Shown piece after piece: positions 1-64,000 of a stretch of DNA of 64,000 nucleotides. The notes beneath the pieces were generated by a model that did no database searches, was not told the DNA's origin, and worked only from the letters and a program-made list of their open reading frames with translations. Source of the DNA: Octopus sinensis (Eukaryota); contig NC_043001.1 of the NCBI RefSeq assembly GCF_006345805.1, forward strand, positions 117,428,001 through 117,492,000, given 5' to 3'. A program made the position numbers and the translations under genes. Position 1 is the first letter of the stretch, and the number at the start of each line of letters is the position of its first letter.

Positions 1-1540
1 ATATATATTTATATATGTATGTATATACATATGCATATATATGCATATATGGGGTACAGTATGTATGCATGTATACAATCATATATATAAAACATTGATC
101 GAAGAATAAACATCAAATTCGAGTCAACGACCTTATATATAACACCACACCTCCAAACATTTTATCATATATAAATATTACCATGGTCCTTAAACACATA
201 AAGTATACAGATATAAAAAAAAAAGCCACAGAAGATAAAAAATATATACGCGCTAAAACTGCAGATATATAGAACGGCCTATGAAGAAGGTAAATACATA
301 CTCGCTTAATGTGTATGAGAGAGACACAAAGTGGAAAGGGATAGAGAGGGAAAGAAAGAAATAGAGAGAGGGGGAAAGAGATAGGAAGTGGAGGAAGAGA
401 AAACCAGTGAGAGAGAAGGAGGAGATGATAGTTTAGAGAAAATAACTTACAGATATTTTCTTCTCGACTCACACCACGATATCCATGAAGTTACTGCCTC
501 GCATTAACTGTCTCTGAATTCAACTTTTGAATTTATATTGTTGTACACACCTTGTTGAATGATGATCACGAGTTGCTTTTATTTTCGTTACAGTCGTATG
601 AGATGAATGCAACGAGGTTTTTCCCGTTGTTATTTTGGTTTACAAAGTACCGGATATGAAGATGCTTGTTCAGCAAACAAACTTGATTTGTTGTGAAAAG
701 ACATTAAAGGAAAACTCGGAACATGATTGGTCGAATTCACACAAAGTTAAAAAAAAATGAAAATTACGTTCATCCTTTTCTGTGACACAAACGTATTTAT
801 TCATCGGAACTAAATGACCTTATGGGAGTGTGGAATTTGGGAAATTTCAATATATTCACCAAATTCGACGTATGTATAATAGGTCGTATAGTTTGTTTTT
901 TAAAAATGAATCGTGTCGCAACGTCGTCGGGTACTGATTCCAGAGCGCATTAGACAGTGATGCTGATTGTGATAAACGAATGTGATGAGAAAATTTGTTC
1001 GAAATGTCTAAGTTTATTCTTCTAATGGTTTTAGTCGTACCACTGCGACCATGCTGGAGCATCGCTTTGATTTATTTTCGTTGAGTTTTGTTGTCGCTTT
1101 ATAGCTGGAAATTGGTCTATGATTGAGTTTGATCTTTCCCGAGTATATCATTGAATGATTGACTGGTCCGGTATCGACGTTAGGAGTTTATCCTGTGCTG
1201 TTGTTGTTGTTGTTGTTGTTTTAATGTTTCAGTGGAGGTAATTTGTATATTTCTCATTTCTTTAGGTAAGCAGTTGAACAATTGAACAATCTAAATACCA
1301 GACTGGTACAACAGAATGTTTTGCTCGTGATTTCTATGGTGTATATTTAGAAGCTGACTACCATTTCGTGTATTAAATTTTTATCTAATGCCGAAGTTTG
1401 AAACACGCCCCCTCAGGATTTTCCATATGTATATAGTAGTATATCTCTTTCTTCAGCGTTCAAGAGAGTAGAGAGGCAGAGTTTTTTGATGTTCCCAAGT
1501 AATTAAGGCTTTTAACCGAAGGTATTTTATTGGTGAATAA

Positions 1541-1753
1541 GGCAGCGAGATGGCAGAAACGTTAGCACGCCGGGCGAAATGCTTAGCAGTATTTCGTCTG
1601 CCGTTACGTTCTGAGTTCAAATTCCGCCGAGGTCGACTTTGCCTTTCATCCCTTCGGGGTCGATTAAATAAGTACCAGTTACGCACTGGGGTCGATATAA
1701 TCGACTTAATCCGTTTGTCTGTCCTTGTTTGTCCTCTCTGTGTTTAAAGAAAT
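1541..1753 (+). mobile_element. tRNA-derived SINE, short family A (~220 bp), with target-site duplication
   Basis: Head ggcagcgagatggcagaaacgttagc (A-box-like) and gagttcaaattcc (B-box GTTCRA). Identical 18-bp direct repeat aggtattttattggtgaa on both sides (1520-1537, 1754-1771). Same family at 22182 and 31393. Confidence 0.85.
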
Positions 1754-1799
1754 AGGTATTTTATTGGTGAACGTCCTTTGTAACCCTTCAATGTCTTCC

Positions 1800-2850
1800 A
1801 TGAGACCGTATGAGTTAGGAGACCAAAGCTGTGAGCAGTAATCTAATCTGCTCAGATTAGCAGCATACCTACCGGTTCTCTAGTCACGAAGGTTCGCAGG
1901 ATCCATCCTACGAGATGTTTGTATTTAGAAGTCAGTTTGGAGATATGGCTGATGCATTATTTGACATGATTACTTTTAAGTTCCGTATGGTATTAACGCT
2001 CTGAATTATTGTGTTATCTGGTGTCAAGTATTTTGATTTGTGTGTATTCACTCTGTAACGATGAACCTGAAATTTTGATGCATTAAATTTCATATTGCTT
2101 TTATCTGCCCATTGATAAATGAGGTTTTGCCCATTTTGGAGTATAACGGTATCTTCTGGGGTTTGGATAACCATCATTATTTTTGTGTCATCGGCATAAC
2201 CCGCCAGGCTGGCCGAGTGAACTTGCGATCCTATATCTGATGAGGTGATGATAAATGATAATATTCTTAGAACCTTTTCTTGGACTATACCAATTTTTGC
2301 AGGTAACTTAGAAAAGAGAAAACCATTTGCAGTAAGAGATTGGCTCCTACCGCATAGGGAGTCAAATAGCCATTCTCTGAGTTTTCTTGTGATACCAAAA
2401 TCCCTTAACTTGCGACAGATAATTTCATAATCAGTCTTGTCAGACGCTTCAGCAAAATCGAGGTATACTCATGCAGTGTCCTTTCCTCTCAAGAGATTAT
2501 TGAGAATAGTATTACGGTGTTGTAATAGTTGTGACAAGGCAACTTCGTCCAGTCTGAAAACCATGCCATGTGTTATTTAAGATGTTGTTTTTCTCAAAGT
2601 ATGAAATTATTCTTTTTCGGACAATATGTTCGATAACTCTTGATGTGTGAGATGTGAGAGAAACAGATCCATAGTTTTTAGTTTCAGTCCTGCCACCTCC
2701 CTTGTATGTAGATAATACTGTTGCATCTTTTAGTAGGTCTGGAAATATGCCGGGATCAAGTAACTTTTGTTACTTGATAATGGGTTTGCGAGGCTGTTTT
2801 TGCACGTCTTTAACAGTATGGCAGGGAGATCACCTGGTCCAGATACTGAG
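1800..2850 (-). pseudogene. Decayed CR1/L2-group LINE reverse transcriptase fragment
   Basis: Minus-strand frames give VYLDFAEASDKTD, GYADDTK, QWADKSNMKFNASKFQV and HIVRKRIISYFEKNNIL…HGF, with many stops and frameshifts. Confidence 0.8.
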
Positions 2851-3865
2851 TTTGAATATAGGTCATTAGTAGCAGTAAGTATACATTACCTTCCAAAATG
2901 TCGTTAATTTTTAAACAAGCAGTACCTGTGGAAATTCCACTCTAAATACAAATTTTTTTTAGATTGTTGTAAATTTATATAGAGCCACAAAAATTAGTGC
3001 TCCTTTATAAATTGTACATTCTACATTTATTTTCATCTAAAAACACCTTTCAGCTCTTCTGTATGAGGCTGTAATTGAAGAAGAATGACTTCCCCATTTT
3101 CTCAACAGTTTAGAGGTTCATTTACAAATCGAGGATCTTCAATAATGATTAAAGAGAATATTCGTATCACCAGAGAATATTCGTTGTAACTTTCAACCAT
3201 ATGTTTTCAGTTTTTATTCAAATTTTTTTTTTTTTTTTTTTCACTTTCTCTCTCATCTTTCATTTTATATTCTATCTTGAACAGGTAAATACTCAATCTA
3301 TATTCTTTGATGCTACCATGCTCATTCTAGTGATTTGATCCTCTGCTTCTCTTTACGACATTACCTATACCGTCTCATTCTTTCTCTTGTTATCTTGCAT
3401 CATCTGTCATCCATATTTTATAAACGAATGTCTATTTTCAGGCCATCAGACGATAAATAATTGCACTTATGCGGCCAACCATGAAGAACAGGTCAGTGAT
3501 CATCCGGTACCGAAACAGCTATCCACTATCACTCAAAAAGTCCAACAAACACACTCAGTCACCAACGACATGAATCTACCAACTGTTACAAAACTCAAGA
3601 CGGACGGATGGGATGGCCTTGAAGTCGAAGATTTTTAACTAACGGAGACAATACTCGGATATCACCCGAGGATACACACCTGGAACTCATCGAAGGCTTT
3701 GGAACCTGCCTTTTTATAACCTAACCTACCCTATTTTCAAAGGCAGTGTCCAAAACTTGCACTTTAGTGAATTTAGTTCAAATAATGTTATATATCAGAA
3801 TTATTATATTGCCGTTCAATTCATAAATATTTCCTCCTTTTAAAAGCGCTTTCTATTGACACACA

Positions 3866-4272
3866 TACTCTTTTTTACTCTTTTACTTGTTTCAGTCAAC
3901 ATGACTGTGGCCATGCTGGAGCACCGCCTTTTAGTCGATCAAATCGACCCCAGAACTTATTCTTTGTAAGCCTAGTACTTACTTTATCTGTCTCTTTTTT
4001 TGCCGAATCGCTAAGTTACGGGGACGTAAACCCACCAGCATCGGTTGTCAAGCGATGTTGGGGGGACAAACACAGACACACAAACACATACATATATATA
4101 TACATATACATATATACGACGGGCTTCTTTCAGTTTCCGTCTACCAAATCCACTCGCAAACCTTTGTTCGGTCCAAGGGTATAGTAGAAGACACTTACCC
4201 AAGGTGCCACGCAGTGGGACTGAACCCGGAACCATGTGGTTCGTAAGCAAGCTACTTACCACACAGCCACTC
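3866..4272 (-). mobile_element. tRNA-derived SINE, long family B (~410 bp)
   Basis: Reverse complement of the copies at 14882 and 25126: gagtggctgtgtggtaagtagcttgc head, ccttgggcaagtg-type core, internal TA/TG tract, and gactgaaacaagtaaaagagta tail. Confidence 0.85.
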
Positions 4273-4402
4273 ATATACATTAATCTTGGGAATGCAACAA
4301 AATCAGAATCTGGTAACTACTTCATGGTCCACGGAAGTTCACGTGATTGTTCTTGCTTTACTCATGTTGGCTGTCCCGTTCACGAATTTTTTTTCCCACG
4401 AG

Positions 4403-4908
4403 AGTTCCGGATCCCAGTTATGAACTTATTTGCATACAGCCAATCAGAGCTCATCTATCAAACTAACTTATGAGCGCATATCGACTGATGGGCGATAAGA
4501 TAAAGCCACTTGGGTAAGGAATGACCATGCTTCTTTTCCCTTTTAAGAATGTTGTTCTTGTTCTTGTTCCAACCATGGCTGCCTCTGCGTAGTTATTTGT
4601 GTTGCTGTTTACTTTGTAAAACAGTAAGGAAGAGGGTTGCTAGTACATCACCCTCTACCTGTATTTTCTCCATCTACATCGTTACCATATGGGGCCCTAA
4701 CAAGATCCGATAATAGGTATAGATGCAAATCTACCTAATTACTTGTCTCCTTCTAAAAATCTAGCATAACTTGGCGATCGATCGACTTACAGCACTGTAC
4801 CTTCGTCTTGAGTTTACTTGGTACAGTGTGTTTGTTAACTTGGCAACAAGGTCAAGGTGAACTCTGATTGGCTGTATGCAAATGAGTTCATTACTGGGGT
4901 CCGGAACT
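4403..4908. repeat. ~505-bp element bounded by 47-bp inverted repeats, each carrying ATTTGCAT plus CCAAT
   Basis: 4403-4449 agttccggatcccagttatgaacttatttgcatacagccaatcagag versus the reverse complement of 4862-4908, with about 4 mismatches. Confidence 0.75.
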
Positions 4909-5235
4909 AAGAAGTGAATGCAGAGAGACTCAGTAGCTCACTCAGTGTCCGGCGTGACAATAGCTCACTTAGCAACATTGTAACTTTGAAAGTAAGTTGA
5001 TTTGTTTTTCTATCTCTCCTTTCCATTTTCATGAGATTGACAACAAATAACAGAATTAATGCTTCATAATTTTATGGACTAGCAGTGCTAATAAAATATT
5101 GGGAAACTCGTGAAAATGGCCAAATTGTGCTACTTCTGGCAATGCATGTATTTTCTGATTTTTATTTTTTACGTGGTGGTTGACTTGTGATGAGAACTGA
5201 GTTTGTATTTAAATCCGTCAATTTACGTGTGACTG

Positions 5236-5753
5236 GAGATGGCAGTAGTTCGCTTCTGCTCATAATATATATAAATTCGAGCGACTCACAGTCGCTGATT
5301 TTGCAGCAAGCTAAAAAGCTAGTTCTAAAATCTCTCTAAGAGATAATCGCAGTAATTGTGCTAGCAGGTAATGTTCGTAGCCACTTCAACATGGCTGTCT
5401 CGTTCGAACAGTCTTTACTGCGATTTTTAAACCCCAAGTGGACATCTCTTCTAGCTGGTTAACGATGCACATCTCCATCCGATATATTGCGAGCAAGGGA
5501 ACAAATCCCTACCACCTTCAAGCGACAGGACCAGCATACCAGCCTGGTTTCAGGCTATTTCTGCCTCCCTTCAGTACTGGACACCTCGCCTACTAGAGAT
5601 TGCAGTAGCTCGCCTCTGCTTGCAATATATATAAATTCAAGCGACACAGAGTCGCTGATTTTGTAACAAGCTAAAATGCTAATTCTAAAATCTCTTTAAG
5701 AGATGAGCAGAGACGAGCTGCAGCCATCTCTAACAGACGAGGTGTCCAGTACT
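5236..5753. repeat. 109-bp direct repeat (period 360) overlapping a 48-bp inverted repeat at the 5' junction of the R4-like LINE
   Basis: Direct repeat 5236-5344 / 5596-5704. Inverted repeat 5573-5620 / 5706-5753 (agtactggacacctcg…/…cgaggtgtccagtact). Confidence 0.75.
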
Positions 5754-5754
5754 T

Positions 5755-7543
5755 TAAAATATAAACTCAAGACGATGAGCGAGAAACTCCGCTACCGCAT
5801 GCGAATTTTTGAGCGAGCCAGTATCAATCGCAAGTTTGCTTCCAACCCACAAGCATTATACAGAGAGATGAGGAAGGAAAACATTACGATTAAGAAAGCT
5901 CCCTCTCAAGATCTACAATCATTCTGGTCAAAAAATTTGAAACGAAAAGAGTGATTTCACCCTGAATGCATTATGGTTAAATACAACTGAGAGAGAATTC
6001 TATGTCAACATTAACAATAAAATATACAAAATTGATGCAGAAACCTTAGCTAAAGCAGTAGGCAAACTGAAGAATAGGAAGGTACCTGGAAGGGACCTAA
6101 TAGTTGGAAACTGGTACAAGAAACTGACATTTTATAGAAACCAATTGATATGTATGTTCAAAAGGACTACGGAAGGTCAGACTGATATACTACATTGGCT
6201 TGCTACAGCATGGGCAAATCATGTTGCCAAGACGACAAAAAGGCTTATGCTAAAAGTATCAACAATGCCCCCAAACATCTGGAATTAATAACATCATTTT
6301 CATCTAATATAGGCATGGAATTTGGCCAAAAGAAATGTTCATATTTGTTATAGAACGAGGAAAGTTAGTCCCCCAAACCCAAACCTGTACATCAACGGTC
6401 CTCTGTCTCCCTCACACAAAGAATGTTACAAGTACCTAGGCATAAACGAAAATGTATAATATGAAGGCATTGTGTATAAAGATAGAGTGACCCGAGAATA
6501 TTACACCACCAGACTTAGGAAAATCTGGTATTCGGAACTCTTCCCTTACAACAAAACAACATCCCACAATGCATCTGTAATATCAGTGCTGATCCCAACA
6601 TTTGGGATACTTGATTGGTCTGTAGAGGAAATCCACTTCATAGCTATCAAAACCTGCAAAATCCTGACAACAACTGGGAACTTCCACAGAAACAGTGATG
6701 TTGACAGGCTCTACCTAAGAAGAAATGAAGGTGGTAGAGGCCTGAGATAAGTGCATACGGCCTTCGAATCTCGTATAGCATCACTCAGGCAGCGCTTGCT
6801 AAACAACAGCAGCAAAAATGAATATAAATGCAGTGCTGAAAAGTGGAGTGAGCAACATTGTACGAGTTGGCAGTGAGCTCCTCAAGATGCACTCTTCACC
6901 TGATGATCTATACAGCTCCACAACAGCTAGGCTGTCTTACCTCAGAGAAGGCCTGGATGAAAAGTATACAAAAAAAAGGCTATGCATAGGTATGTTGCCC
7001 GCAAGCTTGAAGAAAATAATAGAATTGACACGAAGCGCAGCCTCTATTAGACACAAGACCATTACATTACATCACATCACTTCTGTCAAATGCAAACATA
7101 ACAGACTGGATATTGTTGTTTGGGACAGAGGGGCAAAGATATGTACCATCATAGAGGTCAGCTTCCCTGCAGATATAAATATCTCTAGAAAAATCAAAGA
7201 AAAAGAGGATATCCATGGACAACTGCTTCGAAGCCTCCAGCTTCTATATCCAGACTAGGAATTCATATTCATACCAATAATAATTGGAGCACTAGGTTTT
7301 GTTAGTAAATGCTTAGAGGAGAATCAGGATAAACTGGGATTTCCAGGAAGAGAAATTGAACGGCTAATTCGTACATTACAAGTGCAATCTGTGAGTGGAA
7401 CAGTGAAAATATGCAAGACTTTTCTCAAGTTCCAAATCTGAATTTGTCAGTGTTAACTACATTTCAAAGATGGAGTCTTGAATCTTTATTGGAGACGGCT
7501 CCTTCCTCTCAGGAAGATTTATAGTAATTGAATAATAGACGAG
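5755..7543 (+). mobile_element. R4/Dong-clade (RLE) non-LTR retrotransposon, decayed copy 1
   Basis: KLRYRMRIFERASINRKFASNPQALYREM (pre-RT region), YKYLG and RLYLRRNEGGRGL (RT thumb), NRLDIVVWD…IIEVSFP…FIPIIIGALG (PD-(D/E)xK RLE). Stop at about 7440, ~100-bp 3' UTR, then (CATA)n. RT core and CCHC region are internally deleted. Confidence 0.88.
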
Positions 7544-7723
7544 ACATACATACATACATACATACATACATACATACATACATACATACATACATACATA
7601 CATACATACATACAGACATAATACATACATGCATACATACATACACACTCATACATACAGACATAATACATACACACATACATACATACATACACACATA
7701 CATACAGACATAATACATACATG

Positions 7724-7757
<34 letters not shown>

Positions 7758-7928
7758 TACATACAGACATAATACATACATGCATACATACATACAGACA
7801 TAATACATACATGCATACATACATACACACACATACATACAGACATAATACATACACACATACATACATACATACACACATACATACAGACATAATACAT
7901 ACATGCATACATGCATACATACATACAT

Positions 7929-7961
<33 letters not shown>

Positions 7962-8092
7962 TACATACAGACATAATACATACATGCATACATACATACA
8001 CACACATACATACAGACATAATACATACATGCATACATACATACACACATACATACATACATAAATACATACATACATACATACATACATAC
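7544..8092 (+). repeat. (CATA)n compound microsatellite with recurring cagacataat variant
   Basis: Direct inspection. Confidence 0.95.
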
Positions 8093-8147
8093 CCTGTTGT
8101 TGATGTTGAAATTCCTATGAAGGAGCCTTGGATCTAGGTTAGAAACC

Positions 8148-8179
<32 letters not shown>

Positions 8180-8213
8180 TGGTAAGAATTCTTTAAATAA
8201 AACTGAATAATGT
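8093..8213 (+). mobile_element. Short 5'-truncated 3'-UTR piece of an R4-like family
   Basis: ggagccttggatctaggttagaaacc…gaataat resembles the 3' UTRs at 7468-7537 and 48380-48430. Preceded by (CATA)n and followed by catgcatatatacatac. Confidence 0.55.
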
Positions 8214-9439
8214 CATGCATATATACATACACTTCAAAAACAAACAAACAAAATGTGTTTGTATATTTGCCTTTATGTCCATAGTCCTAATTTAAAATGA
8301 AAGAACTTTCATATTTGCAGTATGTACGACGGATACGGAAAATAATTTCTGTTGCGAAGAAAGACTTACTTTGCTGCTAACTTCTGAGGAATCAATCAAC
8401 AATCACAATTCCTCCCTATAGACACCATCACTGAATTAACATCTTTGCAAAGCACCATCATTAGAGAAATATTTTCTGAAATCCTCATGGTGGCTAAGAA
8501 AAATACAAACTTTATCGTGTTGCAGTTGACTCCAAGCTGTTAAGCATGGATCTAAAACTTCAGCCAGTCTCTTAGTTTCAAATCATGTACTAGGTTATTC
8601 AGATATTCTTGTGATATTAAATGTGGTTCATTGGAGAAACAGGTAGCCTGTAATGTAGGATTAGATATGTTTTTATCATATGTTCCAGCTTGGTTTGATT
8701 CCTCATCTCTTAAACTAAAATGCTTCTTCTTAAGATTTGGCCACTCTGGGGAACTTATCTCATTGCAGGCAATAGATTATTGTTTTTAATTAAGCTCTTT
8801 GTTTTTGAAGTGGTTCCTTTTGCGTTCACAAGGTAGAAACAAAACTCTGAAACCGTTTGGCTATACCGTTTGTAGTTATGACACATGTCAAATAACAAAT
8901 ATGTGTGGTCGTTTAAATCCAAAATAAAGTCCATAGCTTGTTTTAAATAATGGTGTAAAGTTAGATTTCTGAGATTTTTAAAGTTGGATCCTCACATAAA
9001 TAGAAGGAATTAAAATGATTCACAGTTCCACAGTGTCACAAAAAACACAACACTGGTTTAAATCAACACACACTACTTGTTAACACTGACATTTGCAAGG
9101 AGATTGACTCGCAGTTGCTCTACACACAGGCTCTTGACTCATATCCGAACAGGTCAAAACATGAATAGTCTGCTGTCTTGACCGAATTTATCCTGCCAGT
9201 ATTATCATACTGGAAAAAGGGAGTAGATCGTTCGTCGCTGTTGCGAATAGTCCCTTTGTTGACTAAAAATCCCGCGCTCGCAATTAAGGGAGTATTTAAT
9301 TAAATTAGCGACCTATGTGTCATACTTGATGAATACACGCAGTCGATAGGCCAGCTACTGTATTGCTAGTTTTGAAGAAAAAACATCTCTTATGGACTAG
9401 CTATGTTTAAAAACAATAATTATGAGAGAGAGAGAGAGA

Positions 9440-9625
9440 GAGAGGGAGAGAGGCTGTTCGCAACATCAGTGAATCCACTGTTCTCTATATCAGAGTCGAT
9501 GAATTCTCATCAGAGCATTAACTAGCTGTGAGTATCAGCTAATGAAAAGGTCAAAAAATGCTGAAATGTGTCTGGCGCTCTCGCTGGCCGCAGCCGGGAC
9601 GAATTTTCCTCTCTCTCTCTCTGAA
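9440..9625 (+). repeat. Dispersed repeat of unknown class; second copy at about 43800-43970
   Basis: Shared ttcgcaacatcagtg…ctatatcagag.cga.gaattctc…gctgaaat.t.tctggc…gacgaattttc. Confidence 0.6.
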
Positions 9626-10339
9626 ATTTATTGTGTTTTTAAGTGGTAATAACCTCTCACAAATGGTGTTTGTAGGTAAGGTTGCATCTAAATGATGTAA
9701 CAACACCATGTGAACATGTAAATAATAATAGCTTTCATTTCACCGCACAAATAAGTTTCAGGTTGGTCATGAATTAGAAAGTTACCACAAGTTAATACAA
9801 GTGAAGGAATAATCCTGTAGCGTTTATAAAAAGTTGATTACAAATGCTTTGTACTGAAGCTTGCCAAAACAGGAAAAGTTACACATGTTAAATTCAGTGC
9901 GGCCAACTATAACGACATATTCAGGTTGAATAAAAGTCGTGAAAATAACTATTGCAAACGGTAGGAGAGTATGGAGAGCTGGACTGCGGGTTGTCACACA
10001 CGGAAGGTTGGCGATAAAAACAAGCCTTTACATAACTCTTGAATCGAAACAGTCCAGTATAATTTAGAATGATCTGTCACGTGAAGTCTGGCTTCTGATT
10101 GGCCAATAATCCGGCCTCTCACACGAACAAAGTGTTGCTATGTTGTGATTTGAACTTCCTAATCCGACGACTTGGTTTCGAGTCTTGCAGCAATCTGAAG
10201 GCAAACACTGCAGTAACTAATGTGTGTGTGTGTGTGTGTGTGTGTGTGACAAAGGCTTCAATGACAGAAGAAGGATTTGAAGCCATAGTAACTCAGTTCG
10301 TGTATGTTCACGGGAGTTGTGTGAAGCAGTCGAATTTTT

Positions 10340-10452
10340 CCAGCCAAGCAAGAATTTGACTTTGTCACATTTTACTGTTTCTCTTGCATCTCTGTCCCTT
10401 TTGTGCATCAGGTATTTGGTTGATATTTCCAGTTCCTGGATTGCAAACGCAT
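10340..10452 (-). mobile_element. R4-like LINE fragment abutting the (TATG)n array
   Basis: Minus frame AFAIQELEISTKYLMHKRD matches YAFAIQEQEIATKYLVNKRD of copy 2 (47665-47725). Confidence 0.75.
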
Positions 10453-11208
10453 GTATGTCTGTATGTATGTATGTATGTATGTATGTATGTGTGTGTGTAT
10501 GTATGTATGTATGTATGTATGTATGTATGTATGTATGTATGTATGTATGTATGTGTGTGTGTATGTATGTATGTATGTATGTATGTATGTATGTATGTAT
10601 GTATGTATGTATGTATGTATGTATGTATGTATGTATGTATGTATGTGTGGTATGTATGTATGTATGTATGTATGTATGTATGTATGTATGTATGTATGCA
10701 TGCATGTATGTATGTGTGTGTATGTATGTATGTATGCATGTGTGTGTGTATGTGTGTATGTATGTATGCATGCATGTATGTATGTATGATGTATGTATGT
10801 ATGTATGTATGTGTGTGTGTGTATGTATGTATGTATGTATGTATGTATGTATGTATGTATGATGTATGTATGTGTGTATGTATGTATGTATGTATGTATG
10901 TATGTGTATGTATGTATGTATTTATGTTGTATGTATGTATGTATGTAGTATGTATGTATGTATGTGTGGTATGTATGTATGTATGTATGTATGTATGTAT
11001 GTATGTATGTATGTATGCATGCATGTATGTATGTGTGTGTATGTATGTATGTATGCATGTGTGTGTGTATGTGTGTATGTATGTATGTATGCATGCATGC
11101 ATGTATGATGTATGTATGTATGTATGTATGTGTGTGTATGTATGTATGTATGTATGTATGTATGTATGTGTGTATGTATGTATGTAAGTGTATGTATGTA
11201 TGTATGTA

Positions 11209-11239
<31 letters not shown>

Positions 11240-11444
11240 ATGTATGTATGTGTGTGTGTGTATGTATGCATGCATGTATGTATGTGTGTGTATGTATGTA
11301 TGTATGCATGTGTGTGTGTATGTATGTATGTATGTATGTATGCATGCATGTATGTATGTATGTATGTATGTGTGTATGTATGTATGTATGTATGTATGTA
11401 TGTATGTATGTATGTATGTATGTGTGTGTGTATGTATGTATGTA

Positions 11445-11475
<31 letters not shown>

Positions 11476-11519
11476 GTGTGTATGTGTGTATGTATATATG
11501 TATGTATGTATGTGGTGTG

Positions 11520-11550
<31 letters not shown>

Positions 11551-11830
11551 GTATGTATGTATGGTATGTATGTATGTGTGTATGTATGTATGTATGTGTG
11601 TGTGTGTATGTATGTATGTGTGTATGTATGTGTGTGTGTGTGTATGTATGCATGCATGTATGTATGTATGTTGTGTGTATGTATGTATGTATGTATGTGG
11701 TGTGTATGTATGTATGTATGTATGTATGCATGCATGTATGTATGTATGTATGTATGTGTGTGTGTATGTATGTATGTATGTATGTATGTATGTATGTATG
11801 TATGTATGTGTGTGTGTATGTATGTATGTA

Positions 11831-11861
<31 letters not shown>

Positions 11862-11930
11862 GTGTGTATGTGTGTATGTATATATGTATGTATGTATGTG
11901 GGTGTGTATATATGTATGTATGTATATATA
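10452..11930 (+). repeat. ~1.5-kb (TATG)n/(TG)n microsatellite array
   Basis: Direct inspection; source of the HTYI/MYVC pseudo-ORFs. Confidence 0.95.
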
Positions 11931-11931
11931 T

Positions 11932-11965
11932 ACTAGCTGTTGGACCCGGCGTTGCTCGTGTTTTC
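11932..11965 (-). mobile_element. Helitron 3' terminus remnant
   Basis: actagctgttggacccggcgttgctcg = reverse complement of hairpin plus CTAG end; similar ends at 29321, 33483, 56048. Confidence 0.5.
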
Positions 11966-12104
11966 CATGTTGAAGTTAAGTCCACCTCTGACCTTGTATT
12001 GAAATCTTCTACTTACCCCGTGCCAACTATTATTCATTAAGATGTTATATCTGGATCGGCAGTGATTAACGCTTTCGACATACTCCTACATAGTGATTGA
12101 CCTT

Positions 12105-12851
12105 GGGCACTGCTGCACATGCGTGCTAAGTTTTAAAGTTGTAGCTTACTTCCGTTGTTTACAGCAGTACTTGGAAAGAATGTGTGTCGTGTGTGATCTT
12201 CGCATCGACCATGACAGAGAATGTTGAGCAGAGAATCTGCATCAAATTTTGCCAAAAGCTTGGCGATATCTGCTCAGAAGCCAACGCAAATGTTTCAAAA
12301 AGTTTTCACCGTTTTCGATACAATCAAGGAGATCTTATGCAACTAAAACCCGAAAGCAGCTTTGGCACAAACTTGCCAGACGTGTGTCTTATACCCAAAT
12401 CTTCAGTGATAATGGACTGAACTGAACCGTAACTAATCTGCACATCCTCTGATAAGTCACGGATGGTGATTCGTCGATTTCTCCTCACAGCTGCACGCAC
12501 ATCTGCGATGTTTTTCCCAGTTCTGCTGGTTGCGGGTCTCTCCAGAAGGTTCATCAATATCGACATTTTTCGGCCATCTTGAACCACTCATACACTTGTG
12601 TGTGGCTCATACACTCCTCTCCATACACTTTCTGCAATTTTGCGTATGTCTCTGAGCAGGTATCACTATGACAACTTTCTCTGACATGGTCAATGTGACG
12701 ATCACACGCTACACACCTTCCTTCCAAACACTGCTGTAAGCGGCGGAAGTGAGCTAGAATAATAAAACTTAGCGTGCCTGCACAGCAGAATTCTACATGT
12801 TTTAACTTCGCTACTATGGCAACATTCCGGATACTTATTAATCAAACCTCA
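12105..12851. mobile_element. Two opposed mariner 5' fragments (transposase N-termini)
   Basis: Plus frame MTENVEQRICIKFCQKLG (12211 on). Minus frame RPATSRTGKNIADVRAAVRRNRRITIRDLSEDVQISYGSVQSIITEDLG…FVPKLL. TIR-like end …gatacttattaatcaaacctca followed by TA at about 12851. Confidence 0.75.
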
Positions 12852-13545
12852 TATATATATATATAAATATATTGCAAATTCCCTAACCCTAATATATTTC
12901 TGACGTTCAAAACAAACGTCAGTAGACCTTTGCGAAAGGGTGTATAAGTCTAAGAGGTAGAGTTTTAAAAATCCACGCTAAATATATAACTGTCTTAGCT
13001 TCTACAATTTCCACAACTTAAGAAAAGGCAATTATTTAAGCCATGAAGAAATTTCCAAACATAGACTTGTTGCTTAGAAGTTCAATGCGAATAAAGTCAG
13101 ACTACTACTTCTAAATATGTATTTTTTGTATGTGGAGGTGAATTATCGGTTGTGTGACCTTTTATGATAATGCATGATTTAGAAACTAAATAAATATATG
13201 TCGATAGAGGTATTTAAAAATGTTATGAAACTTATTTAAAAAAACAGTCCAATACCTCAAAAGATAAAGATAAAATGCAAGTTGCTTCTTAGAAACGATG
13301 TAGCTTATCATGATTTCACACAAATCGACCAGATAGTTCAAGATTGGCAAAAGTGAAGTCCATGGCTGATGTAGTCTGATAGCCGTGAATGTGAGATATT
13401 GTCCCAATTTTACTATTTTTATCTTATCAACTTGCTGGTGATTTCTCTGAATGTTTAATTTTGTTCAAGCTAAAAGTTTTACTTACACTTTAGATTTCCG
13501 ATAAAACGTATTTCTACAAGCTTTATTTCATTATATACGTTAACT

Positions 13546-14504
13546 ATGTACATCACACTATCTCCCAGTGAGATCCGCTATACTCAAGATTCTATTGCTT
13601 CATGCTTCCAGAATGGAAACGATATAGAAGATCTTATTTTAGATATTATCAATGGTCAAACCACACCTGACAAAATTCGAACAATCAGAGTTTTCTTTAA
13701 GGATGGAAAATATTATAGTGAGGACAATAGGAGACTTTACGTATTGAAAACAGTGCAAGAGTTAAGTGAACCATACTTGATGGTTACGGTTAAATTAACT
13801 TCATATTTTGATTTTGAAGAAAATAAGTTCACTACTACGAATGACGGTTTAAGAATAAGAGTAAGAAGAAATAGGAATGATGCGAAGAAACCAAGGAATG
13901 TGAAACGCCCTCTATCTGAATCAAATTCTACAAATAAAGTACCTACTTATGAAGACTTTCCGAGCCTTACCTCTGAGGTCCTACGAAAACTACATATGCA
14001 AGTCCCAGAACTACCCCTGTAAAAGCTGCTAAAACTAAAATAACTTATGAAGACTTTCCGAGCCTTACCTCTGGAGGTCCTACGAAAACTACATATGCAA
14101 GTCCCAGAACTACCCCTGTAAAAGCTGCTAAAACTAAAATAACTTATGAAGACTTTCCGAGCCTTACCTCTGGAGGTCCTACGAAAACTACATATGCAAG
14201 TCCCAGAACTACCCCCGTAAAAGCTGCTAAAACTGAATGTAAAAGAAGTGCCGGAACTACAGATAAAACACTTATTTGTCATAGCGATATATTACCTTCA
14301 TCATGGAGCCTTACAACCGATGACGCTTCAAGTGCTACGAATGTTCCACCTTCAATTTGCATAACGCCGAGGCCAAGTGCTACGAATGTTCCACCTTCAA
14401 TTTGCATAACGCCGAGGCCAAGTGCTACGAATGTTCCACCTTCAATTTGCATAAAGTCGAAACCAAGTCGTCTAGAGAAACTATCTTGTTGTGTAATTCT
14501 TTAA
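13546..14504 (+). CDS. Uncharacterised ParB/Sulfiredoxin-like (DNRRL) domain protein with internal repeats and C-terminal CaaX (CCVIL); apparent 1-bp deletion at about 13975
   Basis: LSPSEIRYTQDSI…FQNG…IRVFFKDGKYYSEDNRRLYVLK N-terminal domain. The 99-bp repeat copies 2 and 3 read tctggaggt but copy 1 reads tctgaggt. Hand translation in the shifted frame is stop-free to TAA at 14502-14504 and ends RLEKLSCCVIL (~319 aa if restored). Confidence 0.75.
13945..14234 (+). repeat. 3 x 99-bp coding tandem repeat (TYEDFPSLTSGGPTKTTYASPRTTPVKAAKTKI)
   Basis: Units start at 13945, 14043 and 14142; the first unit is 98 bp. Confidence 0.92.
14331..14465 (+). repeat. 3 x 45-bp coding tandem repeat (SATNVPPSICITPRP)
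   Basis: Units start at 14331, 14376 and 14421. Confidence 0.92.
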
Positions 14505-14807
14505 ACAGTTACTCTGATGCTACTAACAAAAATCAATATCACTTTTAATTTTGTTAAATTCTGCCTGTTTTACGTTAGGCGAAAATGGAACTTACATTTA
14601 AATCTTCTACAATTTAATTTTTGTGAAATCCCTTCATATTTTTACGGATAATATCTGTAGATAAACTTAAAACTATCTGAAACAAAGGAAAAGGAGGTAA
14701 GTACAGAATCTGTTGTTACACCAAATGTTTGATAAAACTCGTTACAGTGTACAAAAGTAATTGAGGATTTTTTTTGTTTTTTGAAAAAGAAAAAAAGTGA
14801 GAGAATG

Positions 14808-14838
<31 letters not shown>

Positions 14839-14881
14839 AACAAAGAGAAGCGGGGAACGAGATTATGATTTTCATTAACAA

Positions 14882-15052
14882 GGCGCAAGAGTGGCTGTGT
14901 GGTAAGTAGCTTGCTTACCAACCACATGGTTCCGGGTTCAGTCCCACTGCGTGGCATCTTGGGCAAGTGTCTTCTACTATGGCCTCGGGCCGACCAAAGC
15001 CTTGTGAGTGGATTTGGTAGACGGAAACTGAAAGAAGCCTGTCGTATATATG

Positions 15053-15085
<33 letters not shown>

Positions 15086-15290
15086 TTGTGTGTCTGTGTT
15101 TGTCCCCCTAGCATTTCTTGACAACCGATGCTGGTGTGTTTACGTCCCCGTCACTTAGCGGTTCGGCAAAAGAGACGATAGAATAAGTACTGGGCTTATA
15201 CGTCCTGGGGTCGAGTTGCTCGACTAAAGGTGGTGCTCCAGCATGGCCGCAGTCAAATGACTGAAACAAGTAAAAGAATAAAGAGTAAGG
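14882..15290 (+). mobile_element. tRNA-SINE family B, near full length
   Basis: ggcgcaagagtggctgtgtggtaagtagc head through gactgaaacaagtaaaagaata tail. Confidence 0.88.
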
Positions 15291-15474
15291 TAATCTGGCC
15301 ATTTTAAATACTTTGCAGGTAAATTCGACCAAGAGAATTAAAAGCGAAATTAATCAGAGAACAAAGTTCACCCGTTAATGCCTGAATTTGTTTCCTTCCC
15401 TTTAAGATTTTCATACTAGGCCGAAAGTTGAGATTATAGTGTTGCCAATATTTAAAAAAAAAAATGTAAGTTAT

Positions 15475-15592
15475 TAAGAATCTTGCTTCCCAACAACCTG
15501 ATTCCGGGCTCAGTCTCACTGCGTGGTATTTTGAGCAAGTGTGTCTTCTACTATACCCTTGGACCGAACAAAGGCTTGCGAGTGGATTTGGT

Positions 15593-15636
<44 letters not shown>

Positions 15637-15812
15637 ACACATGTATATATTTGTGTGTTTGTTATGCTCTCCCCCCACCATCACTTGACAACCGATGTTG
15701 GTGTATCTATGTCCCCCGTAACTTAGCGGTTCGGTAAGAGAGAGCGATAGAATAAGTACTCGCACGGCTGCAGTCAAATGACAGAAAGAAGTAAATGAAA
15801 GAATAAAAGAAT
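15475..15812 (+). mobile_element. tRNA-SINE family B, older degenerate copy
   Basis: Recognisable ccgggctcagtctcactgcgtgg, acaaccgatgttggtg, cttagcggttcgg and gcagtcaaatgac blocks. Confidence 0.7.
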
Positions 15813-16788
15813 ATCTCTATAATTGCAATTGTTGCTGAAATATTAACAATTACTGTTGTGGTTCTCTTAGAAAAAGGACCGCGACTGCCAATGGGTCACT
15901 ATGTTCTGTACGTGTACTAAAACGTCGCACAAATTGAAAATTTGTCAAACTTGAGAACATATTTTTCTCTCTATCTCTCTCTCTTACTCTCTATCTCTCT
16001 TTCTCTTTCTCTTTCTCTCTCTCTCTCTCTCTGCACATACACACACACATGTGTGGATATGTTTAAAAAATTGACAATTATTATTATTATTTTTTAAAAA
16101 TTAATTTCTAGCTTCATATTCTTTCGCCGAAAGGGCATCGTTTTATATACAACTGAAAAAAAATATATCTGCATATTCGAGTGTGAAACAAAAATATCTA
16201 CATAATCATGATTTGGCAATCTTCTCATACAACACGAGTGTTTCCAGTGACCAATATTTGATGGAGAGACTTTCTCATTTGATGTCTGAATTTGTCTCTT
16301 TCTCATTTGATGTCTGAATTTGTCTCTTTCTCATTTGGTTTGGCCTAATACAAATAAACTGGATTGTGAAATCAACGCACGGTATTTTTTCCACGTTCTA
16401 TTATATTAACCTAATTTTATTTGTTATTCAATTTCCAGCAGTTTATAACTTGCAGATATAAACAGTAGTAAGAAAAAGTTGGCTGCTGGCTAACTAAAAT
16501 AATGGTGGTTTTGCGGGATTTAGAGGGAGAGTAGTCACTTAACCCGCTAGAAGTACATTACCGGCTAGGAGTAGGACATTGAATTATGTAGTACAAAACT
16601 TACATATAAGAAAGACGAGATGACTATGGTTGGATTGACTTTGGATACAAATATGTTTAGCCTAAACTGATCTGGAGATAAATAACATCAAAGTTGTTTT
16701 CTACGTTAAGATCGGGATCCTAATAATGAATGGAAAATGGAATATACATAATACAAACTTGCATATATATATATATGTCTGTGTGTGT

Positions 16789-16839
<51 letters not shown>

Positions 16840-16876
16840 TGTTCCCTCTGTGTTTAGCCCCTTATGGGTAGTAAAG

Positions 16877-16910
<34 letters not shown>

Positions 16911-16978
16911 ATAGAAATGGTAAGAGAACATAACAATGAAAGAGGCCTCGATATTATGTAAATAGAGGAATTTATCTG

Positions 16979-17014
<36 letters not shown>

Positions 17015-17597
17015 TGTATATACAAAATATATACATGGTATACAGGCATCCATAAGTGCAAGTGCACTTGCATACCTATATGCATACTAACATATACACT
17101 GTATGGCGGGTAATCTTACGGTATTAGTAGATGATGTCATTCACCCATGCAACGTTCCCGCATGACATAGATGAAAAGGCTAGACTGAAAAATTAATTTA
17201 ATGGCGTCGTCTGCTCATACGGAAAGATTTAAAACTTAGCTGGGAATAACTATGCCGTGAGGTAGAAAGAAGATTAGTGATGAAGTAATGTAGGTTCGAT
17301 CTTATTTCGTTACTTTCGTAACCTTATCATCGCACTTACTGAAGTACTAATGGCTGAATCACTAAACATATATTTACAAGTTTGTACGAACTGTAGCGAA
17401 GAAACACAGAATTATATAAAGAATAAACCGACTCGGATAAGCCAACCGTATAAAAAGCAATAGTTAAGTTAATGTTAAATCTAATGCAGAGAATATTTAA
17501 AACTCAACTACTTATATATAAATATATATATATAAATATATAAATATATATAAATATATATATAAATATATATATATATATAAATATATATAATATA

Positions 17598-17647
<50 letters not shown>

Positions 17648-17660
17648 ATATTATATATAT

Positions 17661-17712
<52 letters not shown>

Positions 17713-17715
17713 ACA

Positions 17716-18049
17716 CAACAATTGCAGCGTGGAAGGTGTTTGTAAGCCATTTAAGAAACACACAAAAGCCGTTCGATTCACTTCAACATTTAAATTTAAT
17801 TTGTCAAAATATTTTCGTCGCTAAAATCTGCGACCTGTTCACTGACAAAAATCCGTGCTGCATCTCGGATGCAGCACGGATCTTTGTTAGTGACGAAAAT
17901 ATTTTGACAAATTAAACTTAAATGTTGAAGTGAATCGAACGGCTTTTGTGTGTTTCTTAAATGGCTTACAAACACCTTCCACGCTGCAATTGTTTTCGTT
18001 TCAGCACACGATCTCAGATAAAATTACTTGCTATGCGAGTACATCTCCG

Positions 18050-18050
<1 letters not shown>
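17716..18050. repeat. Foldback (palindromic) repeat, copy A
   Basis: acaattgcagcgtggaagg…gtgctgcatc / gatgcagcacgg…ccttccacgctgcaattgt; arms of ~130-150 bp centred at about 17866. Same family at 29820-30140. Confidence 0.9.
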
Positions 18051-18089
<39 letters not shown>

Positions 18090-18092
<3 letters not shown>

Positions 18093-18365
18093 AAAAAGAC
18101 AGAAAGAAGAATGCAGTCAGTGGTTAATGTTATTTTCAATTTGCTATCAGACATAACTCTACACGTTTTGGCCTTAATTTGACCTGATCAGTGGAGTAAT
18201 AGGCATGAATTAAAAGTGTCAACACGACCATAATTGTTGATAATGCTTTGTATGAGAATGGCGTCTCTGAATTGGTCTCAATGCAACATATGACGAGGTT
18301 AAATTTGAGAGCCACTCGCATCATCGGTTTTCTTGCCGCCAACTCGTTTCTTTTCCAGCGTTGGA
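18090..18365. repeat. Dispersed repeat of unknown class; second copy at about 24000-24250
   Basis: gtcagtggttaatgttattttcaatt…aggcatgaattaaaa…ggttaaatttga.a.ccactcgcatcat shared by both copies. Confidence 0.7.
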
Positions 18366-18832
18366 TTTAGGTAGGCCAGTGATGGTAGACACACAGACGC
18401 ACGCACGCACATTCACACACGCACGCACGCACGCACGCACATTCACACACACACGCACACACACACACACACACACACTTTATATATGTGTGTGTGTGTG
18501 TGTTCTTCTTCGCTTCCTCCTTCCTCGGCTACTACTGCTGCTTAAACAATCAAAACCAAGAACACATCAAATATTCTTTTAGGACTGCTACTACCTGCTA
18601 CCAAGCCTTCACAAGAGTAAAAAAGAGACAGACAGACAGACAGAAAAAAGGAAAATGTCCCTTGCATTTGAAAGCTATTGAATTATTTTAAAAGAACATT
18701 TCATTTAATTTTTCCACAATTTGTTTCTCATGCTTTACTCTAAGTTGAAAAAGTCGCAAAGTCTGAAACCGGTACTAAAATGTTCTTGATGATAAAATTA
18801 TTTTAGCATTTTCTACCTTCTTGTCTTATTTT

Positions 18833-18879
<47 letters not shown>

Positions 18880-19007
18880 ATTGAGGTAATCAGATCAGAT
18901 GGTTCATATTTGTAGATATTTATTTATATATTACATTTTTTACATATATATCATATCATATCATTCGGATTTCGGATTAGCGCTTGCTCCCATTCTAGTG
19001 GGCTTTT

Positions 19008-19042
<35 letters not shown>

Positions 19043-19823
19043 TATATATATATGTGTGTGTGTGTAATAATTAAAAATATATGCATACATACAAACATAT
19101 ATGTACGTACCTACATCTACATGTATATATACATGCATATATAAATAAATATACGTAAGTATAGGACGCCACAACAAGACGTAGAAACGGGAAAAACAAA
19201 AATTTAACGACAAGTACAGGACAGGCTACACAAGAAAAAATCCAAAAATTTTTTACAACAAGAAAACAAGTACAGGACAAGCTACACAAGGAAAATCCAC
19301 CGTCATCAGCTGTCGCTAGTTAACTCAGGCGTGTTTCGAAGGCAAGACATGACACTCGTTAACTAGGCCTTCCTGCGAGAGAATTAAAATAAAATTCCAA
19401 GCAGCGGGGTAAAACGGGTAAGAACACAAACAGGATGTGTATATATATATATATGATAATGAATAAATAAATGGGATAATTATCCCCTTATACGGCACAA
19501 CGCATTAGTGCTCTAATAGAACCTCAGGAATATCAAACCACGAAAGAGAGAACAAATTTCAAAGGTCAGTGTTCATATTCACTAAATATATTTCAAAGCA
19601 TCGGAATACTCCACAGCATACATAAATGCATTCATATACACTAGATATAAAAATTTAGTAATATATAAATATATGAATGTATAAATGTACCTGCGAGGTT
19701 GTATGTCCTATTCAAATCAATGAGGCTATTAACATATGCGGATGGTGAATGTATAACGGTAATCCAAACAGATGAGAAAGTTGGTATAAAAGGATTTTAA
19801 AAGGAATCTTGAGCAGGTGCAAA

Positions 19824-19910
19824 GTCTGACGGCCGTTTCGAGAAGATATAGGTTGGTATGGGCGAGTTAATTCCAACCATAACTATCAACTATTTTTCTC
19901 TCATCAGAGT
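19824..19910 (-). ncRNA. Type-I hammerhead ribozyme motif with long stem II (degenerate stem I)
   Basis: Minus strand: CTGATGA-GAGAA…TTCTC-GAAA-CGGCCG-TC; stem III ACGGCCGT is palindromic; GUC site. Confidence 0.5.
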
Positions 19911-20059
19911 TAACCTAAAAGATATATAAAAGAGTTATTTAAATCTTAAAGTTTTAAGCGACATGAGAAATTTAAGAATTTTTAAAAATCGATCGCGGTA
20001 TCGAAACATACTGTTCAGATTTTTTATTACCCTCCAGGGTAATAATTTTATCCTCCAAG

Positions 20060-20640
20060 CCGACGACTGTTGCTGCCACTAGCCAGGTACTTCGGTAACT
20101 CTTAGTTTCGACGTTCTTCTCCCCAAGTACGTGAGGAGAAGAACCACTTCTTCCGTCTTTAAAGTATTAGTCGAATACTGCACGGCTTTCTCTTCACTGT
20201 GGAATCTCATCTCAATGGCAGCAAACTTCTTCGCTCGTGTTATATAAATTATGTGAGACAAAATTGGTCTAAGACATTTTTCCACCGCCTCTCTCGACGC
20301 CAAGTCAAGTTTCTTATTTATTACGGTAAACGTGTTGTTGATGACCCTTGTGAGAGATTTCGCTTGGAGGAGCTATTTGAACTTCCAGCTCCTCCTTTTT
20401 TAGCATCCCCTTAGACTTCATTATTTCATTTAAATTGGTATTAAGATTTCTTTTAGTTATTCCTACTGCTGCAGCAAAATTAAGTTTTGTTGCAGTCGGA
20501 GACTGCACAGGTGTCACCGGAGACGTTACTAAGACTGGTATATCTACTGCTTCCTTATTTCCAGACTCAAATGAGTCGCTCATTTTTCAAAGGATTTGGG
20601 CTGATGCCCCACAAAATTACGGCTAAGCGCCGCGTACATT
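20060..20640 (-). pseudogene. LINE ORF1 (gag-like) N-terminal fragment
   Basis: KLNFAAAVG…; KTEEVVLLLTYLGRRTSKLRV is homologous to KTEELIRLPIYLGRRASSV in the next fragment. Confidence 0.55.
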
Positions 20641-21049
20641 TGGGCCAACGCTCTGCAGAAAAACAATGATTCACCCTTCAAATAAGGGGAAATTATAAGA
20701 AAAGAACTGCTACAAGTAGTTACACCAGTTTTTTTTCAACAACACGAAATGTAACAAGTTCGGTAACAGGTTCAATAATACACCAAGCAAACAGCAAAAA
20801 TTACAACCGAACTTCAGAATGATCGAAATGTCGGAACATACTGTTGAGGCGGAAGATATTAATGTTTTATTACTCACAAGCGGTCAGATAAAGAGGGGGA
20901 CAAGCAAAGACCAGTAGGAGAGTACAAAGTAGGGACACAAAAAACAAAAACGGGTGAGAGGATGAACGAAATAATTAAAATGAATAATGAAATTGAGTCG
21001 CTCCTCCCCACATCCGGGTGACTCAATTTATCTTTGTTTTACTTTTTGA

Positions 21050-22140
21050 AACCTTCAAAAATGTCTGTTTTAAAATCGTTTATGAGATCTTTGTAACTTA
21101 CCACCGTTGGCATACCCTCGCTGTCCATTCCTCTCTGCCAGTACATCACGTCGTTTCCATACTCCTTCAGTCCCACAGTGTGAATAGTGCCCTGTGAGCA
21201 CCTCCTGAAAACCTGTAGTGAACACTGATATACGTTTCGTCCAGCTATACACCCTTTTTCAAAGTTTGACCTTGTGTTGATTGCAGAGTACTATGCTCTT
21301 TTTATTTCACAGACTGAGGACTGGGAAATTTGGGGCTTCTGTATATTTGTAATCGTTTTGTTAATGTCAGGTAGGGGTAGGACGTAGTTTGGTGTCTTCA
21401 AGAAAAGGGTGGAACGAAGTAGTTTGGGTGGCAGTTGGGTAGGTGTGTACAGTGTGTACTTTTTCCTCCTTTTTCTGTTTCTTGTTGTCGTTTCACATTC
21501 GTCTCTGTGTTTCCTCCTTTTTCTGTGCTTCTGTTGCTCTTCGCCGTTGGTGGAGGTGCGGTTTTTTTTCAGACACTGGCGCTTCTCGGGGATTTTTGAG
21601 CAGCGGAGGGCATTCTACCCTAATGTGGCCTATTTGGCCATATTTGTAGCAGCGAGGAGTTCTTCTCTTCACTCTGGCCCTGAGCGTTATCTCATCTGCC
21701 ATAATTGTTTCCATTATTTCCTCGAGGTCTTCCGGGGCTGCCTGAACCGCCATATTCACGACCTGCCCCTGCCTATTTTAGTGGGCAGTGCTAGTGGCTT
21801 GGAGGACCGCTATTTTATCCTCCAAACCCAGCAGTATTGCTGCCACCAGCCAGTCTACATTAATTTCTGGTAATGTATTGTCTACCCATACACTGGAAGC
21901 ACGCCTTCCAAGGTATATGGGTAGACGAATTAGCTCCTCAGTTTTCAGGAAGGCGCAGTTTCCGAGAGTCGCCTGGCTGTGGCTTCGTCTCAGAGCCGCA
22001 CCTCCACCATTCCAAACTTTCTTTCTCCTACTGGCTAGGTGTGTAGTTTATGGCCAGATAGGTTTTAATCCCTTTTCGATTTGCCCATTTGTTATTGTCT
22101 CTATTCTCTGTGCATTCACCGAATACGTTCTGTAGCTGAT
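21050..22140 (-). pseudogene. LINE ORF1 fragment with degenerate zinc knuckle (L1/Tx1-like)
   Basis: RRTPRCYKYGQIGHIRVEC (CCHC knuckle with C>Y), preceded by the YLGRR region; stops present. Confidence 0.65.
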
Positions 22141-22181
22141 TATTCTTCTCTTTGCCTCTTGTAATACTTCTTAAAGAGGTG

Positions 22182-22413
22182 ATACCTATTTCTTTATTAC
22201 CCACAAGGGGCTAAACACAGAGGGGACAAACAAGGACAGACATAGGTATTAAGTCGATTACATCAACCCCAGTGCGTAACTGGTACTTGATTTATCGACC
22301 CCGAAAGGATGAAAGGCAAAGTCGACCTCGGCGGAATTTGAACTCACAACGTAACGAAGACGAAATACCGCTAAGCATTTCGCCCGGCGTGCTAACCTTT
22401 CTGCCAGCTCGCC
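22182..22413 (-). mobile_element. tRNA-SINE family A
   Basis: Reverse complement of the 1541 element, including the tail tttagccccttgtgggtaataaagaaataggtat. Confidence 0.85.
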
Positions 22414-23159
22414 GTTTCGTCATTCCCCTCCCTGCGAGGCATATACTCGTAGTTTTCTATCTCGTCCATATTGACTTCCTCATTGTGGCTTTTGGCCACA
22501 ACCGCATAATTCCTTCTTTGTCCATTTCATCAAGCGCTTGGAGTTACTCGTATTTGGACGAACTCAACGTTTCGTATTCCATCATCTTCTTTAGTGTGTT
22601 ACCCCCTTCAACTAAGGGGGGAACACGTCGACAAAAGTGCCGTAAGGAAACAAAAACAGGCGCTAAACAATGAAGCAACAATAATAATCACTTTTCAGTA
22701 AAACGTGACTAGCCTTTGGTATGTTCAGGTGGATAATATGATAAGAGCTAAAATTACATGTTTAAATCAATTATGAAGCCATAAATCATAGTGTTTTAAG
22801 GTGAATCCAAATAGATAAAGGTTAACAATGTTAAAATCATAAAAACTAATTGCTTTTGGAAAGAAAATTTTAAAGTTGATAAATATTTGTGTCTAGAAAG
22901 AATTATGACGTCCGAGATATTGTTAAGTACAGTTTTTTTTTGTCAGCACGGAGTCGCTTCTTTTGTGCATAATTTACAGTTTCTAGAGTCTGTATTGTAT
23001 GGTGTGGTTTCCGTTATAATAGACCAATCTAGACTGAATTCTTTATTGCGCATTTTTAATTTATTAATGTGGGTAACTAGTGCAGTTGAATTTTTTGTTT
23101 CTTGATTAATAATTGAGTACGATAATTTCTCTCCCCAGCAAAAATTCTCTTGACATTTC

Positions 23160-23210
<51 letters not shown>

Positions 23211-23590
23211 TCGTTCTATCTTTCTTTCTTTCTTTATTTGTTTATTCATTTATTTATTTATTTCACCGCTGTTTATTTCCCAAATTTTACAACCATTATT
23301 AATCCAATGAACTTCTGAACTTTCAACGTAAGACCAAGTTTTTATATTTAGGTCAAACCAATTTTCTACTGAAATTGTTAGTTTCCTTCCCACTAGTTTC
23401 AAAGTTATTCAAGATATGCAGTGACAGACGAGAGTAGTATATCGGAATTTAAGGACTGCTATAATACCGTGTTCGATATAATCCACTGCATTTCACCCTA
23501 ACAATTTCTGATATTTCTAGTTCCAGCCTTCAAATTTCTAAGTTTAAATAACGCTGAATCAACTGATTTTTCTTTAAAAGTAGATTTAAT

Positions 23591-24761
23591 GTAGATTTAT
23601 CCCGCTCGTGACATATCTTTCGCAATGACCACCCGTGTTACTTCCGTTCTGGCACTTATGGATTCTTCTCTCTTTTACTCATTACTTATAGTGTGTATAC
23701 CATCCGAGGTCCTATATTAACCATTGTATATGTTAGCGAGAGGGGAGCAGAGATAATATCCAAAGTATTTGCTGTTCCACCTTGATTAATGAACCTGATA
23801 TAATTGATGCTCATCTGAAATATTTGCAAAGTCCAGCGTAAAGTCTGGGAAAGGATAGAGAATAACCGAGATTATAAGAAAGTAAAATGCGTGGTTATGA
23901 AAAGTGAGGGCCTTCAGTTAGATCATTGAGGAAATGAAAGGCGGTTGAGTATTGACAGAAACGGTTTTGTGTTGAGTATTAACATAGAAATAAAAAGAGA
24001 GAAGGATGTAGTCAGTGGTTAATGTTATTTTCAATTTTCTATCAGTGACAACTCTACACATTTTGGCCTTAGTTTGACCTCATCAGTGGCGCGATAGGCA
24101 TGAATTAAAAATCTCAACACGACCTTAACTGTTGTATGAGGATGGCTTCGCTGAGTTAATTTCAATTCAAAATATAACTAGGTTAAATTTGAAAACCACT
24201 CGCATCATGTGGCCTTCTTGCCCCAACTCATTTCTCTTTGAGTGTTGGTTTTAAAACAGCAAATCTGCGGCTAGATCATTTTACTTTTATTTATGTAGTC
24301 TGAATGGAGGGGCTTCTATCCAGTGACGTTTTAAGACATGGGTACACTCTGCAGCTGCCCAGGGACCTTACCTGTCAATGGCCAAATTCGGATCTATCTA
24401 TGGCGAGCTTTACTGTCAACAAATAGATACTATTGGGCTCTGCATTAATTTGCCCAGGGGCGTATAATACTGTTAAGACGGCCCTGGCTGTACCCATAAC
24501 CACATCCAGCCCTCATGTTATACTGATATTATTAACATTCCTCTTGAACAGTTGCTGCTGAAGGGAAAGCATATGCGACAAAAGTGTTCCAGAAAGCCGA
24601 CGTTCTGTGAAGGAAGGATTAGGCGCAATGGTTAATGTAGGACCTGGGATGGTATACACACTATAAGTAATGAGTGAAAGAGAGAAGAATCCATAAGTGC
24701 CAGAACGGAAGTAACACGGGTGGTCATTGCGAAAGATATGTCACGAGCGGGATAAATCTAC
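23591..24761. mobile_element. ~1.17-kb element with 136-bp near-perfect terminal inverted repeats
   Basis: 23591-23726 versus the reverse complement of 24626-24761, about 3 mismatches. No coding capacity or TSD recognised. Confidence 0.75.
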
Positions 24762-25068
24762 TTCTTCCTTGTTCCTGTTCCAAGTCTTCATTATGTGGAA
24801 TGTGTCTCGGACGTGGGGAGTTCTTATTTCTCTTATAGTTCTGTCCGAAAGACTTATTCACGAAGACCTTACGTCTGAGACATGGAGGGTTCTTGGGGTG
24901 AGATGGGTTTTTGTATCTTTGAGTTGGAGTGTTTTGTCTTGTGGTGAAGGATGATTTCATTCAGATATCCCATGCTCTGGAAGAAGAACCGTGGTCACTA
25001 AGACATCAATTTTTCCTTTTTTTTTTTAGGGATATTGTGCACAGTAGAAAATTAATTGCACAGGCAAA

Positions 25069-25125
<57 letters not shown>

Positions 25126-25127
<2 letters not shown>

Positions 25128-25533
25128 CGCAGGAGTGGCTGTGTGGTAAGTAGCTTGCTTACCAACCACATGGTTCCGGGTTCAGTCCCACTGCGTGGCA
25201 CCTTGGGCAAGTGTCTTCTACTATAGCCTCGGGCCGGCCAAAGCCTTGTGAGTGGATTTGGTAGACGGAAACTGAAAGAAGCTCGTCGTATATATGTATA
25301 TATATTATGTGCGTGTGAGTTTGTGTGTCTGTGTTTGTGCCCCTAGCATTGCTTGACAACCGATGCTGGTGTGTTTACGTCCCCGTCACTTAGCGGTTCG
25401 GCAAAAGAGACCGATAGAATAAGTACTGGGCTTACAAAGAATAAGTCCCGGGGTCGAGTTGCTCGATTAAAGGTGGTGCTCCATCATGGCCGCAGTCAAA
25501 TGACTGAAACAAGTAAAAGAGTAAAAAGAGTAA
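25126..25533 (+). mobile_element. tRNA-SINE family B, full length
   Basis: ggcgcaggagtggctgtgtggtaag…gtaaaagagtaaaaagagta; follows a (TA)n tract. Confidence 0.9.
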
Positions 25534-25544
25534 ATATATATAAG

Positions 25545-26010
25545 GTATTGTGTGCAGAGGAGAAGACTGTGCTGATTTGGTCATGTGATGCATATGGATG
25601 AGGACAGCTGTGTAAAGTAGAGATCCATGAAGATGTGGAACAAAGTGGTGAAAAAGGATCTTTGGATGCCGGGCCTCACTGAGGAGAGGACAAGGGACTG
25701 GGAACTGTGGTAATTTGCTGTACTTGATAAGATGCGTCAAGCTAAGTAAAATCACTGTGTTCCACACATACAGGCTTGCACTTTCAGGTGCTATCTTAAA
25801 CAGCGCCCATGCCAGTGCTGCATTAAAGCACCCATGCTGGTACTATGTAAACGTACCCATGCCAGCTGCACGTAAAAAGCACGACTGTTAAGTAGTTGAC
25901 ATTAGGGAGGCATCCAGTCATAAAAAACCATGTCACAACAGACAATTGGAGTCTGGACAGCTACCCAGCTGGTCAGCTCCATGTCAAACAGTTTGTCCTC
26001 GATGGAACAT
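25545..26010 (+). mobile_element. RTE-type LINE 3' end plus 3' UTR/SINE-like tail, decayed
   Basis: Degenerate RRRL.WFGHVM.MDEDSCVK…WNKVVKKDL.MPGLTEE.TRD.ELW; downstream ggcatccag…aaaccatg block. Confidence 0.65.
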
Positions 26011-27522
26011 GAAGTGGGAGCTCTGTGTCATTGTACCCGCACCAAAGGCAAGTATCTTGTACACAGTAAATGTGAATGCAGAGAATACTCAGTTAACCAA
26101 GGTGTGTAGACAAAAGAGGAGAATTGCTGAGTGTGTAATGACAGCAGAGAAACCAGAAATGGTTTGTTGATCTGTGCTGGTATCTCTCAAATGATGATAA
26201 ATACTCGTGTACACAATAAATAGCGAGAATGAAAATGATAACTTTATTCTTAATATGTTCTGGTATATTTGAATATTGAATCTGCTAATCGATTACCATT
26301 TGGTAATTGAAGATAATTTTCATAAATAACGAATTTATGTATTATGGTATTTGATACTTGTCTCTTTTCTATGTCGTTCATATAAATGCCAGTATCAGGC
26401 AAAGGTGGTTTCCAGCTGTAACAACTGCAACGACAGCAGTAACAGAACCGTAAGAATAAATAAATGGAAATATGTCAGCGGAACAGGATACTCCTTCAAG
26501 ACCAGAGTTTGTAACCACAAGTCACTTCTTACAATAACAGTGTTGCGATGAGAGTCAAGATACCCTCTTGTGAGAAATGGACTGAACCGAGAGAGTATAT
26601 ATGGTTTGTAGAAGTTCGTGTTATTTAACAGTGAAGTTGGAAAGTGTTGGTTGGTTTGTTCATTTGGAATATTTATTGTGAGGGATTGTTGGATTGTTAC
26701 GTTCTTGTTGCTGCTGCATTGTTATCTTGTTACTGTATCACACTGGTACCGTGTATTGTAGGCCATTATCCTAATAGTAGTGGTACTACTATATTGGATA
26801 CAAACCACGTTACAGCATCTGGCGCGAAAGGTTCGAAGCTCACCTAGGTTGTATTTCACCTGCAAACCAAACATTAACCTGTTTTCAATCCTTTCTTACC
26901 TGACTGTAAGAAAGGATTGAAACTGCTTCCTTGCCCATGTTCTCTTCTTCTGCAGCCGTCAACATGATATTATTCAAGATCAGCTGTGTCAATCTTACCA
27001 GTTTTGAGTAGCCTGCAAAGACCATAGGCACAGCTCTTGCCTTTCATCTCAGAAGGAATGCAAAAGCCAAAGATACAGCCCCTTCGTCCAGTCAAATTGT
27101 TCAAATAAAACAGAGAAAAAAAAACAAAAAAGCAGCAGCGTCTGCTATTCCTGTTAATTAATAAGCTGTATACTATATCAAACTGGGCCCACATCATCAT
27201 CTTAAACACGTCTCACATCTCAAACCTTATACCAAATCATTTATCTCAAACCTTATACCAACCAGATCATTTATCCAATCATTTCTCTCCAGAATGGCAA
27301 CGTCTACAAGGAATCACTTTTTTCTCAGACATTCATTTACAGAAGTTGAAAAAACACATCAACATTCACATTAAGTTTGGGAAAGCCTGCAGATGTTCCC
27401 TGAACACCACTTTTTCTCTTACTCGCACTAATAAGGATTTCTAACAAAGGCACAAAGCAAGAAATTTTATAGGAGGACACAATTAGTCAACTAGATTGAC
27501 CCAGTAGTCATTTATCTAGTAT

Positions 27523-27732
27523 TTTTTCTTTCTTTTACTTGTTTCAGTCATTTGACTGCGGCCATGCTGGAGCACCGCCTTTAGTCGATCAAATCGACCC
27601 CGGGACTTATTCTTTGTAAGCCCAGTACTTATTCTATCGGTCTCTTTTGCCGAACCGCTAAGTGACGGGGACGTAAACACACCAGCATCGGTTGTCAAGC
27701 AATGCTAGGTGGGGACAAACACAGACACACAA

Positions 27733-27767
<35 letters not shown>

Positions 27768-27938
27768 CATATATACGACAGGCTTCTTTCAGTTTCCGTC
27801 TACCAAATCCACTCACAAGGCATTGGTCGGCCCGGGGCGATAGCAGAAGACACTTGCCCAAGATGCCACGCAGTGGGATTGAACCCGCAACCATGTGGTT
27901 GGTTAGCAAGCTACTTACCACACAGCCACTCCTGCGCC
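27523..27938 (-). mobile_element. tRNA-SINE family B, full length
   Basis: Ends …cacagccactcctgcgcc (reverse complement of the head). Confidence 0.9.
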
Positions 27939-28506
27939 TACATATCTAGTATTTTTTTTTATTGTCCTCAGAAACATAGAAATCTGAAGTGTGTTGATGT
28001 TTCTAACCCTTTCATAACTTAATTTCTGATAGGTAATCTGTTTCGATTAATCTTTAGTGCCACTTTAGCATACAGTACATTGGCCATTTACACTTTAGCA
28101 TGCCCTCTAACCCTAATTCTAAACCATAGCTCTAACCCTAATCTAACCCATAACGAGGCATGTATACGATGTAAACAAAAGGAAAAACAATACAAACGGA
28201 TAAAGATTAAATCAATTTTAATGCGGAATATTAAACTTTGAAATGCACTGTAAGATTTTCACGGCAGTACATATACAGTTCGAGCAGAGGTGCGTATAAA
28301 AAAATAACCAGCCAGGTGTAACGCATACAAAAGCAGGGATACATTGAAAAATACAAGCAGAGATTAAACCAATTTTAATGCAGGATATTAAACTTTGAAA
28401 TGCAATGTGAATATATACATTCATAGGCAAAAAAGATTCATGAATATAAAATACAATGCGTAAATCGCTATTATAGAGACGCGTGCGCGCACATTGACAC
28501 ATACAT

Positions 28507-28553
<47 letters not shown>

Positions 28554-28569
28554 GTCTGTCTGTCTCTTT

Positions 28570-28611
<42 letters not shown>

Positions 28612-29320
28612 TCACTGTCTCACCTCTTCTCTTTTTTTATCTTTCAAGATGTCTGCGCTTGTTCTCTGCTAACGTACGAGATTAATTTCAACTAGCAGCA
28701 AGCATATCGTTGAGATATCTATGCCAGTTCAACAGCAATCTACCCCCACCACCACCACCACCACCAAAACAACAACAACTACAAGGTCAACTCAACCTGC
28801 GTTACCAACTTCTCACAAGTTGTCATAGAAATGCTTGCTAAATTTAAGTCCGCTGTTTATTTCATCTCTATTTACCACCCACCAGCAATTACGACGAGTG
28901 TCAACCTTTCTAACTACCTAGCAACGTATTGGTGGCTTGGTTGATGAAGCCAAGGACGAGCAAATATTTGCAACTTGCTCCTATGAAATTTGTTGCATTG
29001 TGTGTGAGTGTGTGTGGGTGGGTGTGTAATGTGCAAACAGATTTCTGACTTGTTTAGGAGAATTTGTTGCAATTGCTTCCTCCAGGTTCGTATCCCAATG
29101 ACTCGACGCAAAAAATCATGTCAAAAAAATATCGCCGAAAACAATCGCAGTAATGAAAACATAGAAATCCAAAATTTCAGGATTGCAGGTCCGGATTCGT
29201 CCCGGAATGTTTTTAATTTACAGCCTGATTCCAAAATGGTATATGTTGGACTATGGCCTCTAGGAGTAATATTGAAAAAGTGTGACACACTGACACACTG
29301 ACATTCACCTTTATTATATT

Positions 29321-29717
29321 ACTAGCAGTATCGCCCGGCGTTGCTCGGGTTTGTAAGGGAAATAATTATATAAGCATTTTTAGAGATGTAAAGTATAATA
29401 GCCATCTCAATATGGCTAACCACAAAGGGGGAGGGGTGTTACTGTAGCTTTTTACGTTCTGAGATTTAATAATAAATTTTAGAGAGTTACTTCCCTTATA
29501 TATGTCAAAAATGGATTAAAAATGGGAAAAATTGATGGTAAATTTTTTTTTAAATCGTAGACTCATCGTAGACGCGCGCTAATACCCAGACGGTCTCGAT
29601 ATGAATCACGACTATAAGATACCCGATTTTGGTTAAACTGCACCGCAAAATGTGGGAGTAGTTAGGAATCTAAATCGTAGGAGACAGACACACAACCTCA
29701 CTTTTATATATAAAGAT
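29321..29717 (-). mobile_element. Non-autonomous Helitron
   Basis: Minus strand starts TCtttatatataaaag and ends cccgagcaacgccggg hairpin plus CTAG, between A and T. Confidence 0.75.
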
Positions 29718-29819
29718 TTCCTCTATTTACATAATATTGAGGTCTCTTTCTTTCTTTTGTTATCTTACTGTTTTTACCAATATACATATATATATATATA
29801 TATATATAAATATATATAT

Positions 29820-30140
29820 AGTTACAGAGATGTACTTGCATAGCAAGTGACTTGATCTGAGATCGTGTGCTGGAACGAAAACAGTTGCAGCGTTGAAGGT
29901 GTTTATAAGCCATTTAAGAAACACACAAAAACCGTTAGATTCACTTCAACATTTAAATTTAATTTGTCAAAATATTTTCATCGCTTTGAGACCGCGACCT
30001 GTTAGCACGATATTTTTGTCAGTGAACAGGTCGCGGTCTGAAAGCGACGAAAATATTTTGGCAAATTAAATTTAAATGTTGAAGTGAATGTAACGGTTTT
30101 TGTGTTTCTTAAATGGCTTACAAACACCTTCCACGCTGCA
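29820..30140. repeat. Foldback (palindromic) repeat, copy B
   Basis: ttgcagcgttgaagg…gcgacctgtt / aacaggtcgc…ccttccacgctgcaa; same family as 17716-18050, opposite long-arm orientation. Confidence 0.9.
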
Positions 30141-30488
30141 ATATATATATATATGTATGTATGTATGTGTGTATATGTGTATGCATGTATGTGTGTGTGT
30201 GTGCGTGTCTGTGCTTGTGATTGTCCTCCACCACTGCTTGACAACGAATGTTGGTTTGTCTACATCCCTGTCATCTAGTGGTTTGACTAAGGAAACAGAT
30301 AGAATAAGTACAATGCTTACAAAAATAAAACTGGAGTTGATTCATTAAACTACAATTCTTCAAGGCATTGCCCCAGCATGGCCACAGACCAATGGCTGGA
30401 AAAAGCAGAAGAATAAAAGAATACATTCTCTGCTTTGGTCATATGTTGAAGGCATGAGAAAGCTTGAGTTTACATGAGAAGGCCTAAC

Positions 30489-30862
30489 AGACCTGGTAGA
30501 AACAGCAGCCAAATCTCCCTCAAATCACACCTTACTGTCTTATGTATGTATATATATATGAGCCAATGAGGGGGACCTCTACATGGTAGCTAGACCTGGT
30601 AGAAATAGCAGCCAAATTTCCCCCAAATCACACCTTACTGTCTTATCTATGTATATATGTATGTATGAGCCTATGAGGGAGACCCCTACATGGTAGCTAG
30701 ACCTGGTAGAAATAGCAGCCAAATTTCCCCCAAATCACACCTTACTGTCTTATCTATGTATATATGTATGTATGAGCCTATGAGGGAGACCCCTACATGG
30801 CAGCTAGACATGGTAGAAATAGCAGCCAAATCTCCCTCAAATCACACCTTACTGTCTTATCT
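30489..30862 (+). repeat. ~107-bp tandem repeat x3.5 built from a SINE-tail-like segment
   Basis: Units start at 30489, 30592, 30699 and 30806. Related gaaatagcctccaaattt segment at about 46130. Confidence 0.9.
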
Positions 30863-31139
30863 TTCTGCTACTTGGATATAGGTGTTATATTCGTCGTAAA
30901 AAACTTTCCTGTCACACACTCACGCACACGCACACACACACACACACACACGCACCCTCACACACACACACACGCGCACACCCACACTCACCCACTCACA
31001 CACACGCACGTTAGCTTATAATTTTATTTATATATTTGCGTGTCTCTGTGGAAAGAGGAAGTGGGAGGCAGAGTGAAAGAATCACTCACTACAGTAAGTG
31101 AATTACTTTCATTTTATTCGTTGCCCACTGTGTGTGTGC

Positions 31140-31374
31140 GTTTGCGTGTGCTGTAAACCAGACTAAGAAAAGCATTTGACACACACACCAGAATGTGAGT
31201 TTTCTGTAAATTTTGCTTAACTGGAGTTTAAATTTTAAAAACTGGACCTGGCATGACGCGATGTATTGTACTCTTAAAAATGCAAGGTAAATTGTAATTG
31301 AAGAAATCCTATATTGTAGATTTGTATAACTCCCAAAGGGAGGCAGATAAAATCTGCCTTTTATAATAAGAGAT
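31140..31374 (-). mobile_element. Helitron-like 5' terminal fragment
   Basis: Ends ggcagataaaatctgcc-ttttataataagagat (reverse complement begins ATCTCTTATTATAAAA). Confidence 0.45.
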
Positions 31375-31392
31375 ATTATACAATATTATATT

Positions 31393-31600
31393 GAGGCGGC
31401 TAGCAGGCAGAATCGTTAGCACACCGGGCGAAATGCTTAGAGGTATTTCGTCCGCCGTTAGGTTTTGAGTTCGAATTCCGCCGAGGTCGACTTTGCCTTT
31501 TGGGGTCGATAAATTAGTACTAGTTACGTACTGGGGTCGATGTAATCGACTTAATCCTTTCTCTCAAAATTTGAGGCCTTGTGCTTCCCTAGAAAGGATT
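31393..31600 (+). mobile_element. tRNA-SINE family A, degenerate
   Basis: ggcagaatcgttagcac.ccgggcgaaatgcttag…gagttcgaattccgccgaggtcgac. Confidence 0.8.
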
Positions 31601-31691
31601 TATTAAAGTTGAAAAAGTATGACACACTGATATTCACATTTATTATATTAGATATGTTTAATTTTGGGAAAACTTTATTTTAATTAAAGTG

Positions 31692-31740
<49 letters not shown>

Positions 31741-32259
31741 GTGTGTGTGTGTGTGTGTGTGTGTGTGTTGTGTGTGTGTGTGTGTGCATATATGTATTAA
31801 AGAAAGCAAAAAATAAACAAAAATGATAGTGTTCAGTATGTTGGTTCAGTGTTCAATATGCTGTCCACAACAATTTTTGTCAGAGAGATAGTTAAACAAA
31901 GTTGTACATCACCTCTCTCTTTCTCTCATATACCCACTCTTTCTCTCTTTCTCTCTTATCATTACTCGCACTGCCACCATCAACACTACTACTTTTAATA
32001 AAACATCAGTCGCTCCCTAAATTTTTTGTCTCTCTTTCTCTCCCTCTCTTTTTCGTTTTCTTTCTCTCTTTTTTTCTCTCTCTCTTTCTCTCTCTCTCCG
32101 CCACCGCTTACGCCGTCTCTATGCTTACTATAACTCTCACCCCAGCACCGGAAATAGTAGAAGTGTCATTGAATAGTGAAAGAGATGGGGCCAATCTGTA
32201 ACACAGAAATTAGTTTTCGCATTTATTATTTTATATTATATTATATTATATTATATTAC

Positions 32260-32309
<50 letters not shown>

Positions 32310-32596
32310 ATTATTGTTTTTACGTATTTTTGTATTTTTATTCGTGTAACATCGTCCGTTTTCCGTCCCTGTGTTGTATACTTTCGAGGCTTTCTTCCAA
32401 GGAATCTAATGCGCTTGGCTTAGATTTCCCTTGGGGGCTGCCCAGATCGGAGCAATCTCAAGATTAATCAGCCGAAATTGCGAAGATGATCCGCTTCTTG
32501 ACTGATGACTGAGGGCTTCGAAAGTCCCGTCCGTGTTTTTTGTGTCGTCTTCTAAATGTTTCACGTTCTTGTCCCAGTTTGTATATTTTTTTTACT

Positions 32597-32633
<37 letters not shown>

Positions 32634-32842
32634 TATATATATATCATTAGCGTTGTTTTTAGTTTTTCAGCCTGTCCCTTTGTGAGTTGCACTTCTTCCT
32701 CGCTGGCAGTGATCGTGTTAATGTAAATTCTGGAGGAGACACACAATTTTACGAAGTGAAGCTGTTGTGTTGGATGATCTTTCTAAGACCACAGAGTATG
32801 TTTTTCCAGCTAGCCTGGGCGACGCTCAAATTGTTACGTTTA

Positions 32843-32889
<47 letters not shown>

Positions 32890-32893
<4 letters not shown>

Positions 32894-33130
32894 CGGGAAG
32901 CTTACGAAAATAAACAAAAGACGAAGGCAGGTGGAGTACAAACAAACAATTGTATTAGTATGGCTCTCAGGAATAGAAATAAAACAAGTCTTTTACGTTT
33001 CGAGCCTACACTCTTCAACAGAAAGATACACAGAAACGAAACACGGAGAGAAACAAGGAGAGAAAAAAAAGCGTGCAGGAGCTAACGATTTAACATGGCG
33101 GTCTGATTTCGGCCAGAAGTCAGAGATCAG
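32890..33130. mobile_element. Penelope-like terminal repeat fragment; shorter copy at 52636-52752
   Basis: aacgggaagc…gacgaaggcaggtgga…gtattagtatggc.ctcaggaa…acgtttcgagcct shared; family assignment is inference. Confidence 0.45.
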
Positions 33131-33482
33131 ACGTTAGACGCAAGAGGGATAGTAGGGGAGATAACAAGGTCAAATGACCTCGCCCCAACATAAGGGTGCG
33201 TGTGTGTATGAGATAGTATGTATGTGTGTATGAGATAGTATGTATGTGCGTATGAAAGGTCTGGACGTGTGTAAGTATGTATGATGTGATGCGTAATGTC
33301 GTATGGTGTAGTGTAGTGTGGTGGGAGGTGGGGAAAGCCCATGTGGGGTGTGGGTTCGGCTGGGGGTTGGGGTAGAGTGGGGGTAGTGGGGAGAGTGAAA
33401 GGGGGAGAGAAGAGAGGGAGGAGGGAGTATGTATATATGTATATATGTATGTATGTATGTATGTATATGTGTGTGTGTGTAT

Positions 33483-35299
33483 ACTAGCAGAGATACCCGG
33501 TGTTGCTCGGGATTAAAATGGAATGGCTTGTATATATATATATGAATATTACAGTTATGTTGAAACAGGTGATACGGGAAGGCGCAGTATTGACATCAAA
33601 ACATTTGTGGAGTAAATTTTAAGGCTTTGAGTTTAATACACCAATTTGGACAGAATTATAATTTTTATGAGAATGGGATGGATCATATCTGAAAGCATCC
33701 CCAGATGTGAAGAACGAATTTGTACGTGGCCTGTTTCTGAGAGCTATTTTATTGGGCCTCTGTATAATCTGATGGGCTAAACGTTGTTTTAATGATTCAG
33801 TATTAAGTGCTGCAACATGCCTTTGCTGATCTTTGGAAAGTCTCATCTTCCTTCTCTCGTGAGACTCCATCAGACATGCTGCAGCATGCCTTTGCTGATC
33901 TCGGGAAAGTCTCATCACTCTTCTATCTTGAGGCTCTATTGCGCTGCGACAAACTATTGCTGATCTTGAGAAAGTCTCCTGTCCCTTATTTCCTGAGACT
34001 CTCACCATCGGTTTTCTGCTGAATCGGTGTTTCTGGAGAGATTACGTTTTTTCTTTGGTGGAATATTTTTTTTCAATATTGTAAACTAAAACTTATGGAC
34101 ATAGAAAACATATACATTAATCTCTATTTTTGTAAGGAGTTGTAACTATGTATGTTGTATGCCTGTATTTTTGTAAGCAGTGTAAATTAACCAAATGTAA
34201 GCAAATTGTAAATACCTTGCAACCTTGCAACTGCTGCGATAATTATGAAATGGTAATTGAACGGTAGACGTGTATTTTTATATATCTTGGGCGTGCACCT
34301 ATTGGTTTTTGTCAAGAGTTTCACCACCAGCCGTTCTCGTCACACACACACATATATATATATATGAGTGTGTGTGTAGATGTGTGTGTGTGTTTAATAA
34401 AGTGCGCAATGAACGCGCAAAAACATACAGACAAATACACATTCATGTACAACATGTGACGATACACACACATACCCTTTCACATACAGTCACATACACA
34501 TAGTAAGAGAAACACATAGACATAGATTCACGCATGTCAGTCGTCAAATATGTATATGTATGTGTAGATGTGTGTGTAATGTTTAATAAAGTGCCTAACG
34601 TGGAAACACACACACACACACAGTCGCAGAGACATACATACTCATATACACCCCAGATACACACTCATATACAAAATGGGACGTTGTCATCGTCGTGGTA
34701 TAAAATGACCTTTACTATCTCGTATGTATCGAACGTGCAAAGAGGCACTCATACACACTCATATAAAATGTCTGGTACTATAATTGACTACAGAAAGATT
34801 ACGTCTATGAAATGTTATATTGTTTTAATGGAAATAAAAGAAAAATTACATATTGACAGTCGCGGAGTGCAATACTATATAGTAAGAGAGACATACACAG
34901 ACATACATTCACGCACGTCAGACGTCACATATGTTTATGTATGTATAGATGTGTGTGTGTGTGTTGAATAACTCCCTAATGCGGAAACACACACACACAC
35001 ACACACTGAGATAATCATACACCTTCATACACTCACACACATTCACTGACAGACACATACACACTTGTATACGAAATGTGCCGTTGTCGTCGTCGCCGTG
35101 GTATAAAATGTCCTGTACTATATTTGACTATAGAAAGATTATCTCTATAAAATATTATATTGCTATAATCTACACGTGTATGACACTCGTGGGGTGTGAT
35201 ATTATTATCTTGTAAAATTTGATTTAATTTGGTGCAGCTATTTGAGAATGCATTGGGAACAGACAGACAGACAGAGACAAAAAGATTTATATATATAGA
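33483..35299 (-). mobile_element. Helitron derivative carrying a Rep/helicase N-terminal fragment
   Basis: Minus strand: TCtatatatataaa start, cccgagcaacaccggg plus CTAG end. ORF 33619-34008 contains RL..DQQRHAA repeats and AFRYDP…VQIG, typical of the Helitron Rep N-terminus. Internal duplications at 34330-35200. Confidence 0.75.
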
Positions 35300-35743
35300 T
35301 TAACCAAAGTACATGTATGAACTGCTGATTTAACGGTAAATGCCGCAATAATAATAGATAAATTTCTTAATATCATATATTAAGCGCGTGTATTAAATGT
35401 TAATTCAAGGGTTAATAAACTGTAAATACCTTGCAACGTTTCAACTACTGCAATAATTATCAACTGGTAATTGAACAGTAAATGTGTATTTTTAAAATAC
35501 CTTGGACTTGAAACAATATTATAGTCTTATCATATTAGAAAGTGAAACAATATTCACTTTTGACACGTGATACCGAACCAGTTTAAAAGATTCCTCTGGG
35601 CCCGCATTAAGCAAGAAGTAATGCATGTGTAAAATTTGAATGGAATCGGTTGGGTAGTTCTCAAGTTTTAGGGATTCACACATACAGACTGGGACACATT
35701 CTCAGTTTTTATATATATATGTATATATATATATATATATATA

Positions 35744-36157
35744 TCTGCATATATATATAAGGCAAGATGTGTGTGTGTACGTGATTGTAGTTTATGCCCA
35801 TCCACAAATTAGCACGCATGTCGCCCAAATTTTAGGAGGACATTCGTCAACTTATTTTTTTTTCCCGAGGCATCCGTGGATAACGGTAAAATTCTATTTT
35901 CAACCATAGCTTTTAGCTATAAAAATATCAGCCATAGCTTTTTGACGGCGTCTAACAAAAAAAAGAACAAGATAAAGAAAAGTGGAAGAGGGGCAGAGAG
36001 TTTCACGGGAAAGACAAAGTGAGAGAGGGAGAGAGAGAGTAAGTGACGACGTTCATAAAAATCTATTTTCAGCCACAGCTTTTTGACGGCGTCTAACAAA
36101 AAAAATAAGATAAAGAAAAGTGGAAGAAGGAGGCAGAGAGTTTCACGGGAAAGACAA

Positions 36158-36205
<48 letters not shown>

Positions 36206-36350
36206 AGTGACAACGTTCATAAAAATCTATTTTCAGCCACAGCTTTTTGACGGCGTCGAACAAAAAAAAGCAAGATAAAGAAGAGTGGAAGAGAAGCAGT
36301 TTCACGGCATCTAAACAAAAAAAAGGGAAAGACAAAGTGAGAGATAGAGA

Positions 36351-36385
<35 letters not shown>

Positions 36386-36756
36386 AGTGACGACGTTCAT
36401 AAAAAATGAAATGTAAAATGTCTTGTTTTTTTCTTAAATACGAGATATAGTGTTCAAATTCAGGATATTTTTGAAAGACACTATATTTTATAATCATAGT
36501 ATATATACTTTCTCACACAACAATCACAATATATTTATTTTAAATCATTTATTTATTTTAAATCGTTCATCTTTCTCCCCCCTCTCTCTCTTACACACGC
36601 ATTACTTTGGGTGCGAAAGAGTTTTGTTTTTATTTTACGCCGTGTAAAAAAGTGTTTTGTTCAGAGTCGATATTACTTAGTTTGGTTTGAAATAAAGAAC
36701 TTGATTAGCTTAATAATCGTAAATTAATCCCGGGCAAGACCGGGTTATACTGCTAG
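35744..36756 (+). mobile_element. Non-autonomous Helitron with internal ~120-bp tandem repeats
   Basis: TC start, cccgggcaagaccggg hairpin, CTAG at 36753-36756; repeated ctattttcagccacagctttttgacggcgtc units with (GA)n. Confidence 0.7.
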
Positions 36757-36910
36757 TATATAATATAATATAATATAATGTAAATAGATAACAAGGATGT
36801 ACAGGTGTTACTTATTTACATTCTGTTCACCTAACTTGAAGCTGTGCGAACTATACCGAACTGGCAAGGTGCCTCAGTTTAAGTACCTAATTACGTAATT
36901 CAACTGAATC

Positions 36911-36944
<34 letters not shown>

Positions 36945-37559
36945 GCAATAATTCGGATAAACAAATAAGATATATTAAATATATTAAATATAACATTCTG
37001 GGTGTGAAATACAAAATATGTATATATGTATACATGCAAAACGACAGAAAGCAATCGGTGGAGACTTTCAGATGATGGATTTTTAAGTATCGATATATAA
37101 ATATTTAAATTAATAGGTCCAATTTACACAGACTACAATCAGCAGAAAAATTAAAGAGTTGGAAGAAATATTTTAGTAGGTTCGAAGCTATAGCAAAAGA
37201 CACTTGCCCAAGGTGCCACGCAGTGGGACTAAACCCAGAACCATGTGGTTGGGAAACACACCGATGATGATCAGGGCTGTCCACTCTTGACCGAGGACAA
37301 AAAGTACACTGACCACTGCCCATGCAAAATACCAACAATGCCTGTGCATGAGGTTATTGCACCAGCAATCGGCTGTATTCCTCACACACACACATACACA
37401 CACACACGTGTGCGTGTGTGTGTGTGTGTGTATGTAATGACGTAATGTTGATGTTTTAAGGCAGCGGAGAAATGAATGAAGAATGGTAGTTGCTTGGTTA
37501 TTAATATGGTCATTTATTAAGTTGATCATTATGTTAGTCGTTACAATAATTAAGATATA

Positions 37560-38822
37560 TGTTGGGTTGGCAACTAAGTTCCTGCCGTCTATTAAATTAA
37601 AATTTTTTTAAAGGTTTAATAAAAAAAATAACAACTAATTAATCAATAATGTATTCACCTTTGTTGTTTATAACTTCTTCCCAACGTTCAACAAGATTTT
37701 CAATACCTCGTTGGTAGAAATCACCTGATTTCGACTCGAAAAATTGATCCAACCAAGCTCTCAATTCTGCATCAGTATAGCATTTAAAAGAGATCGAAAA
37801 AGGTGGAAATCCGTTGGTGCCACATCAGGAGAGTATGGCGGGTGTGGCAGCACTTCTCAGCCATGCGTTTGAATGGCTTCCTTGGTCATATTGTCGATAT
37901 GAGGGCGGGCGTTGTCGTGCAGCAGAACTCCATGCTGCCGATTGGGTCTTTTCTCTTGAATAGCCGTGTTGAGTCGTTACGCTTAGAGTTCCGCGTTGAC
38001 CGTTTGATTCCGTTCAAGCAATTCGTAATGGATAATCCCTTCCTAGTCCCACCATACACACAACATCGTTTTACGCGGATGAAGATCTTGTTTCATGCGC
38101 GGTGTCGCTTGTTTACCGGGGCTAAGCCATTCCTTACGCTGCTTCATATTGATGTACAGGCACCATTTTTCGACGCGAGTAACGATTCGGTAAAGAAATC
38201 GTTGCTTGTGTCCATGAGTTGAGCGGTGACGAGCAAGCAAACCAACGGAGATTGTGGCTCGTTGATTTTTGTTTTTGTCACTTAAAGCATGCAGATCCCA
38301 TGCTCCATACTTCTGAACCTTTCCCATCGAGTGAAGATGCTTCTCTATAGCAGTGTGGGAGCATTCCATTTTCTTTGCCAGTTCCCTTATCAAGAATTTT
38401 GACGAGAATTTTCGTGCAAAAGTTGGTTTGATCGCTCTTCATCGAATTCAACTGGACGGCCAGAACGAGGTGCGTCTTTGAGGTCAAAATTTCCATTTTT
38501 GAACTTGGCATACCAATCACGAGCGGTTTTTTTAGCTATGGCACCATCTCCATACACTGCACAAATGTCACGAGCCTTAGAACCGTGATTAAAAGCAAAA
38601 AGAAGGAGGTGTCGAAAATGCTCGTTTTTCTTAACTTGACATTGCATTTTAATGATCTGAAAATAAACAAAAATTAACTAAAATTATCTAGAAAAAAATA
38701 AATTAAATAGATTCCAAAATTATTCAAAAATAGAATTCTCGAAAAAAATAGATTTCAAAATTTAAAAACGTAATAAATTCCAAAATTTAAAAAGCTGCGG
38801 GAACTTAGTTGCCAACCCAACA
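37560..38822 (-). mobile_element. Full-length mariner element with pseudogenised transposase
   Basis: TIRs tgttgggttggcaactaagttcc (37560) / ggaacttagttgccaacccaaca (to 38822). Frames give EHFRHLLLFAF…RSGRP, LHPRKTMLCVWWD, LLHDNARPH and HPPYSPDVAPTDFHLF, with frameshifts. Confidence 0.92.
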
Positions 38823-39229
38823 CAAATTTGTCGAACTGCTTGTGTGTACTCAGTTTGCTGTAGATCTGAAGTCTGTTTTGTATAATATTTAGTAGTTTCA
38901 TCTCTGTGACTTCTAGGGAGAAAGACAATAAAATGAATGTATGCAGATAGGCTAACAAGCTAGTGTGAAAAGCAAAATATACAGTTTGAAAGAAGTATCT
39001 AAAACTAGTTTTTAAACAGAATGGCTATTGGTGTCTACTAGAGTTCCATAGTTAAAAAATACTTGTGAACCACTGTTCTAGATGGACTAAGAGTAGATTT
39101 ATCATCAGTTCAGTATGCTTTCTTTTTCACTCAACTTTATAACGTTAGACATATTAATGTTATAAAGCTGGACAACAAACGTCAGTTAGTGTGCATAACT
39201 TCTTTTCACTGTCTTACATCATTATAGTT

Positions 39230-39560
39230 GGTCTGTTGTTCTTGCATGTTGTTGAAGTCTGGACAAGGACAGTTCACCAGTATTACGTGTGGTTATGCCC
39301 TTCACATCATTGTAGAATCTAATATTTGTTTCCACAAGATTATTTTTTCCTGAGGATCTCATTATATAATATTCTAACCACGTCAGCATGTCTCTTAGTA
39401 GGTAATATCGTGATGGCATTTTCGAATAGCTGATAGTCAAATGTGAATTCTACAGAGCCTACATCTCCTGTTAGACTTGTTAACCAATCGCTTAACCAAC
39501 GAATCAAACAGTTTTCCTGTGTCTTTGCTGGCATGAATTATCTTATCCTCACTACATGCG
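39230..39560 (-). mobile_element. R4-like LINE fragment (CCHC zinc-finger region)
   Basis: Minus frames NRRCRLCR, SKMPSRYYL and RHADVVRILYNEIL, resembling CTKMSSRYYRPMQHDVVAKT in copy 2. Confidence 0.6.
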
Positions 39561-39614
39561 ATTTGTGTGGAATGTTCTCATGCCCCAGAGTTCTGATAGT
39601 TCACTCCGACACTT

Positions 39615-39730
39615 GCGGTTCTTTGGCGATGGCACTCATTGAATCGCAGCATTCTTGTAGTATCCGAAAGCCTTGAGGTTCTTTGGCGATGGCACTCATT
39701 GAATCGCAGCATTCTTGTAGTATCCGAAAA
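39615..39730 (+). repeat. 60-bp tandem duplication
   Basis: ggttctttggcgatggcactcattgaatcgcagcattcttgtagtatccgaaa occurs twice. Confidence 0.9.
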
Positions 39731-39819
39731 CCTTATTTGAAACATTGCAGCCTGAGGCTTCCAATTCCAGATTTGCATCATTTAGAAAGTTGACAATTTC
39801 TAAGTCACTGTGTTTCGTA

Positions 39820-39979
39820 CATATAGCAATAATGACATATAGCAATAATGACATATAGCAATAATGACATATAGCAATAATGACATATAGCAATAATGAC
39901 ATATAGCAATAATGACATATAGCAATAATGACATATAGCAATAATGACATATAGCAATAATGACATATAGCAATAATGA
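39820..39979 (+). repeat. Perfect 16-bp minisatellite x10 (catatagcaataatga)
   Basis: Direct count. Confidence 0.92.
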
Positions 39980-40150
39980 CTGCATATCTTCCCACTTCTT
40001 GTTTTTGCATTTTATCTGCTTCGGAGAATCTCAAAGAAATGAAAACCTTTCAATTGGATTGAAAAGAGTAATATACTCATAATTAAGTGTCCTAAAATAC
40101 CTCTAGAACCCTGTATATGTACGTATATGCATGTATACATCCATGTTTGC

Positions 40151-40245
<95 letters not shown>

Positions 40246-40249
40246 ATAT

Positions 40250-40299
<50 letters not shown>

Positions 40300-40546
40300 G
40301 AAAAAACACAGAAGATTTGTTTTACAGGATTTAAGAGTCTATTAGAACCATGATAATAAAGATATTGTACAATTTTGTACAAAATAAGGTTTTGTTCTTT
40401 CAACATAATTGAAGTAAGGGCCGATTTCACATTGCTCATCAAACTGAGAGTTAAAAGAGATAAATTGCTAGGGGTAAAAAATATTGATAGGAGAGATAAT
40501 TGTTCACTCATTTATTTTGCACTAAAGAGAGGTAAATCTATAATTT

Positions 40547-40589
<43 letters not shown>

Positions 40590-41844
40590 TTGTGTTCCCT
40601 GCTTTATTCTGCCTTACATTCTGCACGCACATTTATCCTCATACATTAAAATCCAACTTAAGAATTTTAATGTCTCATATTCACTTGATGTTTACGATTA
40701 ATTAATTTCTTCTTATAAATTCATTTATTCGACAGATAACTAAATAAAACCCCTACAGAAGAGGAACATCAACCACGTCGAATGCGTTAATCTTGGTAAG
40801 TCTGTGAAGGCCGTTTCCCACCAGATGAAATCATAACGGAAAAAAATGAGTTTGTTATAATAATACTGGATATGAGTTTCCCTGAATTTCTGGATTTATC
40901 TTTTTCATATATTTGTCAAGGTTTATATACCTACGGACTAAGTCATTTGGTATCGACTAATTGAATTGGTGTTGTATTCTGCGCTGTGCTTATGGCCGAA
41001 ATATTTAACTCTTTGCAGCTCAGTATATGTATATATTTATTCCTATTTATCGGAATGGAAAAAATCCGTGATTGTCCTTCTATTATAATTCATTTCCTTC
41101 TAAAATGCATTACAAGAATATTGACTCAACTTCAGTATTTCATTGATATTCTATTCTATCAACCACGAAAATGTAGACGGCCAAATTGTTCCTGACAGAA
41201 TTTGAACTCAAGAACCCTAAGGGACGTAACTAAATATTTTATCCGGGATTTATCTGAATTTTTTAAAGAAAGGAAAGTATGTTTTGAGGGAAGAAGCGAT
41301 TGATCTGCTGTATCATAACTTTCATGGGGGTGTTGAGCCAATTGCATTTATGCAGGTAAATAATGTCATCGTTGTCGGTGGCGGCAATCGTAATCCATCG
41401 GGGTCGAGAATGGCAGCTTTTATGGACCCGTATGTAACTATGTAGGCTAATGCGGGCTGCAGAATCGGTTATTTATTGAGGCGCTATGTTTGTTGCTTAG
41501 CACTGCATTTTACGCTCACATTTTACAATCAGATGCTTGTTTCGTGCCGAGGCGATGTTTTGGGCTTCATCATGGCTGATGCTTTCCACTTATGCCGTTC
41601 ATTCGCCAACGATCCCCATCCCCATTCGTATAATATTCATGCCACATGTTTTCGCATTTCAATTTTCTTTAAGTACAAATACGTTTTTGAGCCGCTTTCT
41701 TTGTCCGACTTACTTGGGTTTCCTTCATTCAGTTGCGACTAAGATAGTTGTTAGAAAAATCCATGGCTTAATATTCGCAACACACATTGATTCATTCACT
41801 CTCCCCACCCCTTTCTCTCTGTCTGCCCTCCTCTCTCCCCACAC

Positions 41845-42183
41845 TGCAACCTCCTTGACTGCAAGCCTCTTGATTATTATGTGTGGGACGCAGTTGAGCG
41901 AGAGACCAACAAAACTCCTTGTAACAATCCTTGAACTGAAGGCAAGGATTATGGCAGCATTTACCAACTTAAACAAGGAGACCGTCCAGAAGAGTTGTAG
42001 GAGATTCCGAAGTTGTCTGCAGGTCGTGGTTGAAGCTAATGGGGATTTTATTGAATAAATTTACTCTATATTTTTCAAGATATTTTAATGAAATTTTAGT
42101 AAATATAGCTGTTAAAAATGAGATGTCAGTGTTATTTTCATTTTTACGTAATTTTGACGGCAATTCATTCACTGCACCTTGTA
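41845..42183 (+). mobile_element. Tc1/mariner-superfamily 3' end with right TIR
   Basis: PLDYYVWDAVERETNK…LKARIMAAFTNLNKETVQKSCRRFRSCLQVVVEANGDFIE*; terminus …aattcattcactgcaccttgta. Confidence 0.75.
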
Positions 42184-42184
42184 T

Positions 42185-42228
<44 letters not shown>

Positions 42229-42284
42229 GTATTATACATATAATATAATATAATATAAAAAAATAATATATATATATGCACGCA

Positions 42285-42785
42285 TGCACACACACAGCAC
42301 CATGACAAATGCCAATCACGCACACACACACAACACCAAGACAATCACACACACGGTTGACAAACGGCACACATATACACACACCATGCTACCAAATTTA
42401 AAAAAAAACACATCTATTTACACCACAATGGACCCTGGGACCAATCAAAAACAGCCCCCCCCCACACACACACACAAACACATATATACATATATACACA
42501 CACACAAAGACACACACACTCACACCATTCTGATATCCATACAGACACACATATACACACACATGCACACACACAGCACCATGACAAATGCCAATCACGC
42601 AAATACACACACATACACACACATATACACACAACACCAAGACAATCACACACACGGTTGACAAACGGGCACACATACACACACACCGTCCTATCAAATT
42701 TTACAAACACAGACATATCTATTCACACCACATATGTATATACACACACACAAAGACACACACACACTCGCACCATTCTGACCTC
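42285..42785 (+). repeat. ~280-bp CA-rich tandem duplication
   Basis: cagcaccatgacaaatgccaatcacgc…ggttgacaaacgg at about 42296 and 42575. Confidence 0.8.
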
Positions 42786-43306
42786 TAAAGACCAATCCCC
42801 CAAATCATTGATGCGTGAAGGAGAGACAAAAGAAGAAATTGTTTTCAGTTCCACATTACTCTTCCTTCCCCCCACCCAAACACACCTACAGTGTCTCTTG
42901 AAATAGAAAATAGTATTTTACGATAACATGGTGGACAGGTCAGTTTGAGCTTCCCTACTACTATAATGTAAAATTTTTTGAACTCATAATATTCTGTGCG
43001 TGTATACCAATATTCTACTGAACTTTTTAATAATTCCTTCTGGAAATTATCTTTAACATTTTCTTGAGAATGTATATTTATGTTGTAATCTTTTGTGCCC
43101 AATATTTTAATGAACTTGTTAAACTTTTTTATGTCCTTAACATGTTCTTGTTACCAAAGAATGTATATATGTTTTGTGGCATTTTGTGACAACAAATAAT
43201 TAACACAACGAAAATTTTACATGTTACTTTTGACAATCTTTTTCTAAAGAGTGAAACGGTAAAGTAAATAAACATATTTTCAAATTGCATTTTCAAACCT
43301 TCTTTC

Positions 43307-43415
<109 letters not shown>

Positions 43416-43717
43416 TATATACACACATACATGTACATGCCTACATGTATATGTATATGTACATACATAATGCGAAAACTAATTTCTGTGTGTCAGTGTG
43501 TCACCCTTAGACCCCTTCTCTCACTATTCAATGACACTCCTACTATTTCTCATGATGGGGTGAGAGTAATAGTAGTCATAGAGACGGTGGGGATGGTGAC
43601 CAAGACAGTGAGACAGAGAGAGAAAGAGAGGAAGAGAAATAGAGACAAAGAAATTTAGAGAGATTTGATGATGTTTTGTTAAAAGTAGTGGTGTTGATGG
43701 CGGTAGTGGGAGTAATA

Positions 43718-43754
<37 letters not shown>

Positions 43755-45464
43755 GGAGAGAAAGAGTGGGTGAGAGAGAGAGGGAGATAATATACAATGA
43801 ATATTCGCAACATCAGTGTGTGTTTCATTCATTTTTTCCTATATCAGAGGCGACGAATTCTCTCCGATCTTCGCAGCGAGTAGACGCAATTGACAAGGTC
43901 CCCAAAGCTGAAATATATCTGGCCTTCTCTCTGGCCACTGCTGAGACGAATTTTCGACCCCCTCTGATATCTATTCTGCTTTTAATACATCACGTTCATA
44001 AGTGATGTTGTCTCTAGAACTAATGTTAGACTAAGTGGGCTATCGACAATGTGTATACATTAGACATGATATGTATATGGCTATTTTAGTTATGTACAAA
44101 CTGAAGGTAAAATCTTGAGCGGATAGAAAGGAAATAAACAAAATAATCATATATTGCTCTGCCGACAGATTGCTTTAAAAGCTGTTTCCGCAAACAAAAT
44201 TCTACTTACTCAAAAATGAGAAAAAGGATATCTCAGATTTATCCAGCTGTGCATGGTAGTTGACAGAACGGTATCTTGAAAATGTCGATATCAATCATCG
44301 AACATGGTATACTTACATAAATGTGGCAAAGCTGTCACCTAGCAACAGCAGAGAAATACTGCATTATAACAAACCAAATAACATCATAACATTTGTAAAC
44401 AATATCATCGTGACTACATGTAAGTCGACAACAACAGAGTAAACGTAGGCAAAGAGGGAATTTCAGACATCTGCTGCTCTGAAGAGGCAAGCTAGAGCAA
44501 GTGGTTTTAAGCAGGAAATGATGAGTAGAATATAGGATTAACGAGGGCAGTTCAGAGGAACTGCCTAGACAGTTCAGAGGAACAGAATCCATGATAGCAG
44601 AGGTAGAATAGATAGAGAGGCGGGGATGACATTACATTAGCATATTGTAGATCAGATGCTGGTGTGTGTATGTTAGTCAATATATGCCTGTCAGTTGGGT
44701 TGCCCTATTTTGGGTGCAATATGGAATGTACACGTAGTAGCATTTCTGTAGTACACCTGAAACCAGCACATCATAGTATATCCTAGCCAAGTTCTTAATG
44801 AGGCAACAACTGCCGTAAGTAGTTACTGCAAAATGGTGTACACAACGACAACCTTGTGGGATTGAGGAATATTTCTTTACGTTGCACATAATTCCGCCAT
44901 ATGAAGAGAAACCAATTCTTCCATTTGAAATGCTTTGTATGTTAGATAATACTCATTCTTCAAATATAATGCTACACCATCCGAACTTCAGCACCCCCCC
45001 CCATGGAACCTTAGGATGCCAGAATGCATTAGCTTCCTTTAGTTTTTTAACGGAAAAAATTTATATATATATATATATTATAATCTCTGGTGTGCATATA
45101 TATATATATAATAGTATATATAGATATATATATATAATATATAAATATAATATAATATATATATCTATATATGCACACACCCCACCGATTATATATATAT
45201 ATACATACCTACATTATATATGTATATATATATGTATGTATATTTATGTATGCATGTACGTAAGAACATATGTTATATACATATACGTACGCACACTCAC
45301 ACATGCATATACACATAAGTATGTATATATACATAAATGTATATTTATTCGCATGCAAGCATATATATATATATATGTATATGTATGTATGCCTGTATAT
45401 GTTTGCGCGCACTCACAAATTTTGCGTCTGTGGATGAGTATATAAATGTATATGACTAGCAGCA

Positions 45465-45570
45465 GCAGCAGGAGAAGAAGAAGAAGAAGAAGAAGAAGAA
45501 GAAGAAGAAGAAGAAGAAGAAGAAGAAGAAGAAGAAGAAGAAGAAGAAGAGCAATAACAGCAACAACAAT
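45465..45570 (+). repeat. (GAA)n microsatellite
   Basis: Direct inspection. Confidence 0.95.
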
Positions 45571-46200
45571 AAGGACAATGGTGTAGAAAAGATGTCAAAG
45601 AAAAATATGGAGGTAAAGGATGATAAAGATGGGGAAGTAAGAGATGGGAGGGGTGGGGTGGACTGAGTGAATGGAAAGAGAAAAAATGCAAAAAGCTGGT
45701 CAGATGAGCCTGGAATGCTTTTTGCGAATCGGCTTAACATTACACTATGTTGTGGCCAAATGCATTCAGCTTTTTATCTGCATTGCGGTACTTTAAATCA
45801 CTGATAATACGTAGATCCTGCCCATACACCGCTTGGTATAGACTAGCGGTTGATGGGAACCTGTGGGTTGTGTTTTAATTACCTAAATCCTAAAGAAAGA
45901 AAACAATATGCAATATAATTCTGGAAATAGATATCTCTCGTTATCCTTTCCATAATATCGGGAAATGCAAAATAACACAAAGAGAGACAGAGCAGGAATG
46001 GAATCGAATGAACTTATTGACCGAGTTAGTTTCCACATTGACTTAAGTTTCTTACGTAGGACCTAAAAGATCATGCATAAAATTATTGAACCAACAAGGG
46101 AGCCTCTACACAGTCTCTCCACCTGCCGGAAATAGCCTCCAAATTTCAACATACCACACTCTATTATCTTTGGGAAAGACATGGTGAATAACGTAGTTTC

Positions 46201-46531
46201 ACATACATACATACACACACACATACATACATACATACATACATACATACATACATACACACATATATACATACATACATACATACATACATACATACAT
46301 ACATACATACACACACATACATACATACATACATACATACATACATACATACATACATACATACATACATACATGCATACATACATGCAATACATACATA
46401 CATACATACATAAATACATACATACATACATACATACGCACATACATACATACATACATACATAAATACATACATAATAAATACATACTACATACATACA
46501 TACATACATACTTACATACATACATACATAC

Positions 46532-46562
<31 letters not shown>

Positions 46563-46611
46563 CATACATACATACATACATACATACATACATACATACA
46601 TACATACATAC
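46201..46611 (+). repeat. (CATA)n microsatellite
   Basis: Direct inspection. Confidence 0.95.
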
Positions 46612-46704
46612 ATCATGGCACCGTCAACATCGGACGTGCAGATGTAGAGGAGCTTTTAAAAAGTTCGTCTTGAATGCCTTCCTCTAGAAATATTTCCATC
46701 GATA

Positions 46705-48433
46705 ACTGGTTTATTTCTCCTACTGCAGAAAAAAAAAATAGTTATATGCTAGGATCTTCAACTGCTCGAAAAAGCAATGTAACTGATAATTTCATTGTAG
46801 ACGACCTGAAGATTTAAGCAAAAAGTGTTAACAATGTCCCAAAACAACCGGAATTATTTACATTATCTGATATAGACATGGAATTTGGCCAAAAGGAATG
46901 TTCATATTTGGTTATAGAACGAGGAAAGTCCGCCTCTCAAACCCAAAACCTGTGCATCAATGGTCTCTCTCTGTCTTCCCCATTCCATACAAAGAATGTT
47001 ACAAGTACCTAGGCATAGACGAAAATGTATAATATGAAGGCACTGTGACTAAAAATAGAGTAACCCGAGAATATTACACCAGACTTAGGAAAATATGACA
47101 TTCGGAGCTCTTCTCTTACAACAAAACAATACCCCACAATGAATTTGCAGTACCAGTGCTGATCCCAACATTTAGGATACTTGATTGGTCTGTAAGGAAA
47201 TCCACTCCATAGATGTCAAAACCTGCAAAATCCTGACAGCTGGGAACTTCCACAGAAACAGTGATGTTGACAGGCTCTACCTAAGAAGAAATGAAGGTGG
47301 TAGAGGCCCGGGATCAGTGCGGACGGCCTTCAAATGCCATATGATATCACTCAGGCAGCACCTGCTAAACAACAGCAGCAAAAATAAATATATTAATGCA
47401 GTGCTGAAAGGAGAAATGAGCAACATTTTATGAGTTGGCAGTGAGCTCCTCTAGACGCACTCTCTTCCTGATGATCTCCTATACAGCCCTAAAACAGCTG
47501 GGGTATCTTGCCTCAGAGAAGACCTGGATGAAAGCACTCAGCATACAGAAAAAAAGGTTATGCATGGGTATGTTGCCCGAAAGCTTGAAGAAGTTAGTAG
47601 AACTGACACGAAGTGCAGCCTCTCTTAGACACAAGACCACTACATCATATCATACTTTGAAGGCTATGCCTTTGCAATCCAGGAACAAGAAATTGCCACA
47701 AAGTACCTGGTGAACAAGAGAGACAGTAACGCTCTTGCAATCCTAAAGTGCAACCGCATGTGTTGGCTATGTCATGTTTCTGTGGAAGACATCATGCATA
47801 TGATTAGCAGCTGTACTAAAATGTCGTCACGGTACTACCGCCCTATGCAGCACGATGTTGTTGCTAAAACAATTTGCAATGCCATCTGCAAAAAAAGACT
47901 GTCCTGAAATAAACTTAGAAAATCCCTATGTTATGGAATACCTTCATAAAGACCAATTCAAGGAATACTGGTGGAATATTGCCATCAAAACGTCTGTCAA
48001 ATATTAACATAACAGACCGGATATTGCTGTTTGGAACAGAGGGGCACGGGTATGTATCATCATAGAGGTCGGCTGCCCTGCAGGTATAAATAACTCTTTG
48101 GAAATCCAAGAAAATGAGGATATCTAGGGACAACTGCTTCGAAACCTCCAGCTTCTAAATCTAGACTATGAATTCATATTCATACCAATAATAATTTGAA
48201 CACCAGGTTTTGTTAATAAATACTTAAAGATGAATCTAGATAACTGAGATTTTCAGAAAGAGAAATCGACTGGCTAATCCGTACATTACAAATGCAATCT
48301 ATGAGTGGAACAGTAAAAGTATGCAAGACTTTTCTCAAGTTCCAAATGTGAATTTGTCTGTGCTAGCAAACATCCCAAAGATGGAGACTTGTATCTTTGT
48401 TGGAAACCGGCTCCCTCTTCTATGGAACATTTA
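46705..48433 (+). mobile_element. R4/Dong-clade (RLE) LINE, 5'-truncated decayed copy 2
   Basis: FIVDDLKI (RT motif), RLYLRRNEGGRG, CWLCHVSVEDIMHMISSC (CCHC), NRPDIAVW…FIPII. Clearly homologous to copy 1 (6300-7520). Confidence 0.88.
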
Positions 48434-48434
48434 G

Positions 48435-48686
48435 CCCTAGAGTAACCATCAACGCTTCCTGTCGGTTTTGACACATTTCACTGTAAATAGATATATTTGC
48501 GAAGGCTTGGTAAGTATCACCGCTAGCGAGGACATACTACCCTGGACTGACGAGGGGCAGGACCCAGAAACATGCATGTCTCCAGGTTGCTAGTTCTAGC
48601 TGGTGGGGGTGCTTTCCTCCCCTTTGCAAATATAAGGTCACAGCAAATGTGTCAAAGCCGACAGGAAGCGTCGATGCTTCTTAGGG
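48435..48686 (+). repeat. ~250-nt rod-like hairpin element enclosing a hammerhead
   Basis: Nested complementary blocks: 48447-48478/48645-48676 (30/32), atatttgcgaagg/cctttgcaaatat, caccgctag/ctagctggtg, cctgga/tccagg. Confidence 0.8.
48541..48586 (+). ncRNA. Type-I hammerhead ribozyme
   Basis: CCTGGA (stem I)-CTGACGA-G GGG cagga CCC A-GAAA-CATGCATG-TC-TCCAGG. Palindromic stem III ACATGCATGT, GUC site at 48578-48580. Only defect is G10.1/A11.1 in place of G-C. Confidence 0.75.
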
Positions 48687-48864
48687 TTATATAGCGGTGG
48701 TGTAATTCCCTCTACGGAACTGTCACGTTAGGTTGACTTTATACAACCATTCTATATTTATATATATTTGTATATATACGTATTTATATATATATACGTA
48801 TGTCCATAAGTATATATATATATATATAATGTGTTGTGTGTGTGTGTGTATACATATGCATATA

Positions 48865-48919
<55 letters not shown>

Positions 48920-49229
48920 ATATAAATTCAAACCCAAACTAAATAAACAATAATACTACTACTTAGATGTACTGTTTCTACTGCAACGACCACTACCACT
49001 AACAACAACAACAGTACTAATGATGTTCATTATGATGATAGCAGGAAAACACTAGCTAAGTCAATATCAAAGTCAGTAAAAATTATCTTATTTTGGGGTT
49101 TAAAGTTCTATCACAGCTACTCCTACCACCACCACCACCACCACCACCACCGCAAACAACAACAACAACAATAAAGGAGATTATAATGATGATGATGATG
49201 ATAACTGAAATGTAAAAATCGCTGGGAAA

Positions 49230-49600
49230 GGTTTACATTTCTAAAAATAGTCCAACGGTTACTGCTTGGCCAGGGTCAAAATACAGGTCTATTGACATGT
49301 TCAACAAATCGTAACGCCTAAATCCAAGTAATTTATTTAGATCACACACTGATTGGTTAGAATACAGATTGCAAAAATTAACATTCTGGAGCCTATACAA
49401 ATGTATTTAAGCCACCTCGCTACAGTTGTAAATTACAAAACATAACTGTTATCACGACTACATGGACCTGAAGATTATATAGTTTAATGCATGAAAGTAC
49501 TAGTTTAATCAGAATGGACATTTAATATTCTATAATTTCTTTATATTATATTATATTATATTATTGTAAATAAAACGTGAAAATCAAAGTTGGAATTTCT
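49230..49600 (+). mobile_element. Penelope-like element 3' end with hammerhead-bearing repeat
   Basis: With small indels the sequence reads LNILESLYINVFKPP..SCK (GIY-YIG C-terminal-like). Degenerate HHR ctgaaga…gaaagtacta at 49463-49507. Same ~170-bp unit as in the 51.3-kb palindrome. Confidence 0.55.
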
Positions 49601-49680
49601 TTGAGTAATATATTCTATACACAATCATAGACACCCATTTGTGGTGTGTATGTTATATATATATATATATTATATATCTA

Positions 49681-49712
<32 letters not shown>

Positions 49713-49736
49713 GCATATATATATATGCATATATAT

Positions 49737-49805
<69 letters not shown>

Positions 49806-49921
49806 ATATATATATGCATATTACATACGTATATGTACATACTTACATATATACGTATATACATATGCATATGTGGGTACAGGACATCACAGAACGGAAA
49901 CAACATAAAATACGAAAACAT

Positions 49922-50196
49922 GGGCATTCTTTTGATATAACTCGACAAAATCAAAACACTTCACTTCGGGTACTTCCGCGGAAGCAAATGACAGTTCGAT
50001 TCTGTTTTCTGGTTGGAAATTTGCGGATTTTACCTACACACCTGAAACAGGTAAGAACAAATATGCAAGGTATTTTTTTCTTCAAGTTTAAAATGGGACA
50101 TTGTTGGCATAATTTCGTTATATCTATATTCCACAACTCACGGAAATACCCGAAGTGAAATGTTTCGACCTTGTCGAGCTATATCTAAGGAATGCC
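49922..50196. mobile_element. ~275-bp element with ~65-bp imperfect TIRs inserted into another repeat
   Basis: ggcattcttttgatataactcgac…ttcgggtacttccg versus cggaaatacccgaa…gtcgagctatatctaaggaatgcc. Flanks rejoin as the repeat seen inverted at 50830-50945. Confidence 0.65.
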
Positions 50197-51069
50197 AAAA
50201 TATGAATTACGAAAAACGAATACATGGAATGCGAACTATTTTGCGACGACACGCATCCATTTCCAAGTAAGTTTTATCTTAATAATTCTGATGCGACGCT
50301 TCCATCCTATTCTATTCTATTCTATTACTCTTTCGTTTTCTCTCTTCCTTTCTCTAATTCTTTTTATCTCCCCTTCTCTCCCTCTCGTTTTTTTTTCTCG
50401 CTTATCCTTCCTATCATTCCTTTCCTCTCTCCTTCGCCGTTCTCTGTCTGTCACTCTCTTTCCCTCACTCTTCCTCCTTTGCTCTCTCATTGCTCCCATG
50501 TGACCATCGGCCATCTTTTTTTTCCAAACCTTTGTTTCTTTCTTTCCTTCTGATTCATTTGGAGGGATCAGTCTGTCTCCTGTCCAAGCTTACTCCTCCG
50601 AGTTCGCGACCTCACCTCGTTTAGGCTTAGCAGCACTTCGTGTTCCTTTTTACTGTCCTGTTTTTGTTACCAATTTTGCCCCTCCGCAAAATCCCAAATT
50701 TTATTTAATTTGCTTTGCGGGAGCAACTGTTTTATCGAAGGCGTATCTTGTCGTCAATTGCTCGAAATACGGATTAGAAAAACAGCCGACAACTGATGAA
50801 GGGTCGTTCTTTGTGTTGCTTGTCTTGTTTTCCATTTGTTTCTTTCGTTGTTCGCAAATAAAAAGTTTATATTCCACGTATTTGTATTTCTTATTTCGTA
50901 ATTCATGTTTTCGTATTTTATGTTGTTTACGTTCTGTGATATGCATATGTACATACGTATATATCTACGTATGTACATGTACGTATGTATGCATATATAT
51001 ATTATTATATGATTGAACGCCACGAATCCATTTCCTATATATATAATATAGATATATATACTATATATA

Positions 51070-51115
<46 letters not shown>

Positions 51116-51180
51116 TATATATATATTATATATATATATATTATATATATATACGTATGTACGTGTTTTTATATAGTGCG

Positions 51181-51213
<33 letters not shown>

Positions 51214-51447
51214 ACGTATGTACGTGTTTATATGATTGTATATATATATATATATAATTATATATATTATATAATATATATATTATATATATATACGTAT
51301 GTGTGTTTATATGAGTACGTATATATATATATATAATAAAAGGAATTCCAACCTTGTCTGATTTTCACGTTTTATTTACAATCTTATAATGATATAATAT
51401 AAGATAATATAAAATAAAATAATAGAATGTTAAATGTTCATTCTGAT

Positions 51448-51492
51448 TGAACTAGTACTTTCATGCATTAAATTCTGCAATCTTCAGGTTCA
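51448..51492 (-). ncRNA. Minimal type-I hammerhead (mirror copy)
   Basis: Exact reverse complement of 51586-51630. Confidence 0.55.
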
Positions 51493-51585
51493 TGTAGTAG
51501 TGGTGACAGTCATGCTTTCACAATTTTTTACTTCACAATTTTTGACTGTCAAAAATTGTGAAGCATGACTGTCACCACTACTACA

Positions 51586-51630
51586 TGAACCTGAAGATTG
51601 CAGAATTTAATGCATGAAAGTACTAGTTCA
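51586..51630 (+). ncRNA. Minimal type-I hammerhead ribozyme
   Basis: TGAAC-CTGAAGA-tTGCA gaatttaa TGCAt-GAAA-GTAC-TA-GTTCA. Stem I 5 bp, palindromic stem III AGTACT, CUA site; U-U at 10.1/11.1 is atypical. Confidence 0.55.
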
Positions 51631-52283
51631 ATCAGAATGAACATTTAACATTCTATTATTTTATTTTATATTATCTTATATTATATCATTATAAGATTGT
51701 AAATAAAACGTGAAAATCAGACAAGGTTGGAATTCCTTTTTTAATATTATATATATATACGTACTCATATAAACACGTACATACGTATATATATATTATA
51801 TATATATTATATATATATATATATCTATATATATATATATATAATATATATAATAAATAATATATTAATAATAAAACTATGCATATATATATACATATAC
51901 GTACGTACCAACCTCTACATGTATATATACATGCATATATGAGTACAGGACAAATAACACAAGGAAAAAATCCCTTCTTCAGTCGCCATGGTTTCACCTA
52001 CTCTACGTTTCGAAGGTGAAGGCGAGACGTATCTTCAAAAGAAACTTTCCTTCCACCGAAAAGCAAATCAAATAAAATTTGAGATCTTTTTGCAGAGGGG
52101 TAAAAATGGTAACAAAACCAGGACAGTAACGACAGTACAAAATATAAGCAGTAAAAGACAGGACGTATATATATATAGTTAATCCAAACAAGAAAACACA
52201 AAAAAAGCAAAAAAAACACTACAACGCGAGGACGTGGAACAAATAAAGTATTATTGGACGCCCAGGAAAGGAGGGAAGGAGGA

Positions 52284-52454
52284 ACAAACACACAGATATA
52301 CTTGTATGTCTGCGTGTATATGTATGTATGTATGTATGTATGTATTTATGTATGTATGTGCGTATGTATGAATGTATGTATGAATGTATGTATGTATGTA
52401 TGTATGTATGTATGTATGTATGTATGTATGTATGTATGTATGTATGTGTGTATG

Positions 52455-52485
<31 letters not shown>

Positions 52486-53713
52486 ATAAGTAAGTATGTA
52501 TGTATGTATGTATGTATGTATGTATGTATGTATGTATGTTTGTATGTATGTATGTTTGTATGTATGTATGTATGTATGTTTGTATGTATGTATGTTTGTA
52601 TGTATGCATGTATGTATGCATGTATGTATGTATGTAACGGGAAGCTTTATGAAAATAGACAAAAGACGAAGGCAGGTGGAAAACAAACAAACAATTGTAT
52701 TAGTATGGCGCTCAGGAAATATAAATAAAACAAGTCTTTAACGTTTCGAGCCTGTGTGTATGTATGTATGTATGTATGTATGTATGTATGTATATATATG
52801 TATGTGTGTACATAGGGCTGTGTGTGTGCGTAATTATGAAAACCCTTCGAGTTAGCCCATCCTTGTTTCAACCGCAATTTATCTGAAACCACAGTATGCA
52901 ATGCAACTTTTACGCGGGCCCGCGTGCACACAGACAGACAGACACACACACACTTGCAAACACACATACGCGCACATACACACACATATCCTTATGATAG
53001 TACTGAGATGGACCATCTGTATTACGTGCAGCTGACTGAAGTAAATAGCACAGATAATGGTTTTAGTTTTGTTATCTTGGAATGCTTTGTTTGTGGTAGG
53101 TTGCTGCTAGTCTGTCCAGGTAAAGAGATGTTTTTCACTTATTGAAGGAAAAGTAATAAAGATAATCTCTAGCAAATTGTGGTGTATATGTATATACAAA
53201 TATATTTTATGTGCGTGTGTGTGTGTGTCTTTATGTCTGTGTGTGTATGTGGTTGTGTGTGATTGTGTGATGCAGTCAGCAGTTAGGGCGTAAGGAATTT
53301 TGCAAGCTGATCTGTTCTTGTCGATTCAGGTTACCTAACGTCTATTATGCAACTATAGCATATTGTCACAACATAACTTCAGTTATGCATATGTATGCGT
53401 TTGTGCACGTGTGTGTGTATGTGCGCGTATGTGTGTTTGCAAGTGTGTCTGTGTCTGTCTGTCTGTGTGCACGCGGGCCCGCGTAGAAGTTGCATTGCAT
53501 ACTGTGGTTTCAGATATATTGCGGTTGAAACAAGGATGGGCTAACTCGAAGGGTTTTCATAATTGGCCTGCTCGGACACACATACACACACGCACGCACG
53601 CACACACGCACACACACACACACAGCCCTATGTACACACATACATATATATATACATACATACATACATTCATACATATACACGCAGACATACAAGTATA
53701 TCTGTGTGTTTGT
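52284..53713. repeat. Inverted duplication, ~0.3-0.7-kb arms around a ~420-bp spacer
   Basis: Unique core 52832-52940 versus the reverse complement of ~53455-53565; outer cacagatatacttgtatgtctgcgtg match at 52291/53680. Confidence 0.85.
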
Positions 53714-54166
53714 GTATGTATAACCGTGTATATATAGGTCAACTATTCAAATGGCTTCATAAAACACTCCCTTAAAACCCCATCACCTCCCAACTCCACC
53801 CCCAATCAAATACTTTGTGTTGACCATTCGCCATTTTCTTTCAGCTAACATTCAACAACAGTCTTTCATTCACACACTGAATAACAAACCCCAACCCCAC
53901 CTAGATCCCGTATATAGAATCACAAAGCTCGAAATAAATCACATCTGTTTGACAACGAATGCGAGAAAGTTCTCCCAAAAAGTTAGCAAGGATTTTTTTT
54001 ACTTAAGGTAGAAAAGAACTTACGAGATCTTTGAGCTAAAGTGTTAATTTATATTATCAAAAAAAATTTTAAATAATAAATTAAACTGATTAGAACTACC
54101 AGTGAAGTCATGCGTATTCTTTTTTCAAATATAACTAACTGTAGCAAAGATCTCACACATTTTCCA

Positions 54167-54197
<31 letters not shown>

Positions 54198-54245
54198 TGT
54201 ATGTATGTATGTGTGTATATATAATTATAATATATATATATATAT

Positions 54246-54283
<38 letters not shown>

Positions 54284-54339
54284 AAGACATTAAAAAATAA
54301 AATACGCACACTTACATAGTTTTAATACAATTTTTAATA

Positions 54340-54372
54340 TATCGACCGGTTTCGCCATAGCTATTCATGATA
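54340..54372 (-). ncRNA. Degenerate minimal hammerhead-like motif
   Basis: Minus strand: TATC-atgaata-GC tatg GC-GAAA-CCGG-TC-GATA. All three stems pair, but two core positions (C3, G8) deviate. Confidence 0.3.
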
Positions 54373-54864
54373 TTATGTTTTACTTATTTGAATATGTATT
54401 TTTTCTTCAGAAGAAATTTTGTCCATGTTCTGTGTGATGATATTCATGAGTGAATAACTTCACAAGTAGATAAATAAGGGGAGGTAATTGGTTATTATTA
54501 TTATTGCTATTGTTGTGAGTAAGGGAGATAACCGTTCAGCTTTCGGTAATTAGAGGGGGCATATATATGTACAGACAAAAGCAAACTTCGAAAACCTTGT
54601 TTAGTGAGGGGATTTATGTACAGTGATGTAATCGTGAATTGAAATATGTAAAAAAAAAGTTCGTTATGCGTGCATCTTAAGACGTGTTCTGTATTTTTCA
54701 ATGAAATGATTGAATTGTTCAATTAAATGGAGTCGCATGAAACGATCGTACCTCACTACCTCTTGATTTCTTTGTTGCTTATTTTGATATATATATATAT
54801 ATGTATGTATTTATGTATAATTTCCCATAAATGAATAAATATTCAAATAAATATTTATGTAAAT

Positions 54865-54866
54865 AC

Positions 54867-54944
<78 letters not shown>

Positions 54945-54990
54945 GTTGTTGTTGTTGTTATTGTTGTTGTTGTTGTTGTTGTTGCTGTTG
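54865..54990 (+). repeat. (TAT)n/(GTT)n compound microsatellite
   Basis: Direct inspection. Confidence 0.95.
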
Positions 54991-55124
54991 TTGCCTTTGC
55001 CCAGTTTCTAACGTTGGAGGTGTACAACAGCGTCAGCTGTTCACTACCAGTGAACTAAGGCAACACCTCTTATTTTTCGAGCACCTTCCGGAGTATTCGA
55101 GCGGTTCCAAGCAGTGCTGTTTTA

Positions 55125-55235
55125 GACTTATTTCAGAATATGGTTGAGTCCATAAAATAGGATTTGGCTACACCTCCATTTAGAGCACAGTTTAAGCTAT
55201 CTTTTCGTGAAAGAAGATTTGTGTCGGCCTATCAT
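55125..55235 (+). mobile_element. Fragment of the same mariner 5' region as 60569-61134
   Basis: aatatggttgagtccataaaataggatttggcta…tttagagcaca shared with 60628-60680. Confidence 0.75.
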
Positions 55236-55350
55236 GTTTTCAATGAAATGGTGGCTTATTAGAGGATTTTTCAACTCTTATTGTTACAGCAACGCTGGCA
55301 CCGCTTGTACCCTCAATTATAATGACTAATTAATAACAAAATTTATATAT

Positions 55351-55534
55351 AGGCGGAGGAGTGGCTGCGTGTTAAGTAGCTTGCTTACCAACCACATGGT
55401 TCCGAGATCAGCCCCACTGCGTTTTACCGAAAGCGTATAATGTTGTTAAATGTTCGAAATACGAGAGTAGAAAAACAGTCAGCAACTGATGAAGAGTCGT
55501 TCTTTATGGTATTTGTCTTGTTTTCCAATTGTGT

Positions 55535-55602
<68 letters not shown>

Positions 55603-55905
55603 GTATAGATGTTAGTATGTACATATATGTATGTATGCATATATATATATATTATTTATATTATATATATATGTGTGTGTGTGTATATATGTTTGTGTAC
55701 TTGTGTTTGTCCCCCACCATCGCTTGACAACCGATGTTTACTATGTTTACGTCCCTGTAACTTAGCGGTTCGGCAAAAGAGACCGATAGAATAAGTACTA
55801 AGTTAACAAAGAATAAGTCCTGGGGTCGATTTGCTCGACTAAAGACAGTGCTCCTGCATGGCCGCAGTCCAATGACTGATACAAATAAAAGAATAAAAGA
55901 ATGAA
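55351..55905 (+). mobile_element. tRNA-SINE family B interrupted by a Penelope-like repeat and (TA)n
   Basis: Head at 55351-55421, foreign insert at about 55422-55640, SINE tail at 55660-55905. Confidence 0.7.
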
Positions 55906-56047
55906 TTACATACAAATAGCATCCAAGTGGAAAGAAGGCGGACAAGATATAGAACATGCAGGAAGCTCGAACGTCAACAATGGAAAACGTAAGATAGGGT
56001 TATAAGATGAAATGAATTTATGTTAAAAAACGTGTATTTATAAAGCA

Positions 56048-56431
56048 ACTAGCAGTATCGCCCGGCGTTGCTTGGGTTTGTAAGGGAAATAACTATAAAG
56101 CATTTTTAGAGAGTTATAGCCAAAAAATAGCAAAAAAATGGAAAAAAAACCATGGTAAATTTTTTTTAGTTAAAAAGGTCGAGTTGCGTCCCCTAGACAG
56201 TCTGTGGTTTGTGTTTCTGATTCTCGACCCCATATCGAATTTATCGATTTTTTTTCAGAACTGGGGGAACTTTTCAAAATTTTCGCTGCGTTAGTTTTGA
56301 ATTATGACATTGGGCTATGTGTGTGTCAAGTTTCATCAGAATCGGTTGAAAGCCGTGGTCAGGGTGAGGGTACAACCTAACAGACACACAGACACGCAGA
56401 CAGACAAACTGCCGTTTATATATAGAGAGAT
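56048..56431 (-). mobile_element. Non-autonomous Helitron sharing its 3' end with 29321-29717
   Basis: actagcagtatcgcccggcgttgct.gggtttgtaagggaaataa is nearly identical to 29321; the 5' half differs. Confidence 0.75.
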
Positions 56432-56614
56432 AAAAAATTCCTGCCTAGATGATGTCAATGCTGGGGCTCCGCCTCGGAGAACTTTCTAGTCGATTAATTT
56501 GACCATAGACTAATATTTTAAGCTTGGTATTTATTCTATCGGCCTCTTTCACCAAAACCGCCAGATTACGGGGACCTGTTGTCAAACGGTGGTAGGGGAC
56601 AAACGCAGACTCAA

Positions 56615-56647
<33 letters not shown>

Positions 56648-57164
56648 CACACACACACTCACAAACATATGCGATAGTTTTTGATAAGCAGCGTCGATTT
56701 TTACAATTTTGTAAATAATAATAATAGTATTAAATAAACTTTAAACTAATAAAATCCCTCTCTCTCTCTATATATATATATATATAATTACAAAATTGGG
56801 ATTTTACCAATGGGACCACAACTTCAATTTCAGGACAACCTTATTTTCTGCAGTGCACACAGAATGTTGTATCCAAAATACTAATCTAATAATATAAGCA
56901 TTTCAAAGCCTACTAACACGTACAATAAAATAAAGTACGTTAGGATTAATTAAAAATTATTTAAACATATTTTTTAAATATATGTACCTTACCTGTTATT
57001 AGTCTGGGGGGGGGGGAAGAAGATAATATTAATCAACGCTACACCTGTTCCTGCCCTCGTGGTTTGTTTTTCCAGGCTATACCTAATACATAAATCCACC
57101 TGTGCGTCCTCAGCTTTATTATTATTATTAACAGATCCATCTTAATCATATATATATATATATA

Positions 57165-57495
57165 CGTCCCCTGCCCAATTCAAGATCACAACATACATGT
57201 ACACTGCAACATAATTTCTTTTCCTCAACAGGCCCTGCCCTATTTAACATTCTCCCGAGGGAGATCAAAGAGGAAAAGGATCCCATCAACTTTAAACAGA
57301 GTCTGGATAGATTCCTTTAAAGAATACCAGATAAGCCACCCATAATTGGATACAACTCACCCAACAAGAAATCACTACTTGAACAAAACTTGACTTAAAC
57401 AGGATTCGAATAATCCTATCAGGTGGTGCTATTAAGTTAGACATGGCCTGGACCATTCTTTGGTCGAAACATATCTAAGTTTATCTAAGTTTATA
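57165..57495 (+). mobile_element. CR1-like LINE 3' end (5'-truncated)
   Basis: GPALFNILPREIKEEKDPINFKQSLDRFL.RIPDKP; 3' terminal (atctaagttt)2. Confidence 0.75.
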
Positions 57496-57901
57496 TATAT
57501 ATATACACGTTAATTTCACGAGCAGGCTGTTCCGTTGATCGGATCAACCGGAACCTTCGTCGTCGTAAACGACGGAGTGCTTCCCATATATATATATATA
57601 TATATATATATACTGTCTTACTGTCTATCTGTTAAACCCATTGAAGTTTCTATGAACAACTGATTGTTTAAACATGTTTTTCCAAAATTTCCCCTTGTAA
57701 CTTTAAACACTCCTCAAACATCTTCTTAATTATTTTTTTATTTCCACCATTAATAAAAACAAATATTGTCAAAACTGGTGTGGTATTGGAATGAATCTAT
57801 TACAATGTCTAAAAATGACCTACATGTTTTTGAGATTCAGGTGAATTTTCAAACTCCAAAACAAATTCTGTATTCTTTTCCTGTGTGAATACACTTTTTC
57901 C

Positions 57902-57951
<50 letters not shown>

Positions 57952-57989
57952 TATATATGTAGTAGACAGAACCATGAAAAAACCATAAC

Positions 57990-60521
57990 ACCAAATAACA
58001 CCAACATGAAACATGTATCCTCTGACCAAGTGGCAAACCAAAGAGGTAACTCTTTTTTACTGACTTACCTAGAAAATATGAAGGCCGACCTAAGCCAGGA
58101 GATCCAACGAGCTATCAGCAACCACCTATGCAAATCACAAGGACCACACACCCACTACCAACAAGAAAATCATACACACACAGCTCCATACAAGAACTAC
58201 CCACATTGTTACCACTGAACAACATAAAACATAACTTAGAACAATGCAAACATCAAACTCCCCTTACCTCGACGTTCCTGTTAAATGTACATGGCATCAA
58301 CCCATCAATTATTGCCCAAAAATGGAAGGTCCCATTTATAGAGAGTTGGCTTGCCGAAACGGCACATTGCTTCCCTTTCTTTATCCTTACCGAGACTCAC
58401 CTGAACAACACCCATATGGACGCCGAGGTGAAAATAAAAGATTTCACCATTGTTCGTGCGGATAGCACAGACCGAAATAAGGGAGGGACAGCCATCTTTA
58501 TCTATGACTCCTTTTCACTTGATGCCAAGGACATATTTTCCAATGGCTATTGTGAATCGGTATCACTATTCAGCAAGGCCAAGAACATAATCATTGTTGG
58601 TCTTTACAGGCCTCCCCAAGCACCTCTAAAGTGCTTTGAAGAGTGCCTTAGCAAAGTCAAGTCCTTCCTTCGGAAGTACCACTCCGGAAACATACTAGTG
58701 ATGGGTGATTTTAACCTCCCTCATGTGAACTGGCACACAAATACTCTGAAGTTAGGCAAATGCTCTACATCAGATAGATAGTTAAAAAAACTCTCCTATC
58801 AGACCACGACATGGTACTCTGCAATTTAATTCCCGACATAAAAACCAAACCAGCAATCCCACTCCATGGCACTCATTTGACAACATAAACATCCACAAAG
58901 CGGACTGGGGAGCAATCAGAAAGGATCTGTCTTTCATCGACTGGTCTTTTACTCTCAATTCCACCCATATTGAGACCGCATGGCAGCACTTTGAAAACAT
59001 TGTCACCTGTACATGCTCTAAACACGCTCCCACGAAATCTACTAACACAAACAGAAACCGGCTCCCTAAAAAGAAAAAAACACTCATCAGGCGCATCAAA
59101 AGACTCAACCAAAAAAATCAACCAATTAAAATATTCCCACACACAACATCCACATTCAACAACAATGAAAAGGCTAGAGCTGGAAAAACTTCATCTGTAG
59201 ACCCACATGAAAACCTCCATTAAAAATCAAAGAGCTGTGGAGGAACAGTGGGTAATCAAAAAACATCAAACAGAACCCAAAAGTGTTCTATTCTTATGCA
59301 AATAAGCATAGAACCACTGTCTCACCCATTGGGCCATTGATTGATGATAACGGCATTCCCCAACACGATGCTAAAGAAATGCAGAGAAATACTGCAGAAA
59401 CAATACTGCTCTGTCTTTAGTGTTCCCACTGATAGATATATAAAGAAGAGACGAAGTTGACTTCCAACATAAAATCTCAGACATAACCTTCACTGCCACT
59501 GACATCATAGCAGCAATAAATGGGGTCAAATACTACTCTGCTGTAGGCCCTGATAGATTCCCCGCTAGTCTCCTGAAGGAATGTAGACACCAACTTGCAG
59601 TCCCTCTGACCAACCTCTGGAGAAATTATTTAGACGCAGGTTATATACCGAAACAGTTTCTATCCCAGTCAGTCATCCCGGTTTTCAAACAGGGAAACAG
59701 ATCCCTCGCAGTCAACTATCGCCCAATCTCACTCACCTCCCACATCATTAAAGTGTTTGAAAGAGTGTTAAGATCAAGGATAGCTGACTTCCTGGAGACC
59801 CACAAACTCCTAAATGCAAATCAGCATGGCTTTCGCTGTGGCAGGGACTGTCTAACACAGCTCTTACACCACATTGAAGATGTACTCAAAGCCTTGAGAA
59901 CAAGTTCGAACTGTGATCTCATATATCTTGACTTCAGTAAAGCGTTTGACAGGGTAGACCATAACATCCTACTCTCAAAATTGGCAAACGTTGGAATCTG
60001 TGGAAAAGTTCTACACTAGATTAAGTATTTCCTGGCGAATAGAACACAACATGTAGTAGATGGAGTCCACTCAATCCCAGCAAAAGTCACCAGCGGTCTC
60101 CCCCAGGGGATTGTCTTGGGTCCGCTACTGTTCATAAGTTACATAAACGACTTTTACAATGTCGTACATTACTGCAAAGTGAAAATATTTGCTGATGACA
60201 CTAAGCTCCAGCAAATCGTCAATGAAGAAGCAGACCGAACTCAACTCCAGTCTGATCTATATGCTGTGAGTCAATGGGCAGACAGAAACAAAATGCAACT
60301 GAACGAGGGAAAATTTGAGCTGATGCATTTTGGAAGAAATTCCTCACTAAAACAGCCATACTCTCTTCCTTCAGGGGAACCGCTCACAGCCTCTAACAAT
60401 ATCAGAGACCTGGGTGTAATTGTTGATGACGATCTCAGTTGGAGTGCACACATCAACAAGAAGGTCGATATAGCTCGTAGGATGAGTTCCGGGATCTTAA
60501 GAACTTTCCGGTCCAGAGAAC

Positions 60522-60525
<4 letters not shown>
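57990..60525 (+). pseudogene. CR1-clade LINE ORF2 (APE endonuclease plus RT), decayed
   Basis: NVHG, LTETHL, YRPP, GDFNLP (APE); QHGFR, YLDFSKAFDRVDH, PQG.VLGPLLF, FADDTKL (RT). Stops and deletions; truncated by (TA)n plus mariner. Confidence 0.9.
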
Positions 60526-61233
<708 letters not shown>

Positions 61234-61243
61234 CATATATATA

Positions 61244-61398
61244 CACGACGGGCTTCTTTCAGCTTCCTTCTGCGAAATCCACTCGCAAAGGTTTGGTCAG
61301 CCCGAGGCTATAGTAGAAAATACTTGCACAAGGGGCCACACAGTGGGACTGAACCCGGCAGCATGTGGTTGGGAAGCAAGCTTCTTACCACACACCCA
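61244..61398 (-). mobile_element. tRNA-SINE family B, 5' half
   Basis: cgacgggcttctttcag…gggactgaacccgg…cttaccacaca. Confidence 0.75.
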
Positions 61399-61609
61399 CA
61401 GTCACCCACTCACCTAACCACACGATAACACACGCACACACATATATAAGCAGAAAAAGGGGCCAACATTGAAATGAGGCATTGTAACATTATTTGTGAT
61501 CAGCTTTTCAAACGCCTTTCAGGGTTCAAATGTCATTTAAGATTTCAAGCCGGGAAAAGGGCAATTAGAAGTAGACGAGATCAAACTCTGCAAGGATCAA
61601 ATATTCCTC

Positions 61610-64000
61610 ATGTGTATGTATGTATGTATGTATGCATGTATGTACGTATGTATGTGTGTATGTATGTATGCATGTATGTACGTATGTATGTATGTATGTA
61701 TGTATGTATGTATGTATGTATGTATGTATGTATGTATGTATGTATGTATGTATGTATGTTTGTATGTATGTATGTATGTATGTTTGTATGTATGTATGTT
61801 TGTATGTATGTATGTATGTATGTATGTATGTATGTATCTATGTATGTATGTATGTTTGGTTGTATGTTTGTATGTATGTATGATGATGTATGTATGTATG
61901 TATGTATGTAGTATGTTTGTATGTATGTATGTATGTATGCATGTGTGTATGATGTATGTTTGTATGTAGTATGTTTGTTGTATGTATGTATGTATGTATG
62001 TATGTATGTATCTATGTATGTATGTATGTTTGTTTGTATGTTTGTATGTAGTATGTATGTATGTATGTATGTATGTATGTATGTATGTATGTATGTTTGT
62101 ATGTATGTATGTATGTATGCATGTGTGTATGTATGTATTATGTATGTATGTTGTTTGTATGTATGCATGTATGATGTATGATGTATGATGTATGTAGTAT
62201 GTATGTGTATGTATGTATGTATGTATGTATGTATGTATGTATGTATGTATGTATGTTTGTATGTATGTATGTTTGTATGTATGTATGTATGTAGTATGTA
62301 TGTAGTATCTATGTATGTAGGTATGTTTTGTTTGTATGTTTGTATGTATGTATGTATGTATGTATGCATGTATGTATGTAAGTATGTATGTATGTATGTT
62401 GTATGTATGTATGATGTATGTTTGTATGTATGTATGTATGTATGCATGTGTGTATGTATGTATGTATGTATGTTTGTTTGTATGTATGCATGTATGTATG
62501 TATGATGTATGTATGTATGTTTGTATGTATGTATGTATGCATGTGTGTGTATGTATGTATGTATGTATGTATGTTTGTTATGTTGCATGTATGTTGATGT
62601 ATGTATGTATGTATGTATGTCTGTATGTATGTATGTATGTATGTATGTATGTATGTATGTATGTATGTATGATGTATGTTTGTTTGTATGTATGTTGTTT
62701 GTATGTATGCATGATGTATGTATGATGTATGTATGTATGTATGTATTGTATGTATGTGTGTATGTATGTAAGTATGTATGTATGTATGTATGTATGTATG
62801 TTGTATGTATGTATGTTTGTATGTATGTATGTATGTATGTATGTATGTATGTATCTATGTATGTTGTTGTAGTATGCATGTATGTATGTAAGTATGTATG
62901 TATGTATGTATGTATGATGTATGTATGTAAGTATGTATGTATGTATTGATGTATGTATGTATGCATGTATGTATTATGTATGTATGTATTGTATGTAGTA
63001 TCTATGTATGTATGTTTGTATGTATGCATGTATGTATGTATGTATGTATGTATGTTTGTATGTATGTTTGTATGTATGTGTATGTATGTATGAATGTATG
63101 ATGTATGTATGTTTGTAGTATGTATGTATGCATGTATGTATGTATGTATGTTTGTGTATGTATGTATGTATGTATGTATGTATGTTTGTATGTATGCATG
63201 TATGTATGTATGTATGTATGTATGTATGTATGTATGTATGTATGTTTGTATGTATGTTTGTATGTATGCATGTATGTATGTATGTATGTATGTATGTATG
63301 TATGTATGTATGTTTGTATGTATGTATGTATGTGTGCATGTATGTATGTATGTATGTATGTATGTATGTACGTATGTATGCATGTACGTATGTATGTATG
63401 TATGTATGTATGTATGTATGTATGTATGTATGTATGTATGTATGTATGTATGTATGTATGTATGTTTGTATGTATGTATGTATGTGTGCATGTATGTATG
63501 TATGTATGTATGTATGTATGTATGTACGTATGTATGTATGTATGTATGTTGTTGTATGTATGTAGTATGTGTGCAGTATGTATGTATGTATGTATGTATG
63601 TATGTATGTAGTATGTAGTATGTATGTTTGTATGTATGTATGTGTGCATGTATGTGTATGTATGTAGTATGTATGTATGTATGTATGTATGTATGTATGT
63701 ATGTATGTACGTATGTATGTATGTATGTTTGTATGTATGTATGTATATGTGTGCATGTATGTATGTATGTATGTATGTATGTGTATGTATGTATGTATGT
63801 ATATGTGTGCATGTATGTATTATGTATGTATGTATGTATGTATGTATGTACGTATGTATGTATGTGTTTGTATGTATGTATGTATGTGTGTATGTATGTA
63901 TGTATGTATGTATGATGTAGTATGTAAGTATGTAGTATGTATGTATGTATGTATGTATGTATGTATGTGTATGTATGTATGGTATGTTGTATGTATGTTT
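61610..64000 (+). repeat. >2.3-kb degenerate (TATG)n array running off the window
   Basis: Direct inspection; many single-base indels. Confidence 0.95.

Follow-up and report, generated by a model that had tools for sequence, protein, structure and literature searches.

INTRODUCTION

The closest described relatives of the protein analyzed here are the Tox-ParBL1 domains, which in bacteria lie at the extreme C-terminus of polymorphic toxins (RHS, FilH, and HINT), with an immunity gene next to them on the downstream side (Zhang, de Souza, Anantharaman, Iyer, Aravind 2012, PMC3482391). As described in that work (PMC3482391), Tox-ParBL1 carries an N-terminal Ser/Thr absent from classical ParB together with a [NT][RT][RT] motif, mostly N-R-R, that corresponds to the DGHHR of Tox-ParB, and the domain was already noted in metazoa, chlorophytes, and other eukaryotes. 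Mention of this domain family in the literature was found only in that one 2012 comparative-genomics paper, and no report of a biochemical activity was found for any family member. Likewise, no papers were found on LOC118763415, LOC115211823, XP_036358906, A0A0L8HA22, DUF7660, or the combination of ParB-like domains with CaaX boxes or prenylation.

In this study, we examined a window of 64,000 nucleotides of Octopus sinensis DNA (contig NC_043001.1, positions 117,428,001 to 117,492,000), in which an earlier note had proposed a full-length gene masked by a single missing base; all coordinates below are positions in this window, and all features lie on the + strand. Taken as a whole, it is probable that the window carries a real gene whose product has a ParB/Srx-fold head, a repeat tether, and a CaaX anchor, that its one-base gap is an error, and that its head is a domesticated toxin domain.

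RESULTS

A single-exon gene divided by a one-base gap

The analysis shows 13546..14504 to be a genuine gene with a single exon, Octopus sinensis LOC118763415, whose span in the NCBI annotation has exactly the coordinates of the reported feature. The locus lies on chromosome CM016863.1 (GCA_006345805.1), to which the window is identical over 20,959 bases. The description of this gene as hidden does not stand, as NCBI already annotates LOC118763415 here with a model that hops over the lesion. The two pieces of the reading frame were analyzed apart, with the intact O. vulgaris genes serving as the full-length reference.

As assembled, the open reading frame (13546..14022) encodes 158 aa, as the earlier note had stated, and ends in ...VPELPL* after being truncated by a frameshift within the first copy of a tandem repeat; the stop falls inside copy 1, 20 nt before its end, rather than shortly after it. 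The first part of this frame encodes the N-terminal domain (aa 1-110, 13546..13875), which is followed by a short basic linker between domain and repeats (NDAKKPRNVKRPLSESNSTNKVPT, 13876..13944) that runs colinear with O. vulgaris. The 99-bp (33-aa) repeat, with the encoded unit YEDFPSLTSGGPTKTTYASPRTTPVKAAKTKIT, then fills 13945..14240 in three copies, at 13945..14042 (98 nt), 14043..14141 (99 nt), and 14142..14240, and Tandem Repeats Finder reports this array as a 99-bp unit present 2.9 times at 13945..14234 with 98% matches. The one-base difference in length between copy 1 and copies 2 and 3 is located at 13975..13975, just where the earlier note had placed a missing base, and copies 1 and 2 are otherwise identical.

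In the other frame, a second stretch (13977..14504) runs for 175 codons plus a stop and ends in RLEKLSCCVIL*. The remaining 33-aa repeats are followed in it by a unique stretch rich in S/T, then by the 15-aa repeats and the CaaX box, so that the predicted succession of 33 aa three times and then 15 aa three times, stop-free up to ...SCCVIL*, was recovered. The 15-aa repeats derive from three copies of a 45-bp unit (SATNVPPSICITPRP, 14329..14468; 3.1 units at the same coordinates in Tandem Repeats Finder), and the terminal C-CVIL plus stop (14487..14504) is a Leu-ending CaaX box with one extra Cys directly upstream, a candidate palmitoylation site. The C-terminal parts of the NCBI protein XP_036358906 and of O. 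vulgaris CAI9723622 are near-identical to the product of this frame.

Could such a frame be a chance by-product of non-coding repeats, given that a repeat whose period is a multiple of three propagates an open frame at no cost? Stop-free stretches average 20 codons in this AT-rich window, and those of at least 175 codons are mostly (ACAT)n microsatellites or retrotransposon fragments. Since the frame is far longer than this mean and is conserved as protein in other species, it represents more than chance; its non-repeated parts are also open, and they are conserved together with the CaaX box elsewhere. Rescue of the frame after transcription was considered in the same context and dropped. Cephalopods edit RNA heavily, which might favor an editing route, but A-to-I editing is unable to restore a frame, and programmed ribosomal frameshifting is superfluous because intact genes exist, which account for the data without any slippery site or stimulatory structure. 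We therefore assign a chance frame, or one rescued by frameshifting or editing, a negligible probability. With respect to flanking signals, no canonical AATAAA or ATTAAA was found within 700 nt 3' of the stop, and a scan for sigma-70 promoters and terminators gave chance-level results that are irrelevant in a eukaryote.

Intact relatives and the nature of the gap

In the sister species O. vulgaris, the genes for CAI9723622 (279 aa) and CAI9723621 (441 aa) are uninterrupted single ORFs, both ending in CCVIL, and the two copies, whose DNA is 96-99% identical to the window, lie within a ~7.4-kb tandem duplication. The orthologues do not end at VPELPL, as both genes read straight through, and both copies are intronless, which agrees with the intronless gene that had been proposed. 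O. sinensis itself holds two further intact intronless paralogues 556 kb away. The repeats vary in number: the 33-aa unit is present once in O. bimaculoides, two and six times in the two O. vulgaris genes, and three times here, while the 15-aa unit is present two and four times in the O. vulgaris genes and three times here. Thus, of the two C-terminal features emphasized in the earlier note, the CaaX box is conserved, whereas the repeat number differs between genes and species. More broadly, the family comprises 4359 cluster representatives and includes many mollusc paralogues.

The gap at 13975 is the sole lesion of the gene, with no second lesion in the 525 nt of downstream frame, and each of the eight repeat copies that the two O. 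vulgaris genes contain between them is full-length. The most likely account, in which we place moderate confidence, is that the gap in copy 1 is an uncorrected consensus error or a by-product of collapsed tandem gene copies. PMC10700109, citing Li et al. 2020, gives the O. sinensis assembly as PacBio-based, and identical tandem copies would presumably be hard to polish in such an assembly. Read-assembly collections, queried for exact matches to the 158-aa ORF, returned no record.

A genuine loss of the base is less likely, although it retains an appreciable share of the probability. Under this explanation, the sequenced animal or the species would carry a young pseudogene or null allele, and the product would be a protein of at most 158 aa having the domain without tether or anchor. 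The gap is present in the assembly as deposited, slippage is common in tandem repeats, and the family turns over rapidly, as genes carry one, two, three, or six repeat copies and sister species differ in having one gene copy or two; in addition, other intact paralogues could take over the function. Set against this are the unbroken 525 nt downstream, the identity of copy 1 to copy 2 in every other respect, and the PacBio basis of the assembly with its tandem copies, and the loss would need to be very recent.

A further explanation takes the NCBI annotation at face value. RefSeq holds two isoforms at this locus (XP_036358906/7), of which XP_036358906 is a 275-aa model that jumps the lesion by means of a non-canonical 131-nt "intron" at 13922..14052. 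The existence of these models, as well as an O. bimaculoides protein (A0A0L8HA22) with the same ...LSE|YFPS... junction, would speak for splicing. The skipped stretch consists exactly of 33 nt plus the whole of the defective 98-nt copy 1, and it is this skip that restores the frame in the NCBI model. It is not a canonical intron, because it runs CA..AG, and its boundaries cannot shift to GT..AG. Moreover, both O. vulgaris copies translate straight through the equivalent sequence, every family gene examined here is intronless, and the junction looks as though it was copied from a protein alignment to O. bimaculoides. A real 131-nt intron, non-canonical at its ends and absent in O. vulgaris, was accordingly rejected, and we regard the 275-aa model as very unlikely to be correct. 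The lack of UTRs in the NCBI gene span had been considered as a sign that transcript support was missing; this argument was dropped, as the listed range is the CDS span.

With an error remaining the preferred source of the gap, the frameshift itself is routine and likely reflects an assembly or annotation problem, which distorts the RefSeq models at both O. sinensis loci of the family.

Fold of the N-terminal domain

Residues 1-110 belong to the ParB/sulfiredoxin fold according to structural modeling. The AF2 model of this region is confident (pLDDT 91.3, pTM 0.84), and the top 26 Foldseek matches in the PDB all have the ParB/Srx fold (Noc, ParB, Srx, SerK, SbnI, KorB, and Atu1540), with a best E of 2e-3, a probability of 1.0, and a TM of about 0.5, the E-values being modest throughout (2e-3 to 0.3). 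This assignment was further strengthened by a search of BFVD, in which ParB/Sulfiredoxin, ParB-like, and Spo0J names lead (best E 4.8e-4) and many matches are unnamed but none is indicative of another fold. The resemblance to ParB/Srx domains that the earlier note had seen in the letters is thus carried by a confident model and by two structure libraries with nothing but ParB/Srx at the top.

Searches with sequence models detected no relationship to these proteins. Neither PF02195 (ParBc) nor any other Pfam family matched the window protein even at E 10, and none matched any of 149 relatives; NCBIfam and PADLOC scans of the domain and the same 149 relatives gave no relevant family, and phmmer and hmmsearch against PDB sequences gave chance matches only. 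The conserved residues of the domain are R11, Q14, S16, F21, D60-N61-R62-R63, T96, G101, and R107. Among these, the D60-N61-R62-R63 motif is invariant or nearly so and is located at E55-58/H61-73 of the AF2 model. An hhalign comparison with a single human Srx sequence, a weak match with a probability of 21.5%, places N61-R62-R63 on C99-H100-R101, and the catalytic Cys of the Srx GCHR is absent, its aligned position being the invariant Asn61.

The shared fold might suggest that the head is a plain sulfiredoxin or a canonical ParB-type DNA-binding CTPase, making the protein a redox repair enzyme or a DNA clamp. Yet a sulfiredoxin would lack its catalytic residue, since Asn replaces the Cys of GCHR, and a ParB would lack both its Pfam signature and its other modules: neither an HTH nor a C-terminal dimerization domain was found, as there is no Pfam domain and residues 95-275 are disordered (pLDDT <50) with almost no secondary structure. 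The nearest relatives by sequence are toxin cassettes rather than Srx or ParB, and this alternative is extremely improbable.

Bacterial toxin relatives

Bacterial relatives, found by tblastn against plasmids, align over the whole domain with 35-46% identity, the best being 46% identical (E 1e-9). In three bacterial loci, an RHS repeat or a PT-TG region lies upstream of the domain and a conserved DUF7660 gene lies downstream; PT-HINT and the name "filamentous hemagglutinin" were met in further bacterial contexts. The domain is C-terminal or constitutes the whole protein in 118/119 bacterial members, as opposed to its N-terminal position in eukaryotes. S16, within IRYTQDSI, does not vary among the octopus, bivalve, dinoflagellate, and three bacterial sequences compared and is close to invariant in the family, and N61-R62-R63, which is invariant or at least 90% conserved, fits the [NT][RT][RT] motif of Tox-ParBL1.

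Judged from these sequence features, the octopus head is a Tox-ParBL1-like domain, probably descended from a bacterial polymorphic-toxin domain, the name being assigned from the published description; DUF7660 is, by its position, a candidate immunity partner of the bacterial toxin domain. The earlier hint at bacterial ParB-like toxin domains was well founded, given 46% identity to the CT domains of polymorphic toxins, which joins AF2, Foldseek, and the invariant columns in supporting the assignment of 13546..13875.

A repeat tether and a putative membrane anchor

The disordered tail forms a tether of ~170 aa that is rich in S/T/P/K and largely composed of very young tandem repeats, with copy number varying between genes and species. 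Among 312 family proteins, 26 have a CaaX box, 21 of them with X=L and 22 with an extra Cys nearby, and a C-terminal membrane helix takes the place of the CaaX box in 13/157 family proteins. The endings CVIL, CTIL, CIIL, or CAIL occur in cephalopods, bivalves, a chiton, and tunicates, so Leu-ending boxes are kept in the orthologues, as would be expected from the earlier reading of the C terminus; CVIL is invariant in cephalopod paralogues and a bivalve although the tail diverges.

What is known of CaaX boxes predicts that GGTase-I geranylgeranylates the Cys of CVIL, and the Cys beside it is probably palmitoylated. CaaX processing is cytosolic, and because the protein has no signal peptide, the head domain would face the cytosol, suspended by a flexible tether from a membrane's cytosolic side. 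The idea of a secreted or venom protein was rejected on the same grounds, there being no hydrophobic N-terminus.

The combination of domain, tether, and CaaX box or membrane helix recurs in molluscs and tunicates, and the family is not restricted to cephalopods; the signaling or defense role suggested in the earlier note is conjecture. The earlier view that such an architecture was undescribed holds in part: the domain family is known as Tox-ParBL1, also in metazoans, whereas the eukaryotic arrangement of an N-terminal domain, a disordered tether of variable repeats, and a CaaX box or C-terminal membrane helix looks undescribed.

DISCUSSION

Proposed function and significance

The D-N-R-R motif would stand, by analogy, at the place of the ParB GERR and the Srx GCHR, the triphosphate-binding site. 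The predicted ligand of this motif together with the Q-D-S motif is a nucleoside triphosphate or phosphate ester, on which the domain may carry out phosphotransfer or hydrolysis at the membrane. On this view, the gene would be a domesticated toxin domain of bacterial origin, serving as an effector or switch tethered to the membrane. Because tandem, fast-changing gene arrays are found in molluscs, immunity or genetic conflict is the most plausible setting; we suggest this tentatively, from gene-family dynamics. Molluscs rely on innate immunity alone. A wider reading, more speculative still, is that molluscs, tunicates, and, by means of other anchors, some protists retain ParB/Srx-fold enzymes derived from bacterial toxins on the cytosolic membrane face, where these would depend on nucleotides and serve innate immunity, or a selfish genetic conflict of the toxin type, as effectors or switches. 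The anchor would here be geranylgeranyl plus palmitoyl or a tail-anchor helix, and the tether a repeat of rapidly changing length.

If true, this reading would establish a new class of nucleotide-binding proteins that carry a lipid anchor and have no relation to P-loop GTPases. Should the domain prove active, it would clearly illustrate the conversion of a toxin domain, gained by horizontal transfer, into a factor of the cell that is bound to membranes. The analysis joins a polymorphic-toxin domain with its candidate immunity partner DUF7660, the ParB/Srx nucleotide-binding fold, and recurrent eukaryotic membrane tethering by CaaX box or tail anchor, in a family that runs to thousands of cluster representatives and is not covered by any Pfam, NCBIfam, or PADLOC model. 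In molluscs the domain is expanded as tandem arrays. It also offers a convenient way into the biochemistry of the family at large.

Comparison with known systems

The octopus protein shares with Tox-ParBL1 the predicted fold, the conserved Ser (S16), and N61-R62-R63, and its bacterial relatives likewise sit behind RHS, PT-TG, PT-HINT, or filamentous-hemagglutinin regions and ahead of a small conserved gene. In the octopus and other eukaryotes, by contrast, the domain is N-terminal, has neither a secretion or pre-toxin module nor a DUF7660 neighbor, and precedes a disordered tether with a lipid or membrane anchor; a further difference is the signature following the motif (NRRL[WY]V[FL] versus NRRLEAF).

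Srx and the serine kinases SerK/SbnI of archaea and bacteria are similar in consisting of one ParB/Srx-fold domain whose ligand is ATP and not DNA, and the GCHR of Srx would align with the octopus DNRR at the start of the helix after a beta-hairpin. They differ in that the octopus domain has no catalytic Cys and no sequence similarity to them detectable by HMMER, and in that their partners are other ones and none has a membrane anchor. ParB, Noc, and KorB have the N-terminal nucleotide-binding fold in common with it, with GERR as the putative equivalent of DNRR, and Noc also works at a membrane. Nevertheless, the octopus protein lacks the HTH, the C-terminal dimerization domain, and any parS or ParA context, and Noc contacts the membrane through an N-terminal amphipathic helix and not a C-terminal lipid.

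At the other end of the protein, CaaX proteins that have a hypervariable, flexible tail and a second lipid (RhoB, Ral, H-/N-Ras, and G-gamma subunits) offer the closest parallel, with a Cys-aliphatic-aliphatic-Leu end, at least one extra Cys just upstream, often by basic residues, and a nucleotide-binding folded head on a flexible tail. The octopus head, however, has the ParB/Srx fold and not that of a P-loop GTPase, and variable tandem repeats make up its tail, which is longer by a factor of ten.

Gene structure and the single-base gap

The window corresponds to chromosome CM016863.1 of the Octopus sinensis assembly GCA_006345805.1 from about position 117,428,001, and its positions 3546..24504 match with zero mismatches the 20,959-base locus reached via the NCBI protein. 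Its plus strand carries an ATG-initiated ORF of 158 aa (13546..14022), three copies of a 99-bp repeat (13945..14240), three copies of a 45-bp repeat (14329..14468) and a downstream frame (13977..14504) that is open for 175 codons and ends in RLEKLSCCVIL and a stop. The first 99-bp copy has 98 nt and differs from copy 2 solely by a single-base gap at 13975. These features match those described in the earlier note across 13546..14504; the stop of the short ORF, which it had placed after the first repeat, lies within copy 1. Neither AATAAA nor ATTAAA occurs in the ~700 nt 3' of the gene's stop (14505..15200), where GATAAA variants alone appear, from 14660 on.

The window is AT-rich and has few long open frames, the mean stop-free stretch being 20 codons. 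Most of its other long frames are retrotransposon fragments or tetranucleotide (ACAT)n/(TGTA)n arrays of up to 612 copies (7544..8092, 10451..11929, 46201..46613, 52319..52636 and 61613..63998), and the arrays produce blocks of extreme GC and AT skew as well as most of the window's long stop-free frames. A non-LTR retrotransposon remnant (58050..60643, plus strand) retains Exo_endo_phos_2 and RVT_1, spread over three disrupted frames, and a Mos1/mariner-type transposase HTH remnant (12324..12727, minus strand) lies ~800 nt 5' of the gene. The neighbouring locus on the upstream side lies on the minus strand (~2500..12000) and is a STEAP-like gene (F420_oxidored, Ferric_reduct), identified by homology to positions 1..9766 of the annotated O. 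vulgaris locus; a functional link to the gene is not evident.

The 158-aa ORF, used as a protein query, retrieved O. sinensis LOC118763415 (XP_036358906, 275 aa; XP_036358907, 264 aa), O. bimaculoides A0A0L8HA22 (235 aa) and paralogues; a bivalve and a dinoflagellate also yielded relatives. The NCBI span of LOC118763415 is exactly 13546..14504, and the gene is therefore already annotated. The models omit 13922..14052, a stretch of 131 nt with CA..AG ends that cannot be shifted to GT..AG; it comprises 33 nt plus the entire defective 98-nt copy, and its omission restores the frame. The resulting junction between LSE and YFPS is that of the O. bimaculoides protein, and we infer that the model derives from protein alignment and not from a splice. 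The earlier note's view of a hidden gene thus holds only in part, since the annotated model is distorted around the gap.

Intact copies in octopuses

In O. vulgaris, which separated from O. sinensis ~2.5 million years ago (PMC10700109), the gene is present as two single-exon copies without interruption, spaced by 6.1 kb (GCA_951406725.2), namely CAI9723622 (279 aa; two 33-aa and two 15-aa repeats) and CAI9723621 (441 aa; six 33-aa and four 15-aa repeats). Every repeat copy lies in open frame, and both C-termini read KLSCCVIL. The earlier note had asked whether orthologues conserve the CaaX box and the repeat number; these two keep the CCVIL end and vary in the number of repeats. DNA identity between the window and both genes is 96-99%. 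At the level of sequence, the sister species settles the gene structure: the gene at 13546..14504 is real and is intact elsewhere. The O. vulgaris genes lie within a ~7.4-kb tandem segmental duplication (positions 7687-14143 and 14827-21326 of the locus on OX597818.1, 97-99% identical), whose equivalent (~10322-17574) is single-copy in the window; either the duplication is specific to one lineage or two copies were collapsed when O. sinensis was assembled.

The gap itself is probably an artefact, because the gene has no other defect, copies 1 and 2 are identical apart from it, the remaining frame is intact down to the CaaX box, and the assembly was built from PacBio data (Li et al. 2020, as cited in PMC10700109). 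Identical tandem copies would be expected to resist polishing, which counts toward an artefact, and a collapsed two-copy locus could give rise to such a hybrid copy. That the gap is instead a real lesion, and the allele a very young null, is less likely. The 158-aa ORF has no record in the read-assembly collection.

Two more intact intronless paralogues lie in tandem 556 kb downstream (CM016863.1 ~117,986,067-117,990,338; locus L004, 2001..2648 and 5529..6272), with 215 aa and a WCVIL end and 247 aa and a CCVIL end, respectively. They vary in their count of 8-aa SPRTTYEE repeats and sit within a NUDIX_2 (CPSF5-like) gene of the opposite strand. The RefSeq model LOC115211823 (230 aa) chimerically joins the start of the first to the end of the second. 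The motif (Y/E)x(A/E)SPRTT is common to the otherwise unlike repeats of both octopus paralogue groups (13945..14240; tails of family members P0004 and P0005 and of the L004 paralogues) and may represent a conserved linear motif such as a site of proline-directed phosphorylation.

Fold of the head domain

No match to the head domain was found among Pfam, NCBIfam, PADLOC models or PDB sequences. An AlphaFold2 model of aa 1-110 from a 10-sequence alignment (pLDDT 91.3, pTM 0.84) was compared with the PDB by Foldseek, and the best 26 matches all have the ParB/Srx fold (best E-value 2e-3, probability up to 1.0, TM ~0.5), including Noc, ParB, plant and human sulfiredoxin, the serine kinases SerK and SbnI, KorB and Atu1540. 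Among viral models, ParB/Sulfiredoxin, ParB-like and Spo0J entries lead, with many others unnamed. In hhalign, the family profile places N61-R62-R63 on C99-H100-R101, the phosphate-binding motif of human Srx, in a weak match (21.5%). The predicted structure thus supports the ParB/Srx fold suggested in the earlier note. Sulfiredoxin membership is ruled out by the missing catalytic Cys, and canonical ParB membership by the lack of an HTH and a dimerisation domain.

A family shared with bacterial toxins

A profile search over 1.84 billion cluster representatives returned 4359 proteins at E<=1e-3 and 1761 at E<=1e-10. Named eukaryotic members come from cephalopods, many bivalves, a chiton, the tunicates Styela and Ciona, the dinoflagellates Amphidinium and Symbiodinium, and the green alga Ostreococcus; runs of adjacent genes are frequent in bivalves (Sinanodonta ACJMK2_034254-034258, Mactra ACF0H5_010400-010404). 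Tblastn against plasmids identified full-domain relatives in Haliovirga abyssi (46% identity, E 1e-9), Sinorhizobium chiapasense (35%) and Streptomyces, and a Bacillus toyonensis match spanning about half of the domain. The similarity of the octopus domain (13546..13875) to that of Haliovirga (46%; 4983..5312 of its locus, L006) is about the level of its similarity to bivalve homologues (38-41%) and of that among the bacterial domains (38-49%). S16 and D60-N61-R62-R63 are invariant in octopus, bivalve, dinoflagellate and bacterial sequences.

In the bacterial relatives, the domain forms the C-terminal tip behind an RHS repeat or a PT-TG pre-toxin domain. All three bacterial loci examined carry a homologous gene of 83-84 aa 0-70 nt after the toxin domain, assigned to Pfam DUF7660 (E 6e-28 to 4e-25; L006 5319..5570, and 5312..5563 and 5326..5580 in the toxin loci L007 and L008). 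Because this gene directly follows the ParBL1-like domain in three unrelated bacteria, its product is a candidate immunity protein; a literature search found no paper on DUF7660, and the octopus loci have no relative of it nearby. A bacterial-profile search added 228 proteins (Streptomyces, Clostridia, Paenibacillaceae, Pseudomonas, Microbulbifer), some with a PT-HINT domain and one named filamentous haemagglutinin. Judged by gene order and domain content, the bacterial arrangement is one of polymorphic toxin cassettes with putative immunity genes.

Eukaryotic architecture and proposed function

The position of the domain contrasts sharply between the two sets: 118 of 119 bacterial members consist of the domain alone or carry it at the C-terminus, and 172 of 246 in the eukaryote-type set have it at the N-terminus, followed by a tail. 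The sequence at the motif reads NRRLEAF in bacteria versus NRRL[WY]V[FL] in eukaryotes. Two or three tandem domain copies occur in 25 of 157 family proteins. Disorder is predicted for the octopus tail (pLDDT <50, residues 95 to 275), which diverges fast; C-V-I-L is invariant from cephalopods to a bivalve, in line with the CaaX box of the earlier note. In general, a CaaX ending in Leu directs geranylgeranylation by GGTase-I, and a nearby Cys can be palmitoylated; both modifications are predicted for the octopus protein. A CaaX C-terminus is present in 26 of the 312 collected proteins (CVIL 13, CTIL 4, CIIL 3, others), being Leu-terminated in 21 and accompanied within 5 residues by an extra Cys, often beside Lys or Arg, in 22. 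A C-terminal hydrophobic helix of the tail-anchored type replaces it in 13 of the first 157 proteins (P0061, P0071, P0081, P0112, P0135, P0139, P0140, P0149, P0155, P0157 and others), which share the plan of an N-terminal domain and a long tail. Since two unlike anchors occur on the same domain-plus-tether plan, we argue that attachment to the membrane is the selected feature.

For head and tail, the analysis shows the predicted fold, conserved motifs, toxin ancestry and anchor signals, and the structural proposals of the earlier note are supported. The NRR and QDS residues may form a nucleotide or phosphate site comparable to GERR in ParB and GCHR in Srx, the domain would perform phosphotransfer or hydrolysis, and the lipid anchor and long tether would hold it at the cytosolic membrane face. 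A role in immunity or genetic conflict is tentatively suggested because the mollusc genes are tandem, copy-number-variable and intronless; no published activity was found for any family member.

Tox-ParBL1, as described by Zhang et al. 2012, is predicted to adopt a ParB fold, has an N-terminal Ser that is conserved and an [NT][RT][RT] motif, appears in RHS, FilH and HINT contexts, and occurs in metazoa and chlorophytes (PMC3482391). The present family agrees with it feature by feature, the name being assigned from that published description. The domain family is thus already known from one comparative paper (PMC3482391); apparently new are its eukaryotic variant with a lipid or tail anchor and, on the bacterial side, the DUF7660 partner.
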